Of a DNA stretch of 64,000 bases, positions 1 through 64,000 are shown in pieces. How positions within the stretch are numbered: the first letter of the stretch is position 1; every line of letters begins with the position of its first letter. Position numbers and translations under genes: made by a program. The notes under the pieces were generated by a model. The model had not been told where the DNA came from, ran no database searches, and saw only the letters and a list, made by a program, of their open reading frames with translations. This DNA is from Acidimicrobiales bacterium (GTDB lineage Bacteria; Actinomycetota; Acidimicrobiia; Acidimicrobiales; RAAP-2): assembly GCA_035503015.1 (NCBI GenBank), contig DATJTU010000118.1, positions 573 to 64,572 on the forward strand. The letters are read 5' to 3'.

Positions 1-1
1 C

Positions 2-757
2 CGCGCGCTCACCCGCTGGGGCAGCCGGGGCTCGCTCGAAGAGGGTGGCGGGGCCGTGCTCTGCGCCGGCGGGAGCTGGATCCCCGTCGTGGCCAACGGC
101 GCCTACCGCTCCGACGACGGCCTCGAGCCCGCGTTGCTGCTGGCGCGGGCCGACGCGTTCTTCGGCTCCTTGGCCCGCGGCTACAGCGTGAAGGTGCGCA
201 GCGGCGGCGAGGACGAGGACCTGCGCGCCGCGTGCATCGAGGCCGGGCTCGACCCCTTCGGCGAGGGCACGCCCGAGATGATCTGCCGGGCGCCGCTCCC
301 CGCGGTGCCCACGCCCGAGGGCCTCTCGGTGCGCTGGATCGACGACGAAGACGGCGTTGCAGACTTCGTCGCCGTCAACGCACAGGCGTACGGGACCTAC
401 GGCATGCCCCCCGAGGTCCTGGGCGACCTCTTCGACAACACGGCGCAGCTGCTCCCCGACGACGACGCGCACATCGTGGTGGCGCGGCGCGACGGGGAGC
501 CCATCGCCACCGCCATGACGTTCGAGACCCTGGGTACGGCCAGCCTGCAGTGGGTCGGCACCGTGCCCACGGCGCGCACCGGCGGCCTCGGCGCGCTCGT
601 CACCACGCTGACGACCAACCTGGCCTTCGAGCGCGGCGCGACCTCCTGCACGCTGCAGGCCTCGCCGATGGGCGCGCCCCTCTACCGCGACCTCGGGTAC
701 GAGACGATCTGGCACTACGCCGAGTACGTGCGCTGGCCGCGGCCGCCGGCAGCCTGA
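2..757 (+). CDS. GNAT family N-acetyltransferase, 5' end probably outside the window
   Basis: The ORF track gives 56..757 (GTG at 56), but the frame stays open back to nt 2. The C-terminal half has the GNAT acetyl-CoA loop R-x-x-G-x-G/A (TARTGGLGALV) after the strand block HIVVARRDGEPIATAMT. Confidence 0.75.
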   Translation, partial: RALTRWGSRGSLEEGGGAVLCAGGSWIPVVANGAYRSDDGLEPALLLARADAFFGSLARGYSVKVRSGGEDEDLRAACIEAGLDPFGEGTPEMICRAPLPAVPTPEGLSVRWIDDEDGVADFVAVNAQAYGTYGMPPEVLGDLFDNTAQLLPDDDAHIVVARRDGEPIATAMTFETLGTASLQWVGTVPTARTGGLGALVTTLTTNLAFERGATSCTLQASPMGAPLYRDLGYETIWHYAEYVRWPRPPAA

Positions 758-790
758 GGCCCCCGTGGTCGCTGGCGCTGGCGCTGGCGT

Positions 791-1312
791 TCAGTCCCAG
801 TAGCCGAGCAACCCCCGCGCGTACGCGGCCTGCCCGGCGTGCTGGAGGCAGTCGTCCGCGACGCTCACCAGGCGGACGCCCATGGTGACCGGCGGGTCCC
901 AGCGGTCGTCCACGACGCGGTCGAGGTCTGCCGACCCGAGCTCCTCGAGCATGCTCGTCGTGCGCGCGGTCACCTCGCCCAGGTAGCCGAGGAGGACGCC
1001 GGGCCCGTCGGGCTGCACGGACTGGACGTCGGCCTCGCTGTGCCCGTAGCCGGTGTTGGCCGGGTCGGCGTCGAGGCCGCAGCGGGCGGCCCAGTCCCCC
1101 GTCACCCAGACCTGGTCCGTCCCGAGCAGCTCGGAGACGTGGTGGTCCTGCACCCGCGCCAGGTGCCAGACGAGCCAGCCGATGGTGTTGGCGCCCGGGC
1201 CGGGAGCCTCGTGGAGTTGGTCGGCGGACAGCCCGTCGACCGCCTGGGCGGACAGGGGCTCGATCCGCCCGTAGAGCTCGAGGAGCAAGGGGGCGACATC
1301 CATGGCCCGCAC
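791..1312 (-). CDS. DinB-family (DinB_2-like) metal-dependent protein
   Basis: 173-aa ORF with His-rich helical blocks typical of the DinB four-helix bundle (WLVWHLARVQDHH, CLQHAGQAAY). The translation is protein-like, unlike the overlapping Arg-rich frames. Confidence 0.7.
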   Translation of the reverse strand: MRAMDVAPLLLELYGRIEPLSAQAVDGLSADQLHEAPGPGANTIGWLVWHLARVQDHHVSELLGTDQVWVTGDWAARCGLDADPANTGYGHSEADVQSVQPDGPGVLLGYLGEVTARTTSMLEELGSADLDRVVDDRWDPPVTMGVRLVSVADDCLQHAGQAAYARGLLGYWD

Positions 1313-1358
1313 CTTAGGGACGGCCGGCGCGCGGTGCGACGGCGAGGGCGACGCCGGG

Positions 1359-2141
1359 TCAGATCCCTCCGGTCGCCAGCTCCGGCCCGGAGACCTCGGG
1401 TGCCTGGATGTCGTAGCGGGTCACCGCCGTGTAGGCGACGAGCACGACCACGACGCTGGTCAAGAGCAGTGCCGTCTGCCAGTCGCCGAAGCCCAGGCCG
1501 CTGATGTCCTTGTCCTTGGAGAGGTAGTCGGCGAACGACGCGCCCACCGGCCGCGTGATCACGTAGGCGAACCAGAAGGAGAAGATGGCGTTCCAGCCGA
1601 GGAACTTCCAGCCGACGAGCGGGATCAAGATGACCCCGCAGTAGAGGAAGGCCGACGCGAGGTAGCCCAGCCCGACCGTCGTGGCGGTGAAGTCGCCGAC
1701 GGCGGTGCCCAGGCAGAAGGTGGCGAAGACCACCGCCCAGTAGTACTTCTCGCGCCGGTTCGTGGTGATGGAGTGGATGTCGAGCGTGTGCTCGCTCCGG
1801 TTCCACAGGTAGAAGACGATGGCCAGCACGACGAGCCAGAAGATCGTCGTCACCGTGTAGGGCAACCCGAAGACCAGGTGCATGGTGTCGGCGACGCCGG
1901 TGCCGGCCGTCGCGATGGCCAGGGCGAGGAACCAGTACTGGACGGCCGAGTACCTACGCGTGGCGAACTGCAGGACCAGCGCAACGGCGAAGAAGGAGAC
2001 CTCGACGACCACGCCGAGCTCCTTGTTGTTCACGAACATGTCCGAGATCGCTTCGCCGGCCGCGGTCGTCGAGATCTTGATGACCCAGAAGAGCGCCGTG
2101 ACTTCGGGCACCTTCGCCGCGAGCGGCTGCTGGTTGAACAC
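1359..2141 (-). CDS. Multi-pass membrane protein (COG4705-like)
   Basis: Several hydrophobic helices, and an N-terminal block KVPEVTALFWVIKISTTAAGE. The start is uncertain: GTG at 2141 or 2159, or ATG at 2258. The region upstream of 2141 is Arg-rich. Confidence 0.6.
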   Translation of the reverse strand: MFNQQPLAAKVPEVTALFWVIKISTTAAGEAISDMFVNNKELGVVVEVSFFAVALVLQFATRRYSAVQYWFLALAIATAGTGVADTMHLVFGLPYTVTTIFWLVVLAIVFYLWNRSEHTLDIHSITTNRREKYYWAVVFATFCLGTAVGDFTATTVGLGYLASAFLYCGVILIPLVGWKFLGWNAIFSFWFAYVITRPVGASFADYLSKDKDISGLGFGDWQTALLLTSVVVVLVAYTAVTRYDIQAPEVSGPELATGGI

Positions 2142-2379
2142 GCGGAGCAAAGCACGCACCGGCTGTCTGATCTCCTTCTCTGTGGGCCCGCCGGCCAGTC
2201 GGAGACGGCGTCGCGGCACATGGTACCGAGGCGCGCCCACCCGCCCGGGGCGGCGCACGAGGCACGTTCGTGCAGGTGGGACGGCGAATCGCGGCCAATT
2301 CGTCCGACTTCAGGATGAGACGCTCGGGCGCGATTTCATCCTTGAGTCGAGCGAGCACGGCGCGCCCCTGCGAACCCGG

Positions 2380-3441
2380 TCAGCGCACGTCCACCCGGAC
2401 ACCGCCGCTCGCGGCCGAGCGGTAGGCGGCGTCGACGAGGCGGTGCGCCTGCAGCGCCACCTCGAGCCCCGGCGCGGCCGCCCGGCTGCCGGCGACCGCG
2501 TCGACGAACGCCCGGTCCGCCTCGACGTAGGCCCGCAGGGCGAGGCCCACCTCGTCGTCCGCCAAGGGGAGCTCGTCGACCCACGGCGGCGACGCGCACA
2601 GCCGCACCTCGGTCCCCGCGCTCGTCTGGATGTGCAGCGGGCCCCGGAACTCGTCGTCGAGCCACACCATGGCGTCGCGGCAGAAGAGCTCGATGCGCCG
2701 CGTCGACCCGCGGCTCAAGATGTCGTGCCAGACGCTGGCCAGGTGGGCCTCGAGCCCGGAGGCGAACGTGAGCGAGACGGACGCGACGTCCTCGATGCCC
2801 GGGTGTCCCGCGTGGTTGGCGGTCCGGGCCACCAGAGACACGACGTCGCCGAAGCAGAAGGAGAGGATGTCGACGTCGTGGATCGAGTGCTCGATGAGGC
2901 ACCCGCCACCGGCCTGTTCGACGTCGGCCCGCCACTCCGAGGCGTAGGTGCCGCGGATCGGGAAGTACTGGTCGTCGCGGAACACCACGGTCATCGGCGC
3001 GCCGAGCGACCCCTCCTCCACCAGCGAGCGGAGCTCCCGGAAGACCGGCGCGCTCCGGAGCACCAGCCCGCACTGGCTGGCGACGCCCGCCGTGGCCGCG
3101 GCGTCGACCAAAGATTGCGCCCGCGGCAGATCGCGGTCGAGCGGCTTCTCGCAGAAGAGCGCGATGCCCGCGGCGAGCGCCTCGTCGACCGCGGCGCGGT
3201 GGGCGGCCGTCGGCGTGCAGACGTAGAGGGCATCGCAGTGCCGTGCGACCTCGGCGGCATCGCTGTAGACGGCGACGTCGGGACCGCCGACGGCGTCGGC
3301 GAACGCGCGGGCACGTCGCTCGAGCTGGTCGTGGACGGCCACGATCGACGCATCGAGCATGCCGCCGTCGATCATCGCCTTGATGCCGAGCGCGTGCGCC
3401 CACGCGATGAGACCCGCGCCGACGAACCCGATGCGCACCAT
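2380..3441 (-). CDS. Gfo/Idh/MocA family NAD(P)-dependent oxidoreductase
   Basis: N-terminal Rossmann motif MVRIGFVGAGLIAWAH, a conserved EKPL block (LFCEKPLDRD), and a C-terminal alpha/beta domain of the right length (353 aa). Confidence 0.85.
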   Translation of the reverse strand: MVRIGFVGAGLIAWAHALGIKAMIDGGMLDASIVAVHDQLERRARAFADAVGGPDVAVYSDAAEVARHCDALYVCTPTAAHRAAVDEALAAGIALFCEKPLDRDLPRAQSLVDAAATAGVASQCGLVLRSAPVFRELRSLVEEGSLGAPMTVVFRDDQYFPIRGTYASEWRADVEQAGGGCLIEHSIHDVDILSFCFGDVVSLVARTANHAGHPGIEDVASVSLTFASGLEAHLASVWHDILSRGSTRRIELFCRDAMVWLDDEFRGPLHIQTSAGTEVRLCASPPWVDELPLADDEVGLALRAYVEADRAFVDAVAGSRAAAPGLEVALQAHRLVDAAYRSAASGGVRVDVR

Positions 3442-3525
3442 GCCCCGACGATACTGGCCGGGTCCCGACTACTCCGGCGCCAACACGTCGGGACTGTGGC
3501 GCGCCGTCTGCGCGTGAGCAGCCGG

Positions 3526-4197
3526 TCAGGCGGTTGCGCGGCCGTGGTCGCCCCGGCCGAGCGCGTCCATGAAGCGCGCCGCGACCATGGCGAGCAACGC
3601 GATCTCGCGGCGCTCGCGGCGCCGCAACGGCGTCGCCCTCCCGCCGCACACGGTGACGGCGGCCTCGGGCAGCGGCTCGACGAAGACGCCTGAACCCGTC
3701 GTGTCGTTGGCCGGGTCGGTGCCGCTGCGCGCGCCGTGCGCGAAGGCGGCGACCCAGCGCGCCGGCGGCACGTCGCCGTGCACCTCGCTGAAGCGCTCGA
3801 GGCTGTTGTCCGCCACCGCGAGCCACGACAAGCCGAACAGCGAGATGAGATTCCCCGTCAGCGCCGTCATCGCCGCGGACGGGATGGCGGCCTGCAGGAT
3901 CGCCGCTGCAGCAGCCAGCACCGTGTCTTCGCGGTCGAGCGCCGCAGCGTCGAGCTTGGTGACCTCCTCGATGCCGACTCCCGGCACCGACCTCACGCCC
4001 CGGCACAGCGCCTCGACGCTGCCGTCAACGTCGGGCAGCTCGACCACCAGCTCGTCGATGGCCACCCCGGACTCGCGCTCGAGCACTTCGAGGCCGATGA
4101 CATTGCCCTGGACGGCGCCGATGGCGGCCGCGACCGAGCCGAGGACGCCGGGGGCGTCGGGCAGCCAGATGCGCACGCGGGTCAGCAGCGCGGTCAC
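3526..4197 (-). CDS. ACT-domain protein with an uncharacterised C-terminal domain
   Basis: The GTG start at 4195-4197 overlaps the upstream TGA at 4194-4196 (GTGA). The N-terminus RIWLPDAPGVLGSVAAAIGAVQGNVIGLEVL fits the ACT beta-alpha-beta pattern. This is the last gene of the ATP-grasp operon. Confidence 0.6.
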   Translation of the reverse strand: MTALLTRVRIWLPDAPGVLGSVAAAIGAVQGNVIGLEVLERESGVAIDELVVELPDVDGSVEALCRGVRSVPGVGIEEVTKLDAAALDREDTVLAAAAAILQAAIPSAAMTALTGNLISLFGLSWLAVADNSLERFSEVHGDVPPARWVAAFAHGARSGTDPANDTTGSGVFVEPLPEAAVTVCGGRATPLRRRERREIALLAMVAARFMDALGRGDHGRATA

Positions 4198-5036
4198 TGC
4201 GTCCTCGTCATGCGCACCAGCACCCGCATGGTGTTCTCTGCGTTGCCGGCGTAGATCCCCTTGACCGGCGGCACGTCGGCATAGTCGCGTCCGCGGCCGA
4301 CGGCGACGTGCCGCGGGCCGACCGAGCAATCGTTGGTCGGGTCGTAGCCCCACCACGAACCGGTCCAGAACTCGACCCAGGCGTGGCTCTGGGCCGTGAT
4401 CTCCTCGCCGAGGGCCGCATCGCCGTCGGGATGGAAATAGCCCGAGACGTAGCGCGAGGGCAGTCCCGCCGTGCGCGCCAGCGACAGGCAGAGGTGGGCG
4501 AAGTCCTGGCACACGCCGCCGCCGTCCGCGAACGCGTCGTTGGCGGACGTGTGGACCGTCGTCACCCCCTTTTCGTAGCGCAGCGACGTGTGAGCAGCCT
4601 CCACCACATGTCGGGCCGTCTGCAGCGGGCGTGCCGTTCGCAGCCGTGACGCCAGCTCCGCGAGCTCCACTCCCGGACTCGTGTAGAGGTTGTGCGAGAG
4701 GTAGTCGGCCATCGTCGCCGCCGCGTCCGTGACGTCCGCCCACGAACAGTCGGGCGGGTCGCCGGCGTCGTGCGTGTCGACCAGCGCGTTCCCCGTGATG
4801 GAGAGCGAGTCGTGATTGCGGTCGACGTTGAATGCGACGACGTGCGTGCCCCAGTAATCGAGGTAGGAGTACTGCGGCGCCGGGGGCACGGTGACGATGC
4901 GGGCCTCGAGCGCCGTCTGGCGCACCTCGGTGCGCGGGACGAGGCGCAGCTCGTTGTACGACGCGCGTGCGGGCGCGCCGTACTCGAAGCGCGTTTCGTG
5001 GGAGACCCGCAGCCGCCACTGGTCGGCGCGGTTCAC
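4194..5036 (-). CDS. Transglutaminase-like cysteine protease family protein (COG1305)
   Basis: Catalytic-core context GGGVCQDFAHLCLSLARTAGLPSRYVSGY ... SHAWVEFW ... WWGYDPTN (Cys/His/Asp). GTG at 5034-5036 overlaps the alpha-E stop at 5033-5035. An alternative ATG lies at 5057. Confidence 0.9.
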   Translation of the reverse strand: MNRADQWRLRVSHETRFEYGAPARASYNELRLVPRTEVRQTALEARIVTVPPAPQYSYLDYWGTHVVAFNVDRNHDSLSITGNALVDTHDAGDPPDCSWADVTDAAATMADYLSHNLYTSPGVELAELASRLRTARPLQTARHVVEAAHTSLRYEKGVTTVHTSANDAFADGGGVCQDFAHLCLSLARTAGLPSRYVSGYFHPDGDAALGEEITAQSHAWVEFWTGSWWGYDPTNDCSVGPRHVAVGRGRDYADVPPVKGIYAGNAENTMRVLVRMTRTQ

Positions 5037-5971
5037 TTTCCGGCCCCCTGCCGCCACTGGACCGGGAGGTCCTGCGCGAAATAGCGCCCCGTGACGGCGT
5101 CACTGACCGAGGAGATCGCCGTCTGCAGGCGCTCGAGCTTGGTGTCGAGGCTGCGCGCGAGTGACGCCGGAGCCGAGTACTCGAGCTCCGCGCGGGCGAG
5201 CCCGATCAGGGCACGGGCGTCGTCCCATCTGTCGTGGCCGCCGTTGATCTCGTCGAGGCAGTCCTCGGCGAGCGTCAACGATGCGAAGGCAGAACGAGGG
5301 AACAGCCGGTCGCGGAGCAAGAAGTCGAGCACCCGCCCCGGTTCGACCACGCCCTGGGACAGGCGCAGGTAGGGCTCGTAGCCGCCACAGGACCGCAGCA
5401 GCATGACCAGCCCGCTGTCGAATACCTCGTCGAAGGCAACCGTCGCAAGCTGCCGGGCGACCACGTCGGTCCGTTCCAGGCAGCGGCCGAGCGTGAAGAA
5501 CAGCCAGGTCTGGTCGCGGCTCATCATCGTGTCCGCCAGGCCCATCATGCCTGCGCACTGCGTCTTTACGAACGAGAGGTACAGGGCCGGCCCGGCCCGG
5601 CGTCCCGCTTCCCACTGGAGCGGGAGGGCGGCCCACGTCGCGTTGATGTGCTCCCAGAACTCGACCGGGACCACGTGGCGCACGGCGCGCGTGTTCTCCC
5701 GGGCCGCCGCGAGCGCGCCGGCGATAGACGACCGGCTCTTCGGATCGGTCGCCAGCCGTTCGGTCGCCTGGCGCAGCGTTTCGGTCCCGCTGTCGGGCAG
5801 TCCCATGACGGCCAGAAGCCTGCGCCCGGCCTGCGACCCCTCGACGTCGCTTTGCTCGAGCGCCTGGTAGACGGAGACGTCGAGGATGCGGGCGGTCCCC
5901 TCTGCGCGCTCGACGTAGCGACCCACCCAGAAGATGGACTCGGCCACCCGGCTGAGCAGAGCGCGCGTCAC
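5033..5971 (-). CDS. Alpha-E domain protein (COG2307)
   Basis: N-terminal signature LLSRVAESIFWVGRYVERAEGTARILDV. GTG at 5969-5971 overlaps the ATP-grasp stop at 5968-5970. The upstream part of ORF 5033..6217 is Arg/Ala-rich and overlaps the ATP-grasp gene. Confidence 0.85.
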   Translation of the reverse strand: MTRALLSRVAESIFWVGRYVERAEGTARILDVSVYQALEQSDVEGSQAGRRLLAVMGLPDSGTETLRQATERLATDPKSRSSIAGALAAARENTRAVRHVVPVEFWEHINATWAALPLQWEAGRRAGPALYLSFVKTQCAGMMGLADTMMSRDQTWLFFTLGRCLERTDVVARQLATVAFDEVFDSGLVMLLRSCGGYEPYLRLSQGVVEPGRVLDFLLRDRLFPRSAFASLTLAEDCLDEINGGHDRWDDARALIGLARAELEYSAPASLARSLDTKLERLQTAISSVSDAVTGRYFAQDLPVQWRQGAGK

Positions 5972-7599
5972 CGGAGCAGACGTTCCTGTTGTTGCTGTTG
6001 CTGTTGCTGTTGCACGCCGAGCTCTTCCTCTTCGAGGGGCCCGACGTCCTGTGGACGCGCCGCTGCGGGCGCCGTCATCTGACGAGGCGGCAGCACCGGC
6101 CCGGGCGGGCCGCCACCGGTCACCCAGGTGTCCTTGGAGCCGCCCCCCTGGCTCGAGTTGACGACGAGGCCGCCCTCGTCGAGCGCGACACGCGTCAGGC
6201 CACCGGGCAGAACCCACACGTCCTCACCGTCGTTGACGGCAAACGGCCGAAGGTCGACGTGGCGCCTGACCATGGCTTCGTCGACCCACGTCGGGGAGGT
6301 GGACAGCGCGACGAGGCGCTGGGCGATCCAGCGACGGGGGTCGGCCTCGACCTCGTGCGCCAGCGTGTCGAGCTCGCGTCCCGTCGCTTTCGCGCCGATG
6401 ACCAAGCCCTTGCCGCCCGAGCCGTCGACGCGCTTGAACACGAGCTCGTCGCGGCGGGCGAGCGCGCGGGCCCGGATGCCAGCGTCGACGAGGTGCATCG
6501 TCTCGACGTTCTGCAGGATCGGGTCCTCACCCAGGTAGTAACGGATCATCGACGGCACGTAGGTGTAGACGAGCTTGTCGTCGGCGACCCCGTTGCCCAG
6601 CGCGTTCGCGATCGTGACGCGTCCAGCGCGTGCCGCGTTCACGATCCCCGGGCACCCCACGAGAGACTCCGGCCGGAATTGCAATGGGTCGAGATAGTCG
6701 TCATCCACTCGGCGGTAGATGACGTGGACGGGGACCTCCCCCTCGGTCGTCCGCAGGAAGACGTCCGTGCCGTGGCAGACGAGGTCGCGGCCCTCGACCA
6801 GGTGCACACCCATGAGACGCGCCAGCAGTGCGTGTTCGTAGAACGCGGAGTTGTGGACCCCGGGCGTCAGGACGACGACCGTCGGATCCTGAACCGATGC
6901 AGGGGCGGCGCAGCGCAGCGCGTTGATGAGCCGGGCGGGATAGTCGTTGACCATCTGCACCGGCTGGCCCCAGAACAGCTCGGGCAGCACGCGGGCGATA
7001 GCCGCCCGGTTGGCGAGCACATAGCTCACCCCCGAAGGGCTGCGGAGGTTGTCCTCGAGGACGCGAAACTCGCCCGCTTCGTCCCGCACCACGTCGATAC
7101 CGGCCACATGGATGCGAACCCCGTTCGGGGGTGTGTAGCCGTGCGCAGCACGGACGAACCCCGGGGAACTGGTGACGAGCTCGTGGGGCACCAGGCCATC
7201 GCTCACGATCCGGGCGGAGCCGTAGACGTCGGCCAAGAACTTCTCGAGTGCCCGCACCCGCTGGGCGACGCCATCGGACACCTGGGTCCACTCGTCCGCT
7301 GTGAAGATCCTTGGAACGACGTCGAGAGGAAAGGGCCGCTCCTCCCCGTCGAGGTCGAACGTGACACCCTGGTCCATGAAAGCCCGGGCCAGGCGCGATG
7401 CGCGCGACGACACGTCGTCGGGGCCCATTTGGGCCAGCGACGTCGCAACCCCCGCGTACGGGAGCCGCGCCACACCGCCACCGCCGACCATCTCGTCGAA
7501 GGCAACCTCGCTCAGGCCGTGGGCGGACTCGCCGTACCCGTCAAAGAGATCTCCCATCACAACGAAGGCTCTCAGTGCTGTGTTTCGCCGCCGTTTCAC
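5968..7599 (-). CDS. Circularly permuted type-2 ATP-grasp protein (COG2308) with a C-terminal poly-Gln tail
   Basis: 543-aa ORF. Its position upstream of alpha-E and transglutaminase genes matches the conserved three-gene neighbourhood. The start is uncertain (GTG 7599 or ATG 7557). The tail reads EEEELGVQQQQQQQQQERLLR. Confidence 0.8.
   Translation of the reverse strand: MKRRRNTALRAFVVMGDLFDGYGESAHGLSEVAFDEMVGGGGVARLPYAGVATSLAQMGPDDVSSRASRLARAFMDQGVTFDLDGEERPFPLDVVPRIFTADEWTQVSDGVAQRVRALEKFLADVYGSARIVSDGLVPHELVTSSPGFVRAAHGYTPPNGVRIHVAGIDVVRDEAGEFRVLEDNLRSPSGVSYVLANRAAIARVLPELFWGQPVQMVNDYPARLINALRCAAPASVQDPTVVVLTPGVHNSAFYEHALLARLMGVHLVEGRDLVCHGTDVFLRTTEGEVPVHVIYRRVDDDYLDPLQFRPESLVGCPGIVNAARAGRVTIANALGNGVADDKLVYTYVPSMIRYYLGEDPILQNVETMHLVDAGIRARALARRDELVFKRVDGSGGKGLVIGAKATGRELDTLAHEVEADPRRWIAQRLVALSTSPTWVDEAMVRRHVDLRPFAVNDGEDVWVLPGGLTRVALDEGGLVVNSSQGGGSKDTWVTGGGPPGPVLPPRQMTAPAAARPQDVGPLEEEELGVQQQQQQQQQERLLR
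5986..6012 (-). repeat. Hexanucleotide microsatellite (CAACAG)n encoding nine Gln
   Basis: The plus strand reads ctg ttg ttg ctg ttg ctg ttg ctg ttg in the codon frame of the ATP-grasp gene. Five of the nine codons are A-ending CAA, in an otherwise G/C-ending coding region. Confidence 0.9.
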
Positions 7600-7673
7600 G
7601 ACCGCGAACAGCCCGTGACGAGTGGCGCCCCGGGATCACCGGGGTGCCTCGAGCTCCGGCCGCTCGGCTGCGG

Positions 7674-8573
7674 TCAGGACGATGCGGCGCCGGCACCACC
7701 ACCGCCCGGCAGTGCCACGTGCCACACCTGGGCGATGGCGGCGTTGGCGACCCGGATGCGCTCGTCCACCACGACGACGCCCGTCGCCTCGAGCAGTCCC
7801 CTCCCGGTGAGGGCGGTGTGGTAGTGGATGGCCGAGGGGGCGTCGAGGCCGTCGGGAAAACGCTTCGGGTTCTTCTGCGACGGGAAGTTCCATCGGATGC
7901 CCAACGAGTGCGCGCCGATGCCCTCGTCGGCCAGCGCGAGCGTCATGGCGGTCTGGTCGACGAAAGTCGACCACTGCCCGAGCAGGTCGAGATGCTCGAG
8001 CAGCCAGCGCGCCCAGCGCGACCAGCCGCGGGCGACGTTCGCCAGGATGCCGCCCGGAACGAGGTACAGGCCGCCGTTGGCGTGGCCGCGTGCGGTCGAC
8101 ACGCCGGGCACCAGATCGAGCTCGACCACGCCCGGCACGGCGACCCCGGCCGCGTCGAACACCAGCTGTAGCACCTCGAGCGGTGGGTTCCCCGATCCCA
8201 CCACGCGCAGGCCGACGGCTCCGGCCTCCAGACGGACCCGGCGCGGGTCGTCGAGAAAGGCCACGTCGGTGTCGGTCAGGACGGCGAGCCCGTCCACGCC
8301 GCGCGCGGCAAGGGCGAGCGCCCCCGAAATCTTGTTGCAGTGCGGGGACCTGGCGTCGAACGCAGCGACGTCGAGCACCGCCACGCCCTCCGAGCGTAAG
8401 AAGCCCAGGACGTCCGAGTCGGTGCCGTCGACGGCGCAGACCACCATGTCCTTCGGGTCGACCCCGACGATGCGGTGCAACGTCGCGTACCAGCGCAGCG
8501 CGTCGAGGTGGAATCGCCGGTCGCCGTCGACCACGCACGAGAAGACGCCGAGACTCTGGGGTGTCATCGACAC
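7674..8573 (-). CDS. Hypothetical protein, possible nucleotide-diphospho-sugar (GT-A-like) transferase
   Basis: 299-aa ORF with protein-like composition and a DxD-type motif in a beta-strand context (LAVLTDTDVAFLDDP). I could not recognise a firm family. Confidence 0.45.
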   Translation of the reverse strand: MSMTPQSLGVFSCVVDGDRRFHLDALRWYATLHRIVGVDPKDMVVCAVDGTDSDVLGFLRSEGVAVLDVAAFDARSPHCNKISGALALAARGVDGLAVLTDTDVAFLDDPRRVRLEAGAVGLRVVGSGNPPLEVLQLVFDAAGVAVPGVVELDLVPGVSTARGHANGGLYLVPGGILANVARGWSRWARWLLEHLDLLGQWSTFVDQTAMTLALADEGIGAHSLGIRWNFPSQKNPKRFPDGLDAPSAIHYHTALTGRGLLEATGVVVVDERIRVANAAIAQVWHVALPGGGGAGAASS

Positions 8574-8672
8574 CGGGCGATGGTAACCAGGGGCCCGCCG
8601 GACAGGCCACGGGACCGGTGCCGGCGAGCGGTCCTGGTCACCGCCAGTTCACGCAGCCGTCACCGGCCCGCC

Positions 8673-9671
8673 TCAGCCGATGAGCCCAAGCGCCTTCACC
8701 TCGTCCCGCTCGGCGAGGAGCTCGTCGGTGGTGATCCCGATGCGCTCGTTGGCGAACGCGTCGCGGCTGAAGTGCTCGAGCACCGACCAGCCGCCCTTGC
8801 CGTCGGAGGCGACCGGGAACCCGAACTGCAGCCCTTCGGGCGCGTCGTACTGGCCCTGGCTCGCGACGGCGACCGAGATGCAGTCGCCCTTCTCGGTCTT
8901 GGTGCGCAAGGAGACGACGGTGTCGATGGCAGCCGCGGCGGCGGAGGCCGCCGAGGATGCCCCGCGCGCGTCGATGATCGCCGCCCCCCGCTTCTGGACG
9001 GTCGTGATGAACTCGCCGCGCAGCCACTCCTCGTCCTTGATGACCTCGGGCGCCGGCGTCCCGCCGATCTTCGCGTTGGCGAAGTCGGGGAACTGGGTCG
9101 CGGAGTGGTTGCCCCAGATGGCCACGTTCGTCACGTCGCGCACGAGCGCCCCCGCCTTGCGGGCCAGCTGCGCCTTGGCCCGGTTCTCGTCGAGCCGCGT
9201 CATGGCGAACCAGCGCTCGGCGGGGACCTCGGGCGCGTTGGACCGCGCGATGAGGCAGTTGGTGTTGCAGGGGTTGCCCACGACGAGGATGCGCACGTCG
9301 TCGGACGCGTTCTCCGCGACGGCCCGGCCCTGGGGCTTGAAGATGCCGCCGTTCACACTGAGGAGGTCACCGCGCTCCATGCCCGCCTTGCGCGGGATCG
9401 AGCCGACGAGCAGCGCCCACGACGTCCCGTCGAACGCCGTCTTGAGGTCCGCGGTCGGCACGATGTCGTGCACGAGGGGGAACGCGCCGTCGTCGATCTC
9501 CATGCAGACGCCCTCGAGCATCTTCATGGCGGGCTCGATCTCGAGCAGGCGCAGCACGATCGGCTGGTCGTCGCCGAGGAGCTGTCCCGAAGCGATGCGG
9601 AAGAGGAGGGAGTACCCGATCTGCCCGGCGGCGCCGGTGACCGTGACATGGACAGGGGGCTTCGATGCCAT
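8673..9671 (-). CDS. mdh: Malate dehydrogenase
   Basis: 332 aa from the ATG at 9669-9671. Motifs seen: [19 protein letters not shown] (Rossmann), [25 protein letters not shown]. The N-terminal extension in the ORF track (to 10610) is Arg/Pro-rich and overlaps icd. Confidence 0.95.
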
Positions 9672-9718
9672 GAGCGATTCGTCCTTTCGTGGTATCGAGA
9701 CAGGGTGCGGCTCGTGGA

Positions 9719-9739
9719 GCGGGTCCGGGCCGGGCCCGC
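9719..9739 (-). terminator. Candidate stem-loop downstream of icd
   Basis: gcgggtcc-gggcc-gggcccgc forms an 8-bp stem (one G-U pair) with a 5-nt loop, 13 nt past the icd stop. No U-tract follows. Confidence 0.3.
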
Positions 9740-9751
9740 CGGCGTGGTGCG

Positions 9752-10948
9752 TCAGAGGCGGTCGACGATGGCCGACGCGAACTCCGAGGTCTTGACCTCG
9801 GTCGCCCCGTCCATGAGCCGGGCGAAGTCGTAGGTGACGACCTTGTCCGCGATCGTCGCCTCCAGCGCGTGCACGATGTCGGACGCGGCGTCGTTCCAGC
9901 CGAGGTGCTCGTACATGAGGACGCCCGACAGCAGCACCGACCCGGGGTTGACCTTGTCCTGGCCGGCGTACTTGGGGGCGGTGCCGTGGGTCGCCTCGAA
10001 CACGCCGTGGCCGGTGACGAAGTTGATGTTGGCGCCAGGTGCGATGCCGATCCCGCCGACCTGGGCCGCCAATGCGTCGGAGAGGTAGTCCCCGTTGAGG
10101 TTCGTGGTGGCAATGACGTCGAAGTCGGATGGGCGCGTGAGGACCTGCTGCAACGTGATGTCGGCGATGGTGTCCTTCACCAGCAGCCTCTCGCCGGGGT
10201 CGCCGTCGCAGTCGTCCCACCCGACGGCGACGTCGGCGAATTCCTCGCGCACGAGCTCGTAGCCCCACTCGCGGAACGCGCCCTCGGTGAACTTCTGGAT
10301 GTTGCCCTTGTGCACCAGCGTGACGGAGCGGCGCTTGCGGTCGAGGGCGTACTGGATGGCGGCGCGGATGAGCCGCTTGGACCCCATGGGCGAGATCGGC
10401 TTGATCCCGATGCCCGAGGCCTCCCGGATCGGCCACCCCATCTCCTCGCGCAGGTACGTGGCCAGCTTCTCGGCCTCGGGCGTGCCCGACTGCACCTCGT
10501 AGCCGGCGTAGACGTCCTCGGTGTTCTCCCGGAAGATCACCATGTCGACGAGCTCGGGGTGGACCACGGGCGAGGGCACGCCGGTGAACCAGCGGACCGG
10601 GCGCAGGCACACGTAGAGGTCGAGGATCTGGCGCAACGCGACGTTGAGCGAGCGGATGCCGCCACCGACCGGCGTGGTGAGCGGCCCCTTGATCCCGATC
10701 AGGTGGCTGCGGAACGTCTCGACCGTCTCGTCGGGGAGCCAGCTCCCCGTCTCGTCAAAGGCCTTCTGCCCCGCCAGCACCTCCTTCCACGCCACGCGGT
10801 GGCCGTGCTTGGCCGCGGCGGCGTCGAGAACCAGCTTGGCGGCGGGCCAGATGTCGACCCCGGTGCCGTCACCCTCGATGAACGGGATGATCGGCTCGTC
10901 GGGGACGACGAGCGTGCCGTCGTCGCCCATGCGGATGAGCTCTGCCAT
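9752..10948 (-). CDS. icd: NADP-dependent isocitrate dehydrogenase (homodimeric type)
   Basis: 398 aa from the ATG at 10946-10948. Motifs seen: [57 protein letters not shown]. Confidence 0.95.
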
Positions 10949-11058
10949 GGACGGAATGCTACGGGCCGCTACGGGTGGGGTCCCAATCGGGGGGTCCTCC
11001 TCGCTGCGCCGCCGGGCCGCCCGCCGGGGCCGGACCGGTGCCGCCCGCCCGGCCACCC

Positions 11059-12255
11059 TCAGTCGATCTCCCAGGACGCGTCGACGTGGACCGGCGAGAG
11101 CACCATGACCCCACCGGGCGCCTCGGTGGGCAAGGGCCCGAAGACCTCGAAGTTGGTGATGGGCTGCCAGGGGAGGTAGCGGCGCTTCTTGCCCTCGCTG
11201 TTGCGGCCCCGCATGTTGATCCAGAGCGAGTAGCGGCCCCGGAACAGCGGGAGGTGCCGCATGGTGCAGTGGATCCGCACCTCGTTCGCGCCGTAGTGCA
11301 CGACCTGGCGCAGCACGAACACGGGCATCGCGGTGCCCTCGGAGACGCCGAGGTAGAGCGGGCCCCAGCCGGCCTCGGGCATGCGCAGGACGAGGGTGAC
11401 GTGCACGTCGCCGCCCGAGACGACCTGCCCGCCGTCGGGCCCCTCGACGATGGCCTTCACCACGGTCGCGCCGTCGCCGTCGCGCACGACCGAGAGCGCC
11501 GCGTCGCCCTCGACGGCGGAGCGGTAGAGGGCGAGCACGTCGCGGGTCGGTCCGTCCGCCCGCACGACCGAGTTGGCCAGCCACAGGGCGCGGTCACACG
11601 TCGCGTGCACGGCCGCCAGGTCGTGCGACACGAACAGGAGCGTGGTGCCGCTCTGCACGACCTCGTTGATGCGGTTGAGGCACTTCTGCTGGAAGCCGGC
11701 GTCGCCGACCGCGAGCACCTCGTCGACCAACAGGATGGACGGCTCCAAGAAGGCGGCGATGGAGAACCCGAGGCGGACCTGCATGCCGCTCGAGTAGAAC
11801 TTCACGGGGCGGTCGATCGCGTCGCCGATCTCCGCGAAGTCGACGATGGCGTCGAAGCGCGCCGCGATCTCCTTCCTCGTCAGCCCGAGGATGGCGCCGT
11901 AGAGGTAGACGTTCTGGCGCCCGCTGAGGTCGGGGTGGATGCCGCTGCGGACCTCGAGCAGGGCGCCGATCCGCCCGCGCGACTCGACGGACCCCGCGTT
12001 CTGGTGCGTGACCTGGCTGATGATCTTGAGCAGGGTCGACTTGCCCGAGCCGTTGAGGCCGATCAACGCCACCGTCTGCCCCGGCTCGACGTGCAGGTTG
12101 ACGTCGCGCAGCACCCACCGCCACTTCGGCCCCGACTCGCGGATGCGCCTGGTCAACCCGACGACCTGATCGTGCAGATTCGGATGGGCGCGGTCCGCCC
12201 GGAAGCGCTTCCAGACGTTGTCGACGCGGATGCCGCCCTCAGGCAATGTCGGCAA
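11059..12255 (-). CDS. wzt: Polysaccharide/O-antigen ABC exporter ATP-binding protein with a C-terminal extension (Wzt-like)
   Basis: Walker [10 protein letters not shown], signature YSSGMQVRL and Walker [13 protein letters not shown]. An extra C-terminal domain of about 150 aa ([11 protein letters not shown]...WINMRG...[10 protein letters not shown]) is rich in beta-strand-like sequence, as in Wzt carbohydrate-binding domains. Confidence 0.9.
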
Positions 12256-13147
12256 GGTCCGCCTCCAATCGCCTGAAGGTCCAGAAGCCGATGCTCAGGT
12301 ACACGAGGGCCCCGGCCAGCGCGATGGCGAGCAGGCCCCACGCCGGCGACTGCCCGTACAAGAAGGTGCGCCGGATGTTGTCGATGACGGGCCCGATCGG
12401 GTTGAAGAAGCTGTACACGGCCTGGAAGCGCACCGGCAGCTTCGAGAAGGGCCAGATGACCGGCGTGGCGAAGAGCCCGAGGGAGATGATCACCCCGGTC
12501 ACCTGCGCCAGGTCGCGCACGTGCACGATCAGCGCCGAAGCGGCGAGCGCGACCCCGGCCGTGAAGATGACCTCGATCACCAAGAAGAGCGGGATCCAGG
12601 CTGCCTGGACGTGCGGCACGAAGTGGAACCACAGACAGAGCACGACGAGCACCGCCGTGGCCAACGCGCTGCTGACCCCGGACTCGAGCAGCTGGGCGAG
12701 CGGGAAGCACTCGCGCGGGAAGTGGATCTTGGAGAGCAGGCCCTTGTTCGACAGCAACGAGTTCGCGCCGGACGAGAAGGCAGAGGAGAAGTAGCCCCAG
12801 GCGAGGATGCCGCAGTAGGCGAACAGCGCGTAGGGCACGTCACCCGTGTTGAACGACTTGATCCGCTTGAAGACGAAGACCATGACCACGAGCGTGACGA
12901 GCGGCGTGATGACCGCCCACAAGATGCCCAGTGTCGCTTCCTTGTAGGTGGCCCGGATGTCTCGTTCGGCCAGGGTGTAGATGATCTCGCGCCGGTTCCA
13001 GAGGTCGCGGACCGACTTGCCGATCTTGTAGCGGTGATGATGGAGGAGCGAAGGATCGGGCTCGTCGGGGATCTCGGTCGGATCGAAGACGCGCAGCGTC
13101 ATCGGGTACCCGCCGACCCCCTCGGCTGTGTCAGCCATCTCCCTCAT
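12239..13147 (-). CDS. wzm: ABC-2 type polysaccharide exporter permease (Wzm-like)
   Basis: 302 aa, about 6 TM helices, and the N-terminal block RDLWNRREIIYTLAERDIRATYKEATLGILWAVITPL typical of ABC-2 permeases. It overlaps the wzt start by 17 nt. Confidence 0.85.
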   Translation of the reverse strand: MREMADTAEGVGGYPMTLRVFDPTEIPDEPDPSLLHHHRYKIGKSVRDLWNRREIIYTLAERDIRATYKEATLGILWAVITPLVTLVVMVFVFKRIKSFNTGDVPYALFAYCGILAWGYFSSAFSSGANSLLSNKGLLSKIHFPRECFPLAQLLESGVSSALATAVLVVLCLWFHFVPHVQAAWIPLFLVIEVIFTAGVALAASALIVHVRDLAQVTGVIISLGLFATPVIWPFSKLPVRFQAVYSFFNPIGPVIDNIRRTFLYGQSPAWGLLAIALAGALVYLSIGFWTFRRLEADLADIA

Positions 13148-13397
13148 CTCTCTGCGTGCACCACGCCGTGACTGCCACCCAAGCGGCGACCCGTATTCGA
13201 TCGGCGTCCGAAGGGACCCGCCCGGCGCCCTCCGACGAAGCCAAAACTACTCCGGCTCCGAACGAATCGCAGCGGCCGCGGCGCCGCGTCGATCAGGGGA
13301 CACGTTTATTTCATGTCCGCGTCAGCCAACGTTCACTTCTGTTACTACGGGCTCAGCCGGCATGGCGTAGGGTCGGCCGCGGCGCAACGGAGGCCTC
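13148..13397. promoter_or_regulatory. Divergent intergenic region between wzm and the first GT4 gene
   Basis: 250-nt non-coding gap between divergently oriented operons. It contains a locally AT-richer patch (acacgtttatttcatgtcc, about 13291-13310). No specific -35/-10 was assigned. Confidence 0.3.
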
Positions 13398-14582
13398 ATG
13401 GAGCAACTCGACATCGACGGCCCGGGCGTCGCAGCACCGCCCCGTCGCCGCGTGCTGCTCCTCATCAAGTGCATGGGCTACGGGGGCGCGGAACGACTGC
13501 TGCTCTACATGGTGCGCCAGCGCGACCGGGCGCGCTTCGACTACGAGGTCGCCTACATCCTCGACGAGCGCGACACGCTCGTCCCCGACCTCGAGAAGGC
13601 CGACGTGCTCGTCCACTCGCTCGGCGCGCGCGGCGACTTCGACCTGCGCTGGACCGCGCGCTTGCGCACCTTGCTCGAGCGGGGCGACTTCGACATCGTG
13701 CACGCGCACCTGCCCTACGCCGCCACGCTCGGACGGCTCGTCGCCCGCACGCTCCCGCCGGGGCGGCGGCCGGCGTTCGTCTATACCGAGCATTGCCACT
13801 GGGACAAGATGGCGGTGGCGGTCAAGGCGCTCAACCGGGCCACCGTCGGGCTCGACGACCGGGTGCTGGTCGTGTCCGAGGCGGCGCACCGCTCGATGCC
13901 GGCGGTGGTGCGCAACCGCTCCCAGGTGGTCGTCCACGGGATCGAGCTCGACGCCATCCGCGACGCCGTCGCGCGGCAGCGGGAGGTGCGCCCGGCGGTG
14001 CGCCGCGAGCTCGGCCTGCGCGACGGCGAGCTGCTGGCGTTGACCGTGGCCGGCCTGCGCTGGCAGAAGGGTTACGACGTCCTCCTGCAGGCAGCGAGTG
14101 ACGCCGTGGGCCGGGAGACGCCCGTGCGCTTCGTCGCGGTGGGAGGCGGTCCGCAGAAGAGCGAGTTGGCGCAGCTGCACGCGAGCCTTCGGCTCGGCGA
14201 CAGGTTCCTGTTTCTCGGTGAACGAGCCGACGTGCCAGAACTCCTCGCCGCCGCCGACCTCTTCGTGCTTCCGTCGCGCTTCGAAGGTCTGCCGCTGGCG
14301 TTGATGGAAGCGCTGAGCGCCGGGCTCCCGGTAGTGGCGACCGCCGTAGGCGAGATCCCGGCGTTGCTCCACCACGGGGTGGACGCGCTGCTCGTGCCGC
14401 CGGAGTCGCCGCAGGCGCTCGCGGCCGCCGTCGAGACGCTGGCGGCGGATCCTGTGCGACGCGAGCGACTGGGTACCGCCGGATCGGAGCTCGCGACGCG
14501 CTTCGACGTGGCGCGCTGCACGCGCGAGGTCGAGGCCGTCTACGACGAGCTCTGCCCGCAGCATCGCCTCCAGCCGACATGA
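13398..14582 (+). CDS. Glycosyltransferase family 4 (GT-B)
   Basis: Ex7E-type block LPSRFEGLPLALMEALSAGLPVVATAVGE, with an N-terminal GYGGAERL sugar-acceptor domain. Confidence 0.85.
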   Translation: MEQLDIDGPGVAAPPRRRVLLLIKCMGYGGAERLLLYMVRQRDRARFDYEVAYILDERDTLVPDLEKADVLVHSLGARGDFDLRWTARLRTLLERGDFDIVHAHLPYAATLGRLVARTLPPGRRPAFVYTEHCHWDKMAVAVKALNRATVGLDDRVLVVSEAAHRSMPAVVRNRSQVVVHGIELDAIRDAVARQREVRPAVRRELGLRDGELLALTVAGLRWQKGYDVLLQAASDAVGRETPVRFVAVGGGPQKSELAQLHASLRLGDRFLFLGERADVPELLAAADLFVLPSRFEGLPLALMEALSAGLPVVATAVGEIPALLHHGVDALLVPPESPQALAAAVETLAADPVRRERLGTAGSELATRFDVARCTREVEAVYDELCPQHRLQPT

Positions 14583-15979
14583 CTGACGACGTCCTCGCGG
14601 GCCGGCGCATCGTCCACCTCACGACGACGGACATCAGCCTCGGCCTCCTCCTCGGCCGCCAGCTGCAGGCGTTCGGCGCCGCCGGGATGGAGGTGATCGG
14701 CGCCTCCGCTCCGGGCCCGTGGTCGGGCGACCTCGCCGCCTGGGGCGTGCGGCACGAACCGGTCCGCCACGCCACGCGGTCGATGTCGGTGCGCGACGAC
14801 GCGCTGGCGCTGCCCGAGCTGGTGCGGCTCTTCCGCCGCCTCCGGCCCGACATCGTCCACACGCACAACCCCAAGCCGGGCGTCTACGGGCGGGCGGCGG
14901 CTCGCCTCGCCGGCGTGCCGGTCGTGGTCAACACCGTGCACGGGCTCTACGCGACCCGCGACGACCCCTTCGCCCGCCGGGCGCTCGTCTACGGGGTCGA
15001 GCGCACCATGAGCCTCTGCTCGCAGGCGGAGCTGGTCCAGAATCCCGAGGACGTGGCCACCCTGGAGAGGATCGGGGTGCCACGCCGCAAGCTCGTGCTC
15101 CTCGGCAACGGCATCGACCTCGGGCGGTTCCGGGCGCGGCCGGCGGACGCGGCCAAGGCCCGTGTCGCGATGGGCCTCCCCGAGACGGGCACCGTCGTGG
15201 GCGTCGTCGGGCGGTTGGTCTGGGAGAAAGGGTTCGCCGAACTGTTCGATGCTGCGGCGCGGCTGCGGCGCACCAGGCCCGACCTCTGGATCGCGGTCAT
15301 CGGCCCGGTCGATCACGCCAAGGAGTCGGCGCTCCGCCAGAAAGACCTCGACGACGCCCAGGCTCGGGGCAACATCGTGTTCCTCGGCGAGCGCCGCGAC
15401 GTCGAAGACCTCTACCCGGGGTTCGACCTGTTCGTCCTGCCCTCGCACCGCGAAGGCTTCCCGCGCGCGGCCATGGAAGCTGCCGCGTGCGGGATCCCCG
15501 TCGTGGCGACCGACATCCGTGGCTGCCGCCAGGTCGTGGACCACGGGCACACGGGCCTCCTGGTCCCCGCGCGCGACGGCGCTGCACTCGCGGGTGCGAT
15601 TGAAGAGCTCGCTGCAGACCCGGGCCGCCGGCGGGACATGAGCGCTGCGGCGCGTGCGCGCGCCGAAACCGAGTTCGACGACCAGCGTGTCGTGCGGACC
15701 ACGCTCGACACGTACCGGCGCCTCCTGTCCCGGGCGGATGGCAGCACCTCGAGGCGCGGCCCTCGAGCCCGTCGCGCCGAGCGCGTTCTGGCCGGGGCCG
15801 CTCAGAGTGCCGGGACGGGGACCCGCACGACCGACCCGGGGTACGCGGAGGCGCCGGTGCCCGGCACTCGCACCGCCGACGCCACGGGGCCGACGAGGAG
15901 CTCTTCCACCGAGAGCGGACGCGACGGGCGTGTGGTCGACGCCGAAGCCGACGACCGTCTGCGGCGCGCGAACAGGTAG
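14579..15979 (+). CDS. Glycosyltransferase family 4 with a low-complexity C-terminal tail
   Basis: The ATG at 14579 overlaps the upstream TGA (ATGA). Block LPSHREGFPRAAMEAAACGIPVVATDIRG. The GT fold ends near aa 385, and the last ~80 aa are R/A/G/T-rich and overlap the convergent gene. Confidence 0.8.
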   Translation: MTDDVLAGRRIVHLTTTDISLGLLLGRQLQAFGAAGMEVIGASAPGPWSGDLAAWGVRHEPVRHATRSMSVRDDALALPELVRLFRRLRPDIVHTHNPKPGVYGRAAARLAGVPVVVNTVHGLYATRDDPFARRALVYGVERTMSLCSQAELVQNPEDVATLERIGVPRRKLVLLGNGIDLGRFRARPADAAKARVAMGLPETGTVVGVVGRLVWEKGFAELFDAAARLRRTRPDLWIAVIGPVDHAKESALRQKDLDDAQARGNIVFLGERRDVEDLYPGFDLFVLPSHREGFPRAAMEAAACGIPVVATDIRGCRQVVDHGHTGLLVPARDGAALAGAIEELAADPGRRRDMSAAARARAETEFDDQRVVRTTLDTYRRLLSRADGSTSRRGPRARRAERVLAGAAQSAGTGTRTTDPGYAEAPVPGTRTADATGPTRSSSTESGRDGRVVDAEADDRLRRANR

Positions 15980-17481
15980 CTGAGGCCCAGCACGACCGCA
16001 CCCAGCCCGCCCAACAGTGCGAGCACGGGTGTCAGCTCCATCAGGCCCGACGTGTGCCCCGGAGCCGTCGCAGCCAAGGGCGCAGCATCGCTCGCCAACG
16101 CGGCGCGGCCGCCGGCACCGGTTGCGCCAACGGATGCGCCGGCCGCCCGACCTGCGGTACTCGGGTGACCGCCACTCGGCCCTGGCGTCTGGGCCGCGGT
16201 CCGGTTGGCCGTCGAGGCGGGCATGCCCGCATCCGCTCCGCCATTCGACGCGCCCGGTGCGGCCTGCGGCGCGTCAGGGGACACCGGGACTGGGCCGACC
16301 GGCGTACCCCACGGCGCCCAGACGCCACCACTGATGCTCACCGAGCTCGTCGCATCGGCTGAGCCTGCCTGGCCGTATCCGTTCACCGTGTCCCCGCCGA
16401 AGGTCAGCGCACTCTCCTCGGTGGCGCGGTAGATCGACTCGTGGACCGTCCCACCCGGGACGCTCAGGGTCGAGCCGTTGATCGACACCCTGGCGTCGGT
16501 GGCCATGACGCACGCGACATAGACGCTCGCGCCACAGCGGAGTGCGTCGTTGACGAAGGTGATGGGGCCACGCGGGTGGGGAACAAGTTGCGGAGCCTGG
16601 ACGAGGACGGCATCGCCGGCGTCGGGAGCGAGCATCGTGCAGTTCTCCACCGTGATGTCGCCGGTGTACGCCGCCCCGTCACTCAGACCCGCGTTGGCGA
16701 AGAACAACCCACCGTCGCCGCCACTGTCGGTGCAGCCGTTGATCGTGACGTGCAGCGCGCCCTCGCCCCACTGGTCGGCTTCGACATCGAAGACGTTCAA
16801 CCCGACACGGCCGAGGCGGACCGAGTCGATGGTGGCGCCGTCCACGCTGGCCAGCGTGATCCCCTGCCTGCCCGCGCCGTCGATGGAAAGGTTCGAGAGG
16901 CTCACGTTCTCGGACGGGTTGACGATGACGTTCGAGGTGTCGCCCGAACCGCGCAGCGGCGCGAGCTCGACCCCGTCGCCGTAGACGTCGTCGACTGTGA
17001 CGTTGCCCACCGTCAATCCGACCACGCCGTCCGACCTGATGCCGGCGGCGAAGGCGCCTGCTGGCACGTAGCCCCCCGGGTTGGCCCCGGCGATCGTCAG
17101 GTTCTCGAGGGTGATGCCGGACCCCCCGACCAACCAGAAGACTGCGCTCATCTGCGTCGGGCTCGCCCCGGGCGCGGGACTCGTGGCGTCCTTCCACGTC
17201 CCGCCGGAGATGGTCAGTCCTTGTGCGCCCGTGAGGGTCAGGCCCTCGTCAACCAGATAACAGGCTCCCGCCGGGACACTGACCGTCGTTCCCGCCGCCA
17301 GCGATCGCAGCCAGTGCTGCATCGGGTGCGAGACGTCGACCGAGCAGTCGGACGCGATGGTGGGCGGCGGCGACACGGCGCTCTCCTGCGCGCCTGCAAC
17401 GGGCATCTGTTGCGCGGCGACTGCGAGAACCGCGGAACAACCGAGCACGCACGCAAGCACCGCCCCGCAGATCCGCCGCAT
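15802..17481 (-). CDS. Secreted right-handed parallel beta-helix repeat protein with a C-terminal TM anchor
   Basis: Signal peptide MRRICGAVLACVLGCSAVLAVAA. Repeated beta-helix rungs (ITLENLTIAG, VGNVTVDDVYGDGVEL, LSNLSIDGAGRQGITL, IDSVRLGRVGLNVFDVEAD). A Pro/Ala/Gly linker is followed by the TM LALLGGLGAVVLGLSYLF plus RRRR. A paralogue lies at 46466..47824. Confidence 0.7.
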   Translation of the reverse strand: MRRICGAVLACVLGCSAVLAVAAQQMPVAGAQESAVSPPPTIASDCSVDVSHPMQHWLRSLAAGTTVSVPAGACYLVDEGLTLTGAQGLTISGGTWKDATSPAPGASPTQMSAVFWLVGGSGITLENLTIAGANPGGYVPAGAFAAGIRSDGVVGLTVGNVTVDDVYGDGVELAPLRGSGDTSNVIVNPSENVSLSNLSIDGAGRQGITLASVDGATIDSVRLGRVGLNVFDVEADQWGEGALHVTINGCTDSGGDGGLFFANAGLSDGAAYTGDITVENCTMLAPDAGDAVLVQAPQLVPHPRGPITFVNDALRCGASVYVACVMATDARVSINGSTLSVPGGTVHESIYRATEESALTFGGDTVNGYGQAGSADATSSVSISGGVWAPWGTPVGPVPVSPDAPQAAPGASNGGADAGMPASTANRTAAQTPGPSGGHPSTAGRAAGASVGATGAGGRAALASDAAPLAATAPGHTSGLMELTPVLALLGGLGAVVLGLSYLFARRRRSSASASTTRPSRPLSVEELLVGPVASAVRVPGTGASAYPGSVVRVPVPAL

Positions 17482-17706
17482 GTCCCGACATCGGCACGCA
17501 CGATCCCTGCTTGAGCAAGGGCCGGCGCGATCACGGCGTCACCTCAACGGGAGAACAAGAACTCGTCTACTGACGCGCAACGTGACAACACAGGCCCAAA
17601 CGCACCGTGGATGCGACGCAACCGCACCCGCCGCGGACGCGGCGATTGCACGACGCCGCGACCGCGTCGCGCGCGTGGTTCTAGGGCCGTTTCGGAGCCC
17701 GACTGG

Positions 17707-19179
17707 TCAACTGTCCGCCCGCCACTCGGCGGCCCCCCACACCGACTCGTCGCTGCGGGGGCGTTCGGCGGCCGTCCACTCCGCCACGGTCGCGGCAGTG
17801 ACGACCTCCCCCTCGATCGCCTCGTCGTCGCCGCCACGTGTCCACACACCGCCACCTCGTGCCGGGCCGTCGTACATGCGTGCGCGTCGGCGTTGCCAGG
17901 GGTAGGGCTCCGCCCCGGACCGCGCCACGGGGAACGCGAGCACGACGAAGAGGAAGGGAAGCAGGAGGGTGCGCTCCCTCGTGATCAGGCCTAGATTCCC
18001 GAGGGCGGCGAACGCGAACACGAACACGACGCTGTAGAAGAGCGCTGTGAACACGTAGGGACGCTGGAGGCACAGGCGAGGCAGGTAGCGCAGGCGCGGG
18101 AGCGACACCAGAACCACGACGAGGATCAACGTGTTCTCGCCCCCGGCGAAGAGCTGGGTCACGCTGTGCGCCGAGAAGGGCAGCGGGTCGAAGAGGATGG
18201 TGTAGACGTCGCGCGGATACCAGAGCGGGTTGGAGGAGTACGTGACCGAGCTGCTGCCGAACCCCGCCCCCACGCCCTGGTTGTTCGCGGACAGCCGATT
18301 GAGGGAGTTCCCGATCCCGGTGTTGGTGATCGTGTGGAGGAAATGCGCGGCCTCGTAGGTCGAGATGATCACGGCAGCCGCGACGAACACGAACACCGCC
18401 CCCATGGTGAAGGCGTTCCGCGGGCGGCGGAGCGAGCCGCTGACCCTGCCCGTTGCGGCGCGGAACAACATTGCGATGGCAAAGCCGACGGCGAGGATCA
18501 CCAGTTCGTTCGGTCGGATGACCAGCGAGAGCGCGCTCCCGAGGACCATGTAGAGGTACCCGGTGCGCTGGCCCACCATGACCAGTGCGATGCCGTAGGC
18601 CGTCAGCCCGAGGCCGAAGAGCATGAACGACTCTTTGCTGACGTCGGCGGTCCAGAACAGCAAGGACGGGAAGAGGAAGATCAAGATCGCGTACCAGCGC
18701 CGATCGGCCCGTGGGAAGGTCGCCCGGAAGGCGAGGTAGAAGAACACGGTGCCCACGAACGCGAGCCATGAGCACACGAAGAAGGCGGCCAGCTGGTCGG
18801 GTCCGACGAACGTCATCACCACACCGCCCGCGATCGACACGGAACCGTTGCCGACGATGCCGTTGACCCCACTCCCCGCGAGCGTGAAGTGGCCGTTCCG
18901 CCACAGGTCCGCCAGCAGTGCGCCCTGGTGGTCGTAACGCAGCCAGTCGGCGACGCCGCCGTAGAAGTGGTCCACGACGAAGATCTGGAGGGGGGCGCAG
19001 ATCAGGTGCAAGAGCACGCTGGCGATCATGAGCTTGGCCAGCGCCGAATAGGTGTCGAAGCGTGCCACCCGCTTGGCGATGAGCACGCCGAGCCAGGCGA
19101 GCAACGCGGCGACCACGAGAGCGACTGGAAGGGTCGTCCCCGGCACGCTGGCCAGCGAAAGGAGCAATGGTGAGCTCAT
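17707..19179 (-). CDS. Polytopic membrane protein, Wzy/EpsG/GT-C-like candidate polymerase or ligase
   Basis: 490 aa and about 11-12 hydrophobic helices with larger loops. A GGAGGA Shine-Dalgarno sits inside the 10-nt spacer after the sulfotransferase stop (TGAGGAGGATCTCATG). Family not assigned. Confidence 0.6.
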   Translation of the reverse strand: MSSPLLLSLASVPGTTLPVALVVAALLAWLGVLIAKRVARFDTYSALAKLMIASVLLHLICAPLQIFVVDHFYGGVADWLRYDHQGALLADLWRNGHFTLAGSGVNGIVGNGSVSIAGGVVMTFVGPDQLAAFFVCSWLAFVGTVFFYLAFRATFPRADRRWYAILIFLFPSLLFWTADVSKESFMLFGLGLTAYGIALVMVGQRTGYLYMVLGSALSLVIRPNELVILAVGFAIAMLFRAATGRVSGSLRRPRNAFTMGAVFVFVAAAVIISTYEAAHFLHTITNTGIGNSLNRLSANNQGVGAGFGSSSVTYSSNPLWYPRDVYTILFDPLPFSAHSVTQLFAGGENTLILVVVLVSLPRLRYLPRLCLQRPYVFTALFYSVVFVFAFAALGNLGLITRERTLLLPFLFVVLAFPVARSGAEPYPWQRRRARMYDGPARGGGVWTRGGDDEAIEGEVVTAATVAEWTAAERPRSDESVWGAAEWRADS

Positions 19180-19189
19180 GAGATCCTCC

Positions 19190-20062
19190 TCACGCCCGCA
19201 CCAGGCGCGAGAAGTTGGGCCACAGACTGGGCTCGACGTCCGGGGTGCTCTCGACCAGTTTCATGACGTCGGGTGCGTAGACCTCGCGTAGGCGACGGCA
19301 CGCATCGTCGGGCAGTGCGACCTCGGTTCGTTTCTTGTTCACGTGCTCGGTCACCGCATCAGGTCTGAAGGGCGGCAACCCGAGGAACTGATACGTCCGT
19401 TCAAGCTCACCCCACGGGTCCTGCACGCAGCGCTCGTACTGGAGCACCAGGATCTGCTCGGGCGGGTAGTGCCGTCGCCACTCCTCGAGCGCCTGGCCGT
19501 AAAAGCCCCGCACCAGCGCGTCGGCATACACCTCCGCCGTCAACGCTCCTCTGTGCCCGCGATGGTGGGCCAGCCCGGAACCGAATCGTTCTACGGGATC
19601 GCGCAGGAGCACGAGAAGCTGCGCCCGCGGCGCCGTTTCCATGAGGAGCGGCGGGACCCAGCCGAGATGCAGATAGTCGGGCGTCCATTCTCCCGTCACC
19701 GTGCCGGCTCGGCGCGGGAACCAGCCGTGATATTGCGCACAATCCTCAGGCCCGAATGAGTTGGTCGCGAACCGGTCGAAGAAGTGCCGCTCCTTGTGGA
19801 TGTCGGCGCGGTGCGCCACCTCAGGATGTGACGCGATGAGCCCGAACCACCACGTGGTGCCGGCCTTTTGCGCGCCGATGCCGACGAAATCGGGAGGTCC
19901 CGCCACCTCGCCGGGCCCGGGAACTGGCGGCGTGAAGTCGAAGCCGTCCTCCCACGGCGCGAACCGCCCCCGGGCGTGGAGGACCGCTTGGCGCATCGAC
20001 GCCGGGAGCCGCAAGAACGTCGAACGCGCGAGATCTCTCAATGTCTCGGGCATTGCGTCCAC
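19190..20062 (-). CDS. Sulfotransferase (PAPS-dependent type)
   Basis: 5'-phosphosulfate loop GAQKAGTTWWF and 3'-phosphate motif LLRDPVERFGS. Size is 290 aa. Confidence 0.8.
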   Translation of the reverse strand: MDAMPETLRDLARSTFLRLPASMRQAVLHARGRFAPWEDGFDFTPPVPGPGEVAGPPDFVGIGAQKAGTTWWFGLIASHPEVAHRADIHKERHFFDRFATNSFGPEDCAQYHGWFPRRAGTVTGEWTPDYLHLGWVPPLLMETAPRAQLLVLLRDPVERFGSGLAHHRGHRGALTAEVYADALVRGFYGQALEEWRRHYPPEQILVLQYERCVQDPWGELERTYQFLGLPPFRPDAVTEHVNKKRTEVALPDDACRRLREVYAPDVMKLVESTPDVEPSLWPNFSRLVRA

Positions 20063-20260
20063 CTCATGACAGAGAAGGATGGTTCAGCCCCGACCGGCAC
20101 GCCACCAGCCTCACTGGACACGGGTGAACGCAACGCAACATCTTGGCCACATTCTGATGAAACGTAGGTGAAATCGTTACGGAACTGGCCCCCAGGCGGC
20201 CAGAAGACCAGAATGCCGGTCGTCATGGGGTCCGACACCGGTACGCCCTGCGGCCCTGCC
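20063..20260. promoter_or_regulatory. Divergent intergenic region (sulfotransferase operon / GT4-asnB operon)
   Basis: A gap of about 200 nt with visibly lower GC (gatgaaacgtaggtgaaatcgttacggaac) between divergent genes. No motif assigned. Confidence 0.3.
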
Positions 20261-21379
20261 ATGGGTCCCGGCATCCGTGTCCTGCACGTCATCCCGACCG
20301 GGCTCGGCCGCGGTGCTCAGCTCTTCGCGCGTGCACTGGTGGACCAGCTCGGGGGTCTCGGAGGCGGCCACCGGTTGGTCAGCCTCTTCGACGGCGAGGA
20401 CGACGTCGCCGTGGACGACGCGCTCGGGCTGCCTGGCGGCGCAAGCGCCGCGTCGGGCCTGCATCCTGGCGCGATTGCCACGCTCGCCTCCCGGTTGCGT
20501 CACTTCGACTACGACGTGGTCGTCGCACATGGGGGCGACGCGTTCAAGTACGTGGCTCTCTCCTGCCGGTCGCCCATCCTCTACTGCGTGATCGGGACCT
20601 GGCCTCAGGGTGCGCACCAGTCTGCTCGACGGGTGCTGTGGCGAGCGCTGGCGCGCCGTGCGGCGGTGGCAGCCGCCGTCTCCGACGATGTGGCGGACGA
20701 GTGTCGTGACGTGTTGGCGCTCCCCTCCGCGCGCATCATGGTGATCCCAAACGGTCGAGACGACCGCCGCTACGTGCCGGCACCCCGTCCGGCGGATCAT
20801 CCCCCGACGCTGCTGTTCGTCGGTCACCTCACGCATGGGAAACGACCGCACCTGTTCGTGCGGCTCGTCGAGCGGCTCCGCGCCGACGGGCACGCTGTCG
20901 CCGCACGCATGGTCGGCGCCGGCCCGCTGGAGAGTCAGCTTGTATCGGATGCTGCGCGCGCCGGGATCGAGATGCTCGGGTGGACCCCCGACGTCGTGCC
21001 GGAGCTCCAAAAGGCAGACGTGTTCGTCTTTCCCAGCGCGCCCGAAGGCGAGGGGATGCCCGGCGTGTTGATCGAGGCCGGGTTGTGCGAACTCCCAGCC
21101 GTGTCAACGCGCGTCGCGGGAGCCTCGACGGTGATCGACGACGGAGCGACGGGCCTGCTCGTCCCTGTCGACGACTTCGGCGCACTGGTGGATGCCACCG
21201 CGGAGCTCATCGTGCACCCTGCACGGCGCCTCGCCATGGGCGCTGCGGCGAGGCGGCGCTGCGAGGAGCACTTTTCCCTCGAGGTGGTGGCGTCCCGCTG
21301 GGAGGAAGTCCTGCGCGCCGTGACGACGCGGCACGCGCACTCGCGGAGAGTGGGCGCCACTGCGCGCCCTGCACGCTGA
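20261..21379 (+). CDS. Glycosyltransferase family 4
   Basis: ATG at 20261 (MGPGIRVLHVIPTGLGRGAQ). Block FPSAPEGEGMPGVLIEAGLCELPAVSTRVAG. The ORF-track start at 20168 adds an unlikely leader. Confidence 0.8.
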   Translation: MGPGIRVLHVIPTGLGRGAQLFARALVDQLGGLGGGHRLVSLFDGEDDVAVDDALGLPGGASAASGLHPGAIATLASRLRHFDYDVVVAHGGDAFKYVALSCRSPILYCVIGTWPQGAHQSARRVLWRALARRAAVAAAVSDDVADECRDVLALPSARIMVIPNGRDDRRYVPAPRPADHPPTLLFVGHLTHGKRPHLFVRLVERLRADGHAVAARMVGAGPLESQLVSDAARAGIEMLGWTPDVVPELQKADVFVFPSAPEGEGMPGVLIEAGLCELPAVSTRVAGASTVIDDGATGLLVPVDDFGALVDATAELIVHPARRLAMGAAARRRCEEHFSLEVVASRWEEVLRAVTTRHAHSRRVGATARPAR

Positions 21380-23340
21380 TGTGCGGCATCGCGGGCGTGA
21401 TGGACACCACCGGGACGCAGGAGCGCGAGCTCGGCCGGATGGCGTCGGCAATGGCGGCGACGCTCACCCACCGCGGGCCCGATGACTTTGGGCTTTGGGT
21501 CGACACCGGTGTGGCGTTGGCCCAGCGCCGCCTCGAGGTCGTGGGCAAGGGCGTGCAAGGCCGCCAGCCGATGCGGGCCGGCGCCTGGGTTCTCAACTAC
21601 AACGGCGAGCTCTACAACACGCCTGAAATTCGGGCTGCCCTCCACGCGGTTGGCAGGAGGCTGCAGGGATCGTCGGACACCGAGGCGATGGTGGCCGCGC
21701 TGGACACGTGGGGGCTCGACGAGACCTTGCGGCGAGTGGAGGGGATGTTCGCCTTCGCCGCATGGGACGCTCGGACTCGTGAGCTCCACCTGGTGCGCGA
21801 CCGCTTCGGGGAGAAGCCGCTCTTCTATGGCTGGGCTGGCGGCCGCTTTGCCTTCGCGTCGGAGCTGAAGGCGTTCCACGCACTCCCCGACTTCCACCCG
21901 CGCATCGATCGTGCTGCCGTCGGCGCCTTTCTCCAACGCAGTTGCGTCCCCGCGCCGCAGTGCATCTACGAAGGTCTCGCCAAGGTGCTGCCCGGGTCCG
22001 TCGTCACTGTTCACGGCGCCATTCGCCCTCCCTCATTGCCGGGGCAACGCGCCTACTGGTCGGCCGACCAGGCGATCCGCGACGCGGAACAGCTCCCACC
22101 CCTCTGCGACGACCGGGAGGCAGAAGAGGTGGTGGCGTCGGCGCTCTCGGATGCAGTCGCGGCTCGCATGGTCGCGGATGTCCCGGTGGGAGCGCTGTTG
22201 TCGGGAGGCATCGACTCGAGCCTCGTGGTCGCGCTCATGCAGACGCACGCTGCCCATCCGGTCCGGACGTTCACGGTCGCCTTCGAAGAACGGTCCTACG
22301 ACGAATCGGCCTCGGCTGCCGCGGTCGCGGCACACCTCGGGACCGAGCACACCAGCGTCGAGATGCCAGAGCGCGAGGTCTTGGACCTCGTGCCACGTCT
22401 GGCCGAGATCTGGGACGAACCGTTCTCGGACAGTTCGCAGCTGCCGACCCACCTCGTGGCCGCAGTCGCACGTCGCGCCGTCACAGTTGCGCTCTCGGGC
22501 GACGGCGGTGACGAGCTCTTCGCCGGCTACAACCGGCATGCCTGGCTCGACCGGGTATGGCGCTGGACCACCCCGATTCCGCAGGGGATTCGGCGCCGGG
22601 TCGGAGCCGCCACCCGTTTCGTCCCGGCGGGCGCCGTCGAGGCGACGGTGGCACTGCTCCCCGAACGCCGACGCGTGCGCCTGCCGTCGAACAAGGTGGC
22701 CAAGCTCGGTCGGGTGCTCCAGGCTGCCACCGTGCAAGAGGCGTACGGGTCACTCGTCGCGCACTGGGAGCGCCCCGAAGCGCTGGTCCTGGGTCTCGAA
22801 CAGCCGCCCGTCGCCGCCGACCTCGGCACAGGTAACCCGGCAGCGTCGTCCCAACTGCCCGCCTGGGACGGCCACGGCGACGTGACGGCCGAGCTGCTGA
22901 AGACGGACCTCACTACCTACCTCCCCGATGACGTCCTCACCAAGGTCGACCGCGCTTCGATGGCCGTCTCCTTGGAGACCCGCGCGCCGTTCCTCGACCG
23001 GCGCGTCCTCGAGGTGGCGTGGCGTCTGCCCACGTCCTCGAAAGTGCGCGACGGCACCTCGAAATGGATGTTGCGCAAGGTTCTGCATCGGTACGTGCCA
23101 CCCGCGCTCGTCGACCGACCCAAGATGGGATTCGGCGTCCCGCTGGGGCAGTGGCTCCGTGGCCCGCTGCGCCCGTGGGCCGAAGAGCTCCTCTCGACCC
23201 GCGCGCTCACCAGCCACGGCCTCATCGACCCCGCGCCCGTCCGGCGAGCCTGGATCCAACACACTGACGGCAAGCGCGACCTGGGCTATGAGCTCTGGGA
23301 CGTCCTGATGCTCCAGTCCTGGCTCGACCGCTGGACCTGA
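21379..23340 (+). CDS. asnB: Asparagine synthase (glutamine-hydrolysing) family amidotransferase
   Basis: The N-terminal MCGIAG gives the Ntn catalytic Cys2. PP-loop LSGGIDSS. The ATG at 21379 shares one nt with the upstream TGA (TGATG). Confidence 0.9.
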   Translation: MCGIAGVMDTTGTQERELGRMASAMAATLTHRGPDDFGLWVDTGVALAQRRLEVVGKGVQGRQPMRAGAWVLNYNGELYNTPEIRAALHAVGRRLQGSSDTEAMVAALDTWGLDETLRRVEGMFAFAAWDARTRELHLVRDRFGEKPLFYGWAGGRFAFASELKAFHALPDFHPRIDRAAVGAFLQRSCVPAPQCIYEGLAKVLPGSVVTVHGAIRPPSLPGQRAYWSADQAIRDAEQLPPLCDDREAEEVVASALSDAVAARMVADVPVGALLSGGIDSSLVVALMQTHAAHPVRTFTVAFEERSYDESASAAAVAAHLGTEHTSVEMPEREVLDLVPRLAEIWDEPFSDSSQLPTHLVAAVARRAVTVALSGDGGDELFAGYNRHAWLDRVWRWTTPIPQGIRRRVGAATRFVPAGAVEATVALLPERRRVRLPSNKVAKLGRVLQAATVQEAYGSLVAHWERPEALVLGLEQPPVAADLGTGNPAASSQLPAWDGHGDVTAELLKTDLTTYLPDDVLTKVDRASMAVSLETRAPFLDRRVLEVAWRLPTSSKVRDGTSKWMLRKVLHRYVPPALVDRPKMGFGVPLGQWLRGPLRPWAEELLSTRALTSHGLIDPAPVRRAWIQHTDGKRDLGYELWDVLMLQSWLDRWT

Positions 23341-23381
23341 GGTCTCCAAGCCCTCTTCGTTGCTACCCGCTGAGACCTCTG

Positions 23382-23407
23382 AATTGGTGCTTGTTAATTG
23401 GTGCTTG
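23382..23407. repeat. Tandem AT-rich 12-mer (aattggtgcttg x2, 14-nt period)
   Basis: Reads aattggtgcttg tt aattggtgcttg, in the convergent gap between asnB (end 23340) and the small minus-strand gene (end 23442). Confidence 0.9.
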
Positions 23408-23441
23408 CCGGCGTCCCTTCATCCGCGCCTCTGGGAGCGGC

Positions 23442-23753
23442 TTACTCGCGGACCTCGACCTCGGGGTGCGCGCCACCCTCGAGCGCGGCGATGCCCAGAC
23501 TCCGGTCCAGGGACTCGAGATCTGTCGGCCCGCCGTTCGACTCGCCCGCACGAATGAGATCCGCACCTCCGATCGCGCCCACGTCCGGCTCGACGAGCTG
23601 CGGGACCTGGGTGGGCTCTTCGTCGGGGGGGTCGTCGTAGGACTCCACGTCTCCGTCCCGGACGAGCTTGGTGGGCGTCCCGTCCGAGAGCCAGCGCGCC
23701 TCGTGACGCCCGAAAGGATCGGTGCACCAGCCCTCGAGTCCTTCTTTGTCCAT
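23442..23753 (-). CDS. Small acidic protein with a DUF2510-like N-terminal motif
   Basis: 103 aa from the ATG at 23751-23753. GWCTDPFGRHEARWLSDGTPT resembles the GWYPDP..G....RYWDG..WT motif. The rest of ORF 23442..24359 runs antisense to the methyltransferase and was discarded. Confidence 0.45.
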   Translation of the reverse strand: MDKEGLEGWCTDPFGRHEARWLSDGTPTKLVRDGDVESYDDPPDEEPTQVPQLVEPDVGAIGGADLIRAGESNGGPTDLESLDRSLGIAALEGGAHPEVEVRE

Positions 23754-23990
23754 TGCGGTCGCCGTCCCTTCCTTCCGGACGGCGATCCCTGGCCGCGATC
23801 GCCGCCGGCACCGACGGTACAGCCGTCGCGAGCGCGAAACGAGGCTGAGGCCGTGGCCGACACGCCCCCAGGCATCCCGTGCGAACACCAGCTGTCCGGC
23901 TGGTGATCGGATGGCAAACCACGGCCGGCCCCTCGAGACGACCTCGACGCAGGAAGTTGCCCGCTGCGACGACGGTAGCCTCGTGCCGCT

Positions 23991-24836
23991 ATGCACGCCT
24001 CGTCGCTCGAGAAGGTACGAGCCTTCAGGAACGCCTACCTCAGCGAGCGTGCGGAGCCAATCCAGGTCCTTGATATCGGGTCGGGAAGCAGGGCCGATGG
24101 CTACAGCTACCGGAACCTCTTTCCGGCGCCGTCGTTCGACTACGTGGGTCTCGACGTGGAGCCGGGGCACAACGTCGACGTCGTGCCGATGGATCCGTTC
24201 TCTTGGTCTGAGGTCGACACCGAGTCGGTCGACGTCGCAGTGTCGGGGCAGGCCTTCGAACACACGCCCTACTTCTGGATCACGGCGGCCGAGATGAGTC
24301 GTGTCCTGCGGCAAGGCGGCTTTGCGGTGGTCATCGCGCCGTCGAAGGGACGCGTCCACCGCTTTCCGCTCGATTGTTGGCGGTTCTATCCCGATTCGTG
24401 GGCCGCCTTGTGCGCCTACGTCGGGCTGGACCTGATCGAGACGTCGACGGAATCGACCTCATGGCGCACGGTCATCCCCGGCGTCTACTGGGGGGACGCA
24501 CTGATGATCGCCCGGAAGCCGGCGCTCACGGACGAGACCACGGAGAAGGCGTATTACGACCGCCTGCGCGCCATCGTGGAGACGCGCGCCGTCACTCCGG
24601 TTCCTGCACCCGGCCCAGGTCGGGCCTCTCGGTCCTATCGGTCACTCCACAGCGAGTCGACACCTCGCACGTTGTCCAAGCTGGCGTATCGAATGGCCCA
24701 GCCGCTTTCACCCGACCTCCGGCAGCCGCGGCTGCTCCGGTCCTTTCGTAGGCGCGTCATGGCTGCCAGCGAGCGGGACGCGCTTCGACGCAGTGAGGCA
24801 GCCATGCCATGGCCACCGCCGCGCCAGCATCGCTGA
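23991..24836 (+). CDS. Class I SAM-dependent methyltransferase
   Basis: Motif I VLDIGSGS. Post-I acidic residue in VGLDVE. Methyltransf_11-like block VSGQAFEHTP...LRQGGFAVVIAP. Confidence 0.75.
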   Translation: MHASSLEKVRAFRNAYLSERAEPIQVLDIGSGSRADGYSYRNLFPAPSFDYVGLDVEPGHNVDVVPMDPFSWSEVDTESVDVAVSGQAFEHTPYFWITAAEMSRVLRQGGFAVVIAPSKGRVHRFPLDCWRFYPDSWAALCAYVGLDLIETSTESTSWRTVIPGVYWGDALMIARKPALTDETTEKAYYDRLRAIVETRAVTPVPAPGPGRASRSYRSLHSESTPRTLSKLAYRMAQPLSPDLRQPRLLRSFRRRVMAASERDALRRSEAAMPWPPPRQHR

Positions 24837-26035
24837 CGATTCGATCGCCAGGTCCGTTGCGCATCTTGATCACGGCCAATTACCTCGATGCCGCGGGGGG
24901 CCTGGAGCGGACGCAACTCACGAACTGCGCGGGGCTGGCTCGCCGCGGGCACCGGCTCGACCTCGTCTACGTCCACAGCGGTTCGTTCGAACCGGACTGG
25001 CGCGACATGGCCGAGACGATGAGCCAGGTGCCGGGCACCTTGCCTCGCCGGGCACACCCGCTGCGCTCGACGTTCGACGTGACCGCCGCGGTGCGGCGGG
25101 CGCGTCGCCTCCAGCCCGACGTCGTGTACGTCTATCGCTACTGGGACCTTCCGTTCGCGGTCGCCGTGGCCCGGGGCCGCCCGACGGCGGTCGTCTACCA
25201 CCTGTGCCTCCCGCCGCCAGACCCGCTGCCGCGTTGGCTGCGCGCCGTGCTGGGGCGGGTGGACGCCACCGTCTCGGTCTCGCGCCACACCCTCGACCTT
25301 TGGAGGGACACAGGTCTCGATCTGAGCCGCGCCACGGTCGCGCTCACGGCGGTCGACATCGACCACTTCGCTCCCGGTGATGCTCGGACCAGGGCCCACA
25401 CGCGATCGGACCTCGGTCTCGGTGAGGAGGACTTCGTCATCCTCTTCGCTGGGCGCATCAGCCCCGAGAAAGGCATCGACGTCCTCGTGGAAGCCTTCGG
25501 CCAACTGTCTCCCTTACTTCCCAGGGGGCGATTGGTCGTGGTCGGCTCCCCGTCGCCTGCGAGCTCCGGTCTCTCGAGCCCCTACGAGTCGAGGCTCCAC
25601 GCGCTCGGCGACGGACTGCCCGTGACCTGGCTCCCCCGCAGAGCTGATGTGGTTCCTCTTTTGCAAGCGGCCGACGTCGCCGTGGTGCCGAGCCGCTGGC
25701 CCGAACCCCTCTCGCGCTCGATCATCGAGCCTCTCGCTTGCGGCGTCCCGGTCGTGGCGACCGACGTCGGCGGCTCGCCAGAGGTGCTCACCGGCTGGTT
25801 GTCCGAGTACCTCGTCCCTTCCGACGACCCTGGTGCGCTGGCCGCGCGGCTGCAGGCGCTCCACGACTGGCGCACGAACGACCCGGAGCTCGGGGAACGG
25901 TGCCGTCAGGCTGCCGAGTCCCGGCTGTCGCTGAGTGACGAGCTGGACGTCGTCGAGGCAACGATGCGTGGGGCCGTGGGAGCTGCGAGAACCAAGAGAC
26001 GGCGCCGGCGAGAGGCGGGACATCGTGCCCGCTGA
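24809..26035 (+). CDS. Glycosyltransferase family 4
   Basis: Block VPSRWPEPLSRSIIEPLACGVPVVATDVGGSPE, with N-terminal ITANYLDAAGGLERTQ. Confidence 0.8.
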   Translation: MATAAPASLTIRSPGPLRILITANYLDAAGGLERTQLTNCAGLARRGHRLDLVYVHSGSFEPDWRDMAETMSQVPGTLPRRAHPLRSTFDVTAAVRRARRLQPDVVYVYRYWDLPFAVAVARGRPTAVVYHLCLPPPDPLPRWLRAVLGRVDATVSVSRHTLDLWRDTGLDLSRATVALTAVDIDHFAPGDARTRAHTRSDLGLGEEDFVILFAGRISPEKGIDVLVEAFGQLSPLLPRGRLVVVGSPSPASSGLSSPYESRLHALGDGLPVTWLPRRADVVPLLQAADVAVVPSRWPEPLSRSIIEPLACGVPVVATDVGGSPEVLTGWLSEYLVPSDDPGALAARLQALHDWRTNDPELGERCRQAAESRLSLSDELDVVEATMRGAVGAARTKRRRRREAGHRAR

Positions 26036-26816
26036 GGCACCGACCGTCGTGCTGCTCGGCGATCGGAGCCCAGCAACGGCCTCGGTTGTGCATGCTCTGG
26101 TCGCCCATCTCGCCGGGCGCGCTGAACTGAAGGTGATCCTCGAGGAGTCTCCTTCGCGTGCAACCCTGGCCCGGCGGCGAGCCAGCAAGCTCGGTTGGCG
26201 GACGGTCGCAGGCCAGATCGCGTTCGTTGGCCTCATCGTGCCCGTCCTCCGCCGGCGCGGACGCCCACGGGTGGCACAGATCGGGCGAGATCACGGCCTG
26301 GATCTCACCCCCGTGCGCGACGCCGAATTCGTGGAGTCTGTGAACGACGATCGCACTGTCGCCGCCGTCGCCGACCAGAAGCCGGCCCTCGTCGTGGTCC
26401 ACGGGACCCGCATCATCTCGCGCTCGGTCCTCGAGACCATTGGCGTACCGGTGCTCAACGTCCACGCAGGGGTGACGCCGCGCTACCGGGGCGTGCACGG
26501 TGGGTACTGGGCGCTCCGGGAAAGGCGACCAGAGCTCGTCGGATCGACCGTGCACCTGGTGGACCCGGGTATCGACACGGGCGGCATACTCGCCCAGGCG
26601 ACCTTCGCTATCGACGCGAGCGACTCGATCGCGACGTATCCCTACCTGCACATCGCCTGCGCATTGCCACTCCTGCTCGACCAGGTCGACGCCGTCCTCG
26701 CTGGAGCCCCTCCGACGGTCGTGGACCCCCTTCCCGGCGCCGGCGACTCCCAGCTGCGGACGCATCCCACCGCGCGGGACTACCTCACGGCGCGGCGCCG
26801 CGACAAAGTTCGCTGA
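26025..26816 (+). CDS. Formyltransferase (N10-formyl-THF-dependent, sugar N-formyltransferase candidate)
   Basis: Formyl_trans_N core LNVHAGVTPRYRGVHG and HLVDPGIDTGGILAQ (His/Asp catalytic context). A GTG start at 26025 is proposed, overlapping the GT4 end by 11 nt. The ORF-track start is 25935. Confidence 0.75.
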   Translation: MPAEAPTVVLLGDRSPATASVVHALVAHLAGRAELKVILEESPSRATLARRRASKLGWRTVAGQIAFVGLIVPVLRRRGRPRVAQIGRDHGLDLTPVRDAEFVESVNDDRTVAAVADQKPALVVVHGTRIISRSVLETIGVPVLNVHAGVTPRYRGVHGGYWALRERRPELVGSTVHLVDPGIDTGGILAQATFAIDASDSIATYPYLHIACALPLLLDQVDAVLAGAPPTVVDPLPGAGDSQLRTHPTARDYLTARRRDKVR

Positions 26817-26819
26817 ACC

Positions 26820-27914
26820 TCAGGCGCCCGGACGGTGCGCCACGATGAACCAGCCCGAGTCGTCACGGGCCGAGTCGACGACGAGGCCGGTCTCCGTGAA
26901 CCACGGCTCGAGCTCCGACCAGGTGAACCGGTGCTCGATCGGCGCGCTCAGGCGGTCGAACGTGTCAAGCTCCAGGCTGCGGAACGGCTTGTCCCGATAG
27001 GTGCCCATGGGGAGCGCCGACAGGGCGCCGACCCCAAGGGCGTCGCCGACCCGCCCCGGCACGACGATGCCCAGTACGAGGAGCGCGGCGATCGGGGTGC
27101 AGAGGGGGCGCAGGATGCGGTGCGGAAGCCGCACCGTGAGCCGGCGTAGTGCCGCCGCCGCGGCAAGACCGAACCCGCGTGCACAGGCCTGTTCGGGCCG
27201 GCTGTAGAGGTACAGAGAGAGGAGTCCTCCGGGTGCGAGGAGCCTGAGGAGCGCATCGAAGCCCGATCTCGGGTCCTCCAGGTGGTGGAGCACGCCGAAG
27301 GAGGCGATGAAGCCGAAGCTACCGTCGGCGAAGGGAGCATGCCGGAGATCCGCGCGCACGACGACCGCGTTGGTCGTCTGGTTGAGGTTGCGCGCCGCGC
27401 TGACGACAGCGTCCGAACCGTCCAACCCCACGATCGCTTCGAGGTGCGGCGCCAAGAAGCGGGTATAGCGGCCCCGCCCGCACCCGGCGTCGAGCCCCAC
27501 CGAGCCGCTGAGCCGCGTTGTGTCGAGATCACGCAGATAGTGGTCCGCGTAGTCCTCGTCCTCCTCGCGGCTCTCGGAGAACGTCGTCCACTCGTAGCCG
27601 AAGCTGGCAAACGTTCTGGCCGTGTCCGCACTCAGTGCGGTCGTCCGCCCGGCGTGACCTTCCGAGGCGTCGAGGTACCCGTCGGTGACATCGAACGTGT
27701 GGTCACGCGCGCAACGGAGGCCACTGGGGTCCTTCACCACGCTTGCCTGGCAGACCGGACACCGCAGCCGTGCCGCGAGTTCGGCGAGCGTCGGCTCATC
27801 TGCGCCGAGCGTCGACGCCAGAGAGCCAGACGCGGGGTCGACTACTTCGCCTGGTTGGCGGACGAGTTCCGCGCCGGATGCGGCACCGGAGCGGGCCGGA
27901 GGGTCCGGGCTCAT
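26820..27914 (-). CDS. SAM-dependent methyltransferase with an N-terminal zinc-ribbon-like motif and a hydrophobic C-terminal segment
   Basis: LRCPVCQASV...LRCARDHTF (Cys/His ribbon). Motif I GLDAGCGRGRYT. Hydrophobic segment PIAALLVLGIVVPGRVGDALGVGALSAL. Confidence 0.75.
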   Translation of the reverse strand: MSPDPPARSGAASGAELVRQPGEVVDPASGSLASTLGADEPTLAELAARLRCPVCQASVVKDPSGLRCARDHTFDVTDGYLDASEGHAGRTTALSADTARTFASFGYEWTTFSESREEDEDYADHYLRDLDTTRLSGSVGLDAGCGRGRYTRFLAPHLEAIVGLDGSDAVVSAARNLNQTTNAVVVRADLRHAPFADGSFGFIASFGVLHHLEDPRSGFDALLRLLAPGGLLSLYLYSRPEQACARGFGLAAAAALRRLTVRLPHRILRPLCTPIAALLVLGIVVPGRVGDALGVGALSALPMGTYRDKPFRSLELDTFDRLSAPIEHRFTWSELEPWFTETGLVVDSARDDSGWFIVAHRPGA

Positions 27915-27931
27915 TGGTAGCCTCTTCGTCC

Positions 27932-28963
27932 GTGCCGGATGTGCGCGGGCCCGGAGCGCTGGTGATCTCGCTCGATTTCGAGCTCCACTGGGGCATGCGC
28001 GATCACACCACAGTCGACCCCTCGGTCAGCCGGTCGTTGGTGACCAGCCGCTCCGAGGTGCTGAACCTCGCGGCGCTCTTCGCACAACGAGGCGTCCGCG
28101 CCACCTGGGCTACCGTCGGCTTGCTCTTCGCCACCTCGGGGGCCGAAGCAAAGGCCCTCAGCCCCTCGGATCGCCCGGCGTACCGAGATCCCCGCCTCGA
28201 TCCCTACACCGAGCCGATCGGCGCCACCGAAGAGGAGGACCCGCTGCACCTTGCTGGCTCGCTGGTGGACAGCCTGGCAAGGACCGAGGGCCAGGAGCTG
28301 GGATCGCACACCTTCTCTCACTACTACTGCCTCGAGCCGTTCGGACCACTCGAGCGCAACGACGCCGCCCCGGGCGCTCGCGCCGTCGCCTTCAGGGCCG
28401 ACCTCGAGGCGGCTCAGGCGGCGGCGGCCAGAAAGGGTGTGCGTCTGCGGTCGCTGGTTCTGCCACGGAACCAGTGGGACCAGGCTCTCGCCCCTGTGCT
28501 CGTAGAAACCGGCTTCGAGTGTTACCGCGGGCCGCAACCTGGCTGGGCCCATCGGTCGCGACCCGGGGCGGACTCGGGGCTGGCGGTGCGTGCCGCCCGC
28601 CTCGCCTCCACCTGGGCCGGACCCGCCGTCCCGACGTTCGCGTGGACCGAGCTCGTAGAACCATCGGGCCTGCACAACATCCCGGCCAGCGCCTTCCTGC
28701 GTCCTTGGTCCCCCTCGACCAAAGCGCTGCAGTCCCTGCAGGACGGCCGCATCACCAAGGCGCTTCGTGACGCGGCCCAGAGGGGACGTGTGGTCCACCT
28801 CTGGTGGCACCCGCACAATTTCGCGGCCCACCCCGCCGAGAACGTCGCACGGCTCCACCGGCTCCTCGACGAGGTCGACCGTCTGCGCGCGAGTGACGGC
28901 ATGGTCTCGCTGGCGATGGGCGACGCCAGCGACATGGCGAGGGGTGAGCAACCCGCCGCCTGA
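27932..28963 (+). CDS. Polysaccharide deacetylase-like protein
   Basis: Blocks ALVISLDFELHWG and GSHTFSHYYC, plus WWHPHNF, as in deacetylases associated with EPS loci. A GTG start at 27932 is proposed (the ORF track gives 27743, which overlaps the divergent gene). Confidence 0.65.
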   Translation: MPDVRGPGALVISLDFELHWGMRDHTTVDPSVSRSLVTSRSEVLNLAALFAQRGVRATWATVGLLFATSGAEAKALSPSDRPAYRDPRLDPYTEPIGATEEEDPLHLAGSLVDSLARTEGQELGSHTFSHYYCLEPFGPLERNDAAPGARAVAFRADLEAAQAAAARKGVRLRSLVLPRNQWDQALAPVLVETGFECYRGPQPGWAHRSRPGADSGLAVRAARLASTWAGPAVPTFAWTELVEPSGLHNIPASAFLRPWSPSTKALQSLQDGRITKALRDAAQRGRVVHLWWHPHNFAAHPAENVARLHRLLDEVDRLRASDGMVSLAMGDASDMARGEQPAA

Positions 28964-29009
28964 CCACCTGGGCGCGGTTGGACTCTGCACTCGACGCCTC
29001 ATCGACACA

Positions 29010-29032
29010 CCGCACGTAAAGAGTCCGTGCGG
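29010..29032. terminator. Weak stem-loop between convergent genes
   Basis: ccgcacg-taaagagtc-cgtgcgg forms a 7-bp stem with a 9-nt loop in the 77-nt convergent gap. Confidence 0.25.
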
Positions 29033-29040
29033 GCAGTGCG

Positions 29041-29919
29041 TCACGTGGTGAGCGATGAGATCGGTGTCGCGTTCTTCGGCGCAATGGGATCCACCTTCTG
29101 GTTCCATTTGCCGTAGACCGCAGCAATCCGCTCGGTCGTCTCTCCCCGCGGCGTCTTGACCACCAGGGTCGAGCTCAGCGGAAGGTAGGGCGCTGCGGTC
29201 GAGACGAAGATCGTGGCAGTGCCGGTGTTGCCGGCCGCGACCGATCCGTCCGGGCTTCCTGCCACGGCCACCGCGTTCTTTCCCCCGATCGAGGTGATCC
29301 CGGCCACGTGCAGACCGGGGTCGTTGGGCACGAACTGCGCGATGGCCTGGGTGGGCGTCAGCGTGTCCACGACACCCTGGTAAGCGGCGTCTCCATCCTT
29401 CAGGGAGATCCACTTCCCGGCGTTCGCCGCCGCGACGCTCGCCGAGAGCTTGAATGCCTGCTCGAGCACCGCCGCTCCGGCGCGGACGTACGCCACATGG
29501 TCGACCAGGATGGCCTGGATCACTGGGCTCCCATTGGCCGTGACGTTCTCCGCAGCAGATCCGTCACGGCTCGAGGCACCTGACTCGATGGTCGTGGTCT
29601 TGCCCGACACGGTCTTCGTGACGAAGCTCACGGACCGCTGTGCATGGAAGGCGACGACGGAGCGGGACACGATCCCTGTCGCCGTCTTCCCCGCGAGTGC
29701 CCCTTCGGAGGGTCCAGAGGAACCGCACGCTGCGGCGGTCACCGCGAGCACAGCGATGACGGAGAGCCCCACAGCCGGGACCCGACGACGTGATTTCGAG
29801 GGTTTGATCGAGTGAATCTCTGTACTCCGAGGGCGAGGGGCCGGCTTCGACCGCCCAGCGCGGCCTAGGGACACGGCGACCTCACGGCTGTGCCCCCGTC
29901 GTCGTGGTGGAGCTGGCAC
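29041..29919 (-). CDS. Lipoprotein (lipobox LAVTAAAC), possibly a LolA/LprG-like fold
   Basis: KSRRRVPAVGLSVIAVLAVTAAACGSSG gives a basic n-region, an h-region and a Cys. The mature part is beta-rich. The start is uncertain (ATG 29919 overlaps the GH18 end, and an internal GTG is possible). The fold assignment is only an impression. Confidence 0.55.
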   Translation of the reverse strand: MPAPPRRRGHSREVAVSLGRAGRSKPAPRPRSTEIHSIKPSKSRRRVPAVGLSVIAVLAVTAAACGSSGPSEGALAGKTATGIVSRSVVAFHAQRSVSFVTKTVSGKTTTIESGASSRDGSAAENVTANGSPVIQAILVDHVAYVRAGAAVLEQAFKLSASVAAANAGKWISLKDGDAAYQGVVDTLTPTQAIAQFVPNDPGLHVAGITSIGGKNAVAVAGSPDGSVAAGNTGTATIFVSTAAPYLPLSSTLVVKTPRGETTERIAAVYGKWNQKVDPIAPKNATPISSLTT

Positions 29920-31648
29920 CGGTGTTCCCCGTTCCTCCCGTGGTGCTGGGCGTGGTCGTTGTCGACTGCTTCGGTCCTGAGGTCGTCGTCGCGATCGACG
30001 TCGATGTCGTGGTCGTGCGCTTCGGGGCGGTCGTGGGTGCCGCAGTCGTCGTGGTCGTCGTGGCCTTCGCTGCGCGGCTCTTGTGCTTGTGGGCGCCCGT
30101 CGTCGTGGTGGTCGTCACAGGCGATCCGGAGTTGCCCGCCTGCTGGAACCCGGGGACTTGGCTGGTGTTCCCTGGCGCGGACGGCCCCACTGGCGGCGTC
30201 CGCAACGGCGAGGTGCCGCCGTCGAGGGCAGCCAGTACGGAGTCGTCATTGCCCTCCATGCCCAACGCCCACGCGCCGACGCCGAGCAGCTGCGATCCCG
30301 TGGCCTGCTGGACCTTGGCTGCCAGCGTGTTGATGTTGTCGAAGAAGACCTGATGCCACTGGCCACCCGTTTGGTAGGACGTCCACGCCGTCTGCGTTGC
30401 TGCGTCCCAATAGGTGGGTCCGGATGCCATGGCCTGGGCGTAGGTCACTGCCTGCGACGGACCCGTCGCCGCGTCGCCGAGAGCGGGACCGGTGGTCGGT
30501 TCGTCGTAACCGAAGAGTGGCAGTCCGAGGATGACCTTGGAGGCGCCGGCTGCGGCTGTGTACTGGGCGATGTAGCTCGCGTCCGCGTCGCCGGCGTTCC
30601 CGTTGCCCTGGGCCGGGCCCACGTTCACGTCGTACGCCATGACGAAGAAGGCGTCGACCCACTTGCTGAGGCCGGCGATGTCGTAGAAGCCCGAGGAGTC
30701 GCCGGCTGACGAGGCGTAGGTCGCCATCGTGAGCTGGTAGTGCTGGTTGGTGGCGTGCAGCATGAAGTCGACCTGCGACACCAGGTTGTCGAGGCCCGCC
30801 TGATCACCGTCATCGGTCCCCTCGAGATCGAGGTTCACCCCGTCGAGGTTCTTCTCCTTCACGAGTTCGGTCAGCTGCTTGCCGAGTGTGACGCCTGCGT
30901 TGGGATCGTGGGTGAGCGCGTCGAGTGACGAGTTGGAGAAGTCGGTCGCGGTCAAGACCACTCGGTCGCCCGCCTGGTGCGCCGCGTTCACCAGGTTTGT
31001 GAGGTCCTGACTCTCGTATCCGTTCCAGCCTGGTCCCGACTCTTGGATCGAGCCGTCGGGGTTCACGTCGACGCTGAAGTACGCGATAGTCGAGAAGTCG
31101 GTGACCGGGAACTGTGATGCCTGCGGGAGCGACCAATACGGCACGTACCCGAACACTTCGTGCGCCGACGTCGGCGCGGCCTGTGCAACCTGCGGCGGCA
31201 CCGGATTCGGTGCCGACGACGCCGGCGCGAGGTGCAGGTTGCCATGGCCGTTGATGAAGCGGTCAGCTGTGGGGGTGGCCGACACCCGAACGTGTGCGGG
31301 AGGCGCGCCTCCGCTCGTCGCCATCGTCAAGCCAGCGGCCACGGTCGCACTCAGCACGACGAGGCTTCCCATGGCAATGGCAACCTTGCGCGGCGACACT
31401 CGCTCGCGCTTGATGACGGGGGCTTCGGACTGTCGATCGGCCTGCTGCTCTAGATCGCGGTAGGACGAGACCGAAGCCAACACGTCACCCGCGCTGGCCG
31501 CGGGCCCTGCCCCCTGTGGGTTCGGGTCGGTGTAGATCGCAGTCAGTGAGATGGACTCGAGCAGATTGACGGTGTCAGGCGCGACCGCGTCGGCGGCCTG
31601 CTTCTTCGCGAACGGCCCTCGCCGCCCCGTCTCTCGCCGTCTCCGCAT
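29882..31648 (-). CDS. Membrane-anchored glycoside hydrolase family 18 domain protein with a Thr-rich tail
   Basis: N-terminal TM VAIAMGSLVVLSATVAAGL. GH18 barrel blocks FGYVPYWS and LDGVNLDLEG (a DxxDxDxE variant with Asn at the second Asp), then FFVMAYD and VGAWALGME. The C-terminal ~80 aa are Thr-rich. Confidence 0.8.
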   Translation of the reverse strand: MRRRRETGRRGPFAKKQAADAVAPDTVNLLESISLTAIYTDPNPQGAGPAASAGDVLASVSSYRDLEQQADRQSEAPVIKRERVSPRKVAIAMGSLVVLSATVAAGLTMATSGGAPPAHVRVSATPTADRFINGHGNLHLAPASSAPNPVPPQVAQAAPTSAHEVFGYVPYWSLPQASQFPVTDFSTIAYFSVDVNPDGSIQESGPGWNGYESQDLTNLVNAAHQAGDRVVLTATDFSNSSLDALTHDPNAGVTLGKQLTELVKEKNLDGVNLDLEGTDDGDQAGLDNLVSQVDFMLHATNQHYQLTMATYASSAGDSSGFYDIAGLSKWVDAFFVMAYDVNVGPAQGNGNAGDADASYIAQYTAAAGASKVILGLPLFGYDEPTTGPALGDAATGPSQAVTYAQAMASGPTYWDAATQTAWTSYQTGGQWHQVFFDNINTLAAKVQQATGSQLLGVGAWALGMEGNDDSVLAALDGGTSPLRTPPVGPSAPGNTSQVPGFQQAGNSGSPVTTTTTTGAHKHKSRAAKATTTTTTAAPTTAPKRTTTTSTSIATTTSGPKQSTTTTPSTTGGTGNTGASSTTTTGAQP

Positions 31649-31840
31649 CGTCTGCGTGCCCTCCGTCTGGCACTGCCGCGCCGGTGTGACGCTCCGGGCG
31701 GACGCACCCCTGCGCCCGAGCCCGCGGCAGGAGGAATCCCGCCGCGGGTGAGGGCTTGTGCGCGGGCAGAGGCTAGGTCGAAGAGGTGAACCGAGTGCAA
31801 CATCGGCGTAACACCCAGATGAACACTGGGAAGCGCCTGG

Positions 31841-32713
31841 TCAGCTCGGATCAGCGCCGTTCACGTGCAGGCGGGCGATCGCCTCGTCGAGCTCGGAGAG
31901 CAAGGCCGTGAAGGCGGCGTCGTCGATGTCCAGTGGCGTCCGGACCGCCCGTGCCGCCGTGCCAAGCACGCGCGCACCGTGGACGTCGCCGGACGCAGCC
32001 GCGAGGAGCGCGAGCATCAGCACGGCCATGATTGCGCCGCCTTGCGTGGTCCCAGTGCGATCGTGATCGGGAATGCGGGAGAAGGCCTCCATCGCCCGCT
32101 GGGCGCTCTCCACGGCTTCTCCGGCACGGCCCTGCCGGAACCGCAAGAGCGCCTCCGTGGTCTCCACGTAGGGACTGCCGGGGGCGACGCCCCGAGCCAA
32201 GGCGACGTGACGTTCTGCGTCGGCGAGCACGAAGGGATCGTCCAGCCGGGACCTATGCCCGAGGTCACCGTGCACGAGGAGGCACCAGGCGCGGGCGTTG
32301 GCCAACATCGCCCGCTCTTCGGTCGAGAGATCCTGCCGTGGATCTCCCGTCGGGGTTACCTCGAGCGCTTTACGGGCCAGGCCCATGCCGTCGATGCGTT
32401 GGTAGGAGCTCGTGCCGAGCATCAGCATGGACGCCAACGAGACATCGCGGCGCGCTGCCTCGCTTTGCTCACTGAGCTCCGAAGGCCCGAACCAGTCCTC
32501 TTCGGGCGCCGGCACGACGGCTGACCACGTCGACTCGCCCGCTCCGCTGTCCGGCGCCTGCGCGCCCGCCTGCGTCGACCGGTCTTCCGACGTTTCGGAA
32601 TGGCCGGCGCCGCTGAGCGACTGGGTCGTTCCGTCTAGTTCCGGTACGTCCTCGCTGGAGTCGGTTGTCAGTTCGGGCGAGTCGCGCCGGCGCCGCCGCA
32701 CGTGCTTTGCCAC
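31841..32713 (-). CDS. Hypothetical protein (acidic disordered N-terminus, helical-repeat C-terminus)
   Basis: 290-aa ORF with protein-like composition. No family recognised. Confidence 0.45.
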   Translation of the reverse strand: MAKHVRRRRRDSPELTTDSSEDVPELDGTTQSLSGAGHSETSEDRSTQAGAQAPDSGAGESTWSAVVPAPEEDWFGPSELSEQSEAARRDVSLASMLMLGTSSYQRIDGMGLARKALEVTPTGDPRQDLSTEERAMLANARAWCLLVHGDLGHRSRLDDPFVLADAERHVALARGVAPGSPYVETTEALLRFRQGRAGEAVESAQRAMEAFSRIPDHDRTGTTQGGAIMAVLMLALLAAASGDVHGARVLGTAARAVRTPLDIDDAAFTALLSELDEAIARLHVNGADPS

Positions 32714-32813
32714 GGCGAGAGAGCCTAACCGTCACCGCCTGTCCTCTTGGTCGCATCCACTGCCGTGCGCCGCTGGACGAACCCTCCGCGGGAACCACGA
32801 CGCCGTGACGCGC

Positions 32814-32843
32814 AACGACCCGGCCCAAGCGGGCCGGGTCGTT
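32814..32843 (-). terminator. Perfect 13-bp hairpin, candidate intrinsic terminator
   Basis: aacgacccggccc-aagc-gggccgggtcgtt, downstream of the 32936..34864 gene and upstream of the next minus-strand start (32713). Confidence 0.55.
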
Positions 32844-32876
32844 GCCGTGAATCCGTTTGCTACTCGGATGGCCGGC

Positions 32877-32905
32877 CCCGGGCTGTGGGAAACCCGCAGC
32901 CCGGG
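32877..32905 (-). terminator. 13-bp hairpin (one G-U), candidate intrinsic terminator
   Basis: cccgggctgtggg-aaa-cccgcagcccggg, 30 nt past the stop at 32936-32938. No U-tract follows, which is common in high-GC actinobacteria. Confidence 0.55.
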
Positions 32906-32935
32906 TGAGGACCGGCCTTCCGGTTACGTCAGGTA

Positions 32936-34864
32936 CTACTGGCCCTGCGGGCTGCCGTCCGTGGTCTCGGTGATGCAGTAACCAACCGGCGCCGTCGGGC
33001 TGGCCGTGACGGTGCTGAGGGTGGCGCTGTCATCCTCGGCCTGGTACGAGCCGCTGATCGCCGAGTTGTCGGTGTCGAGGTGGTCAGCCGAGAAGTTCCA
33101 CGGCGAGCCGCTCTCGTTGGCAGCGTTGTACTTGGAGGTGCTCAGCCCGTCGTTCCACGCCGGGTGCGGAATGCCGGTCGCTGTCGAGTTGTAGCCGGGG
33201 ACCGAGGTGTCGGTCTGGCCGTCCTCGACCTGCAGGTTCGGCAGCGGGAAGAAGCCCTGGTTCGTGATCGCCGTGTCGATCTCCGCCCGGTAGGTCAACC
33301 CGGTGTTCGGGTCGATCTCGGTGTTGGTCGCAGGCTTGCACATGAACCCGTCCTCACTGACGACGTTCAGGGCCGCAGGCGCGCTCGCCGGCAGGTTCGG
33401 GTTGTTGCCGTTCGAGTACACGTTGTACAGGAGGCGGTCACCCGGGAACTGGCTCCCCGTCAGGCCAGGCAGCTGCGAGTTGATGCTGGCCTGGTTGACG
33501 CTGACTCCGTTCCACGCCGTGCCGAGCTGGACTGCGTTCGGGACCGACGCGTTGGTCGAGGTGCCAGCGCAGAGCGGCAGCGTCGAGTTCTGCGTCGTGG
33601 TGTTCGGCGTGCACTCCTTCTGGTACTTCCCGTAGGAGAAGAAGAAGATCGCGTCGCCCACCGGAGCGCCGTGACCCGCGCCAGTGCCGTTGTTCCCGAG
33701 AATCGAGGAGGTCTCGTTCTCGAAGATGATCTGCTTGGCCGGCCAGTTGGAAGCGCTGGTCGGGAAGCTGGCCCCGGTCGCGCTCGCCCACGTGGACTCG
33801 GTACCCGAGCCGTTCTGCGCCCAGTAGGCGTAGATCGGCGTGTTCGGGCAGCTCGCGTCACTCGGGTCGAGGCTGTTCCAGGTCACGCTCGGCGTGCCGC
33901 TGCTGTAGGTCTCGTTCCAGATGCTCTTCAGCATGGCCGTCGTGATGTTGTTAGCCCCGATCGACGAGATGCACTTGTTGGCGTCGGTGTTCAAGCCGTT
34001 GTACTTCGTCCAGTAGAGGTAGCTCACCGCGTCCTCGGCGTAGGCGACGAAGTTCAAGCCCTGGTAGTCCCCACCGCTCTTGATGCTCGGTGCGCGAGAC
34101 GAACGAGCGACGTCGAGCGGCGAGACGTTCACCGGGCCAACGCCCGACGGGTCGTCGATGCCGTTCGAGTGGCCGACCGTGGTCGCGTTGCCGGTGCCCT
34201 CGAGCTCGTCGATGCCGTTGCCCGAGCCGTAGGAGGGCTCCTCAACGAGCACGTCGTTGAACGGGTTCTGCTGTCCCCACGTGAGGAAGCCGTTCTCACC
34301 CTGCTGGGGGTTGTAGTCGACTGTCAGCGTGTCACCCGTGGCGCTGCCCGTGGCGGCGATGCCGACCTTGAGCTTGCCCGTGGCGGCACCGAACGTCTTG
34401 ACCACGTCACCGGCCGGGATCACGCCGGCGCTGTCGGTGATCAGGGCGCCAGGGCCGATGTTGGTGTTTCCAGCGAGGCTGGACGCCACGAACTTCTTCG
34501 AACCGGCCGTGATGTTGGCGGTGGCCGTGACGGTCAGCCCTGCCGGCTGTGCCGCACCCTGCTCACCGTTGAGGCCCGGGCACCCGTAGTCGAGCGGCTG
34601 AGCGTTCGGCGAAGCCTGGCCGGCGAGGTCACAACCAGGGGACTGGTTGAAGATGTCCGACTCGGCCTGCATCAACAGGTACGCGGTGTTCGAGCCGCCC
34701 TGAACCACGAGGTAGTTCTGGGCGTTCGCGTTGTCCGCGTTCCCGTTGTTGACGTTCTGGGCGGCGAGGGCAGGACTGGCGAACCCGATCGCCAGCGCCG
34801 ACGCGCCCACCAGTGTGGCGCCGATCCGCAAAGAGCGGTGGCGCCCCAACAGCCTTTTCAGCAT
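32936..34864 (-). CDS. Secreted, highly divergent PstS-fold (PBP_like_2-type) substrate-binding-like protein
   Basis: Signal peptide ...GASALAIGFASPALAA. Degenerate PstS blocks QGGSNTAYLL, AQNGSGTESTWAS, GDAIFFFSYGKY, FPGDRLLYNVY and NQGFFPLP. A GGAG RBS precedes the ATG (aaggagacccatcaacATG). Confidence 0.6.
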   Translation of the reverse strand: MLKRLLGRHRSLRIGATLVGASALAIGFASPALAAQNVNNGNADNANAQNYLVVQGGSNTAYLLMQAESDIFNQSPGCDLAGQASPNAQPLDYGCPGLNGEQGAAQPAGLTVTATANITAGSKKFVASSLAGNTNIGPGALITDSAGVIPAGDVVKTFGAATGKLKVGIAATGSATGDTLTVDYNPQQGENGFLTWGQQNPFNDVLVEEPSYGSGNGIDELEGTGNATTVGHSNGIDDPSGVGPVNVSPLDVARSSRAPSIKSGGDYQGLNFVAYAEDAVSYLYWTKYNGLNTDANKCISSIGANNITTAMLKSIWNETYSSGTPSVTWNSLDPSDASCPNTPIYAYWAQNGSGTESTWASATGASFPTSASNWPAKQIIFENETSSILGNNGTGAGHGAPVGDAIFFFSYGKYQKECTPNTTTQNSTLPLCAGTSTNASVPNAVQLGTAWNGVSVNQASINSQLPGLTGSQFPGDRLLYNVYSNGNNPNLPASAPAALNVVSEDGFMCKPATNTEIDPNTGLTYRAEIDTAITNQGFFPLPNLQVEDGQTDTSVPGYNSTATGIPHPAWNDGLSTSKYNAANESGSPWNFSADHLDTDNSAISGSYQAEDDSATLSTVTASPTAPVGYCITETTDGSPQGQ

Positions 34865-35046
34865 GTTGATGGGTCTCCTTGTTGTCAGTTGTTCTCGGTC
34901 CGGCGCTCGCCGACCCGGCAGTCAAAGGGCTCCGCAGTACCACGCCTGATCCCTTCGCCGCCGCGCACCTTAGAAAACCCGAGTTAACGTTCCGTGAACG
35001 CAGTGCACACCCACAAAGAAATGTTCGTGTCTGTTTTCACATCACG

Positions 35047-35101
35047 ACCGGACGGTTACCGGGTGAATCTTCCGCGTCACTTCCGCGAACGATTGATGAA
35101 C
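35047..35101 (-). promoter_or_regulatory. Five consecutive 11-nt units (PHO-box-like periodicity)
   Basis: The minus strand reads GTTCATCAATC GTTCGCGGAAG TGACGCGGAAG ATTCACCCGGT AACCGTCCGGT. The units lie just after the lipoprotein stop (35105) and about 180-240 nt upstream of the ATG at 34864. Confidence 0.35.
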
Positions 35102-35104
35102 CGG

Positions 35105-35701
35105 TCAGGTTCCTCCGGAATTGCCCCCGAGACCCGGACCGCCGCCCGTCGGGTTCACGAAGACCTTGGCCACGAACCCCGAGGGTTCAAGGGTGTACGA
35201 CACCGGGCCGCCGTTGGGAGGGGTCCAGGTGAACGTGCCGCCGGGAGGGATCGTCCCCGAGTCGACGGGGTAGAACTTGAAGTCGTCGAAGATGATCCGC
35301 TGCGGGCTCTTGGTGAGGTTGTACCAGACCACAGGCGTCCCCCCGCTGGACTGGAGCTCCTGCGGGAAGACTCGCCCTGCCTTGATGATGATGTTCTGCC
35401 CCGGATTGAGGCCGGGCTGAATGGTCTGGCCCTGCTCATTCGGGAGGGTCGTGGTGGGGTCGGCCGCACCGATCGAGCCCGTGCCGTAACTCACTCGCAT
35501 CGGTGCGTTGGTTGCGGACTGGCCCTTGGGTTGTGCGCCCACGAGCTTGTCCGACGACGTCGTGGTGGACGACTGCTGGCTCGATCCTGCGCCGGCACCC
35601 CCGCCGCATGCGGCCAACCCCAAGGCAGGAAGGGACAGCATCAGCACGGTGCCGAAGAGCGTGGCGGCGCGTCGGCGCCGAAAACCCAGATGAAGCCGCA
35701 T
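35105..35701 (-). CDS. Lipoprotein (lipobox LGLAAC), beta-sandwich/cupredoxin-like impression
   Basis: The ATG at 35699-35701 gives MRLHLGFRRRRAATLFGTVLMLSLPALGLAACGGG. The mature part includes IIIKAGRVFPQEL...VVWYNLTKSPQRIIFDD...IPPGGTFTWT. No obvious Cu ligands. Confidence 0.55.
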   Translation of the reverse strand: MRLHLGFRRRRAATLFGTVLMLSLPALGLAACGGGAGAGSSQQSSTTTSSDKLVGAQPKGQSATNAPMRVSYGTGSIGAADPTTTLPNEQGQTIQPGLNPGQNIIIKAGRVFPQELQSSGGTPVVWYNLTKSPQRIIFDDFKFYPVDSGTIPPGGTFTWTPPNGGPVSYTLEPSGFVAKVFVNPTGGGPGLGGNSGGT

Positions 35702-35720
35702 TACACCGACACTCCTCACG

Positions 35721-36752
35721 TCACACCGTGGCGGGCAAGAACCCGATGATGCTCTCGCAGGTGAACAGTGCGACGAGGAGCAGCACCGGCACGGCGAGAA
35801 CGTACACCACGACCGGCTGATCCCAATGTCGGAGCAACCACGCGGCAACGCTGAGAAGCGCGAAGAACAAGAGGCACCAGAATACGGCGAGGAGGCCTGA
35901 CGCCGAATCCCCCGTCAGCCCGAGCTCGGCTTGGTCCGCATGGAACTTCGGCTTCGTGGTGCCGGGGAGCGGCTTGCCATCGAGGGTGGCCAACACTGCG
36001 AGCCTGCCCTGCGGGAAGATCCCCGACGCCGCTGTCACCAGCGTCAGGCGGTTGGCCTTTGTCTGCGTCACGACGTCGTGGCGGCCACCGTGCGCGTAGA
36101 CGACTCTCGTCACCGTGTAGCTGTAGGTGCCGAATCCATCCACCACCTTGATCAGCTGCCCCTTCTTGAGCGATCCGATTCCGCCGAAAGGCGCCCCGAA
36201 TGTCGCGCGGCGTCCTGCAATTACGGCGTTCCCGGGTTGCCCCGGCATCGACGTCGTCGGCATGTGTCCCGGTCCGCTCCGCAGGTCCTGGGCATCACTG
36301 CCCTCGACGACGGCGTCCACGACGTGGAGCGAGGGAATCTCGAGAATCGCGACGGGACTGCCCTCGGTTGGCGTTTTTCCCTGCGCGAGCTCGTACGTCT
36401 TGGCTGGGTTGGCCGAGATCTGTTGCAAGAGGTTGTGCTGCGCTCGTGCGGCGGTGAGGGGTGTGAACAAATAGATGTAGGCAAGCAGGAGAATGATCAA
36501 TACGCCCAGGCCGAAGATAAGAGGCCCGGCCACGCGTGGCCGCAACACCACGGCCAAGCCAGCGCCGACCCAGCCGGCAACGCGGTCGTACAGCACGCGA
36601 AGCTTCGTCGGCTCCTGACCCCGGACCTCTTGCCCGAGGACGTCCGATACGTTCGGGGGCACCGGCCCTTGGGGGTGCTCCGCGCCATCTGACATGTGCT
36701 CCGTGCCGGCCGACACCTCCTCGGCCTGGTCCAAGAAGGTGAGGCCCTCCAT
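35721..36752 (-). CDS. Sortase (class E-like) homologue lacking the catalytic His and Cys
   Basis: N-terminal TM, then the sortase-fold blocks VAILEIPSL, LRSGPGHMPTTSMPGQPGNAVIAGRRATFGAPF (canonical AGHR) and NRLTLVTAASG (canonical TLxTC). The Arg in QGRLAVLA is retained. There are extra C-terminal TM helices. The ATG shares one nt with the upstream TGA. Confidence 0.75.
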   Translation of the reverse strand: MEGLTFLDQAEEVSAGTEHMSDGAEHPQGPVPPNVSDVLGQEVRGQEPTKLRVLYDRVAGWVGAGLAVVLRPRVAGPLIFGLGVLIILLLAYIYLFTPLTAARAQHNLLQQISANPAKTYELAQGKTPTEGSPVAILEIPSLHVVDAVVEGSDAQDLRSGPGHMPTTSMPGQPGNAVIAGRRATFGAPFGGIGSLKKGQLIKVVDGFGTYSYTVTRVVYAHGGRHDVVTQTKANRLTLVTAASGIFPQGRLAVLATLDGKPLPGTTKPKFHADQAELGLTGDSASGLLAVFWCLLFFALLSVAAWLLRHWDQPVVVYVLAVPVLLLVALFTCESIIGFLPATV

Positions 36753-39481
36753 CAGCCCTCCTCCGGCGGCCCTGGGCCGCTCGGGCTGCCGATGTCCTCA
36801 CCGTCTCCTGCAGCGCGTGGTCTTCGCAGGCCCGGATACATGTAAAGCAACGGTCCGCCGAGCAGGCACAACAAGGCAAGGATCAACAGAGTGGGCACGA
36901 AGTACCGGTTGTCGCCCACGGTGACCGTGATGAAGTGCCCGATGAAGCCACCGCCTGACGAGCCGTTGCCGGAACTGGCTGCGGTCCCGGCGGGTGTGGA
37001 GGCGCCAGGCGACGAGCCATGGCCGCTTCCACCTCTGGAGCTGGCCGACGTGCTGCCGCCGTGCGCTCCGGCCGCTGCCGCGTTCGTCGTTGCGCCCGCG
37101 CCACCGCCCGTGCTCGCGTTCGTCGACGACCCAGAGCCGCTGCCCGAACCGCCCGACCCGGAACCGCTCGACCCAGTGATGTCGGTGGCGATCTCGGTCA
37201 TCGCCTGGTTGTACAAGCTGTCGGGTAGAGCGACGTATCCGGCGGGGAGCGGCGACGAGCTGGTCCCGTCGTCGTGCGAGTAATTGACCAAGTTCGTCAG
37301 GAGGTTCTTCAACTCGGTGGCCTGGGTGGCGGAAGACTGCGGATTCGTCGAGACGAGCGCGTACGTGACCATGGGCAAGGGATACGCAGCCGGGTCACCC
37401 GTGTCGTCGTAGTTCGGCGTGATGGTGCCGTCAGGGTTGGCCTTGGCGTCGTTGATGGCGGCAGTGATGCCTGACGCGCTCGGGGCGACGAAGGCTCCAG
37501 CGGCGTTCTGGAGGCTGGCGGGAAGCAGCCCGTAGAAGTCGGCCTCCGAGCTGTCCATGGCGCTGAACGCGAACCCGCCGCTCCCGCCGTACGAGGCCAC
37601 CGCCTTCTGCATGATGCCCGTCGCGCTGAGAGGCTGGCTCGAGGGCTGATAGTTGTATTGGTTGGCACCTGCCTTGTCGGCCATGTCGATCGGGAAGGCC
37701 GACACCCCTTGGCATTTGCTCGCGGGGTACGACACGTTGTGAAGGACCAAACCTGGCTCGTTGCCGTCGGGGTTCTTGTTCTTTCTCGTCTTTCCTGCGA
37801 CCGGGTCTTGCTCCGCGTTGGTAAGCAGCTGCTGACCGCTCAGGATATCGGTCACGTTCGCTGTGCCGCCGTAGGGAAGGGTGACGGGATACGCAGTGTT
37901 GGGCGCGTCGCACATCCACGACGTGCTCTCGAAGGTCGCGCCGCTTCCCGTCGAGGGCCACATCGCCGCGAGAGTCTCTTCGTTCACGGGACTGCCGCCT
38001 CGCTGGAACGGCCACGGGTTCAAGAGCGCGAAGCCCGTGTCGCCGAAGTAGAGCTGCTGTGGGGGTGTGGCGCCACCAGTTTCGCCGATGTACTCGTTTC
38101 CGGGATCGTTTGCGAAGTTGCCGAGATAATTGAACTGGGTGAAAGAGAGGCGCTTCGACTCGATGAGCGCCGCTGGTTGAGACACGTCGACGTTGGCGGT
38201 CTTTCCCTTCGAGGTCTCCACCAGCCACGATTTCCCCTGGTTGGTCGTCGTCTCTGTGCACGAGCTTCCCGAAATCTCGTTGCAGACGTCGTCGTTCGGC
38301 CTGCCGAGCCCGGCAACGGCACTGGTCCAGGTTTGAGTCATGATGCCCGCTGCCTGCGCGGGTGTGAGCTGGTATGAGTCCAATGGGTAGGTGATCGCGT
38401 TCGAACCGAGCGTGATGCCGGCTGCGCCATCAAAGGCGATCTCGGTCGCCGACACAGCGATCGGGATGTACGCGACCTTCCCGCCTGCGGCCTTTTCCTC
38501 GGCCAACGTCCCCGGGTCCTCCGGGTCGTCGGTGAAGGTCACGGGCACCGAGCCGTTGATGACGTTGTAGATAGGGCAGTTCGTTCCCCCACCGGTCGCG
38601 CAACCCGAATCGTCAGTCGAGTTGAGCTCGGTCGGCAATGCAGCGACGCCGTTCGGTCCGTTGCAGGTGGCCTGTCCCGCGGCGGGGATGAACTGGGTGG
38701 CGCTGTAGGAGGCCGTCACGTTCATGACGGGAGCGTTCGCGCATCCGTTTCCGCCCGAGCTGAATGTCAACGGGAAGATAACGGTGTGGCCGATGGGAGA
38801 GTACGGATTCGTCCCATTGGAACTGTTCGGAGGTAGACCCGCCCCCAAGAGGTCGTTGATGTCCGCGCTCGGAATGTCCATGACCTCGACACCGCACGGA
38901 TTCGGTCCGTTGTCACAGAAGAAGGAGCTGGTCTGGTTCGTGGGAGGAAGCAGGAGCTGGTCGCTCGTCTGGGAGATGATCGGATTCGTGCCGGAAACGG
39001 TTGGATCAGCGAACTCTGACGGGATCGCCATGATGGTCTGGTTCGACGTCACCGTCCCGTACTCGTACTGCTCCGGTTCGGCGGTGGGTGTCTGCCCCGG
39101 TTGGGGTACCGAGGAGGCGCACTGTGGCTCGTTGAGGACCTGTGTGCCGGTGCCCTTGAGCGAGCAATACGCGACTTCCAGCTCGTCCCCGACTGGGACG
39201 CCGCTGACGTCGACGTACACCGCCTGATTGAGCCCTACGTTCGTGACGGGACCCGCATCCGCCGTGAACGGCGTGGTGACCTGCTCGCAACTTGCGGTCT
39301 CAGGCGGGCAGGACGACGAGTCGTGCGGCGTCACGATTTGCGTGCCCTGGGGCATCACCAGTTTCGCCTTGCGAGCCACCGCAGCCCCGCCGTGCCCCGA
39401 GGTGAGGACGAGGAGGGTGAGGCACGCAACCACCAGCGCTGCGGTCAACCGCAGGACGCGCCCGGAGCGGGTCAGAGCCAT
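36752..39481 (-). CDS. 909-aa secreted PstS-fold giant with a Gly/Ser linker and a C-terminal TM anchor
   Basis: ATG at 39479-39481 (MALTRSGRVLRLTAALVVACLTLLVL). Degenerate PstS blocks KVAYIPIAVSATEIAF, MWPSTGSGATFESTSW, GGFAFSAMD, AAYPLPMVTYALVS and LPAGYVALPDSL. A GSSGSGSGGSGSGSGSS linker precedes the TM LLILALLCLLGGPLLYMY. Confidence 0.65.
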   Translation of the reverse strand: MALTRSGRVLRLTAALVVACLTLLVLTSGHGGAAVARKAKLVMPQGTQIVTPHDSSSCPPETASCEQVTTPFTADAGPVTNVGLNQAVYVDVSGVPVGDELEVAYCSLKGTGTQVLNEPQCASSVPQPGQTPTAEPEQYEYGTVTSNQTIMAIPSEFADPTVSGTNPIISQTSDQLLLPPTNQTSSFFCDNGPNPCGVEVMDIPSADINDLLGAGLPPNSSNGTNPYSPIGHTVIFPLTFSSGGNGCANAPVMNVTASYSATQFIPAAGQATCNGPNGVAALPTELNSTDDSGCATGGGTNCPIYNVINGSVPVTFTDDPEDPGTLAEEKAAGGKVAYIPIAVSATEIAFDGAAGITLGSNAITYPLDSYQLTPAQAAGIMTQTWTSAVAGLGRPNDDVCNEISGSSCTETTTNQGKSWLVETSKGKTANVDVSQPAALIESKRLSFTQFNYLGNFANDPGNEYIGETGGATPPQQLYFGDTGFALLNPWPFQRGGSPVNEETLAAMWPSTGSGATFESTSWMCDAPNTAYPVTLPYGGTANVTDILSGQQLLTNAEQDPVAGKTRKNKNPDGNEPGLVLHNVSYPASKCQGVSAFPIDMADKAGANQYNYQPSSQPLSATGIMQKAVASYGGSGGFAFSAMDSSEADFYGLLPASLQNAAGAFVAPSASGITAAINDAKANPDGTITPNYDDTGDPAAYPLPMVTYALVSTNPQSSATQATELKNLLTNLVNYSHDDGTSSSPLPAGYVALPDSLYNQAMTEIATDITGSSGSGSGGSGSGSGSSTNASTGGGAGATTNAAAAGAHGGSTSASSRGGSGHGSSPGASTPAGTAASSGNGSSGGGFIGHFITVTVGDNRYFVPTLLILALLCLLGGPLLYMYPGLRRPRAAGDGEDIGSPSGPGPPEEG

Positions 39482-39482
39482 C

Positions 39483-41159
39483 TCACGTGGCTCCCGTCTC
39501 GCTGCCTCGCTCGCGCCGGCGCCTCGTCGTGACCCACAGGACGAGCGGGACTCCGATGATGACGAGGGCGAACACGGTCGACCACAGGGCAACCTGCGCC
39601 GGCGACCACTTGGAGAGCGCGCCGGCGGACGCATTCGTCAGTCCGCTTTGGCGGGCAAGGGCCTGCTGCGCGTTGTTCAAGGGGTTGAGCGCCTTCTTCA
39701 ACTGAGCGGCGGCAGCGGCCGCAGACGCGGCGCTCGTGGCGCCGGCCGTGGTGGTCGAGGTCCCGGTCCCTCCCTTGGACGTGCTCCCGCCGACGGCCGT
39801 CGTCGCGTGGGCGGCTCCAACGGCAGCAACCGCCGCGCCGGCACCGGTCAGGTCGCTGCCCGGATTCGTGGTGCCGACCACCGTGGGGCCGCCGACGGGT
39901 TGGAGCGCGCCAGTGATGTACGGATTTGCGCACGTCGAAGGAGTCGGAGGGGGAGGCGACGTGCCGCCCGGGAGCCGGCCCGCCGCCTGGAAATCGTCCT
40001 CGACGAGGTTCGGAGGTATCGGTGAGTAACCCAAACTCGCCATTTGGCTCTGGCCCCCGCACGCGACATAGGAGATGAACTGGGACAGCTCGGATCCCTG
40101 CCCCGAGCCCATCGTGACTGGGCCGCCGCTGTCGCACGCGAAGTTCTGCGCTGCGGCCTGCGACGGCACGCACTGCGCGATGAAGTAGCTGTAGGCCGAG
40201 ATCGGATACGCGTCCGGGTTGGGGTTGGTGTAGACGCCACCGAGGTTCTGGGTCAGGTCGGAATAGAGGATCGCCGCCGTCAGCGCGACCGCGACGTTGT
40301 ACGAGTCCGGCTGCACGGGCTGGCCGGCGGCGTTGATCACCGATGCGACGGGAAGATGGACGTTCTTCGCGTATGCGTACTCGACGTAGGCGATCCCGCC
40401 TTGGTTCTGCGCCGGGCCTTGCGAGGCCGCGTCGGAACCGTTGACGCCCTCGAGACTGTTCAAGTTCTGCGGGACGCCGTTACTGAACGACGCCCAGGTG
40501 GCGGACGGCGTGCCGGGGGTGGTGGGCACCGATGCTTCTTGCTGAAACGTGGTGATCGGGCCCGGGTCCACGTGCAAGAAGTAGTCGGAGAGGAGATAGT
40601 TCTCGCCGGACGCGTCACTGCGGTAGTAGGCCGTGATCGGCTGGTTCGGCATCGGAATGTTGGGGTTCAGGGCCTGGATCTGCGGGTTGTTCCAGTTCTT
40701 GATCGAGCCGGTGAAGATCCCGAGCAACGTCGGGCCATTCAGGATCAGGTTGGTGACCCGCTGCCCGTTGGCGGCCTGGAGGTTGTACTCGAAGGCCAGG
40801 CCGCCGGCGACGTCGGGCATGTACTGGAACGGGTAGGGCACCTGCGAGGTGGAGCAAATCGACTGCTGGGTCGCGTAGGAGATGTCCGTCGCCCCGAAGT
40901 CGACCGTCTTTTGGCAGAACGCGTTCATGCCGAGGATCGAACTGGACACGGTGAAGTTGATGTCGCCGCCGTATTCCTCGTTGAACTGGCCTTCCCACTG
41001 GGTGATGGCGACACCGGCGAAGCTCGACCCCGTGGAGATGAGCTGGGGGTTCGAGGCGCCCGCCGGATCGGGCGTTGAGCCCAGTTGGCCGGCGATGCCG
41101 ATGACACCCGTCAGCGTCACGGCGACCCAGAGCAGGGCGGCAAGTGGGCGTCGCGTCAT
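39483..41159 (-). CDS. pstS: Phosphate-binding protein PstS family with a C-terminal extension and TM anchor
   Basis: Blocks [60 protein letters not shown] and LGYSPIPP. The ATG overlaps the pstB stop (ATGA). The tail is [20 protein letters not shown] plus RRRRER. Confidence 0.8.
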
Positions 41160-42031
41160 CCGAACCTCCCGTGTACGTAGTCAGCGGTCCGCGGATCTGT
41201 GGGATTGGAGAACATCATCTCGGTAGGCCCGGACTCGACGACGTGCCCCGGTTGACCCTCGGCCGCGAGGAAGAAAGCGCACATGTCGGAAACCCGCTGG
41301 GCCTGTTGCATGTTGTGGGTCACGATGATCACGGTGACCTCGTGGGCGATCTCGCGGATGGTCTCCTCGATCCGGTTGGTCGACGTGGGGTCCAAGGCTG
41401 AGCAGGGCTCGTCCATGAGGAGCACCCTCGGACGCACCGCCAGGGCGCGCGCGATGCAGAGCCGTTGCTGCTGACCACCGGACAGCGAGCCACCCAACTC
41501 GTTCAGGCGCTCCTTGACTTCGTTCCACAGGCCGGCCTTGGTGAGCATCTCCTCGACGAGCAAGCGTCGGTCATGCGAGCTGAGCTTGATGCGCGAGAAC
41601 TTCAGACCGGCCAGCACGTTCTCCTCGATGGTCATGGCGGGGAACGGGTTGGGCTTCTGGAACACCATGCCGATGTGCTTGCGGCTCTCGGTTGCGCGCA
41701 GGCCGCCCCCGTAGATGTCGACGCCGTCCAGCTCGACCCGGCCCGCCAGCTGGGCTCCGGGAACGAGCTCGTGCATCCGGTTGAGGATCCGCAGGTAGGT
41801 GGACTTGCCGCACCCCGATGGGCCGATCAACGCCGTCACCTCGTTCGGCTCCATGGTCAACGAGACCATTTCGAGGACGAGGCGGCCACTGAACCAGGCG
41901 CAGACCCCGTATGTCTCGAGCTTCGCCGGCTGGACGATCGGCGTCGCTACCGTCGAGGGCTGAGCAACGGTCGGCACCTCGGCGGTCGGTGCTTCGCCCG
42001 GCCTCGAGCGCTCGCGTGAGAAGACCTTCAT
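41156..42031 (-). CDS. pstB: Phosphate ABC transporter ATP-binding protein
   Basis: 291 aa from the ATG at 42029-42031. Blocks [65 protein letters not shown] and ADYVHGRFG. Confidence 0.95.
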
Positions 42032-43278
42032 TCGCTCACCATCTGCTTCACCCAGTGGAACGGCGCGACGACGATCCGACGCAACCGGCCCTTCTTGGTC
42101 GAACGCCGTCCGAGCAACCGTGCCACCACGAACAGGATCAGCACGAGCACCAGGAGGACGAAGGCGGCGGTGAACGCGACCTGCTGCACCACGGCCTGGG
42201 CCTGGAAGATGTTCTGGTACAGGACGAGCGGCAGAGCGCCTTGCGGACCGTGGAAGACGTTGGCGTTCAAGGTGTTGGCGCCGAAGGCGGTAAAGATCAG
42301 CGGGGCCGTCTCCCCGGCGGCGATGGCGACACCGAGCACGACAGCGGTGACGAGCCCCGAGCGGGCAGTCGGGAGGACGACCTGGCGCACAGTCCGCCAC
42401 TCGGACGCCCCCAGCGCGAGCGACGCTTCTCGGAGCCCACCGGGGACCACGCGCAGCACCTCCTCGGTCGTCCTCGTCACCGAGGGAAGCATGAGGACGA
42501 ACAGCGCCATCGCCGCGGCGAATCCGGAGTAGCCGAGAGTGTGGGGCACGATGAAAATCGCGTAGATGAACACGCCGGCGACGATCGAGGGAACGCCGCT
42601 CATCGCCGTCACGATGGTGCGGACGAACCGCGTCCCAAACCCCCCGACCTCGTTGAGGAAGACGGCGGTCAGGAACGCCAGCGGGACGGCCATGGCGGCC
42701 GCCAATCCGACCTGCTCCAGGGTTCCCACGATCGCGTGGCCGACTCCCACCTGGTTGAACAGTGAGGTGCCTTCGGCCGGCTGGTAGTCCGCCAAGGTCC
42801 GCCACAAGAACCCGATCGTGAAGTGGGCGACGCCTCGGATGAACACCCAGATGACGATGTAGAGCAAGGCTCCGATGACAACCGCCGCGCATGACCCCAC
42901 GACAGTCGTGATCACACGGTCGGTAGCAGCGGAACGATCGACGACCTGGTTGGTGACCACCCAGAAGACGGCGAGGAAGCAGGCATACCAGCAGAGCCCG
43001 AAGCCGAAAGCACCCGACAACAAGGTCAGTTGGTAGAAGAGAATCCACACGACCGCGAACGAGGACACGGCGGAACCGACCAAGAGTGCAACGCCCTGCG
43101 CTCCGAAGTCTCGCGTTCGCCGCGGCGGCGCCAGGGGTGCCACCCGCCGGACGTCGCCGGTCAGGACGGCGTGGCTCAGCGTGCCGTCGAGCCCTCCTGT
43201 TGCACGGGCTGCCGCACCATTTCCGTTCGCCGCAGTGGGCGCCTCGAGGAGATCGCGTACGTCGAGGGGGCTGGTCAC
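42028..43278 (-). CDS. pstA: Phosphate ABC transporter permease PstA
   Basis: GTG at 43276-43278 overlaps the pstC stop (GTGA). EAA-loop region [22 protein letters not shown]. Six TM helices plus an N-terminal extension. Confidence 0.9.
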
Positions 43279-44270
43279 AGCTCCACCCCCTTCCCGCTTC
43301 GGGAACGGTTGACGATCAGGGAGGCGATCAGGTTGACGATGAGGGTGAACGTGAACAGCACGAACCCGAGCATCAGCAAGTCGTCCGTGCCGAGCTTTCC
43401 GCCTGCACCGAATTCGGCCGCGATGAACGAGGCGACCGTCGTCCCGCCGTGCTCGAGGATGTGCGGCGAGATCACGAAGTCCAGGCCGAGAAGCACGTAG
43501 ACGGCGATCGTCTCGCCCAACGCCCGGCCGAGGCCCAGCATCGACGCGCCGATGATGCCGCCCCGACCGAACGGAAGGACCACCGTGCGGATCATCTGCG
43601 ACTTGGTGGCACCGAGCGCGAGCGCCCCTTCGCGCTCTCCGGGCGGCGCCAGACTGAACACCTCGCGAGACACCGAGGCCACGATGGGCACGATCATCAG
43701 CCCGACGATGAGTCCCGCGATGAAGAAGGAGCCGTTGAAGGGGGGTGTCGAGGCCGAAAAGAGTGGGATGAAGGAGAGATGGCGCACCATCCACGAGGTC
43801 GTCCCGGTGATCTCCGGTTGGAACTGGTGTAACGCCCAAAGGCCGAAGATGATGCTCGGGATGGCGGCGCCGAGGTCGACCATCGCGATGAGTGCCCGCT
43901 TCGCCTGGATCGGCGCGTACTCGTTGATGAACAGCGCGGTTCCGATTGCGACCGGGACTCCGAAAATGACCGCAACCAGTGACGTGACGATGGTGCCGTA
44001 CATCTGTGCCAGCGCACCGAAGTGATAGGGCTTGTGGAGGGTCGAGTATCCCGACGTGGTGAAGTAGCGAAAGCCCATCGCCCGCAGAGCGGGAAGGCCG
44101 CGCCAGAGCAAGAAGAAGCCGATCAGGAAGAGGATGGCGAATGCGGTGAACCCCGCCGCTCTCGCCACCGCACGGAAGATCCGGTCTTCCTTCGATCGGT
44201 CATTGGGGACCGTGATGGGTCGCGGCACGGCGTGGCCCACAGCGGGGGACGCAAGGGTGTCGGTGGACAT
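43275..44270 (-). CDS. pstC: Phosphate ABC transporter permease PstC
   Basis: 331 aa. EAA-loop [22 protein letters not shown], followed by [11 protein letters not shown]. Confidence 0.9.
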
Positions 44271-44308
44271 GTCGACGAGTGCTTTGATCCTCTTCAGGGA
44301 GCCGCGGG

Positions 44309-44372
44309 TACCGGGATCAAGCTACCGGCCGGAGATTACCGGACCCTGTCGTGGAGGTGAACGCCCGGTAAC
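44309..44372 (-). promoter_or_regulatory. Periodic TACCGG repeats upstream of pstC
   Basis: TACCGG occurs at 44309, 44323 and 44337 (exact 14-nt spacing), with an inverted copy CCGGTA at 44365 (28 nt further on). The site lies 39-100 nt upstream of the pstC ATG (44270). The 9-mer CCCGGTAAC at 44364-44372 recurs as its reverse complement GTTACCGGG at 35055-35063. Confidence 0.35.
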
Positions 44373-44459
44373 ACTTGGCTGCGCCGTTGCTGCGATGTGC
44401 TCGGCGAGTTTGCTTCCGTCTCGTCCGGGTCATTTCGCCTGGGCGTGGACGGAACACAC

Positions 44460-46277
44460 TCACGGACTGGCGACGTTCGCGTTCCCTGTCCCGCTCACCG
44501 CGGCGTAATCGCTGTCACCCGAGTAGGCGGCTGTAATCGCGTACGGCGCGTTGGCGTTCATCAACTGCCCGGCGTCGATCACGCATTTGGCGAGGCCCTG
44601 ATTGTTGACGTTGGTGCTGATGTTGACGACGTTCGAACCGCTGTCGCAGGTAAGCGTGTCCGAGGAAGAATCCGCTCCCGTGATGGTGAACGTGACGGTT
44701 CCCGACGGGGCGCCGAGAGATCCGGACGCCCTTGCGTCGGGGATGATCGCCGTCTTGATGACCAGCTTGCCTTCGTTCTTGACCGGGTTGTGGTTCAAGA
44801 ACAGCTCCATCGTCGTCGGAACCGTTGTGACCTCGATGTGACCGACGTCGGTGTTCGTGCTCGCCGACAGGTTTCCGTTCCCCTCATAGTTGGCGACCAC
44901 GTCCCAGAACCCGGGGCTGAGCCCTTCGGGGACGTTGATCGTGATCCTGTTCCGATTGTTGGTCACGTCCTTGGCGTTCGGAGCCGGAAGCACATAGCTG
45001 TTCCCAACCGTGCCGTCCTGCGCGGTGCACTGCGCAGCGCCGTTGAGGCAGATGGCGTACTCGACGACACCGATAGGTGCTCCCATTCCAGGCGTCGCTG
45101 TCTGAATCTGGACACCGAACGAGAACCCCTGCGACGCCAGGTACGAGCCCTGGAAGTTCATCAAGGTGGTTGTCGTCGCGGCCTTGCTGACCGGCTGCAC
45201 CAATGTTCCCGCGACGGGCGACTTGAAGTTCGGGTCCGACAGCGTCGCCGAGACCGTGTAAGACAGGCCCTTGCCCTGCAGGCCCGCCGGGACGCTGCAC
45301 GTCGCGCTCAGGCTCGAGATCGGTTGCGTGTCGCCGCCCATGCAGGTCGCGGTGAGCGGCGGTCCCCCGTTGTTGCTGACGAGGCTGAAGACGACATTGC
45401 CGGTCGGGGTGCCCGACCCCGGTGGGTTGACTGCGATGTTGGCCGTGAAGGTGACCGCCTGACCCGTCACGAGGGTGCTCGCCGAGCTCATCACCGTGAC
45501 CGTCGTCGTCGCCTTCGCGACGCCTTGCGTCGCCGTTCCGGTGCTCGGGTGATAGTTCTTGTCGCCGGAGTAACTCGCCGTGACAGTGTAGGGCGACCCG
45601 GCTGCGAACAGTCCAGCCGAGACGGCGCACTGGGCCATGTCGTTGGCGTCGAGGGTCGGCATGTCACCGTCGTCGCAGTTCACCGTGCTGCCGTCGTGTC
45701 CAGTGATGGCGAACGTCACGGTGCCCGTCGGGACCCCCGTCGAGGGACTCACTGGTGCGACCACCGCCGTGAACGTCACGCCCTCGCCGGTGACAGTCGG
45801 GTTGGACGAGGCGGTGACGGCTGTCGTCGTGGAGCCGAGATGGATCACCTCTGGCGTCGGACCGGCGCTACTTGGCGCGAACGTGCTGTCACCCGAATAG
45901 CTGGCCGTCACCTGGTACGGCGAGGCGGCCGCGAACAGGCCGGCGCTGAACGAACACTGGGCCTCACTGCCGGTCGACGCCGGGGTCAGATTGATGGTGT
46001 CGCTCCCGCCGTCGCAGACGGGCGTCGACGAGTCCGCACCGACGATCGTGAAGGTCACCGTGCCGGTCGGAGTTTGCACGTTGTGGGTGACCGTTGCCGT
46101 GAAGGTGATCGGGGCGCCGGTGAGGGCGGGCACGCTCGACGTGAGAACGGTTGTCGTGGCCTTCGACCCCGTCGCCGCCGCCGGCGAGGAGACGAGCGCC
46201 AAGCTTGCGAGCGCCACCACCGAAGCGATGCTCGCCACTCGAAAAGCGATCTGCCGCGCTGCCCGCGCATGCCCCAT
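44460..46277 (-). CDS. Secreted bacterial Ig-like domain repeat protein
   Basis: The ATG at 46275-46277 is preceded by GGGAGG. Signal peptide ...ALASLALVSSPAAATG. Five to six repeats of about 95 aa each carry PTGTVTF, paired Cys and a YTVTASYSGD-type ending. Confidence 0.75.
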   Translation of the reverse strand: MGHARAARQIAFRVASIASVVALASLALVSSPAAATGSKATTTVLTSSVPALTGAPITFTATVTHNVQTPTGTVTFTIVGADSSTPVCDGGSDTINLTPASTGSEAQCSFSAGLFAAASPYQVTASYSGDSTFAPSSAGPTPEVIHLGSTTTAVTASSNPTVTGEGVTFTAVVAPVSPSTGVPTGTVTFAITGHDGSTVNCDDGDMPTLDANDMAQCAVSAGLFAAGSPYTVTASYSGDKNYHPSTGTATQGVAKATTTVTVMSSASTLVTGQAVTFTANIAVNPPGSGTPTGNVVFSLVSNNGGPPLTATCMGGDTQPISSLSATCSVPAGLQGKGLSYTVSATLSDPNFKSPVAGTLVQPVSKAATTTTLMNFQGSYLASQGFSFGVQIQTATPGMGAPIGVVEYAICLNGAAQCTAQDGTVGNSYVLPAPNAKDVTNNRNRITINVPEGLSPGFWDVVANYEGNGNLSASTNTDVGHIEVTTVPTTMELFLNHNPVKNEGKLVIKTAIIPDARASGSLGAPSGTVTFTITGADSSSDTLTCDSGSNVVNISTNVNNQGLAKCVIDAGQLMNANAPYAITAAYSGDSDYAAVSGTGNANVASP

Positions 46278-46465
46278 GTGGAATCCTCCCTCAAATTCCT
46301 CCCGAGCACGACCGCGTTCGTGCCTCGGACAACGCCTGATACGTCCGCCTGACTCGCCATCTTGGGCCCGCCGCACGGAGGGCCATGACCGCCGGGTACC
46401 ACTATGGAGGCTGCAGCGCGCGCCCGGCGGGATTGGGTCTGAGTTCTTCTCTAGTTCACAAAGAT

Positions 46466-47824
46466 TTAAGGGTTCGTTCGCGCGGCGTTCGCGCCTTGTC
46501 CGGCTGGTGTCCACACTCCTCCTGCGATGTGGACGAAGGACGCGCCCGAGACGTTGCCTCGCCGTCCGTACCCGGTGACCACGTCCCGCGAGAAGGCCGC
46601 CGTCGCTCCGGAGAGCCCGTAGACGGCCCCTTCTGCGGATCCGGACGGAAAGACCAGGTGGGAATCGGCCACGGTGACATTGCCGCCTTGGAGCTGGACG
46701 CAGCCGACGTACGCACTGGTCCCACAGCGAAGGACGTCCGAGGTGAAGACGAAGGGCCCCCGGAGCCGCCCCTTCTTGCCGCCACGGCCGTGGCGGACGA
46801 CCAAGATGGCCGATCCGGCCTGCGGCATCGTCATCGTGCAGTGCTCCACGGTGATGTCGTGGGTGCCCGACGCATTGCCCGACCCCCCGTTCGCGAAGAA
46901 CACGTCGCCACCCGAGGCGACGCAACCGTCGATCGTGACATCGGTCGCGCCCTCGCCCGTCTGGTCCGCCTCCACGTCAAAGGTGTCGAGGCCCACATTC
47001 CTCAGGATGATGTCGCTGACCTGTGCGCCGCTGATGGAGGCGAGCGTGAGGCCCTGCCGTCCGGCTCCGTCGATGGTCACCCCATCGATCGTGACGTTCG
47101 ACGCTGGGGCGATGATCATTCCCGAGTTGTGGTTTGCACCGCCCCGGAGCGGGGCGAGGGTGATGCCGTCACCGAACGTGTCCGTGATCGTCACGCCGCG
47201 GACCACCGCGTTCGCTGTTCCTTGGAAGTCGATCCCGGCGGCAAAGGCAAGGCGGGGATGGAAGCCCCCCGTGTTCGCCCCGGATATCTGCATCGACTCG
47301 AGCGTCACGTGTGAGCCTCCGACCACGGCGAACGCTGCGTGACCCTTCGCTGACGCCGCTTTGCCCTTCTGATCGCTCGGGACTGCCGTGGACCGGTACT
47401 GCCCCCCATACACGGTCAGGCCCTGGGGGTTCTTGAGCCTGATGCCCTCGTTGACCTCGTAGCACGCGCCGGAACGCATCACCACGGTCGTGTCAGGGGC
47501 GAGTGCTTTGAACCAGGACTTCAGGGCTGCGCTTACGTCGACCGAACAGTCCGATGCGATCGTGGCTGGAGGAGCCACGCTCGGACCGGCTGGAACCGGT
47601 ACCGAGATGGCGCCTCCGGTCAGGACCGGTTGCGCGGGCAACGTCGTGGCCGTCGAGGGTTGGGTCGACGGGGTCGGCCCCCGTTGCGTCGTATGCGTGC
47701 GACTCGTACCTGTCGACGAAGGATGCGCAGGGGACGACGAGCACGCCGCGAGGAAGCCGGCTCCCAGAGCGAACGAGAGCACGACGGCGATTCGACGCAG
47801 ACCGCCGCCGCCGAATCGGCCCAT
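46466..47824 (-). CDS. Right-handed parallel beta-helix repeat lipoprotein (paralogue of 15802..17481)
   Basis: Lipobox GAGFLAACSSSP. Blocks shared with the paralogue: TIASDCSVDVS, DGITLAPLRGG, IDGAGRQGLTLASISGA and FDVEADQTGEGA. Confidence 0.7.
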   Translation of the reverse strand: MGRFGGGGLRRIAVVLSFALGAGFLAACSSSPAHPSSTGTSRTHTTQRGPTPSTQPSTATTLPAQPVLTGGAISVPVPAGPSVAPPATIASDCSVDVSAALKSWFKALAPDTTVVMRSGACYEVNEGIRLKNPQGLTVYGGQYRSTAVPSDQKGKAASAKGHAAFAVVGGSHVTLESMQISGANTGGFHPRLAFAAGIDFQGTANAVVRGVTITDTFGDGITLAPLRGGANHNSGMIIAPASNVTIDGVTIDGAGRQGLTLASISGAQVSDIILRNVGLDTFDVEADQTGEGATDVTIDGCVASGGDVFFANGGSGNASGTHDITVEHCTMTMPQAGSAILVVRHGRGGKKGRLRGPFVFTSDVLRCGTSAYVGCVQLQGGNVTVADSHLVFPSGSAEGAVYGLSGATAAFSRDVVTGYGRRGNVSGASFVHIAGGVWTPAGQGANAARTNP

Positions 47825-47842
47825 GCCCGGAGGCTATCGTGA

Positions 47843-48577
47843 GTGCGTTCTCACAGGATGTCGGGTCAAGGGGCCATGGTCGAGGGTTACGGTGTGCCCC
47901 CCGCGCAGGGCACAGTGAGGGTCGCCACGAGCACCGATGTGGCCGCGGTGGCGTCGCTTCATTCGAAGGCGATCGCCGAAGGGTTCCTGTCCTCGCTCGG
48001 GAACCGATTCCTGGTTCGCCTCTATGCCCGGATCGTCCGCTCGCCTCATGGGTTCTTGCTCGTCGCGGAACGGGAGGCACCGACGGCCGGCACCGAGTCC
48101 GACGCCGCGTGCCCTGGTGACGTCGTGGGGTTCGTCGCCGGATCAGCCGCTGTGGGTCTCCTGTACCGGGAATTCCTGTGGCGAGATGGACTCGCGGTCG
48201 CCTTCTCATCGGGTATCAAGCTGGCCCAGGCGTTGCCGAAGGTCGTCGAGACACTTCGCCACGGAAGTCGGGACGATCCGGCGCAAACACGTGCAGGCAA
48301 AGCGCACGGATCCGCGCCCACCGAGACCGAACTCCTGGCGATGGCAGTCGACGGGCGAGCGCGCCGCCACGGCATCGGTGCCGCGCTCGTCGAGAGTTTC
48401 ATCGAATCGGCCCGGGCGACCGGATCTGAATCGGCTCGGGTCGTCGTCGCGGCGGAGAACCGAGCAGCCATCGCCTTGTACGCCGGGGCAGGCTTCGGCG
48501 ACCCCACGCCGTTCGAACTTCACTCCGGAACCCCGTCGCTTGTCCTGCGGGCCACGCTGACGAGGGTGCTCCCGTGA
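47843..48577 (+). CDS. GNAT family N-acetyltransferase
   Basis: Motif A LAMAVDGRARRHGIGAALV, followed by AIALYAGAGF. The start is uncertain (47843 to GTG 47915). Confidence 0.7.
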   Translation: MRSHRMSGQGAMVEGYGVPPAQGTVRVATSTDVAAVASLHSKAIAEGFLSSLGNRFLVRLYARIVRSPHGFLLVAEREAPTAGTESDAACPGDVVGFVAGSAAVGLLYREFLWRDGLAVAFSSGIKLAQALPKVVETLRHGSRDDPAQTRAGKAHGSAPTETELLAMAVDGRARRHGIGAALVESFIESARATGSESARVVVAAENRAAIALYAGAGFGDPTPFELHSGTPSLVLRATLTRVLP

Positions 48578-49547
48578 CGCCGGAGGCGAGCCTTGCTGTG
48601 GCGGCAGGTGCATTTTGCGCTTCGCTCGCAGCAACGCCACTCGCGGCCCGATTGGCCACGCATGTCGGGTTGCTCGACCGACCCGGTCCACTCAAGCCAC
48701 ACACGCGCGCCACGCCGTACCTCGGCGGTCTCGGCGTGGCCGCCGGTGTGGGCCTCGGCGCAGCCGTCGTCATGCCCTGGTTGCTCGTGCCGGCAGGGAT
48801 GGCACTTGCGCTGGGCACGGCGGACGACGTCCGACCGCTTCCCCCCGCGCTTCGCGTGCTAGGGGAACTGGCGATCGGTCTGGCGCTGGCCGCGGTGGTC
48901 TCGACACGCGTCGGCGCAGCAGGGTACGTCCTGGTGCCGGCCGCCACACTTGCCCTCATCAACGGGTTCAATCTCCTCGACGGGCTCGACGCGCTCTGCG
49001 GCGCCGTCGCCCTGGCGGCGGCCATCGGATTCAGCGCGCTTCTCACCGGGGACCCGCGGACCCTCGCGTTAGCACTCGCGGCAACGATGGCCGCATTCTT
49101 GATCTTCAATCGCCCGCCCGCAAAGGTGTATCTCGGCGACGGCGGCGCCTACCTGGTGGCTGTCGTGGTGACGGCGCTGCTGGCGTGCGCCTGGTCGCCT
49201 GCACAGTCACGGTCGACGGGAATTGCCGCCCTTGCGGTCGTCGCGCTGCCCGTCGTCGAGGTCGTACTGGCACTGTTTCGGCGCGTGCGCTCTGGATCAT
49301 CACTCGTCGCAGGCGATCGCGATCACCCATATGACGTACTCGTTCGATCGGGTTGGAGCATCCGCCGGACGGTGAGCGCGTACATGCTCGCGGAACTGGC
49401 GGCCGTTGCGCTTGCCCTCGCCGCCTCACACCTCGTGGACCCGTTTGCCTGGGTCCTGACCGCCCTCACCGCATTGGGATTGCTCGCCACAGGATTCAGA
49501 GCCGCGTCGGCTGCGCCGAACCACAAACCGATGGGCGAGCGCTCGAC

Positions 49548-49551
<4 letters not shown>
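48574..49551 (+). CDS. Polyprenyl-phosphate N-acetylhexosamine-1-phosphate transferase (MraY/WecA family)
   Basis: About 10 TM helices. Motifs seen: TADDVRPLP, INGFNLLDGLDAL and VYLGDGGAY. The GTG start overlaps the GNAT stop (GTGA). Confidence 0.8.
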
Positions 49552-50678
<1,127 letters not shown>

Positions 50679-50688
50679 GCTCGAGGAC

Positions 50689-51702
50689 ATGTCGAGCCCG
50701 GTCTCCGAGCGGCCTCAGTTCGCCTATCTCGTCCTGAGCCACAAGGACGCAAAGGATGTCGAAACTCTCGCCGACCGGATCCTCGAACTAAGTCCCTGCG
50801 CACGAATCGTGGTCCACCACGACGCGAGGGCGGGCGCCGCACCGTGGGCCGGCGAACCGCCGGCGCCGATCCATCTCGTCGAACGCGGCGAGGTCTCGTG
50901 GGGTGACTGGTCGATGATCGAGGCGACGCTGCGACTGCTTCGGTACGGCGTCGAGCGGACCGATGCCGACTGGTTCGTCCTGCTCTCGGGCGAGCACCGC
51001 CCCGCGGTCGACCTCGAGGCGTGGGAGGTGACGACCGTGGCCTCCGGCAGCGACGCGCTCTTGCCGGCGCGCCGGCTTCCTGGTCGTGTCCGTTTCGGCA
51101 CGAGGGCCGCCGAAGACAACGAGTACCTGGCACGGAGCCGACACCGTTGGTCGCTGGTCGCGCGCCCCCGCCAGCCTGCCGCGCAGCGTGCGATGGGCCT
51201 TCTGATGAAGCTCAGCCGCCACGTGCGGCCTGTGCTGTCCATCGAATACGTGCATCGTCGTGATTCGTGGGCCGTCGGTCGCTTTCGACGCGCAGGGGTC
51301 ATGAAGGAGAGGGCCTTCTACCGGGGCTCCCAATGGTTCGCGTTGAATCGCCGCAGCGCCACCGCCGCGCTCACGGTCGATCCCGCAACGAAGGAGTGGT
51401 TCACGCGCAGCTGGATCCCCGACGAGACGTACTTGCAGACGGCCCTGCGCGGCGATCCGAGCCTTCTCATCGCGGACACGCCGACCACCTTTGTCCTCGA
51501 CACGCCGGAGAAGCCCTTTCCCGGATGGATGCAGCTCTCGGACGCGGACCTTCCGGCCGTCCACGCATCGGGACTGCCTTTCGCCCGAAAGGTCGACCCG
51601 ATCAACCGCCCCGAGGTCGTTGCACGCCTTGACGAGGCAGCCGATCGCCAACGTGACGCGCTCCCGACACGCAAGGACGGACGGCCTCGGACCCTGAAAT
51701 GA
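50689..51702 (+). CDS. Glycosyltransferase family 14 (Core-2/I-branching enzyme type), copy 1
   Basis: Branch-domain blocks FAYLVLSHKD, VSWGDWSMIEATLRLL, VLLSGEHRP, GSQWFALNRR, IPDETYLQTAL and PFARKVD. Confidence 0.85.
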   Translation: MSSPVSERPQFAYLVLSHKDAKDVETLADRILELSPCARIVVHHDARAGAAPWAGEPPAPIHLVERGEVSWGDWSMIEATLRLLRYGVERTDADWFVLLSGEHRPAVDLEAWEVTTVASGSDALLPARRLPGRVRFGTRAAEDNEYLARSRHRWSLVARPRQPAAQRAMGLLMKLSRHVRPVLSIEYVHRRDSWAVGRFRRAGVMKERAFYRGSQWFALNRRSATAALTVDPATKEWFTRSWIPDETYLQTALRGDPSLLIADTPTTFVLDTPEKPFPGWMQLSDADLPAVHASGLPFARKVDPINRPEVVARLDEAADRQRDALPTRKDGRPRTLK

Positions 51703-51830
51703 GCCGTCGATGCCTGGTCTACACTCCGCTTCGCCGGAGGTTGACAGCGAGCACACACCTACACGTGTTCGCGTAATCGTCACGACCCGGGCGGCGCGGA
51801 GCAAAGACGCAGCGTTCGAAGGATCATCTG

Positions 51831-52853
51831 GTGGAAGCTGCAGTGTCCGGAAAGGGGATCGAGGGTTCGAGCGAAGTCCGTGGCGGCTGCGCATACCTCG
51901 TCCTGTCCCACAAGAACCCGTCGCAGGTCGAAAGCCTGGCGCAGCGAATCCTTGCCCTGAGCCCAACCGCCTCCGTCGTCATCCACCACGACCGCACGGG
52001 TGGTCCCCCGCCCTGGGACGGGCGAGAGCCACCGGCCCGTGTCCAGTTCGTCGAGCGGACGGCCGTCGAATGGGGCGGCTGGTCGATCGTCGAGGCCACG
52101 GTGAGGCTGCTCCGTTTCGCCCAGGAGGAGCTCGACCACGAGTGGGTCGTGATCGTGTCCGGGGAGCATTGGCCCGTGACCGACTTGGCCTCGTGGGAAG
52201 CAGAGCTGGTCGCCTCCGGTGCCGACGCCCGGATGCCGGCCGAGGAGTTACCCCGGAGGCTCCGCTTCGGACGGCGGGACGCGGACGCCAACCGCGATCT
52301 GGCGCGGTGCCGGCTTCGCTGGTTCCGCGTCGCGCGGCCTCGCTGGGCACCGGCGCACAAAGCACTCGCCGGCCTCTCGAAGCTCAGCACCCTGAGTCAC
52401 CCCGTCTGCAAGCTCGAGTTCTCCCAGCGCAACGATTCCTGGTTCGTTGGTGTCCCCCGCCGTAGAGGCGCAGTCACCGGGTGGACGCTGTTCAAGGGTT
52501 CAGAGTGGTTCGCCTGCAACAGACGAGCCGCTGCGGCCGTGCTGCAGGCGGACGAGCGAGTTGCCTCGTGGTTCCGCCGCAGCCACATCCCAGACGAGTC
52601 GTACTTCCAATCGCTCTTGCACCGTGACGGCCGGCTCAGGATCGATCACAGGGTGGTCACCTGGGTGCCTCCGCAACCACCGGCACCGACACAGGGCTGG
52701 ATGCTGCTCAAAGCCGACGAGCTTCCCGCGGTAGTGACTTCGGGCGCTGCCTTTGCGAGAAAGTTGGATCCCAAGCGCAACCCCGAGGCCATCGCGGCAA
52801 GTGATGCGTATGTCGACGCAACGAGACAGTCCACAGCGGAGCGCGTCCCGTGA
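51831..52853 (+). CDS. Glycosyltransferase family 14, copy 2
   Basis: GTG start with a GAAGGA 7 nt upstream. Blocks CAYLVLSHKN, VEWGGWSIVEATVRLL, VSGEHWP, GSEWFACNRR, IPDESYFQSLL and AFARKLD. Confidence 0.85.
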   Translation: MEAAVSGKGIEGSSEVRGGCAYLVLSHKNPSQVESLAQRILALSPTASVVIHHDRTGGPPPWDGREPPARVQFVERTAVEWGGWSIVEATVRLLRFAQEELDHEWVVIVSGEHWPVTDLASWEAELVASGADARMPAEELPRRLRFGRRDADANRDLARCRLRWFRVARPRWAPAHKALAGLSKLSTLSHPVCKLEFSQRNDSWFVGVPRRRGAVTGWTLFKGSEWFACNRRAAAAVLQADERVASWFRRSHIPDESYFQSLLHRDGRLRIDHRVVTWVPPQPPAPTQGWMLLKADELPAVVTSGAAFARKLDPKRNPEAIAASDAYVDATRQSTAERVP

Positions 52854-54892
52854 ACGCGACACGACTCGCGGGTTTCGACCTCGTGGATGAGGACGCTCGT
52901 TTCGCCTACCTCATTCTCACCCACAAGGATCCGCATCAGGTCGAGGCGCTCGCGGAGCGGATCCTCGGCCTGAGCCCGCATGCGCAAGTCGTCATCCATC
53001 ACGATCTTGCCGCCGACGACGTGCCGTGGGGCGGTCGGCCGCCGAGCCGGGTCCATTTCGTCGAGCGCGGCCGGGTCCTGTGGGGCGACTGGTCGATCGT
53101 CGAGGCCACCCTGCGCATGGCCCGCTTCGCGCTCGAGCAACTCCGAGTCGACTGGTTCGTCGTGCTCTCGGGGGAGCACTGGCCGGTGACAGACCTTCGT
53201 CAGTGGGAGGCGACGGCTGCCGGATCAGGGGTCGACGCGTTCGTCGAAGCGGACCGGCTGCCTCAGCGGCTCCGTTTCGGGCGGGCGGACGAGGGCGGGA
53301 ACATGTACCTGTCCCGCTGCATCCACCGCTGGGTAAGCGTGCGCCAACCTCGCCTGTCCGCCGCCCATCGGGCGATCGGGGGCGTGTGGAAGGTCAGCCT
53401 CTACCTCAGCCCCCTCTTTACCGTGGAGTACTCCCACCGCCGCCAGACGTGGTTTTTCGGCCGCCCCCGGCCGCGCGGCGCGCTCGAGCAGTGGGCGTTC
53501 TACAAGGGATCGCAATGGATCGCCTTCAATGCCAAAGCGGCGAGAGCCATCTTGGACGCCGACCCCGCACTTCCAGAGTGGTTCCGATCGGGCCACATCC
53601 CAGACGAGACCTATTTCCACACCGTGCTGCGCCATGCCGATGATCTCGTCGTCACGACCGACACCGTGACCTACGTGCCGGTCGGGCCGAAGAAGCCGAC
53701 CCCGCGATGGATGGTGCTCACACTCGACGACCTTCCGACCGTGTGGGCCTCCGGCGCGGCGTTTGCCCGCAAGGTCGACCTCGCCGGCCGACCTGAAGTG
53801 ATCGAAGCCCTCAACGCCGAAGTCGACCGCCGACGGGCGGGCGGCAGCGACCGCCCGCAACCCGACGACACACCGAACGAGCGGGCGAAGCCGGGAATGC
53901 CGCCGTCCCGATCGAAGCCGGACGCTCCATCGTGTGTCGCCGTCGTCGGGATGCACCGGAGCGGCACGTCTGCGACCGCCGGGCTGCTCGTCGGCCTGGG
54001 CCTCACCGGCCCGCGCCCAGACGACCTCGTCCCCGCCAGCGACTCGAACGAACGTGGCCACTGGGAGAGCGAGACGGTGCACATGTGCAATGTGCGCGTG
54101 TTGGCGGCCAGGGGCGCCGACACGTACGCACCACCGCCTCCCTCGTCGGGATGGGAGTACGACAACCGGTTCGACCCCCTCCGGGCCGAGGCCGCACAGT
54201 GGTTCGGCTCCACCCTCAGCCGCCGGCCTGTCGTCCTCAAGGACCCACGGTTGTGCCTCACCCTGCCGCTGTGGAGGACCGCGCTACCCAGCCCACTGGC
54301 GACGGTGTTCGTGCTCCGCGATCCGCTCGAGGTGGCTCGCTCCCTACAAGCCCGCGACGAGCTGCCGACGGTCCTCGGCTTGGCACTGTGGGACCGCTAC
54401 GTGCGCTCGGCTGTCCTCAGCCTCGAGGGTTTGCCCACGCTGGTGGTCGACTACGCGGCGATGGTGCAGGACCCCGCCAAGTGGAGCGACGTGGTCTGCG
54501 GCTATCTCGAGGAGCTGGGTATCGACCTCCAACCCGACGCACGCGATGCCGCGTTGAAGTTCCTCGATGCACGCTTGCGGCACCACACGGACGAGAACCC
54601 GGAGTACGAGCCGCTCCTCGGAGCGCACCGCGAGGTCCACGCCATCCTGGCTGAACGCGTCGGGGGACATCGCTCCTGGTCGGCCCCCGAGCTCCCGCCC
54701 GCGCCGCCGTGGGCGGACTACGTCCTACAACTCCGTCGCGAAGTCGTCTTGGCCAAACACGAGCTCTACTGGACGAAGTCGTCGCGCATGTTCAGGGCGG
54801 CGAGCTCGCTGTGGCGCCTGACCGGGGGCGGTCCGCGGGAGTCGGTGCGCGAGTTCGGCTCTGCCGAAGACGATTCGGCGTCGAGGCCGTGA
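52850..54892 (+). CDS. Bifunctional GT14 glycosyltransferase - sulfotransferase fusion
   Basis: aa 1-330 form GT14 copy 3 (FAYLILTHKD, VLWGDWSIVEATLRM, LSGEHWP, GSQWIAFN, IPDETYFHTVL, AFARKVD). A Pro/Arg linker follows. From about nt 53930 comes a sulfotransferase domain (VVGMHRSGTSATAG, VLKDPRLCLTLPLW, VLRDPLEVARSL). The GTG start overlaps the upstream TGA. Confidence 0.85.
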   Translation: MNATRLAGFDLVDEDARFAYLILTHKDPHQVEALAERILGLSPHAQVVIHHDLAADDVPWGGRPPSRVHFVERGRVLWGDWSIVEATLRMARFALEQLRVDWFVVLSGEHWPVTDLRQWEATAAGSGVDAFVEADRLPQRLRFGRADEGGNMYLSRCIHRWVSVRQPRLSAAHRAIGGVWKVSLYLSPLFTVEYSHRRQTWFFGRPRPRGALEQWAFYKGSQWIAFNAKAARAILDADPALPEWFRSGHIPDETYFHTVLRHADDLVVTTDTVTYVPVGPKKPTPRWMVLTLDDLPTVWASGAAFARKVDLAGRPEVIEALNAEVDRRRAGGSDRPQPDDTPNERAKPGMPPSRSKPDAPSCVAVVGMHRSGTSATAGLLVGLGLTGPRPDDLVPASDSNERGHWESETVHMCNVRVLAARGADTYAPPPPSSGWEYDNRFDPLRAEAAQWFGSTLSRRPVVLKDPRLCLTLPLWRTALPSPLATVFVLRDPLEVARSLQARDELPTVLGLALWDRYVRSAVLSLEGLPTLVVDYAAMVQDPAKWSDVVCGYLEELGIDLQPDARDAALKFLDARLRHHTDENPEYEPLLGAHREVHAILAERVGGHRSWSAPELPPAPPWADYVLQLRREVVLAKHELYWTKSSRMFRAASSLWRLTGGGPRESVREFGSAEDDSASRP

Positions 54893-57018
54893 GCAAGACC
54901 GCCCGCCCGGAGGCGCAGAACCAGACGGCAGATCGCGTCGGCACGCACGCCGTCGTGGTCGGCATGCACCGCAGCGGCACCTCCGCGGTGGCGAACGCGA
55001 TCGCGCAGCTCGGACTGGCTCTGCCCGACACCTCCGACCTCATCACGCCCGGCCCGTTCAACGAACGGGGTTACTGGGAGAGCCGGCGGTTCGTCACCTA
55101 TAGCGACACCATTCTGCGGCACCTCGGCGGGACCTGGTCGGCCCCGCCGTCGCCCGCTGAGGGTTGGGCAGAGTGGACGGACCGAGCCACGTCTGAGCTC
55201 AGGTCGGGCGCGGCGGCCTTCGCACGACGGGAGTTCACTGCGCCGCACCTCGTCTTGAAGGACCCCCGGCTCTGCATCACGCTGCCGCTCTGGCGGACGG
55301 TCCTCTTAGAGCGACCCGCCGCGGTTCTGGTGCTACGCGACCCGCTGGAAGTTGCCCGTTCCCTCGCGCACCGCAACGACTTTCCGCTGTCCCTCGGTCT
55401 TGCCCTGTGGCGTCGCTACGTGCAGCAATCCCTTCACGGCATCGAGGGGCTCCCGGTCTACGTGATCGAGTACGGCGAGCTCTTGGCCGATCCCCGGACG
55501 GTCCTCACCGACCTCGCCGCATTCCTCGCGAGCCACGGCGTGGCGGTCCGCGACGACCTGGGGGCGGCCACCGGTGCCCTCGAACCCACCCTCCGGCACC
55601 ATCAGGACGATGCCGGTGATCCGGCGAACGCCGGCGGCGCCGACGACCTGGTCGCCGGCCAGCGGTCGTTCCTGCAGTCCGTTCTCACCAGACGTGGCGC
55701 CAACCCGCACTGGTCGGCCTTCGACCCGGCGCCCGAGCCGGCGTGGGTCGACGACCTGATCGCACTCGAGCGCAACGGTGAGATGGTGTCCTTCGGACTG
55801 GCCCGGACCGAATCGGAGCTCAAGTGGATCAAGCGCTCACGGTTGTTCGCAGCCACACGGGCGATCTGGCGGGCGACCTCTACCGGTCCCGCCCTCTCCG
55901 ACGCCTCTCACCCGGGCAACGGCAGCGCTCTTCCGGCCTCGCGGCCGTCGCCACGCCTGCAGCAGTGGGCGGGCACGGCGCGACGAGCCCTCGACCGGCG
56001 ACAGGGTGCCGGTACTCAGCAGATCCCGAACGAGACCAACCCGGTCGATCCGGACACGATTGCCGATTTCCGGCTGCACGCGGTCATCAAGACATGGATG
56101 GACGAGGACATCATCGAGGCCTGCGTGCGCAACGCGTTCGCACAGGGCGCCGACGCGGTGTTCCTCGTCGACAACGCCAGCACAGACGCGACCTGTGCAC
56201 GGGCGCGGGACGCCGGCGCGACGGTCGCGGAGGTCTACGAGACGGAGGTCTTCGACGGCCGGCTGGTCCAGCAGCTCGTCAACGCCGTCGTCGCCCGCGA
56301 GTCGTTGCGCAGTGGCGCCGATCACGTCTGGTGGCTCCTGCTCGACAGCGACGAATTCCCGGAAGGGCCGCGCGGCGAGACGGTCCGCGAATATCTGGCG
56401 GGACTCGACCGTCGCTTCCGGGTGGTCGGGGCCTCGTTCATGAACCACCTCCCCGACGGATCCCCGCAGTACGTCGAGGGATTCCATCCCATCGATTTCC
56501 AGCCGCTGTGCTACCGCTTCGAACCGGCCAATCACGCCCCGTGTCCACTCGGCCATTGGAAGCACCTGCTGCAGCGCTTCGACCGCCACGGGCAATTCGT
56601 CGTGAGCAACGACGGTGCCCACCTCGCATTCTGCTCGGAGCGGCTGGTCGAACCGGAGGTGGGCATCGTCGTGCACCACTTCCAATACCGTGACGAAGGC
56701 GTGACCCGGGCCAAGCTCGATCTCATCTGTGGGTCAGCCACGAACCGGGTCGGCCTCCACGAGTCCGCCGGCTTCAGCGGCTTCGCGCGGCGCCACCGGT
56801 CCCTCGACGCGGTCTATGCCCAGCGCTGGGCGGAGGTGGACGTGCTGCCGAACCGGCAGGCGGGCGCCCACCAGAACCCGAGACCGTGGCCCGGTGCCGC
56901 GGACGTCACGCGCTGGTACGAGCAGGGTGACACGGAGCGAGCACGAGACGGCGACGAGGTGCATCCAGCAGGGGTGGGCACGTCGTCGGGACCCCAAGAA
57001 CCAGATCCGGCGCCGTGA
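54889..57018 (+). CDS. Bifunctional sulfotransferase - GT-A (GT2-like) glycosyltransferase fusion
   Basis: GTG at 54889 overlaps the upstream TGA (GTGA). The N-terminal domain is paralogous to the preceding sulfotransferase (VVGMHRSGTSAVAN, VLKDPRLCITLPLW, VLRDPLEVARSL). From about nt 56065 comes a GT-A domain (AVIKTWMDEDIIEACV, FLVDNASTDAT, LLLDSDEF). Confidence 0.8.
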   Translation: MSKTARPEAQNQTADRVGTHAVVVGMHRSGTSAVANAIAQLGLALPDTSDLITPGPFNERGYWESRRFVTYSDTILRHLGGTWSAPPSPAEGWAEWTDRATSELRSGAAAFARREFTAPHLVLKDPRLCITLPLWRTVLLERPAAVLVLRDPLEVARSLAHRNDFPLSLGLALWRRYVQQSLHGIEGLPVYVIEYGELLADPRTVLTDLAAFLASHGVAVRDDLGAATGALEPTLRHHQDDAGDPANAGGADDLVAGQRSFLQSVLTRRGANPHWSAFDPAPEPAWVDDLIALERNGEMVSFGLARTESELKWIKRSRLFAATRAIWRATSTGPALSDASHPGNGSALPASRPSPRLQQWAGTARRALDRRQGAGTQQIPNETNPVDPDTIADFRLHAVIKTWMDEDIIEACVRNAFAQGADAVFLVDNASTDATCARARDAGATVAEVYETEVFDGRLVQQLVNAVVARESLRSGADHVWWLLLDSDEFPEGPRGETVREYLAGLDRRFRVVGASFMNHLPDGSPQYVEGFHPIDFQPLCYRFEPANHAPCPLGHWKHLLQRFDRHGQFVVSNDGAHLAFCSERLVEPEVGIVVHHFQYRDEGVTRAKLDLICGSATNRVGLHESAGFSGFARRHRSLDAVYAQRWAEVDVLPNRQAGAHQNPRPWPGAADVTRWYEQGDTERARDGDEVHPAGVGTSSGPQEPDPAP

Positions 57019-57944
57019 GCATCTTCGAACGCGGTCGGCCGGATCCACGCTTCGGGCCCGACCAAGGTCCCGTGGTCGTCGGCGGCGTCGGCGGGAGCGG
57101 CACGCGAGTGGTCGCGGAGATCATGCGCCACCTCGGCGTCTACACCGGGTCCGTGCTCAACAAGGCCGGCGACAACAAGTGGTTCAGTCTGCTTTGCAAG
57201 CTCCCGCGCTTCGAGCTCGACAACGGAGCGGACGCGGTGCAGATCGAGCGCTCGCTGGACCTCCTCGAGCGCGCCATGACAGGGCAGCTCTCGTGGACCC
57301 GCGAGCGCCGCACGATCAAGGAGATCGTCGACCGCTGCGAGGCCCGAGCCAGCCTCCGGCCCCTCTGGGACGACCGCTCACCAGAGTGGCTGCGGACGGT
57401 GGCGGCGACGTTGCGTCACGCCAGGCGGAACGCGCCGGCCGATGCGCCGGTGTGGGGCTGGAAGGAGCCCAACAGTCATCTCTTCCTCCCTCACATGCTG
57501 CAGCACTTCGGCGAACGGATGCGCTACGTGCACGTCATCCGCAACGGTGTGTACATGGCCTACAGCGCCAACCAGGCTCAGGTGAGCCGGTGGGGCCGCT
57601 ACTTCGGCGTCGACGTGGAGGATGGCTCACCGACGCCACGGGACTCGCTCGACTACTGGATCGCGGCCAACGAGCTCGCGATGACGCGTGGGCGGGCACT
57701 GGGGCCGGATGCGTTCTTGATGGTGAACTACGACCAATTGTGTGCGCAGCCAGCTGTGGTGGTCCCGCTGCTCGCGGCGTTCCTCGGCTTCGACCCGCCG
57801 CCGGCCCAAATCGACGAACTCGTGGCGTTGCCCCGTGCTGCGAGGCCACCGGCGCTGACCCGCACGCAGATGGAGGACGAGTTCGGAGAAGAGCGGCTAT
57901 CGCGCGTGCGCGGGCTCGGCTTCTCCCTCGAGGATGCGGCATGA
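57015..57944 (+). CDS. Sulfotransferase family protein (divergent)
   Basis: The GTG start overlaps the upstream TGA. P-loop-like GGVGGSGTRVVAE, then WGWKEPNSHLFLP and HVIRNGVYMAYS (an RDP-type motif with Asn). Confidence 0.65.
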   Translation: MSIFERGRPDPRFGPDQGPVVVGGVGGSGTRVVAEIMRHLGVYTGSVLNKAGDNKWFSLLCKLPRFELDNGADAVQIERSLDLLERAMTGQLSWTRERRTIKEIVDRCEARASLRPLWDDRSPEWLRTVAATLRHARRNAPADAPVWGWKEPNSHLFLPHMLQHFGERMRYVHVIRNGVYMAYSANQAQVSRWGRYFGVDVEDGSPTPRDSLDYWIAANELAMTRGRALGPDAFLMVNYDQLCAQPAVVVPLLAAFLGFDPPPAQIDELVALPRAARPPALTRTQMEDEFGEERLSRVRGLGFSLEDAA

Positions 57945-57954
57945 GGCCGCACGC

Positions 57955-58842
57955 TCAGCGAACGCTGGGCTCCGGCGTCCCGGTCCCGGGCTGCTCGAGG
58001 CGGCGGTAAAAGTCGGGGGCTGCGCAGATCGCCCGATACATCTCGTCCGACCTGCGCTCTTCTTTGCGTATGTACGAGTTGAGCTTCCGAGCCCGAAGCG
58101 AATCACGGGCGAGTCGGACGACCTTTCGGGCGTGCGCCGGACGGAGGTCCGTCACCGACCTTCCACGCGCCTGGGTCCGCAGGTAGAGGTACTCCTCGTT
58201 CTCGGACACGGGGACGTTGGCCTGGTCGGCCCGCGCGATCGGCGGCCTGAACCCCGCGCCGTGGTGGTAGATGTGCCCGTCGTAGATCCCGTATAGCACC
58301 GGGTGGAGATCGACCGCGTTCGACCGCAGGATGGGGCGCCACGCGACAGACCTCTCGTCGAGGAGCGACAGCAACCGGCCCCCGACGTCGGCAGCTTCGA
58401 CGCCCTGGTCGGTGACCCACGGTCCCGGACGCCAATCCCCTCCGACGTCGGCCCAGAACCCCACCGTCGTGACGCAGAAGGAGGGATGGGGCTGGATGTC
58501 GCCGCCGTTCTCGTCCCGGCGCACCGCGGCCAGGGGATGGTCGGACAAGAGCTCCTCGAGCCAATCCCCGAGCGGGCGGATGGGGAACGCATCCCCGTCG
58601 ATGAAGACCAAGAGATCATCCCGATCCGCGTGCTCGCCGATCGCGCGGGCCAGAGCATTCAGCTTGTCCGCGTGCGTGCCGCCGTTCCTCGTGATGTAGG
58701 AGAAATGCGAGTCGACCTCTGAGCCAACGCCCTGCAGGTTGGCGTAGGTGCGGTAGGGCGCCGGGACGAAAGAGGACAGGCCACGGCTCTGGGGCCCGAC
58801 CCATTTCGGGTCCATCCAGTGGACGGTGGCGATGTGGATCAT
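57955..58842 (-). CDS. Hypothetical protein, possible GT-A-like transferase
   Basis: 295-aa ORF with a DxD in a strand context (LLVFIDGDAFPIRP). No family assigned. Confidence 0.45.
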   Translation of the reverse strand: MIHIATVHWMDPKWVGPQSRGLSSFVPAPYRTYANLQGVGSEVDSHFSYITRNGGTHADKLNALARAIGEHADRDDLLVFIDGDAFPIRPLGDWLEELLSDHPLAAVRRDENGGDIQPHPSFCVTTVGFWADVGGDWRPGPWVTDQGVEAADVGGRLLSLLDERSVAWRPILRSNAVDLHPVLYGIYDGHIYHHGAGFRPPIARADQANVPVSENEEYLYLRTQARGRSVTDLRPAHARKVVRLARDSLRARKLNSYIRKEERRSDEMYRAICAAPDFYRRLEQPGTGTPEPSVR

Positions 58843-58848
58843 GAAGAG

Positions 58849-59841
58849 CTACGCGCCCGCGACTGCCTGCGTACGGGGACGGCTCCCTCCGGTTCCTCCA
58901 GCGGTCCCCGTGAGCATGTCGGCCTCGTACCAGTCGACCGTCGCGCGGAGGCCGAACCCAAGAGGTGTGGCCGAGACGCCCGGGAAGAGGCTGCGCAGCG
59001 CAGTGGAGTCGCCTTGCGAATCGTGGACGTCGCCCGGTCGCGATGGGCCGTGCTGGGTCGCGAGGCGTTTGCCGAGCAGACGCTCGAGCTCGGAGATCAA
59101 CGTGAGCAGTGAGGTCCGGGAGCCGAAGGCGAGGTTGACCGGCTGGTCAGCGGTGACCGACTGCTCGACGGCGCCAGCGATCACTGCCGCGACATCGCCG
59201 ACGTACGTGAAGTCGCGGGTCTGGGTCCCGTCGCCGTCGACGGTCAACGGCCGCCCCGCGAGCGCAGCGTTGATGAACGACGGGATCACCGCCGCGTAGG
59301 CGTGGTCGGCGCGTTGGAGGGGACCGAACACGTTGAAGAAGCGAAACACGAGCGCGGGAAGGCCGAAGGAGCGCGCGTACGCCAGGGCGTAACCCTCGGT
59401 CGCCAGCTTGCTTGCCGCGTACGGGCTCGCCGGCCGGGTGGGATGGTCCTCGCGTGTGGGCATGGTGACCCCCCGCCCGTACACCGAAGAGGACGAAGCG
59501 ACGACGACGTGCGTCCCGTGCCGGCGCGCCTCCTCGAGTACGACCACGGTGCCGGTGGCGTTGGCATCGTGGCTGGCCCGGGGGTCTTCGAGCGACCTGG
59601 CGACGGCGGGCACCGCGGCCAGATGCACGACGGCGTCGGTGTAACCGACGAGCTGCGCCACCAGGCCCTCGTCGAGGATCGTGCCCTCGACGAGCTCGAC
59701 ACCCTCTACATCGGCAAGGTTTGCGCGATTCCCGGTCGAGAGGTCGTCGAGGACGACGATGCGCCCATTCCCCGCAGACCGCAGTGCACGGCAGACGTGC
59801 GACCCGATGAAGCCGGCACCGCCGGTGACGAGGACGTCCAT
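58849..59841 (-). CDS. NAD-dependent nucleotide-sugar epimerase (SDR, WbpP/TviC-like)
   Basis: VTGGAGFIGSH, the catalytic YAASK, and RFFNVFGP. Its ATG directly abuts the dehydrogenase TAG (TAGATG). Confidence 0.85.
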   Translation of the reverse strand: MDVLVTGGAGFIGSHVCRALRSAGNGRIVVLDDLSTGNRANLADVEGVELVEGTILDEGLVAQLVGYTDAVVHLAAVPAVARSLEDPRASHDANATGTVVVLEEARRHGTHVVVASSSSVYGRGVTMPTREDHPTRPASPYAASKLATEGYALAYARSFGLPALVFRFFNVFGPLQRADHAYAAVIPSFINAALAGRPLTVDGDGTQTRDFTYVGDVAAVIAGAVEQSVTADQPVNLAFGSRTSLLTLISELERLLGKRLATQHGPSRPGDVHDSQGDSTALRSLFPGVSATPLGFGLRATVDWYEADMLTGTAGGTGGSRPRTQAVAGA

Positions 59842-61128
59842 CTACAGGCGCTCGACGTTGGGCCCGTCGACACGACCCCTGGTGTCGAGCAGGTAGCGGG
59901 CATCACAGACGATGCCCTCCAAGTCGAAGGCATCGTGGTCCGTCACGAGCACCACGGCGTCCGCAGCCGCAACGATCTCCGGACTCGGGTCGACCAGCTG
60001 AGCCGGAAGGCCGTCATCGAGGGTGTGGGCCAGCGTCCCGAGATCGGCGACGTGCGGGTCGGCGACGCTCACATCGGCCCCGGACCGGCGGAGCAATTCG
60101 ACGATGACGCGCCCTGGGCTCTCCCGAGAATCGCCCGTGTTCCGCTTGTACGCCAGGCCGAGCACGAGGATCCTGCTCCCGTTCAGCGGCTTCGACGAGC
60201 GGTTCAGCCCTTCAGTGAGCCGCTTGACCACGTACTCGGGCATGTGGTCGTTGACGTCGTTTGCCAGCTCGACGAAGCGGAAGGTCTGCCCGAGTGAACG
60301 ACGGACCCGCCACGACAGGTAGCTCGGGTCGATGGGCAGGCAGTGGCCACCGACCCCCGGACCCGGCTTGAAGGAGAGGAAGCCGAACGGCTTCGTGGCG
60401 GCGGCGTCGATTGCCTCCCATACGTCGATGTCGAGCGCGTTCGCGTAGACCGCCAGCTCGTTCATCAACGCGACGTTGACGTGCCGGAAGGTGTTCTCCA
60501 GCAGCTTCGTGAGCTCGGCCTCCCGTGGCGTCGACACGGGCACGGTCCGTTCGACGATCGTGTCGAAGAACCCCTGGACGGCAGCGAGTGATGCCTCGTT
60601 GACACCTGAGACGACCTTCGGGGTGTTCACCAGGTTCCACTCGGCGTTTCCGGGATCGATGCGCTCGGGGCTGTAGCCGAGGTGGAAATCGTGGCCGGGG
60701 ACGAGCCCGGATCCGGCCTCGATGAGCGGTGCGACGAGCTCCTCGGTCGTTCCGGGATACGTCGTCGACTCGAGGACCACGGTCGAACCCGGCCGGACGT
60801 GGGCGGCGACCACGCGGGCAGCGTCTTCTACATGTGACAGGTCGGGCACGCCCTCTCTCAGCGGGGTCGGGACGTCGATGATCGCCACATCGAACCCGTC
60901 AAGGTCCTCTTCTTCGGTGGTGACCCGATAGCGACCCGATGCCAACGCCTCGCCGAGAACGGCGGAGGGCACGTCACTCACGAACGACTCACCCTCCGCG
61001 AGGGCTTTGACGCGAGCCACGTCGCGATCGAAACCGACCACGTCGTGGCCGGCGGCGACGGCGCGCATCGCCAGCGGCAGGCCGACGTAGCCCTGCCCGA
61101 GAACCGCGACGCGACGGCGCTCCGCCAT
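59842..61128 (-). CDS. Nucleotide-sugar 6-dehydrogenase (UDP-Glc/ManNAc/GlcNAc dehydrogenase family)
   Basis: ATG at 61126-61128. VAVLGQGYVGLPLA Rossmann motif and catalytic Cys context PGPGVGGHCLPID. The substrate cannot be read from the sequence. Confidence 0.85.
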   Translation of the reverse strand: MAERRRVAVLGQGYVGLPLAMRAVAAGHDVVGFDRDVARVKALAEGESFVSDVPSAVLGEALASGRYRVTTEEEDLDGFDVAIIDVPTPLREGVPDLSHVEDAARVVAAHVRPGSTVVLESTTYPGTTEELVAPLIEAGSGLVPGHDFHLGYSPERIDPGNAEWNLVNTPKVVSGVNEASLAAVQGFFDTIVERTVPVSTPREAELTKLLENTFRHVNVALMNELAVYANALDIDVWEAIDAAATKPFGFLSFKPGPGVGGHCLPIDPSYLSWRVRRSLGQTFRFVELANDVNDHMPEYVVKRLTEGLNRSSKPLNGSRILVLGLAYKRNTGDSRESPGRVIVELLRRSGADVSVADPHVADLGTLAHTLDDGLPAQLVDPSPEIVAAADAVVLVTDHDAFDLEGIVCDARYLLDTRGRVDGPNVERL

Positions 61129-61173
61129 GCTCACATCACCGACCGGCTGACCGGGGCGGGGTGCCACTCGAGG

Positions 61174-62100
61174 TCACCCCTCGAGTCCAGGCAGCGGGTG
61201 CGCGGCCAGCCGGCGTCGGGCGCGGGGGTCGGGCTGAAACGAGCGGCTCCAGGCGGAGATGGGGACGACGTCGGGCACGCGGAACATCTCCCACGCGCTG
61301 CGGACAGCGTCGGCCAGCACGGCCTCCAGCCGCCACGACGATGCCTGGCGTTCGATCTTCCGCACCGACACATCTTCTCGCAGAACGAGCTGCACCACAT
61401 CACGCTGTGCCAGCAGGTCCTTGCGGAAGACGTTGAGACGGGCGTGGACACACGCGGCGATCAGCCGCTCCTCCCGCCCCAGGGCACTGATCGTGACCGT
61501 TCGTGGGGTGAACGCCACCCGGTCGTGAAAGAGATCGCCCGCTTCCACTTGGGCGCCCACGCGCTTGGGGGCCAGCGCCGTGTACAAGACGACGCGCACC
61601 CCGTCCCTCGAGTAGTACGACGTCACGCTCTGTCGCCGAAGCCTCCGCTTGGCAGCATCGGGGCGCAGGATGCCCTGCTCGACGAGGACTGACACAGCCT
61701 CTTCACGTTGATCAGGGCCGACAAGCAGGTGCAGGGTGTCGTAGAGCCGAAGGTCCCGTTGTCTGTAGTCCAGCGCCGCGCTGGCCGCCCCGTGCATCAA
61801 GCAGGTCTGGATTCCCTTTTGGTCGAGTGCTCCCACGACCTCGTCGAGGCAACGATCGGCGGCCGACCGCCGTTCGTGTGCGACCTCGAGGTGCTCGCTC
61901 AGCTCCTCGTGCTGCTCACCGGTGACGGGGAGCGCGCCGCTGTCGGCCGCCTGCACCGCCAGACCGAGCACGAGCTCGCCGGTCAGCGCGGCGAGCAGGC
62001 CCTGCCAGATCTCCTTGCCCAACGGCCGGTTGATGATGGGGAGCGATGACGGATGAAGGCCGTACCCCGCAATCGAAACAAGAAGATCCGCTGGCGTCAC
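61174..62100 (-). CDS. Hypothetical protein, possibly of the uncharacterised nucleotidyltransferase (NTP_transf_5-like) family
   Basis: 308-aa ORF whose GTG start overlaps the dehydratase stop (GTGA at 62097-62100). The family call is a weak impression from length and context. Confidence 0.4.
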   Translation of the reverse strand: MTPADLLVSIAGYGLHPSSLPIINRPLGKEIWQGLLAALTGELVLGLAVQAADSGALPVTGEQHEELSEHLEVAHERRSAADRCLDEVVGALDQKGIQTCLMHGAASAALDYRQRDLRLYDTLHLLVGPDQREEAVSVLVEQGILRPDAAKRRLRRQSVTSYYSRDGVRVVLYTALAPKRVGAQVEAGDLFHDRVAFTPRTVTISALGREERLIAACVHARLNVFRKDLLAQRDVVQLVLREDVSVRKIERQASSWRLEAVLADAVRSAWEMFRVPDVVPISAWSRSFQPDPRARRRLAAHPLPGLEG

Positions 62101-63998
62101 GCCGGGATTTCATCTTCGACCGCCACGGACGGCAGCGCATGCCGGCTCGTCCGCTTGGCGTCGATATCCCCCATGTCCCCCATGTCCTCTGTTTCCTGCA
62201 CGTCCTCCCCGACCATGTCGAACAGCACGCGACGGGAACGGACTTCGTTGCGATCTGCTGCCGCCAGCGAAAGTTCCGCCAGCCCCGTCTCGAGACGGTC
62301 CTCTCGCCAGTACTCGGCCGACGAGCGCTGCAGGCGGAGCACGGACGGGTGTTCGGTGGCGACGAGGTGCTCGCTCGGGCTGTGCAGCTGCTCGTGCAGG
62401 CGCTCGCCGACCCTGGGCCCGATGATGCGGATCTGGATGTCCGTCCCCGGATGGAGACCCGACAGCCTGATCATCCGCTTCGCCAGGTCCAAGATGGAGA
62501 CCGGCTGACCCATTTCGAGCATGTAGACGTCCCCGCGCTCTGCGAGCACAGCAGATTGGAGGACGAGTTGGACCGCCTCCTCGACGCTCATGAAGAAACG
62601 CGTCATGTGCGGGTCGGTGACCGTCACCGGGCCGCCGGCTGCAATCTGCCGCCGGAAGGTCGGGATGACGCTGCCCCGGCTGCCCAGCACGTTGCCGAAG
62701 CGCACGGCACAGTAGGCCTTGCCTTCCGGCGCGTGAGCAAGCAGGAGCTGTTCGCCCACCCGCTTGGTCGCGCCCATCACGCTCGCAGGGCTCACTGCCT
62801 TGTCGGTCGAGATGAACACGAAGCGCTCGGCGTGGAAGTGCGCCGCCGCGTCGAGGACGTTCTTCATTCCCAAGACGTTCGTGTTCACGGCCTCGACGAC
62901 ATGCGTCTCGAGGATCGGCACGTGCTTGTGCGCGGCGGCGTGGAACACGACTTCGGGCTGCCAGCGTGAGAAGACCTCGAACACTGCGTCGCGGCGGGAG
63001 ATGTCTGCCAGCACCTGCTCGGCCTTGCAATCGGCGAGCTGACTCACGTCGTGCAGATGCGTCTCGTCGTGGTCGAGCATCACGAGGACCTCGGGACTGA
63101 ACCCGGCCACCTGACGGCAGATCTCCGAACCGATCGACCCGCCTGCCCCCGTCACGAGGACCCTTCGGCCCTCGAGAGCACGCCGGACGGCCGCCAAATC
63201 GGTGACGACTTCGTGGCGCCCCAAGAGGTCCTCGATGCGGGGCTCACGGGCGGAGCGGACCGAGACCGACGGAGCACTGACGGACCCGACGAGGGACCGC
63301 AGGTCGGGGACGATCTTCAGAACAGTCTTCGCCTCCTCGGCCAGGCGGACGCACCGCTCCACGAGCGTGGTCGAGGGGTCCGGGACGGCGAGCAGGATCT
63401 GCTGGATCTGTAGCTTCGCCACCATCGCAGGGATGTCGTCGATCGAACCCACGACGGGAACGCCCATGAGCGAATAGCCGTGGGTCCGACGGTCGTCGTC
63501 GAAGACGGCGACCGGGGACAGCCCGGCCTCAGGGTTGCGCAGCATGCCTCGCACGACTGCCGCCCCGGCGTCGCGACTCCCGATCACGCCGACGCGCAAC
63601 CCCATTCCCCTGTTCGCCCTCTGAAACCCGAGCAAGCGCGAGTGGAAGCGCAGGACTCCGATCCCCAGCATGCTGAGGAGACATCCCAACGGCAGCACGA
63701 GGAACGGGACCCGGGTGACGCCTTCTGAAAATCCGAGCGGGTACAACGCCGTGAGCACCAAGAGCGTGGCGAGACACGACAGCACGATGTTGCGCGCCTC
63801 TTCGATGCCGGCATGCCTCCAGATGCGTCCGTAGAGCCCGAAGCACCAGTTGGCGATCAACTGCACCGTCAGCGTCACCGCGAGGAAGAACGCGAGCTTG
63901 TGGAGGTAGTCGGCTGGAGCCCTGTCCCGCAACGAGGCGGCTTCGGCCAGTCCGTACGCGGTGAGAATGACCGCAGCGTCGAGGAGGATGAACACCAC
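62097..63998 (-). CDS. Membrane-bound polysaccharide biosynthesis protein CapD/PglF/WbpM-like (UDP-HexNAc 4,6-dehydratase)
   Basis: Four N-terminal TM helices, a first Rossmann VGVIGSRDAG and an SDR domain VTGAGGSIGSE with MGATKR. The first codon (GTG at 63996-63998) lies 2 nt from the window edge, so the true 5' end may lie outside. Confidence 0.85.
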   Translation of the reverse strand: MVFILLDAAVILTAYGLAEAASLRDRAPADYLHKLAFFLAVTLTVQLIANWCFGLYGRIWRHAGIEEARNIVLSCLATLLVLTALYPLGFSEGVTRVPFLVLPLGCLLSMLGIGVLRFHSRLLGFQRANRGMGLRVGVIGSRDAGAAVVRGMLRNPEAGLSPVAVFDDDRRTHGYSLMGVPVVGSIDDIPAMVAKLQIQQILLAVPDPSTTLVERCVRLAEEAKTVLKIVPDLRSLVGSVSAPSVSVRSAREPRIEDLLGRHEVVTDLAAVRRALEGRRVLVTGAGGSIGSEICRQVAGFSPEVLVMLDHDETHLHDVSQLADCKAEQVLADISRRDAVFEVFSRWQPEVVFHAAAHKHVPILETHVVEAVNTNVLGMKNVLDAAAHFHAERFVFISTDKAVSPASVMGATKRVGEQLLLAHAPEGKAYCAVRFGNVLGSRGSVIPTFRRQIAAGGPVTVTDPHMTRFFMSVEEAVQLVLQSAVLAERGDVYMLEMGQPVSILDLAKRMIRLSGLHPGTDIQIRIIGPRVGERLHEQLHSPSEHLVATEHPSVLRLQRSSAEYWREDRLETGLAELSLAAADRNEVRSRRVLFDMVGEDVQETEDMGDMGDIDAKRTSRHALPSVAVEDEIPA

Positions 63999-64000
63999 TC

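Follow-up and report, generated by a model that had tools for sequence, protein, structure and literature searches.

A run of seven minus-strand genes in the window, the whole 64-kb stretch of DNA that was analysed, couples a phosphate-type ABC importer to PstS-fold proteins and a sortase homologue that has lost its catalytic residues. The best explanation, to which we assign a probability of roughly 0.55, is that a Pho-regulated phosphate importer is encoded here, with the pseudo-sortase retained alongside the anchored binding proteins as their non-catalytic partner. If this is true, more than 70 species have maintained a catalytically dead sortase in a non-enzymatic partner role. No literature on such a role was found.

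The run (35105-44270) encodes, in order, PstC, PstA, PstB, an anchored PstS, a 909-aa PstS-fold giant, the pseudo-sortase and a lipoprotein, and neighbouring genes overlap or sit no more than 19 nt apart (Table 1). The host is an uncultured Acidimicrobiales bacterium, a soil actinobacterium. The six tight junctions of the original prediction all matched the minus-strand sequence exactly. Terminators, which would split the block, were not in excess over shuffled sequence (8 terminator-like sites found versus 8.8 expected), and none lay inside any junction. The binding-protein gene was correctly placed after pstB, and a relative with an active sortase (L087) also has PstS after pstB, ahead of the sortase. 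The seven genes stood as predicted; the conserved block, however, also includes an eighth gene, which had been overlooked.

Table 1. Genes, candidate promoters and gene junctions of the pst/pseudo-sortase locus (window positions)
Feature	Position	Strand	Length	Evidence or sequence
pstC, phosphate ABC permease subunit	43275..44270	-	331 aa	TIGR02138 and PF00528
pstA, phosphate ABC permease subunit	42028..43278	-	416 aa	TIGR00974
pstB, ATPase subunit	41156..42031	-	291 aa	TIGR00972 and PF00005
PstS-type phosphate-binding protein	39483..41159	-	558 aa	PF12849, 94.7 bits; TIGR00975, 176.8 bits
Giant	36752..39481	-	909 aa	PstS fold by hhalign and AF2/Foldseek
Pseudo-sortase	35721..36752	-	343 aa	PF04203, 70.9 bits; class_E_sortase, 87.9 bits (below cut-off 160)
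Small lipoprotein	35105..35701	-	198 aa	Invariant lipobox Cys (LAAC)
Eighth gene, secreted PstS-superfamily protein	32936..34864	-	642 aa	Family profile matches
Candidate Pho-regulated promoter, pstC	44319..44372	-		11-nt-phased direct repeats containing GTTCACC
Candidate separate Pho-type promoter, eighth gene	34967..34999	-		Pattern GTTMACCNNNNGTTMAC
pstC/pstA junction	43275-43278	-		GTGA overlap
pstA/pstB junction	42028-42031	-		ATGA overlap
pstB/PstS junction	41156-41159	-		ATGA overlap
PstS/giant junction	39482	-		1-nt gap
Giant/sortase junction	36750-36754	-		TGATG
Sortase/lipoprotein junction	35702-35720	-		19-nt gap with GAGGAG before lipoprotein ATG

Importer genes and candidate Pho-type promoters

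PstC and PstA scored above their equivalog cut-offs (249.6 bits against 196.45, and 230.3 bits against 193.45). PstA is extended at its N-terminus by about 120 aa, and the GTG that starts it overlaps the stop codon of pstC. The best family match of PstB was TIGR00972 (320 bits, E 8.8e-96), below the equivalog cut-off of 343, and PstS was also below its cut-off (205).

The candidate promoter upstream of pstC consists of GTTACCGGGC GTTCACCTCCA ... GGTAATCTCCG, then GCCGG and a -10-like TAGCTT (44319-44324). One copy of GTWACCNNNNGTTMAC was present in the window, versus 0.00 expected, and each of 18 related loci likewise has one, in every case some 100 nt upstream of pstC; the upstream element was conserved in alignments of both clades. 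The PHO box of Streptomyces is built of 11-nt repeat units with a GTTCACC core (PMC4415409). Ahead of the eighth gene lie GTTCACGGAAC GTTAAC direct repeats, then 10 nt and a -10-like TAAGGT. The pattern of this second candidate had 2 matches in the window (0.14 expected), and the element was strongly conserved before orthologues in 9 species. At one related locus (L085), the module has two PhoU genes, another pst set and a two-component system around it. The operon is probably Pho-regulated, the PHO-box reading being based on likeness to the Streptomyces sites.

The locus resembles the PstSCAB systems of the Pho regulon in E. coli, Mycobacterium and Streptomyces in its PstC, PstA and PstB homologues, canonical PstS phosphate ligands, upstream PHO-box-like 11-nt repeats and the presence of several PstS paralogues, a trait of M. 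tuberculosis as well. It departs from these systems in that its PstS gene does not precede pstC, phoU is missing from the vicinity, a C-terminal TM helix and not lipid anchors PstS, and PstS and PstB fall under the equivalog cut-offs. The window also adds two altered-pocket PstS-fold proteins, a pseudo-sortase and a cupredoxin-like lipoprotein.

Binding proteins, accessory proteins and the likely substrate

The PstS protein opens with a signal peptide, followed by its PstS domain (about residues 40-395) and a linker rich in Pro, Gly, Ala and Thr; its C-terminus holds the relic sorting motif ALSKWSP, then a TM helix and finally a tail of RRRR. The TM helix and basic tail were found in 61 of 73 PstS orthologues, and most orthologues of both PstS and the giant retain such an end. 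In an alignment to E. coli and Yersinia PstS the ligand residues were retained (T10 as S46, F11 as F47, S38 as S74, D56 as D92; further positions are R135 as R180, S139 as S184, G140 as G185 and T141 as E186), and the ligand positions were conserved across 15 orthologues. Asp56 of E. coli PstS selects protonated phosphate over sulfate. The window PstS, its ligand set for orthophosphate intact, is the true receptor, and a long flexible linker joins it to its anchor.

The giant is a second anchored PstS-fold paralogue with a changed pocket. Its predicted PstS fold was upheld, though BLASTP gave no matches: profile-profile comparison with the PstS family by hhalign gave 98.4% probability (E 9.5e-15), the family profile matched M. 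tuberculosis PstS-1 (E 1e-6), and the top 20 Foldseek matches of the AF2 model, itself of low confidence (mean pLDDT 60), were all PstS (TM 0.64-0.72, target-normalised). A signal peptide and an Ig domain resembling macromomycin/neocarzinostatin in the AF2 model precede a Cys-rich PstS-fold domain with large insertions, and after it come a Gly/Ser linker, the motif ITVTLGDxRFFVP, which is conserved, and an end made of a TM helix and a basic tail. In 27 of 29 family members Pro stands in the place of the ligand Arg135. Like DING and other enlarged PstS-fold proteins, the giant and the 642-aa protein combine a PstS fold with insertions, and DING structures were among the fold matches. What sets the giant apart from DING proteins is its Ig-like domain at the N-terminus, its many conserved cysteines, its membrane anchor and the Pro that replaces the ligand Arg; it is related to them by fold only, with no sequence relationship.

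The 642-aa protein, which is encoded downstream of the pseudo-sortase at 66 of the 80 loci, has no membrane anchor, carries GSGSNT and AQxGSGTESTW motifs and has its ligand Arg replaced. Pfam alone gave no match for it; its family profile matched the phosphate-binding proteins 4gd5 (E 3.6e-5), 4q8r and 1twy. The lipoprotein contains a cupredoxin-like domain of about 90 aa without the first copper ligand: at E values from 1.7e-4 to 1e-3 its family profile matched plastocyanin, amicyanin and the cupredoxin domain of copper nitrite reductase, and Gln occupies the position of the ligand His. The domain is conserved in distant loci (L083, L084, L085), but the gene is absent throughout the largest sub-clade, of 41 loci. 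The giant, the secreted paralogue and the lipoprotein may be auxiliary capture or scaffold components.

That the importer takes up another phospho-compound or oxyanion (arsenate, polyphosphate, an organophosphate or a phospho-glycan), with the giant and secreted paralogue setting specificity, seems unlikely. The sub-cut-off scores of PstS and PstB, the lost ligand Arg in both paralogues, the glycan-related neighbours (GH18, beta-helix, DegT and Core-2 glycosyltransferases) and an ars cluster near one related locus (L082) would fit such a substrate. On the other hand, the anchored PstS has the full phosphate ligand set including Asp56, PstC and PstA exceed their cut-offs, and the PHO-box-like elements and PhoU/PhoPR-type neighbours indicate the Pho regulon. 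Because PstS keeps its ligand set and PHO-box-like repeats precede the operon, orthophosphate is the most likely substrate. For the phospho- or sulfo-glycan capture suggested originally, no evidence was obtained.

The pseudo-sortase and its active relatives

The pseudo-sortase has a cytoplasmic N-terminus, a first TM helix, an extracytoplasmic class-E-like sortase domain and two more TM helices, and ends in LPATV. Family and SrtE alignments bore out the claim that it is dead: the catalytic His is Arg181 (AGHR in S. avermitilis SrtE, AGRR here), the Cys is Ala241 and the class E Tyr is Met164. The family comprises 1049 clusters (50% identity) at E<=1e-30. In an alignment of 144 sequences (143 representatives and the window protein), the His position held R in 111, H in 22 and K in 7, and the Cys position S in 107, A in 21, G in 5 and C in 2; Arg250, which completes the triad, was retained in 108 and the class E Tyr in 16. 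Because most members have lost the Tyr thought to read the alanine of LAxTG, classical signal recognition may also be gone.

The prevalence of Ser at the Cys position makes residual or altered chemistry possible in part of the family. The pseudo-sortase could then be an enzyme, for example with a Ser nucleophile, that processes or attaches PstS and the giant at a site other than LAxTG, and the frequent Arg250 and occasional His are consistent with this. We nevertheless consider it improbable, because the nucleophile position is Ala in the window protein and Ala or Gly in others, His is mostly Arg, no conserved replacement nucleophile-base pair occurs family-wide, and the partner proteins carry no cleavable motif.

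Active relatives with the same three-helix architecture retain the triad (H in 81/81, C in 80/81, R in 79/81). Active loci linked to pst numbered only five or six, with L087, L105, L132/L133 and L139 among them, most active relatives being without Pst linkage. The class E sortases SrtE1 and SrtE2 of Streptomyces coelicolor use the sorting signal LAXTG (PMC5148588). Class E LAxTG signals also end the PstS proteins beside active sortases in pst operons, as LARTG, LATTG, LALTG, MALTG or VAKTG, each ahead of a hydrophobic stretch and RRR. The relic signal in the window clade reads ALSGWSP or ALSKWSP, compared with ALATTGWSP at an active-sortase locus (L105); in the other clade it reads DAL(V/L)(A/S)A(T/S), and LAATG is intact in two loci (L020 and L065). 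Judged from these sequences, the pseudo-sortase appears to descend from a class-E-type sortase that was encoded in pst operons and had the neighbouring PstS proteins as its substrates. The relic signals and active relatives had been overlooked in the original prediction, and its suggestion of cell-surface display applies only to the ancestors, with PstS placed on the wall by the sortase.

We infer that catalytic residues and cleavage motif decayed together in the window lineage, so that the binding proteins would now remain membrane-anchored through uncleaved sorting signals. The pseudo-sortase may recognise the relic signal or the anchor of PstS and the giant and keep both assembled beside PstCA.

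With class E sortases the window protein shares the sortase beta-barrel fold, the N-terminal TM helix with cytoplasmic tail, the GPGH and GN..IAG.R..YG.PF motifs, and active relatives in pst operons that pair with LAxTG-bearing proteins. Its best sequence and structure matches are to classes E and D, the structure matches being those of a low-confidence AF2 model (pLDDT 64). It differs in its three substitutions, in partners without a cleavable LAxTG, in being presumably non-catalytic, and in two extra C-terminal TM helices ending in LPxT-hydrophobic, which are common to the active relatives of the subfamily.

Conservation of the gene neighbourhood

Synteny was compared in 80 species-representative loci with a sortase homologue. 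Pst-type genes adjoin the homologue in 76; the remaining 4 have short flanks or, in one (L077), only pstB close by. The order pstC-pstA-pstB-PstS-giant-sortase occurs in about 70 of these species-level genomes. Rearranged loci stay pst-linked (pstC-pstA-PstS-giant-...-srt-pstB, pstC-pstA-PstS-srt-pstB and srt-pstC-pstA-PstS), and in Pseudonocardiaceae-type rearranged loci, from a second actinobacterial class, the sortase is still beside pst genes. The arrangement is far beyond chance, and the sortase-substrate ancestry explains the conserved linkage. The proposed envelope module around a phosphate-type importer is thus strongly supported by a linkage that spans about 70 species and survives rearrangement, and by this ancestry.

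We give little credence to the idea that the genes after PstS form an unrelated surface-protein module on the pst transcript, with the pseudo-sortase serving only the giant in adhesion or wall organisation. The Ig-like N-terminal domain and non-canonical pocket of the giant, and Big_3_5 surface proteins as frequent neighbours, are compatible with it. However, the pseudo-sortase gene has PstS and pstB as its immediate neighbours, with no giant intervening, in one locus (L079) and lies directly before pstC in another (L071), bona fide PstS proteins are the LAxTG substrates of active relatives, and all accessory proteins but the lipoprotein belong to the PstS superfamily. A functionless relic heading for loss, as the missing catalytic residues and substrate motif might suggest, is highly improbable given an ORF intact in 80/80 species loci, 35 invariant columns among 23 sequences at identities down to 37%, the size of the family and a position kept despite rearrangements.

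A retained, non-catalytic partner can be compared with dedicated sortase-substrate pairs (pilus class C; the 'marine' class GN with a single adjacent target), in which the gene also adjoins its substrates, here former ones, and enzyme and signal evolve together. The window pair differs in that it persists without catalysis or a cleavage site and in that the substrates are ABC-transporter binding proteins.

Composition and conservation of the locus

The window comes from an uncultured Acidimicrobiales MAG and has a G+C content of 65-70%. Seven minus-strand ORFs in it form one closely packed block, whose junctions and surroundings are collected below.

Junctions of the pst-sortase block and features near it or elsewhere in the window
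Feature	Position	Strand	Detail
Seven-ORF block	44270 down to 35105	-	
Junction pstC/pstA	43275-43278	-	GTGA overlap
Junction pstA/pstB	42028-42031	-	ATGA overlap
Junction pstB/PstS	41156-41159	-	ATGA overlap
Junction PstS/giant	39482	-	1-nt gap
Junction giant/sortase	36750-36754	-	TGATG
Junction sortase/lipoprotein	35702-35720	-	19-nt gap with GAGGAG ribosome-binding site
Gene of 642-aa secreted protein	32936-34864		3' of the block
Big_3_5 gene	44460-46115	-	ORF open to 46925
Envelope/glycan genes	29882-31648, 46466-47824, 49353-54892		
Second match to PHO-like direct-repeat pattern	8636-8652	+	GGTCACCGCCAGTTCAC

The original prediction had described six overlaps or tiny gaps joining seven genes, with the PstS gene after pstB and not before pstC as in the canonical operon. 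All six junctions on the minus strand and the gene order agreed with that description. The coupling of the seven ORFs also stood, but the conserved block proved to be larger, since a gene for a secreted 642-aa protein followed it in 66 of 80 related loci. A consensus scan for promoters and terminators was uninformative: it returned 0 promoters, no excess of terminator-like sites over the shuffled expectation and 0 such sites inside the junctions.

PstC and PstA exceeded their equivalog cut-offs (TIGR02138, 249.6 bits against 196.45; TIGR00974, 230.3 bits against 193.45). For PstB, TIGR00972 was by far the top match (320 bits, E 8.8e-96), just under the cut-off of 343.2, and for PstS, TIGR00975 was the clear best match (176.8 bits), just under the cut-off of 205. 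Alignment to the PstS of E. coli and Yersinia showed that the phosphate ligands were retained as S46, F47, S74, D92, R180, S184, G185 and E186 (E. coli reference set: T10, F11, S38, D56, R135, S139, G140 and T141), and these positions were conserved in 15 orthologues from both clades of loci. PstS-1 of M. tuberculosis has an acidic residue at the position matching E. coli T141, and Asp was found there in two E. coli entries among the PstS matches (u8512 and u39404). Judged from its sequence, the locus is a putative divergent Pst importer. It contains the parts of PstSCAB and would work alike. It departs from the canonical pstS-pstC-pstA-pstB(-phoU) order, and no PhoU was found among the scanned neighbours of the block.

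The 80 loci had been retrieved from species-representative genomes by a profile of the sortase-like protein. Most belonged to Acidimicrobiaceae/Acidimicrobiales MAGs and seven to Pseudonocardiaceae, Frankiales or unclassified Actinomycetota MAGs. Pst-type genes stood beside the sortase homologue in 76 of them, the other four having very short flanks or, in L077, pstB alone nearby. The order pstC-pstA-pstB-PstS-giant-sortase was common to about 70, so that the neighbourhood check in related genomes came out in favour of the predicted arrangement. At every junction from pstA to the sortase, the 3' ORF was already open at the stop of the 5' ORF in 60-66 of about 70 loci. Other orders were also seen: pstC-pstA-PstS-giant-(three unknown genes)-sortase-pstB and pstC-pstA-PstS-sortase-pstB in Pseudonocardiaceae-type loci, and sortase-pstC-pstA-PstS in one Acidimicrobiales locus. 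Two distant metagenome family members (L083 and L084) had the same neighbours, and in a third locus, L085, the module had two PhoU genes, a two-component system and a second set of pst genes around it. The linkage of the sortase-like gene to pst is thus conserved, and its survival through rearrangement argues for a functional tie.

The 909-aa giant is identical to GenBank HTU37575.1, which is named 'hypothetical protein'. Pfam assigned no domain to the giant, to the 642-aa protein or to the lipoprotein. When the giant was compared by BLASTP with PstS and with the 642-aa protein, no similarity emerged, and its relationship to PstS therefore needed profile and fold methods. The giant family profile aligned with the PstS family at 98.4% probability (hhalign) and matched M. 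tuberculosis PstS-1 (E 1e-6). When its AF2 model was compared with the PDB by Foldseek, the 20 best matches were all PstS (TM 0.64-0.72); mean confidence in the model was low (pLDDT 60), the C-lobe being modelled confidently. Hhalign, together with Foldseek on this low-confidence model, thus gave the giant a two-lobe PstS fold, the original prediction having called it a PstS-fold protein. Its N-terminus was modelled as a neocarzinostatin-like Ig domain. The equivalent of the ligand Arg135 is Pro509, and Pro is present in 27 of 29 family members, so that a canonical phosphate site is lacking in this pocket.

The family profile of the 642-aa protein matched phosphate-binding proteins (4gd5, E 3.6e-5). 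This protein retains the GSGS and GSGT motifs and has lost the ligand Arg, and a genuine intergenic spacer sets its gene apart from the block. The locus therefore holds three PstS-superfamily proteins.

The last gene of the block, predicted to encode a small lipoprotein, indeed carries the lipobox L-A-A-C32 after a signal peptide, with the Cys invariant in eight orthologues including distant ones. The profile of its C-terminal domain matched cupredoxins weakly (plastocyanin and amicyanin, E 1.7e-4 to 1e-3) and left the cupredoxin C-terminal ligand loop unmatched; the set of type 1 copper ligands (His, Cys, His, Met) was incomplete, the first His being aligned to Gln. The gene is missing in the largest sub-clade, yet it was found in distant relatives.

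The sortase homologue and its active relatives

The 343-aa sortase-like protein is identical to GenBank HTU37574.1, named 'sortase'. Its sortase beta-barrel fold was evident from both Pfam (PF04203, 70.9 bits, cut-off 26.6) and Foldseek, where the top matches were 4d70, 5go5 and 5go6 (E 7.5e-12 to 1.8e-10). The NCBIfam class_E_sortase model scored 87.9 bits, below its cut-off of 160. One N-terminal and two C-terminal membrane helices were present. Class E sortases use a catalytic His-Cys-Arg triad, and a conserved Tyr in their beta3/beta4 loop reads the Ala of LAXTG; their cell-wall sorting signal consists of LAXTG, a hydrophobic segment and a basic tail (PMC5148588). In the SrtE and family alignments, the His was replaced by Arg181 and the Cys by Ala241, and only Arg250 was retained, in keeping with the loss of catalytic residues that the original prediction had noted. 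The class E motif AGHR reads AGRR, LTLTTC reads LTLVTA, and Met164 occupies the Tyr position. From these substitutions, the pseudo-sortase is predicted to be catalytically dead.

The family profile was run against 1.84 billion cluster representatives and gave 1049 proteins at E<=1e-30, a family of at least 1000 clusters at 50% identity. Residues were counted in 144 aligned sequences, namely the best 143 of the 1049 representatives and the window protein. The His position was occupied by Arg in 111, His in 22 and Lys in 7, and the Cys position by Ala in 21, Gly in 5 and Cys in 2. The family cannot perform cysteine transpeptidation. Most members (107 of 144) have Ser at the nucleophile position, which leaves some room for an altered chemistry in part of the family.

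Of the two members with Cys, one (P0416) retains all three triad residues (AGHR, LTTCNP, TTRLVV). Its locus, L087, is ordered pstC-pstA-pstB-PstS-PstS-sortase, and both PstS proteins end with LARTG or LATTG, a hydrophobic stretch and RRR, which is the class E cell-wall sorting signal described in PMC5148588. A metagenome scan with P0416 as the single query found no relatives. A second, alignment-based scan found 80 further His-bearing relatives, making 81 active loci with L087. These share the three-helix architecture and have the His in 81/81, the Cys in 80/81 and the Arg in 79/81; the class E Tyr is present in 76 of the 81, versus 16 of the 144 family sequences. Most of the 81 loci lack pst linkage. 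Besides L087, the pst-linked ones were L105, L126, L132/L133 and L139, and the PstS tails visible in them carried LATTG, LALTG, MALTG or VAKTG before the anchor. Active pst-linked relatives with LAxTG-bearing PstS thus exist. When the active sortases were ranked by the pseudo-sortase HMM score, the pst-linked ones were not singled out as the closest relatives.

In the pseudo-sortase loci, the helix and Arg-rich tail were retained in 61 of 73 PstS and 64 of 74 giant proteins, and a cleavable motif was almost never present in either. The PstS and giant of the window have a hydrophobic segment and a basic tail without LAXTG, and the PstS also has the relic ALSKWSP. Relics can still be seen: where the active locus L105 has ALATTGWSP, the window clade has ALSGWSP and the window itself ALSKWSP. 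The other clade has retained DAL(V/L)(A/S)A(T/S)x some 12 residues ahead of the helix, and LAATG is still intact in two species of that clade.

About 120 of the 144 family sequences end with (L/F)P(A/G/S)T and a hydrophobic residue. The idea that this LPxT-hydrophobic end serves as an intramolecular pseudo-substrate was weakened, because the 81 active relatives have a similar end, LLP(A/S)N(F/I/V/L/Y). This extreme C-terminus is conserved in the large, apparently active subfamily L088-L167 (for example L096:8001-8900 and L109:8001-8858), whose members are class-E-like with two extra C-terminal TM helices and lie mostly away from pst genes.

In L085 (8001-10943), a single 980-aa ORF joins a neocarzinostatin-like domain, PBP_like_2 and the pseudo-sortase; the two-component genes flanking it are a response regulator/histidine kinase pair. 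This ORF could be a natural fusion or a long-read indel artefact. It was set aside as Rosetta-stone evidence in view of an implausible membrane topology and of indels that may be present in the assembly. In L087 (10501-12965), the active sortase gene is directly followed by genes for a 236-aa protein ending with VPEAG, a hydrophobic stretch and RRR (PEP-CTERM-like) and for a 585-aa Exosortase_EpsH-family protein, which would place sortase and exosortase systems side by side on this 69% G+C contig.

Proposed role of the pseudo-sortase

The pseudo-sortase resembles class E sortases in its fold but differs from them in its triad, its score against the family threshold, its Tyr position and the absence of LAxTG substrates. 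Classifying it among the sortase enzymes would be wrong. Public names for dead family proteins (the window protein, P0117, P0195, P0204 and others) include 'sortase', 'sortase A', 'class E sortase' and 'LPXTG-site transpeptidase', and neither NCBIfam nor Pfam has a model that tells them apart from true sortases. The analysis thus flags an annotation error that is spreading through databases.

We tentatively propose, with a probability of roughly 0.3, that the pseudo-sortase may be an obligatory non-catalytic Pst subunit that grips the uncleavable relic signals of the anchored PstS-type receptors and docks them onto PstCA. In the main interpretation, which is broader than this proposal, the ancestor would have used an operon-encoded class E sortase to anchor PstS to the wall, and the lineage of the window would have lost both the catalytic residues and the cleavage motif. 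With both gone, the binding proteins would stay in the membrane on their uncleaved signals, and a continuing association with those anchors, PstCA or both may be the reason why the pseudo-sortase persists. The long low-complexity linkers, of about 100 residues, would be enough for the binding domains to extend into the wall.

Full-text literature searches returned nothing on sortase pseudoenzymes, pst-linked sortases or LAxTG-tagged binding proteins. If the docking proposal is true, no sortase-fold pseudoenzyme would have had a defined role before the pseudo-sortase, and no ABC importer a sortase-derived accessory. Its active relatives would be the first sortases known to serve only the attachment of a phosphate-binding protein to the wall, and the two would make a paired 'before and after' system in which an enzyme-substrate pair became a structural complex. 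To sortase biology the locus offers a large unstudied family and a clear evolutionary series, which begins with active enzymes whose PstS substrates are LAxTG-tagged and leads on to dead enzymes whose partners have relic tags. It further offers a testable idea, that solute receptors of monoderm bacteria were placed across the thick wall at first by covalent attachment to it and subsequently by a complex anchored in the membrane. Peat and acidic soils, where growth is limited by phosphate capture, are habitats of the uncultured Acidimicrobiales and Pseudonocardiaceae-type bacteria concerned (records include bog, SPRUCE and Danish soil MAGs), and their main candidate phosphate importer appears unlike every studied Pst system.

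Promoter-like elements and neighbouring genes

A conserved element 5' of pstC has repeats at 11-nt phasing that include an exact GTTCACC; GCCGG and TAGCTT come after them. In Streptomyces, the PHO box is made up of direct repeat units of 11 nt, and GTTCACC is its best-conserved portion (PMC4415409). The pattern GTWACCNNNNGTTMAC had a single match in the window, against 0 expected, and a single match in each of 18 related loci, without exception at the same place. A regular expression for the PHO-like repeat had no match in the distant clade, where alignment revealed the form GTTAGCCnnCC-GTTCACCTTGG, 5 nt, TAGnTT 5' of pstC. The spacer before the 642-aa gene contains a strongly conserved GTTCACGGAACGTT(A/T)AC and then TAAGGT. 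By analogy, these elements support a single putative Pho-type promoter before pstC and a second one before the 642-aa gene. Another match to the direct-repeat pattern in the window lies in a spacer beside a malate/lactate dehydrogenase-domain gene and gives support neither way.

The gene before pstC, directly 5' of its promoter region, encodes a Big_3_5 Ig-repeat surface protein. This position is conserved in 20 close relatives, and Big_3_5 proteins also flank the Pseudonocardiaceae-type locus L081. Envelope and glycan genes neighbour the block of the window, encoding GH18, a right-handed beta-helix protein, a DegT/DnrJ aminotransferase and two Core-2/I-branching glycosyltransferases. In L083, sugar transferases and sulfotransferases follow the block. 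In the Pseudonocardiaceae-type loci L078 and L082, three conserved Pfam-less ORFs, each of about 260-335 aa, separate the giant from the pseudo-sortase (L078:7271-9317, L082:7052-9875), and an SLT_2 transglycosylase-like gene comes after pstB. Beyond the block in L082 (14199-20906, GCA_000763215.1) lie a DDE transposase and an arsenic-resistance cluster with LMWPc arsenate reductases, a MIP channel, an ArsR-type HTH protein and ArsA.

Follow-up and report, generated by a model that had tools for sequence, protein, structure and literature searches.

A class E-like sortase-fold protein lacking catalytic cysteine and histidine as a candidate accessory subunit of a phosphate importer in Acidimicrobiales

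The 64-kb window (the whole stretch of DNA that was analysed, 64,000 nucleotides from an Acidimicrobiales bacterium) carries on its minus strand a phosphate importer operon in the order pstC-pstA-pstB-PstS1-Big-pseudo-sortase-lipoprotein. A pstC-like permease gene (43275..44270) comes first and is followed by genes for a pstA-like permease of 416 aa (42028..43278) and a pstB-like ABC ATPase (41156..42031), the latter sharing ATGA overlaps with both flanking genes. PstS1 (39483..41159) is a PstS-family phosphate-binding protein (TIGR00975, 176.8 bits; PBP_like_2, 94.7 bits) that lacks a lipobox; it begins with a signal peptide and carries an Ala/Gly/Ser/Thr linker and a C-terminal membrane helix, after which comes RRRR. 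The next gene, which we call Big (36752..39481; 909 aa from the ATG at 39481), encodes in this order a signal peptide, an N-terminal Cys-rich extension, a PstS-like domain with insertions, a Gly/Ser linker, a C-terminal membrane helix and a basic tail. Its relationship to PstS1 was found by profile-profile comparison (hhalign, Big 287-947 against PstS1 25-556: probability 99.7, E 7e-26), which makes it a tail-anchored PstS paralogue. Start/stop overlaps continue from pstC through to the pseudo-sortase (35721..36752; 343 aa, ORF call and Pfam Sortase match), whose ATG shares 1 nt with the Big stop codon, an overlap repeated in loci L001, L002, L089 and L091.

Two further minus-strand genes lie downstream. 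A small lipoprotein of ~198 aa with the lipobox LAAC (35105..35701) starts 19 nt after the pseudo-sortase and is conserved in Acidimicrobiales loci; an NCBIfam 'lipo-invert' match on it (22 bits against a cutoff of 37) covers the signal peptide and low-complexity sequence and was set aside as compositional. PstS3 (32936..34864; 642 aa) is secreted, having a signal peptide but no anchor, and some of its homologues score as PBP_like_2. Its profile comparison with PstS1 was not significant (probability 3%), and sequence searches of Big and PstS3 against solved structures returned low-complexity noise only.

A PHO-box-like tandem repeat, TGTTACCgggcGTTCACC, is located ~85 nt upstream of pstC (44356..44373, minus strand). 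Two more such repeats (34982-34999 and 35084-35101, spanning 34982..35101 on the minus strand) occupy the intergenic region upstream of PstS3, which appears to have its own promoter region. Similar repeats precede pstC in 47 of 65 related loci and PstS3 in 37 of 70, compared with a chance expectation of 0.055 per 320 nt. Judging from these repeats, the operon is probably Pho-regulated. The genes for pstC, pstA, pstB and a PstS-family protein as well as the upstream PHO-box-like repeats are shared with the canonical actinobacterial PstSCAB system. In contrast to the latter, pstCAB here precedes PstS, the binding proteins are duplicated, enlarged and equipped with a C-terminal helix instead of a lipid, and the operon includes a pseudo-sortase. 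The usual PstS anchor in Actinomycetota is a lipid. In Streptomyces, for instance, PstS is a lipoprotein under PhoP/PHO-box control (PMC2605767).

The C-terminal anchor of the binding proteins is widespread, with a membrane helix in 62 of 68 PstS1 homologues and 60 of 62 Big homologues. PstS1 and Big have no lipobox, and LPXTG is absent from those of their C-termini that were inspected, both from the window and from homologues. Moreover, no ORF in the 64-kb window ends in LPXTG/LAXTG followed by a hydrophobic segment and a basic tail, and the window holds no second, canonical sortase. The neighbours of the pseudo-sortase carry the hydrophobic and the basic halves of a sorting signal, and its motif is missing.

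Sortases are textbook cysteine transpeptidases, and the protein under study is deposited at NCBI in identical form as HTU37574.1 under the label 'sortase [Acidimicrobiales bacterium]'. The initial annotation had recognized a class E-type sortase, and this likeness is borne out. All quoted motifs (ILEIPSL, GPGHMPTTSMPGQPGNAVIAGRRATFGAPF, LTLVTAASG and QGRLAV) are present in the translation of 35721-36752. Pfam PF04203 Sortase matches aa 137-256 (E 1.1e-19, 70.9 bits, cutoff 26.6), and the top NCBIfam match is class_E_sortase (NF033747), with 87.9 bits below the 160-bit cutoff. The AlphaFold2 model (pLDDT 80.7) superposes best on Clostridium perfringens SrtD (4d70_A; Foldseek TM-score 0.85, rmsd 2.5 A). 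It also superposes with probability 1.0 on sortases of classes E, C and A, and the sortase chains that it matches at E<=1e-3 number more than 130. Sequence and model agree on the eight-stranded beta-barrel of the sortase superfamily (PF04203; MEROPS C60), which here spans aa 128-258 (35979..36371, minus strand; Pfam, Foldseek and model strands E133-258) and is predicted to be extracytoplasmic.

The best sequence matches are class E sortases, including S. coelicolor SrtE1 (5cuw), S. avermitilis SrtE (5go5/5go6), C. diphtheriae SrtF (5uus), T. fusca SrtE (9iok) and related proteins. With these the pseudo-sortase shares the cytoplasmic extension, membrane helix 1, linker helix and barrel, the motifs GPGH, PGQxGN, AG(H)R.T(Y/F)GxPF and TLxT(C), and a Cys-to-Arg spacing of 9 residues. 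Unlike class E enzymes, it has His replaced by Arg, Cys by Ala and the Tyr after GPGH by Met. It adds two C-terminal membrane helices and an LPATx tail, whereas SrtE1 ends at the catalytic domain. Its gene further differs in residing in a pst operon with no LAXTG substrates nearby. The class D enzyme SrtD (4d70), the closest structural match, resembles it in the compact barrel and in a non-Tyr residue after the GH motif; class D sortases differ in being active Cys/His enzymes with neither C-terminal helices nor a pst context. In SrtD, Phe92 after the GH motif has been linked to a preference for LPXTG rather than LAXTG (PMC5148588).

We placed the triad sites by single-sequence and profile alignments to solved sortases. 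AGRR aligns on AGHR, LTLVTA-A on LTLTTC/TIVTC and GRLAV on the HRLIV of S. avermitilis SrtE (5go5). The catalytic His site is occupied by Arg181 (CGC, 36210..36212, minus strand; aligned with the His of 5go5, 5go6, 5uus and 4d70), the catalytic Cys site by Ala241 (GCG, 36030..36032, minus strand; TLVTA on TLxTC, aligned with the Cys of 4d70 and 5go5). The third triad residue, the beta8 Arg, is kept as Arg250 (36003..36005, minus strand; on the Arg of 5go5 HRLIV). As the alignments to solved sortases agree, both substitutions and the kept arginine are positionally sound, which confirms what the initial annotation had seen. The 9 residues between the Cys site and Arg250 equal the spacing of Cys320 and Arg329 in SrtE1 (PMC5148588). 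Furthermore, Met164 (36261..36263, minus strand) aligns with the class E specificity Tyr, turning GPGH-Y into GPGH-M; the corresponding Tyr229 of SrtE1, in the beta3/beta4 loop, favours LAXTG (PMC5148588).

Could a His and a Cys from elsewhere in the chain occupy the active site? The protein has two cysteines only, C293 in membrane helix 2 and C332 in membrane helix 3, so that the domain itself is free of Cys, as had been noted before. Cys332 was considered as a replacement nucleophile. Within Acidimicrobiales, this residue of the 'LFACES' motif reaches at least 90% conservation, but Phe stands in its place in 92 of 131 family representatives, and the candidate was rejected as a general catalytic residue. 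The same applies to the four domain histidines: H163 belongs to the GPGH motif common to active sortases, and H143, H221 and H225 are unconserved. Conservation among the 131 representatives reveals no replacement Cys or His anywhere in the protein. With Ala as nucleophile residue, Arg as acid/base and no conserved Cys/His elsewhere, sequence and model support, as far as they allow, the earlier claim that this is no transpeptidase, in the sense of a canonical cysteine enzyme. The product of 35721-36752 is, on these grounds, a class E-like sortase-fold protein without the catalytic Cys and His. The groove-lining motifs GPG, PGxxGN and TLVT and the beta8 Arg are retained.

The substitutions are not a peculiarity of one genome. 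The family extends over ~205 species, mainly Acidimicrobiales, and contributes at least ~125 clusters at 50% identity to the best 150 hits; hits at E<=1e-10 number 7,326. The gene is also present on the complete chromosomes OY969604.1, OY969919.1 and OY970155.1. Of the 120 homologues closest to the window protein, 117 have Arg at the His site, and at the Cys site 92 have Ala and 27 have Ser. Sequencing error, which the initial annotation had named as a possible refutation, is excluded because the substitutions run through these relatives. A decaying pseudogene, i.e., recent inactivation of an ordinary class E sortase, fares no better. The sequence comes from a metagenome-assembled genome and related long-read assemblies are rich in frameshifts. 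Yet the ORF is intact, Cys to Ala requires two nucleotide changes, the motifs are strongly conserved, and the substitutions recur in hundreds of homologues (31-75% identity) that come from separate samples and represent at least two phyla. Family-wide conservation refutes an artefact of either kind.

Across 131 cluster representatives, the Cys site is Ser in 99, Ala in 19, Cys in 5, Gly in 4 and Thr in 4, and the His site is Arg in 94, His in 26 and Lys in 6, while the Arg250 site is Arg in 106. Only small residues (S, A, G, T) are found at the nucleophile site of Cys-less members. At the Met164 site, most Cys-less members carry L/M/V/F, and the 5 His/Cys members carry Y. Around the dead site, G160-P161-G162, P170-G171, G174, R182, G186, T237-L238 and T240 are invariant family-wide. 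Ser at the Cys site is the commonest and probably the ancestral state; a crude neighbour-joining tree indicates recurrent changes from Ser to Ala/Gly/Thr and from His to Arg/Lys, with Ala, Gly or Thr at the Cys site in several independent lineages.

This distribution bears on whether the family is still enzymatic. A Ser or Thr nucleophile might work with an Arg/Lys or His base on the PstS proteins encoded next to it, processing or attaching them, and the window variant would rely on a nearby hydroxyl, for example that of Thr240 or Ser243. Since most members have Ser at the nucleophile site and His persists in 26 of 131 representatives, the clade might have had an enzymatic function ancestrally, and residual serine-based chemistry in Ser-bearing relatives is conceivable. 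The Lys in place of His, the oxyanion-binding Arg kept in most representatives and Ser243, at least 90% conserved within the Acidimicrobiales clade, fit such an enzyme as well. However, Ala predominates at the site in the window clade itself, changes to Ala, Gly or Thr recur in unchanged context, Pro replaces Ser243 in 72% of the wider family, and the LPXTG/LAXTG motif is absent from the neighbours inspected in the window and in distant loci. Cys-to-Ser mutants of sortase A are essentially inactive, which also counts against this explanation. We consider an enzyme of this type improbable.

What the family members have in common is the gene neighbourhood. pstC/pstA/(pstB)/PstS lie beside the gene in all 4 loci from exact look-ups and in essentially all of 80 genome loci with enough flank. 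Linkage and co-orientation hold across Acidimicrobiales, other Actinomycetota and Dormiibacterota, and distant Ser/Ser, His/Ser and His/Thr members are likewise pst-linked, including WP_204073417.1 at locus L091 of the cultured Planotetraspora phitsanulokensis. The survey of His- and Cys-site variants proposed by the initial annotation thus found them family-wide and next to pst genes in nearly every locus. The partner needs to be redefined: the PstS-fold neighbours are there as described, but the real partner is the whole PstCAB importer and not 'PstS-fold genes' alone. Together, we regard a dead enzyme that is under selection and functionally tied to Pst as very likely.

The closest active-looking relatives are five His/Cys sortases (P0218, P0245, P0258, P0261 and P0262), which share the three-helix architecture and the FEN..RLLP motif of helix 3. 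Their chains stop one residue past the fourth tail position, as in Cys-less members. They differ in keeping His, Cys and the Tyr of GPGHY and in tails that read LPxN or LPAS instead of LPxT. No pst genes were found near the two of them with informative flanks. In the neighbour-joining tree, which is crude and rooted on these relatives, the Cys-less members form a single clade apart.

The predicted architecture comprises a cytoplasmic N-terminus, membrane helix 1, the extracytoplasmic barrel, membrane helices 2 and 3 and an outward-facing LPATV-COOH tail. Before helix 1 (~aa 75-100; 36453..36530, minus strand; hydropathy scan) lies a cytoplasmic N-terminus with little conservation; the helix itself extends as a long stalk up to aa 114 (model helix H72-114). 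Helix 2 (aa 283-309; 35826..35906, minus strand) follows a conserved ELGLxGD linker motif, and helix 3 (aa 313-338; 35739..35816, minus strand) is conserved at P322 (131 of 131 representatives) and E/D333 (96 of 131); both helices are seen in hydropathy, model and conservation. C332 is found in 16 of 131 representatives and is conserved within Acidimicrobiales only.

Directly after helix 3, the chain ends with the pentapeptide LPATV and the stop codon (35724..35738, minus strand), an LPXT sorting-motif-like sequence predicted to lie at the outer face of the membrane. Nearly all intact members have exactly this kind of C-terminus, LP[A/S/G]T and a single hydrophobic residue, with P340 in 130, L339 in 117 and T342 in 110 of 131 representatives, and this conservation (P340, 99%) exceeds that of the triad positions. 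The LPATx tail is a candidate built-in ligand. Because the active-looking His/Cys relatives likewise have the C-terminal helices and a tail, in the form LPxN/LPxS, the tail predates the loss of catalysis; given this presence, its role may be unrelated to the groove. The last three residues of the AlphaFold2 model have a pLDDT of ~57.

The mechanism we propose draws on the sequence, on the gene neighbourhood and on the model of the monomer. A class E-like sortase with three helices would have given rise to a catalytically dead descendant, which is probably made in step with both PstS paralogues. These paralogues would be held in the membrane by a C-terminal helix and basic tail, i.e., by a cell-wall sorting signal minus LPXTG. 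The pseudo-sortase would no longer cleave and might use its membrane helices and retained peptide groove as a membrane-proximal adaptor that arranges the two tail-anchored PstS paralogues at the PstCA translocator. The LPATx tail of the pseudo-sortase would probably fill the former active-site groove, in cis or between adjacent copies, and the terminal carboxylate would face the cluster of Arg181, Arg182 and Arg250. The initial annotation had likewise suggested a receptor or scaffold for the tail-anchored neighbours; that suggestion stands as plausible on circumstantial evidence (synteny, start/stop overlap and partner anchors), from which we infer the physical interaction. We put forward the adaptor or scaffold mechanism tentatively and rate its chances as clearly below even, and docking of the tail in the groove as rather doubtful. 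The overall description, mechanism included, of a non-catalytic, sortase-derived adaptor or accessory subunit of a Pho-regulated phosphate importer, for which sequence and model are the basis, comes close to an even chance. In the most specific form, a dedicated phosphate ABC importer subunit in soil Actinomycetota would dock C-terminally anchored PstS proteins, former sortase substrates minus LPXTG, to the translocator, with an LPXT pseudo-substrate tail locked in the dead site; this combination is possible, though it probably does not hold in full.

Much of the same evidence is compatible with a biogenesis factor that captures the C-terminal hydrophobic segment and basic tail of exported PstS1 and Big, holds or orients them for insertion or folding and then releases them. 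The partners do carry these two halves of the sorting signal, the gene overlaps the stop codon of its partner, and the groove motifs of sortases are retained. These data fit the scaffold model equally, and the two are inseparable here. In partners devoid of LPXTG there is no known handle for the groove, for which the LPATx tail of the protein itself would compete. A transient role of this kind seems unlikely to us.

The arginines allow a different function. An anion pocket of Arg181, Arg182 and Arg250 might bind phosphate or a phosphorylated envelope ligand (lipid II, undecaprenyl pyrophosphate), and the protein would then be a sensor or regulator of Pst, PhoU-like or coupling it to the envelope, and not a scaffold. 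The replacement of His by Arg/Lys is recurrent and directional, placing three arginines at or next to triad positions, the Pst context is strict, and none of the genes called in the cluster loci is a phoU. In P0228 and P0235, a PASTA domain, a module that binds peptidoglycan or lipid II, is inserted directly before the sortase domain. Such fusions are rare, however (two of nine long members checked), and the ligand is purely putative. Only a single arginine is new, since ordinary sortases already have the other two, Arg182 in AGHR and Arg250 as the beta8 Arg, and part of the family keeps His. A sensor of this type thus appears to be of low probability.

For the adaptor, two analogies can be drawn. 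In class C (pilus) sortases, the groove is filled by a lid of the same chain that acts as a pseudo-substrate; the lid mutants 3rbj and 6bwe are among the fold matches. A C-terminal membrane helix is a further feature of class C sortases. Here the analogy ends: their lid is an N-terminal loop of an active enzyme, whereas the tail of the pseudo-sortase is C-terminal and LPXT-like, and its docking is a prediction. Inactive rhomboids (iRhoms) are pseudoenzymes retained as client-binding and trafficking partners of single-pass membrane proteins. They are alike in concept, by analogy only, and unrelated in fold, domain of life and clients.

One natural PstS-sortase fusion exists. P0179 combines Neocarzinostatin-like, PBP_like_2 and Sortase domains in one chain, and a dedicated search found no second fusion of this kind. 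As a singleton whose source is a metagenome-assembled genome from long reads, P0179 may have arisen in assembly, and it counts only as weak evidence for a physical partnership. Long-read assemblies related to its source contain many frameshifts.

If the adaptor model is true, it would represent a new way to tether and organise substrate-binding proteins in bacteria without an outer membrane, and the protein would be the first functional pseudo-sortase. We know of no earlier description of a sortase family that is naturally Cys-less and maintained by selection, and the open-access literature searched contained no relevant paper on a pseudo-sortase, an inactive sortase, sortase together with PstS, or tail-anchored PstS. 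The strict pstCAB linkage joins surface-protein sorting and phosphate acquisition, two fields not linked before, and may offer a natural case in which an enzyme-substrate pair has become a non-covalent receptor-client pair. Moreover, the conserved LPXT-like terminus may inform how sortases recognize their signal at the membrane surface. Public database names such as 'sortase', 'sortase A' and 'class E sortase' for family members over-predict the capacity for cell-wall anchoring. Several features lie beyond the scope of the initial annotation, namely the Cys-less family as such, the LPATx tail, PstCAB as partner and the loss of the class E Tyr. The idea is directly testable because cultured carriers exist; these are Planotetraspora phitsanulokensis and Spongiactinospora sp. 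9N601, both with His/Thr variants.

The pseudo-sortase at 35721-36752 (minus strand; 343 aa) is a sortase barrel without nucleophile and catalytic histidine, kept under selection and equipped with three membrane helices. It is identical to NCBI HTU37574.1, labeled "sortase [Acidimicrobiales bacterium]", and its ORF has a high third-position GC, like real genes in this window of 65-73% G+C. The class E-type sortase fold proposed in the initial annotation is borne out by a Pfam Sortase domain match (aa 137-256, 70.9 bits, E 1.1e-19) and by an AlphaFold2 model based on 69 homologs (pLDDT 80.7, pTM 0.70). In the model, a long helix comprising membrane helix 1 and a stalk (aa 72-114) precedes the β-barrel (aa 133-258) and two C-terminal helices (aa 283-309 and aa 313-338). 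The barrel superimposes on C. perfringens SrtD (4d70_A) with a TM-score of 0.85 and an rmsd of 2.5 Å; its matches to sortases of classes E, C, and A have a probability of 1.0. Class E is the top-scoring NCBIfam class, but its 87.9 bits stay below the cutoff of 160.

The catalytic triad was mapped by single-sequence alignment to solved sortases and by profile alignment, with agreeing results. AGRR of the pseudo-sortase aligns with AGHR of solved sortases, LTLVT-A with LTLTT-C (5go5) and TIVT-C (4d70), and G-R-LAV with H-R-LIV. Hence, the triad His/Cys/Arg corresponds to Arg181/Ala241/Arg250, confirming the earlier reading that His and Cys are replaced by Arg and Ala while the third Arg (QGRLAV) is kept. 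The spacing between the Cys position and the Arg is nine residues, the same as in SrtE1 (Cys320/Arg329; PMC5148588). As also described before, cysteines occur only in the C-terminal membrane helices 2 and 3 (C293 and C332). Conservation of Cys332 is limited to Acidimicrobiales, and 92/131 family representatives have Phe at this position, which rules it out as a general replacement nucleophile. Overlooked so far was the loss of the class E Tyr directly after GPGH (Met164 in the pseudo-sortase); in SrtE1 this residue, Tyr229, is proposed to favor LAXTG signals (PMC5148588). By fold and ancestry, the protein thus belongs to the sortase superfamily, nearest class E. Classification as a class E sortase or as a transpeptidase is not warranted, since the enzyme-defining Cys and His are lost, the class E cutoff is missed, and the class E Tyr is absent. 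Public labels of family members read "sortase", "sortase A", or "class E sortase", and no curated NCBIfam or Pfam model is specific to the family.

Among the 120 closest homologs (42-100% identity), the His position holds Arg (117) or Lys (2), the Cys position Ala (92) or Ser (27), and the third Arg is retained in 106. This family-wide conservation rules out an artefact or pseudogene, including the sequencing error considered in the initial annotation. When 1.84 billion cluster representatives were searched with a profile, 1,189 matches reached E<=1e-30 and 7,326 reached E<=1e-10. In 131 near-full-length representatives out of the best 150 matches, the Cys site is occupied by Ser (99), Ala (19), Cys (5), Gly (4), or Thr (4) and the His site by Arg (94), His (26), or Lys (6). 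In a crude neighbor-joining tree rooted on the five His/Cys members, the Cys-less proteins form a single clade with recurrent Ser-to-Ala/Gly/Thr and His-to-Arg/Lys changes, and Ser is the likely ancestral state of its Cys site. Residual serine-based catalysis is conceivable for relatives combining Ser and His, but unlikely for the window protein because it carries Ala and its neighbors lack a cleavage motif. Across the representatives, the nucleophile site tolerates small residues only and the surrounding motifs (GPG, PG..GN, R182, G186, TL.T) are nearly invariant. A steric or binding constraint accounts for these sequence patterns better than retained chemistry does.

With each species represented by one genome, a scan found relatives in 205 species, mostly in soil metagenome-assembled genomes of Acidimicrobiales/Acidimicrobiaceae; the remaining carriers are labeled Dormiibacterota, Nanopelagicales, Micrococcales, Frankiales, and Streptosporangiaceae. 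Cultured carriers are Planotetraspora phitsanulokensis (WP_204073417.1) and Spongiactinospora sp. 9N601. In many "MFD" metagenome-assembled loci (L006, L007, L011, L013, L016, L018-L020, and others), genes are split among reading frames, and such apparent assembly frameshifts explain the few family members without a normal C-terminus.

Another feature missed by the initial annotation is the conserved C-terminal module. The barrel leads into an ELGLxGD linker, itself conserved, and a pair of membrane helices. In nearly all intact members, the chain then ends in LP[A/S/G]T and one hydrophobic residue, directly before the stop codon. In the window protein this is LPATV (35724-35738, minus strand), an end conserved in family proteins P0001-P0263 and related loci; the 120 close homologs end in LPATV (57), LPATL (27), or LPATF (16). 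Among the 131 representatives, Pro322 in helix 3 (100%), Pro340 (99%), Leu339 (89%), Thr342 (84%), and Glu/Asp333 (73%) are conserved, at levels equal to or above those of the triad positions. SrtE1 lacks this module. Both helices and the precise chain length of the Cys-less members are also found in the five His/Cys relatives, whose tails read LPxN or LPAS. Both the model and the positive-inside rule predict that the LPATV tail exits at the outer membrane face, the side on which membrane-bound sortases encounter the LPXTG motifs of their substrates. The terminus may be a built-in pseudo-substrate.

The strongest functional evidence is synteny. The pseudo-sortase gene is closely packed together with those of a phosphate ABC importer and of two PstS paralogs with C-terminal anchors. 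The gene order on the minus strand is pstC (43275-44270), pstA (42028-43278), pstB (41156-42031), PstS1 (39483-41159), Big (36752-39481), the pseudo-sortase, a small lipoprotein (35105-35701), and, after a 240-nt gap, PstS3 (32936-34864). Between pstC and the pseudo-sortase, all adjacent genes either overlap at their start and stop codons or are separated by 1 nt; the Big TGA and the pseudo-sortase ATG share one base, and the ribosome-binding site GGAGGAGG lies ahead of the ATG. The identical eight-gene order recurs in loci at 61%, 47%, and 42% identity. In 80 genome loci, including divergent Actinomycetota and Dormiibacterota loci with shuffled arrangements, pstC, pstA, (pstB), and PstS adjoin the gene in essentially every adequately flanked locus. 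Linkage to pst extends to members of further sub-clades, such as P0221 (His/Ser), P0249 (Ser/Ser), and P0255 (His/Thr, Planotetraspora); at L089 and L091, two of the three corresponding loci, the gene again has a 4-nt overlap with the upstream tail-anchored gene. Two His/Cys relatives whose flanks are informative show no pst linkage. Loss of the catalytic Cys therefore coincides with recruitment to pst clusters. The neighborhood of PstS genes, raised as a question in the initial annotation, is near-universal, and Ser rather than Ala is the commonest residue at the Cys site.

PstS1 belongs to the PstS family (TIGR00975, 176.8 bits) and has no lipobox. It comprises a signal peptide, which begins with a possible twin-arginine motif, a linker of low complexity, and a membrane helix at the C-terminus with RRRR behind it. 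Big carries the same kind of anchor, and its aa 287-947 align with the entire PstS1 (hhalign probability 99.7, E 7e-26). In related loci, the C-terminal helix is present in 62/68 PstS1 and 60/62 Big homologs and in 0/59 PstS3 homologs. The C-termini of the neighbor proteins inspected contain no LPXTG/LAXTG motif, and the 64-kb window holds neither a second, canonical sortase nor an LPXTG-type C-terminus or LAXTG substrate. Tail-anchored PstS paralogs (Big; L086, 1892-3871) have an N-terminal Cys-containing domain, followed in Big by a PstS-like domain with large insertions; this Cys-containing domain scores as Neocarzinostatin-family (Ig-like) in P0179, P0264-P0266, and L086. P0179 (980 aa; locus L062, about 7763-10777) joins Neocarzinostatin-like, PBP_like_2 (PstS-like), and Arg/Ser pseudo-sortase parts in one ORF; it may be a real fusion or reflect a stop codon lost in long-read assembly, and a search for a second such fusion found none.

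Taken together, the protein is very probably a functional pseudoenzyme tied to Pst and would act through binding rather than catalysis. PstS1 and Big look like sortase substrates in which the cleavage motif of the sorting signal would have been lost while its hydrophobic segment and its basic tail stayed, and the pseudo-sortase would have retained barrel and groove and lost the chemistry. The simplest reading is an enzyme-substrate pair turned into a receptor-client pair, with the pseudo-sortase organizing tail-anchored binding proteins at PstCA, although such an adaptor mechanism is possible rather than probable. These data do not distinguish a transient biogenesis chaperone from a stable subunit. 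The LPATx terminus is a candidate built-in ligand that would occupy the former active site of its own chain or of another copy, and the recurrent His-to-Arg/Lys change could then serve terminal-carboxylate binding; docking of the tail in the groove is somewhat less probable than the adaptor mechanism. The last residues of the model are of low confidence. An anion or lipid II pocket, making the protein a sensor or regulator, has some support from the three arginines, rare PASTA insertions ahead of the barrel, and the absence of phoU among genes called in cluster loci, but two of the three arginines are inherited from ordinary sortases. The PASTA domain directly precedes the barrel in P0228 and P0235, and P0196 has an N-terminal family-2 glycosyltransferase (GT2) domain; both additions hint at a link to peptidoglycan or envelope glycans. 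Neither a pseudo-sortase nor a link between sortases and Pst turned up in full-text literature searches. This widespread non-catalytic sortase branch, with its new architecture and new, consistent genomic partnership, would surprise specialists in sortases and phosphate transport, and the function proposed from sequence could be tested in cultured Streptosporangiaceae.

The pstA-like permease has 416 aa (389-427 aa in related loci), with about 190 residues ahead of the BPD_transp_1 domain. It seems longer than a typical PstA of about 300 aa, and the extra N-terminal part could be a docking site.

PHO-box-like repeats (GTTCACC-N4-GTTCACC, up to 3 mismatches) occur, each with 3 mismatches and on the minus strand, at 44356-44373, about 85 nt upstream of pstC, and at 34982-34999 and 35084-35101 upstream of PstS3. 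Within 320 nt upstream, the pattern is found for pstC in 47/65 and for PstS3 in 37/70 related loci, with a background of 0.055 per 320 nt. The GTTCACC consensus is reportedly that of Sola-Landa et al. Pho control of these genes is a lead rather than a demonstrated fact. In Streptomyces, PhoP sites are two 11-bp direct repeats upstream of pstS, and PstS is a lipoprotein (PMC2605767).

The region downstream of the cluster (29882-32713, minus strand) encodes a TPR-like protein as well as a protein resembling GH18 chitinases that has a long Thr-rich tail; both genes are kept in the closest Acidimicrobiaceae relatives (L001, L005-L020) and absent in more distant loci. The gene directly upstream of pstC (about 44460-46300, minus strand) encodes a large protein that is secreted and contains Big_3_5 Ig-like repeats; L001 and L009 have it in the corresponding position.

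Follow-up and report, generated by a model that had tools for sequence, protein, structure and literature searches.

A conserved Acidimicrobiaceae operon with reciprocal glycosyltransferase-sulfotransferase fusions probably yields a sulfated surface glycan

Introduction

What does a bacterium make with three consecutive GT14 glycosyltransferase genes, the last of which is fused to a sulfotransferase (ST) domain and is followed by a gene in which an ST is joined, in the opposite order, to a second type of glycosyltransferase? This arrangement (GT14a, GT14b, GT14c-ST, ST-GT2 and ST3 on the plus strand, 50689-57944) lies in a 64-kb stretch of DNA, here called the window, from the metagenome-assembled genome of an Acidimicrobiales bacterium, an uncultured soil actinobacterium, in line with the actinobacterial origin that had been proposed for it. 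The original prediction, made from the DNA sequence, saw an assembly line for a sulfated, GAG-like surface glycan. A sulfated surface glycan is probably what the operon yields; more specifically, sequence comparison and structural models suggest, with a probability of roughly 0.6, that the product of this conserved Acidimicrobiaceae operon is a short amino-sugar glycan, acidic and sulfated, that is assembled on polyprenyl-phosphate on the cytoplasmic side of the membrane.

Results

Table 1. Genes of the operon, its flanks and the separate glycan locus in the window.
Feature	Position	Strand	Basis
Wzt	11059-12255
Wzm	12239-13147
"Fourth" sulfotransferase	19190-20062	-	Sulfotransfer_3 61 bits, Sulfotransfer_1 56 bits (Pfam)
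Secreted Big_3_5 repeat protein	44460-46283	-	Thr/Ser-rich, Ig-like
GNAT N-acetyltransferase	47843-48577	+	Pfam Acetyltransf_1 E 7.6e-10; first gene of plus-strand operon
Polytopic polyprenyl-phosphate HexNAc-1-P transferase (WecA/MraY family), initiating enzyme	48574-49551	+	Glycos_transf_4 PF00953 71 bits
DegT/LegC/PseC-type sugar 4-aminotransferase	49548-50678	+	Pfam DegT_DnrJ_EryC1 318 bits
GT14a	50689-51702	+	Soluble, GSQW-type; Pfam Branch PF02485 45.7 bits
GT14b	51831-52853	+	GSEW-type; Pfam Branch 54.6 bits
GT14c-ST fusion, HTU37587.1	52850-54892	+	Branch and weak Sulfotransfer_3
ST-GT2 fusion, HTU37588.1	54889-57018	+	Sulfotransfer_3 26.2 bits, Glyco_tranf_2_4 31.6 bits
ST3, stand-alone sulfotransferase	57015-57944	+	Pfam Sulfotransfer_3 48 bits
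295-aa protein	57955-58842	-	Conserved, invariant F-x-DGDAFP motif
SDR epimerase/dehydratase, GalE/TviC-like	58849-59841	-	Pfam Epimerase 208 bits
Nucleotide-sugar 6-dehydrogenase	59842-61167	-	UDPG_MGDP_dh N, central and C domains
NTP_transf_5 protein, uncharacterised nucleotidyltransferase family	61174-62100	-	Pfam PF14907 61 bits
PglF/CapD/WbpM-type UDP-HexNAc 4,6-dehydratase, membrane-anchored	62097-63998	-	Polysacc_synt_2 352 bits, CoA_binding_3

The ORFs and motifs of the three paralogues and two fusions match the original description, and its domain assignments (three GT14s, the reciprocal GT14-ST and ST-GT2 fusions and an extra stand-alone ST) all hold. The operon is densely packed, with GTGA start/stop overlaps at 52850-52853, 54889-54892 and 57015-57018. 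The proposal that all five genes are translationally coupled stands at these three junctions but not between GT14a and GT14b, where the single gap, of 128 nt (51703-51830), contains no terminator-like site. Further upstream, the 4-aminotransferase appears to start at an ATGA overlap with the WecA/MraY-family gene.

GT14a, GT14b and the GT14 domain of GT14c-ST share 49-52% identity over ~320 aa (BLAST E ~1e-100), which is well above chance and supports their predicted tandem paralogy. All three GT14 paralogues are predicted to be soluble, and no transmembrane segment is predicted in GT14a. The IPDE and FARK motifs are invariant in an alignment of 21 sequences, as are the catalytic Glu and the diphosphate-binding Lys (21/21), which align with 'SPDE' and 'FANKF' of C2GnT-L and with 'LPAES' of XylT1; in C2GnT-L, Arg378/Lys401 replace a metal (PMC12595478). 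Across the alignment the paralogues differ systematically at a single donor-site position, within GS[E/Q]W, which is Glu in every GT14b ortholog and Gln in GT14a and GT14c. The GT14a orthologs are 56-68% identical among related loci, GT14b is missing from two of these (L003 and L011), and the NCBI name for GT14b is beta-1,6-N-acetylglucosaminyltransferase.

GT14c-ST consists of the GT14 domain (~aa 1-335), a Pro-rich linker (~aa 336-365), the ST domain (~aa 366-600) and a helical C-terminal extension. In ST-GT2, the ST domain (~aa 20-335) and a low-confidence linker (~aa 336-390) precede a GT-A/GT2 domain (from ~aa 395) with the motifs DNASTD and DSDEF, and none of the fused proteins has a transmembrane segment. 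The two ST domains share 40% identity across 313 aa (BLAST E 9e-65), as expected from their proposed paralogy. The Pfam families that had been anticipated were recovered above the gathering scores (Branch 23.4, Sulfotransfer_3 27, Glyco_tranf_2_4 27.5 bits) for all three GT14s (52.3 bits at aa 18-140 in GT14c-ST), for the GT-A domain of ST-GT2 (aa 405-491) and for ST3, but not for the fused STs, which remain below 27 in GT14c-ST (18.3 bits, aa 363-554) and just below it in ST-GT2 (aa 22-213), so that the assignment of both rests on fold and motifs.

The fold is that of a PAPS sulfotransferase, as the original prediction had it. In a Foldseek search of the PDB with the AF2 model of GT14c-ST aa 341-680 (pLDDT 88), all 50 matches listed were PAPS sulfotransferases, 31 of them at E<=1e-3, with TPST1/2, CurM/OLS ST, SULTs, Stf1, Stf0 and Teg12 among the folds matched, which speaks against another P-loop family. 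The closest folds are tyrosylprotein rather than carbohydrate sulfotransferases, which counts against glycan sulfation. The ST-GT2 model matched the OLS sulfotransferase (4gox, E 5e-5) and SpsA (1h7l, E 3e-4), its GT-A domain resembling SpsA, GpgS and K4CP in a region of moderate to low model confidence. The ST motifs VVGMHRSGTS (5'-PSB) and RDPLEVARS (3'-PB) are invariant and align to OLS-ST 'SSPRSGST' and SULT1A3 'ARNPKDVAVS', respectively; in relatives down to 24% identity the 5'-PSB Arg/Ser/Thr, the 3'-PB Arg and Ser, the WES Glu and KDPR are all retained. The motifs of ST-GT2, including the DxD of its GT-A domain, are invariant in 18 orthologs.

Thirteen related loci, all from uncultured Acidimicrobiaceae, keep the synteny, with identities of 43-88%, and most have intact ORFs. 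In L009 and L011, GT14c and its ST are encoded separately, with a 2-nt spacer and an ATGA overlap between them, respectively; the fusion is therefore lineage-specific, and we infer that it arose from two translationally coupled neighbours. ST-GT2, ST3 and the gene for the 295-aa protein are jointly present or jointly absent across these loci (ST3 accompanies ST-GT2 in L001, L009, L011 and L013), and constitute an accessory module found in some genomes only. ST3 has no BLAST-level similarity to either fused ST and, by sequence, is of a different sulfotransferase lineage. The 295-aa protein, a candidate GT-A-like enzyme, has no family match in Pfam, NCBIfam or PDB profiles.

Among the flanking genes, the GNAT, a candidate 4-N-acetylase of the primer sugar, is syntenic in L001, L003-L006, L009 and L011. 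The WecA/MraY-family enzyme has eight hydrophobic segments and matches NCBIfam ECA_wecA below cutoff (E 5.6e-24), and the 4-aminotransferase scores 355 bits for the LegC family and 241 for PseC, neither above cutoff. Likewise, the SDR scores for GalE (159 bits) and TviC (147 bits) are both sub-cutoff. The 6-dehydrogenase exceeds the cutoff of NDP-sugDHase (398.6 bits) and, with 277 bits for UDP-ManNAc dehydrogenase and 197 for TviB, is nearest by sequence to UDP-ManNAc/UDP-GlcNAc dehydrogenases. The PglF-type dehydratase, with four N-terminal hydrophobic segments, is 70-88% identical in related loci, and the NTP_transf_5 gene is syntenic in every complete one. The Big_3_5 repeat protein is syntenic in L001, L003, L004 and L006; a sortase and large surface proteins are also encoded near the operon.

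The 64-kb window holds no PAPS-synthesis (cysD/N/C) or PAP phosphatase genes among the ORFs scanned; in Vibrio, cysNDC clustered with ST genes has been described as a hallmark of sulfated-CPS loci (PMC11641403). A search of the cluster and of the 10-kb flanks of related loci brought up no flippase, polymerase, exporter or ligase. The "fourth" sulfotransferase is indeed of Sulfotransfer_1/3 type but, on the minus strand, with no BLAST-level similarity to the other STs and with Wzt, Wzm, GT4-type transferases, AsnB, and methyl- and formyltransferases as neighbours, it belongs to a separate ABC-transporter-type glycan locus ~30 kb from the fusion operon.

Discussion

In the pathway that we favour, whose enzymes are placed at family level by sequence, the PglF-type dehydratase, DegT aminotransferase and GNAT would produce a diNAcBac-like UDP-2,4-diamino-2,4,6-trideoxyhexose, the WecA/MraY-family phosphotransferase would start the chain, and the UDP-HexNAc dehydrogenase and epimerase would supply HexNAc-uronic acids. 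The putative donor and acceptor sugars are read only from these neighbouring genes, most of whose equivalog-level NCBIfam scores fall under cutoff. GT14a, GT14b and GT14c may then add three successive beta-linked residues, each with a different specificity, and the ST domain behind GT14c would sulfate the residue newly attached by GT14c, or its acceptor, ahead of the following step. Since PAPS is confined to the cytoplasm, sulfation has to be interleaved with glycan assembly, and the GT14c-ST fusion would set the order and stoichiometry of sugar and sulfate addition. Where present, the accessory module might lengthen the glycan by one or two sugars and add more sulfates. A "GAG-like" polymer is not backed by these genes, which indicate a diNAcBac-type primer and HexNAc-uronic acids, not a GlcA/HexNAc disaccharide repeat; the cluster and the 10-kb flanks of related loci also lack an alternating polymerase, Wzy, Wzx and an ABC exporter.

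A cluster with neither Wzy nor Wzx would also suit an unlikely alternative in which the GT14s polymerise the chain processively, the fused ST stops growth by sulfating the non-reducing end, and the capped chain leaves through a Wzm/Wzt transporter encoded elsewhere, such as the pair at 11059-13147 of the same window. An ST with a helical or coiled-coil C-terminal extension recalls the WbdD kinase/methyltransferase or the WbbB Kdo cap: long helices (H280-330) close the modelled ST domain, stand-alone ST relatives carry long C-terminal coiled coils that dominate a PDB profile search, and there are multi-domain GT/ST proteins of 850-1290 aa that look like multi-module O-polysaccharide enzymes. 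In Aeromonas salmonicida an ST-domain gene adjoins wzt and wbbB, although its O-antigen is without observed sulfate (PMC4483657). However, the Wzm/Wzt pair, at a distance of 35 kb, is part of a different, complete glycan locus that has an ST of its own, and no carbohydrate-binding domain was detected in this Wzt. Moreover, up to three ST domains per operon exceed what a single cap needs, and the accessory ST-GT2 places a glycosyltransferase after an ST, suggesting extension beyond sulfated residues.

Also improbable, in our view, is a role in protein glycosylation rather than in making a polysaccharide, in which three to five transferases would build a defined, sulfated hexa- or heptasaccharide on a diNAcBac-type primer, to be flipped and then passed to secreted or surface proteins, for example the adjacent Ig-like repeat protein. 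The pgl systems of Campylobacter and Neisseria make diNAcBac with a PglF-like dehydratase, an aminotransferase and an acetyltransferase, a triad that the cluster has by family matches, and the lack of a polymerase gene in the cluster and flanks agrees with this reading. The conserved repeat protein, sortase and large surface proteins nearby point the same way, but such adjacency is weak evidence; neither an oligosaccharyltransferase (PglB/PglL/AglB-like) nor a flippase came to light, chain initiation falls to a WecA-type enzyme instead of a PglC-type one, and the acetyltransferase is a GNAT like PseH and not of PglD type.

That the ST-like domains spare the glycan, either sulfating proteins or peptides as TPST and RaxST do or serving as degenerate nucleotide-binding scaffolds or regulators of the fused transferases, is very unlikely: the tyrosylprotein sulfotransferase fold matches, the sub-threshold Pfam scores, the window without PAPS genes and the predicted protein-modifying role of related, dioxygenase-fused bacterial STs (PMC2938197) favour it, but the conserved PAPS-binding motifs, WES Glu and KDPR argue for retained catalysis, translational coupling of GT14c and ST persists where they are unfused, and this ST family has repeatedly and independently fused to GT2, GT4 and GT14 domains, for which a shared glycan substrate is the best explanation.

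No natural GT-ST fusion enzyme is described in the literature searched, which agrees with the original view that no actinobacterial system of this architecture was known to have been described. In this setting GT14 together with ST does not amount to a eukaryotic signature: bacterial EPS loci commonly carry GT14 genes (PMC6843789), and public data hold >10,000 clusters of the ST subfamily at 50% identity, many with a GT2 fusion. In metagenomes, ST-GT2 fusions are common and GT14-ST fusions rare. Sulfated bacterial glycans, including one predicted in an actinomycete, have already been published (PMC8205485, PMC11641403, PMC13390465).

Results

A five-gene row with two reciprocal fusions

Five consecutive plus-strand genes, identified by ORF listing and Pfam searches, make up the row: two stand-alone GT14 glycosyltransferases (GT14a and GT14b), a GT14 domain followed by a sulfotransferase (ST) domain (GT14c-ST, HTU37587.1), the opposite domain order (ST-GT2, HTU37588.1), and a stand-alone sulfotransferase (ST3). 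The GT14 paralogues are mutually 49-52% identical (BLAST, E ~1e-100) and the fused ST domains are 40% identical to one another over 313 residues (E 9e-65); neither ST3 nor the 19190-20062 sulfotransferase showed BLAST similarity to the fused ST domains or to each other. All motifs quoted in the original prediction were found in the sequence and its three GTGA overlaps are real, but its claim that the whole row is translationally coupled does not extend to GT14a and GT14b, which lie 128 nt apart; no terminator-like site was found in this gap. Of the expected Pfam assignments, those for the three Branch domains, the Glyco_tranf_2_4 domain and ST3 exceeded their thresholds, whereas both fused ST domains fell below the gathering score. 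The "fourth" sulfotransferase does carry a Sulfotransfer_3 domain, but it is encoded on the minus strand in a separate glycan locus. Overall, the observation is confirmed and its interpretation partly supported.

Features of the window, with strand and domain assignment
Feature	Position	Strand	Domains and remarks
GT14a	50689-51702	+	Branch 45.7 bits
GT14b	51831-52853	+	Branch 54.6 bits
GT14c-ST	52850-54892	+	Branch 52.3 bits, aa 18-140; Sulfotransfer_3 18.3 bits, aa 363-554
ST-GT2	54889-57018	+	Sulfotransfer_3 26.2 bits, aa 22-213; Glyco_tranf_2_4 31.6 bits, aa 405-491
ST3	57015-57944	+	Sulfotransfer_3 48 bits
295-aa protein	57955-58842	-	Invariant F-x-D-G-D-A-F-P
Second glycan locus	11059-29413		
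Wzt	11059-12255	-	
Wzm	12239-13147	-	ABC2_membrane
Two GT4-type transferases	13398-15979		
Beta-helix protein	15802-17481	-	
10-TM protein	17707-19179	-	No family match
Sulfotransfer_1/3 protein	19190-20062	-	Sulfotransfer_3 61 bits
AsnB-type amidotransferase	20980-23340		Further GT4-type transferase in same locus
Methyltransferases and formyltransferase (25935-26816)			Second glycan locus
Circularly permuted ATP-grasp, Alpha-E, transglutaminase-like trio	4194-7599	-	
Surface-protein region	29882-31648 and 35721-39634	-	Between the two glycan loci
Pst-like ABC system	39483-44270	-	
Ig-like protein	44460-46283	-	Big_3_5 repeats
Arg-rich ORF, 651 aa	44397-46352	+	Antisense shadow

The fused domains resemble PAPS sulfotransferases

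The gathering score of Sulfotransfer_3 (27 bits) is passed by ST3 and by the sulfotransferase of the second glycan locus, and missed by both fused domains. As the original prediction had anticipated, a PAPS sulfotransferase fold was obtained when an AlphaFold2 model of GT14c-ST residues 341-680 (pLDDT 88, pTM 0.84) was compared with known structures: all 50 Foldseek PDB matches listed are PAPS sulfotransferases (best E 1.5e-6, probability 1.00), among them TPST1/2 (E 1.5e-6), the CurM and OLS ST domains, cytosolic SULTs, Stf1, Stf0 and Teg12. The modelled ST domain of ST-GT2 is likewise predicted to adopt this fold (4GOX, E 5e-5). Across the three alignments that include the ST domains (A2, A3 and A4), G-M-H-R-S-G-T-S and R-D-P-x-x-V-A-x-S are invariant, and four features persist in relatives down to 24% identity, namely G-M-H-R-S-G-T-S, the Glu of [HY]-[WF]-E-S, K-D-P-R and R-x-P-x-x-V-A-x-S. 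A profile search with A2 was swamped by coiled-coil matches from the tails of stand-alone relatives and the alignment was trimmed to its core, giving A4, which produced weak but consistent sulfotransferase matches in the PDB; in these, the 5'-PSB aligns with 'SSPRSGST' of OLS-ST, the 3'-PB with 'ARNPKDVAVS' (R130...S138) of SULT1A3, and the invariant Glu, a candidate for the catalytic base near the acceptor site, with the H-Q-E segment of the OLS ST. A single-sequence PDB search with the ST domain returned nothing relevant. Together, the fold matches and PAPS-motif alignments argue against assignment of these domains to another P-loop family.

The window STs share their fold with TPST1/2 (5WRJ, 3AP1), CurM/OLS (4GBM, 4GOX), Stf0/Stf1 (1TEX, 2ZQ5) and Teg12/StaL, as well as the 5'-PSB x-R-S-G-[ST]-[ST] and 3'-PB R-x-P-x-x-V-x-x-S of known PAPS sulfotransferases, and the CurM and OLS STs are similarly embedded in larger biosynthetic polypeptides. 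However, identity to the solved enzymes is 12-18% with TM-scores of only 0.4-0.5, the window domain carries an added helical C-terminal extension, and the partner domain is a glycosyltransferase. The acceptor would presumably be a lipid-linked sugar rather than tyrosine, a polyketide, trehalose or a glycopeptide. In many of the stand-alone relatives in A2 (P0070-P0090), the C-terminus consists of a long coiled coil and, after it, a conserved S-T-S-W-[RK]-V-T-[KR]-P-[LI]-R; the fused proteins keep a shorter helical tail (…W-T-K-S-S-R-M-F-R…). In the style of O-antigen chain terminators, this tail could serve as a membrane-association or ruler element.

The C-terminal half of ST-GT2 exceeds the Glyco_tranf_2_4 threshold of 27.5 bits, and its D-N-A-S-T-D and D-S-D-E-F motifs are invariant in 18 ST-GT2 orthologues. 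The ST-GT2 model has a mean pLDDT of 63, with 85-93 in the ST part and 70-84 in the first half of the GT-A part; Foldseek placed the OLS ST first (4GOX, 5e-5), followed by SpsA (3e-4), GpgS and K4CP, glycosyltransferase matches to a region whose pLDDT is only 70-84.

Three GT14 paralogues with a conserved catalytic Glu

All three paralogues score above the gathering score (23.4 bits) of Pfam Branch (PF02485), which places them in CAZy family GT14. The IPDE and FARK motifs are invariant in an alignment of 21 sequences, and in weak PDB matches of its profile (E 0.003-0.3) I-P-D-E aligns with 'SPDE' of C2GnT-L (3OTK/2GAK) and 'LPAES' of XylT1, the Glu coincides with the catalytic base E320 of C2GnT-L, and the FARK Lys coincides with K401 in 'FANKF', a counterpart of Arg378 not being placed. 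Arg378 and Lys401 are the diphosphate-binding basic pair of the metal-independent C2GnT-L (PMC12595478). The GT14 alignment contains no conserved DxD motif, neither a TM segment nor a signal peptide is present in the GT14 proteins, and a single-sequence PDB search with GT14b found nothing relevant.

The GS[E/Q]W site has Glu in every GT14b orthologue and Gln in every GT14a and GT14c orthologue. We rejected the idea that this Gln renders GT14a and GT14c inactive, because Asp occupies the aligned position in XylT1 and Ala does so in C2GnT-L, and the catalytic Glu sits in the invariant IPDE instead. From the alignments, we read GS[E/Q]W as a specificity position without loss of activity, and GT14a, GT14b and GT14c are probably all active with differing donor or acceptor preferences.

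Mouse C2GnT-L (GCNT1; 2GAK/3OTK) and human XylT1 (6EJ7) share with these proteins the Branch domain, G-S-x-[WY]-F, the P-[DA]-E motif that contains the catalytic Glu, and an F-A-x-K lysine, which takes the place of a metal ion in C2GnT-L (PMC12595478) and may do so here, where no DxD is conserved. In contrast, the window enzymes are soluble, cytoplasmic and bacterial, lack a signal anchor and disulfide cysteines, resemble the animal enzymes at profile level only (E 0.003-0.3), and occur as three tandem paralogues, one with a fused sulfotransferase. Up to 2019 there was no characterised GT14 enzyme from bacteria, despite the frequent occurrence of GT14 genes in Lactobacillus EPS loci (PMC6843789). 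A second GT14 triplet, flanked by GT4- and GT2-type genes and lacking an ST, lies in one MAG on the same contig as L011 (L010, CAWEKO010000010.1; first copy apparently frameshifted), which indicates that the triplet can exist independently of the ST.

Conservation and origin of the fusions

The window proteins match HTU37585-HTU37590, from a TPA MAG (Acidimicrobiales bacterium), with full identity. At NCBI HTU37587.1 is named 'beta-1,6-N-acetylglucosaminyltransferase' and HTU37588.1 'glycosyltransferase family 2 protein'; these names miss both ST domains, each of which is below the Sulfotransfer_3 gathering threshold. Metagenome data contain about 30 full-length GT14-ST homologues (52-78% identity), none with a source name that mentions the ST part. 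A scan of one genome per species recovered 13 related loci (L001-L013), every one from uncultured Acidimicrobiaceae MAGs, and no cultured representative of the lineage was among the genomes found. By tblastn synteny, the conserved core comprises GNAT, WecA-family phosphotransferase, DegT aminotransferase, GT14a, (GT14b) and GT14c-ST genes on the plus strand, and epimerase, nucleotide-sugar dehydrogenase, NTP_transf_5 and PglF-like dehydratase genes on the minus strand; GT14b is absent from L003 and L011. An accessory module of ST-GT2, ST3 and a 295-aa gene occurs only in the window, L001, L009, L011 and L013. The conserved 295-aa protein, whose presence and absence exactly track ST-GT2 and ST3, had no Pfam, NCBIfam or PDB-profile match and may be a novel GT-A-like transferase.

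In L009 the GT14c ORF stops at TGA and a stand-alone ST opens with ATG two bases on, and L011 has an ATGA overlap between the two genes; in the window lineage they are joined via a Pro-rich linker of ~30 residues. A nanopore frameshift artefact as the cause of the split was rejected, since the stop/start junctions are canonical and coupled in both loci. The separate, coupled genes in L009 and L011 and their union in the window lineage indicate that, on this comparison, the GT14c-ST fusion is recent and lineage-specific, and the fusion appears to tie ST function to GT14c. Elsewhere, in L005, L006, L007, L008, L012 and L013, many genes appear in tblastn as two or three pieces that lie in different frames, and GT14b of L013 has five in-frame stops; these breaks are probably long-read indel errors or, in L013, pseudogenisation.

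When 1.84 billion cluster representatives were searched exhaustively with HMMER, 16,898 matched the ST domain at E<=1e-3 and 10,850 still did so at E<=1e-10. Many of these relatives are long multi-domain proteins. GT2 domains, with or without GT4-type domains, are present in eight of the nine longest top matches, with the ST N-terminal, central or C-terminal; other relatives have methyltransferase, cupin/JmjC or Wzx-type domains as fusion partners, and ST-GT2 fusions also occur in Proteobacteria. ST-GT2 is thus a common, uncharacterised architecture. A Branch domain N-terminal to the ST was seen, among the relatives found, only in the Acidimicrobiaceae set. The literature searched yielded nothing relevant on a described GT-ST fusion or on Acidimicrobiia sulfotransferases. 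What is new is GT14-ST with its reciprocal ST-GT2; bacterial glycan loci with PAPS sulfotransferases are already known.

Discussion

Our analyses suggest a pathway in which sugar addition and sulfation may be combined on single polypeptides. The Polysacc_synt_2 dehydratase with its membrane anchor, together with the LegC/PseC-like DegT aminotransferase and the GNAT, points to a 2,4-diacetamido-2,4,6-trideoxyhexose primer; chain assembly on polyprenyl would begin with the PF00953 transferase, and the NDP-sugar dehydrogenase and epimerase would provide a HexNAc-uronic acid; equivalog-level scores for the flanking sugar genes are mostly below cutoff. With soluble fused enzymes and a cytoplasmic sulfate donor, PAPS, sulfation would have to take place during assembly in the cytoplasm, and fusing or translationally coupling an ST to a given glycosyltransferase would set the step at which the ST acts. 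We propose, at a probability of roughly 0.45 and hence tentatively, that HTU37587 (GT14-ST) and HTU37588 (ST-GT2) are the first bifunctional glycosyltransferase-sulfotransferases known from nature, working in the cytoplasm as soluble enzymes in which one polypeptide both attaches a sugar and sulfates it during lipid-linked assembly, that GT14c is the first GT14 of bacterial origin to which a step can be assigned, and that uncultured soil Acidimicrobiia are coated with a sulfated HexNAc/HexNAc-uronate glycan.

The glycosaminoglycan-like polymer of the original prediction finds no support. No alternating HexA/HexNAc co-polymerase, GT2/GT45 dual-domain or HAS-like membrane synthase of the K4/K5/HA type was found in the window cluster or the related loci, and the dehydrogenase is closest to UDP-ManNAc/GlcNAc dehydrogenases (UDP-ManNAc DH 277 bits versus TuaD 104 bits) and not to Ugd. 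Nor does the cluster resemble a Wzx/Wzy- or ABC-dependent locus: a flippase, polymerase, exporter or ligase was found neither in the cluster and the window ORFs of its region nor in the 10-kb flanks of the related loci, no flippase, polymerase, OTase or exporter was recognisable 3' of the PglF-like gene in L003, L004, L006 and L007, the only multi-TM proteins within 46.4-64 kb are the initiating transferase and the PglF-like anchor, and the Wzm and Wzt genes at 11-13 kb are part of the other locus. The ORFs scanned within the 64-kb window include no genes for PAPS synthesis or PAP recycling.

Glycosyltransferases and PAPS-type sulfotransferases also share one polysaccharide cluster in the synechan xss cluster of Synechocystis (PMC8205485), the sulfated CPS locus of Vibrio sp. 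KMM 8419 (PMC11641403) and wps-1 of Actinoplanes missouriensis, another member of the Actinomycetota, whose sulfated EPS is predicted but unverified (PMC13390465). As far as the available text of these reports describes the loci, their STs are separate genes, whereas in the window they are fused to GT14 and GT2 domains; those clusters include Wzx/Wzy or ABC export genes, which were not found in the window cluster; and the Vibrio locus contains cysNDC, whereas the window cluster has no PAPS genes. In WbbB and WbdA/WbdD, O-polysaccharide enzymes of ABC-transporter pathways, a single polypeptide, soluble or peripheral to the membrane, also combines a number of catalytic modules, some of them modifying the chain, with helical or coiled-coil segments (module structure of WbbB, PMC4483657), but the window fusions lack a kinase, methyltransferase or Kdo-transferase module and adjoining Wzm/Wzt, and the resemblance is architectural only. 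In NDST a sulfotransferase domain shares one polypeptide with a second glycan-processing activity, and the two steps take place in order on the same chain; its partner is a deacetylase rather than a glycosyltransferase, it works in the Golgi lumen on finished polymer, and we claim no sequence relationship. Finally, the diNAcBac/pgl systems (PglF-PglE-PglD; PseB-PseC-PseH) also cluster a membrane-anchored Polysacc_synt_2 dehydratase, a DegT aminotransferase and an N-acetyltransferase; however, equivalog-level scores of the window genes against them are all below cutoff, the window acetylase is GNAT-type, the initiating transferase is WecA-type and not PglC-type, and, unlike in Pse/Leg pathways, no Pse/Leg synthase genes are present in the cluster.

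Making heparin, chondroitin or other sulfated glycans in microbes is limited by the need for carbohydrate sulfotransferases that fold in the bacterial cytoplasm. A large, uncharacterised bacterial ST family of more than 10,000 sequence clusters, naturally tied to glycosyltransferases, could be a ready source of cytoplasm-folding enzymes, the ST-GT fusions could supply designs that fix the order of glycosylation and sulfation, and the three GT14 paralogues with their systematic donor-site Glu/Gln switch could form a natural specificity series. Sulfated surface glycans are documented mainly in cyanobacteria and marine Gram-negatives; our reading, if true, would extend them to abundant uncultured soil Actinomycetota. 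The oversight of both fused ST domains in public annotation is part of this interest, which would rise further if the enzymes prove bifunctional.

Neighbouring regions of the window

With an ST also in the second, separate glycan locus, at least two ST-containing glycan loci lie within 64 kb. Between the two loci is a surface-protein region in which a sortase gene adjoins that of a 960-aa protein, likely a sortase substrate, which has hydrophobic segments at both termini and matches no family; a GH18 chitinase-like gene is nearby. The conserved-looking Arg-rich ORF was rejected as an antisense shadow, its frame-specific GC3 falling in the wrong frame; the real gene on the opposite strand specifies a secreted protein that is rich in Thr and Ser and contains Ig-like repeats, and its synteny with the operon is kept in several MAGs. 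Directly upstream of it, in a position kept in related loci, is the Pst-like system, consisting of a PBP_like_2 binding protein, a permease and a 630-aa ORF (ABC ATPase at aa 393-549), whose 589-aa counterpart in L004 combines permease (BPD_transp_1) and ATPase domains. The ATP-grasp (circularly permuted), Alpha-E and transglutaminase-like genes form a conserved trio, a known co-occurring set that is unrelated to the fusions.
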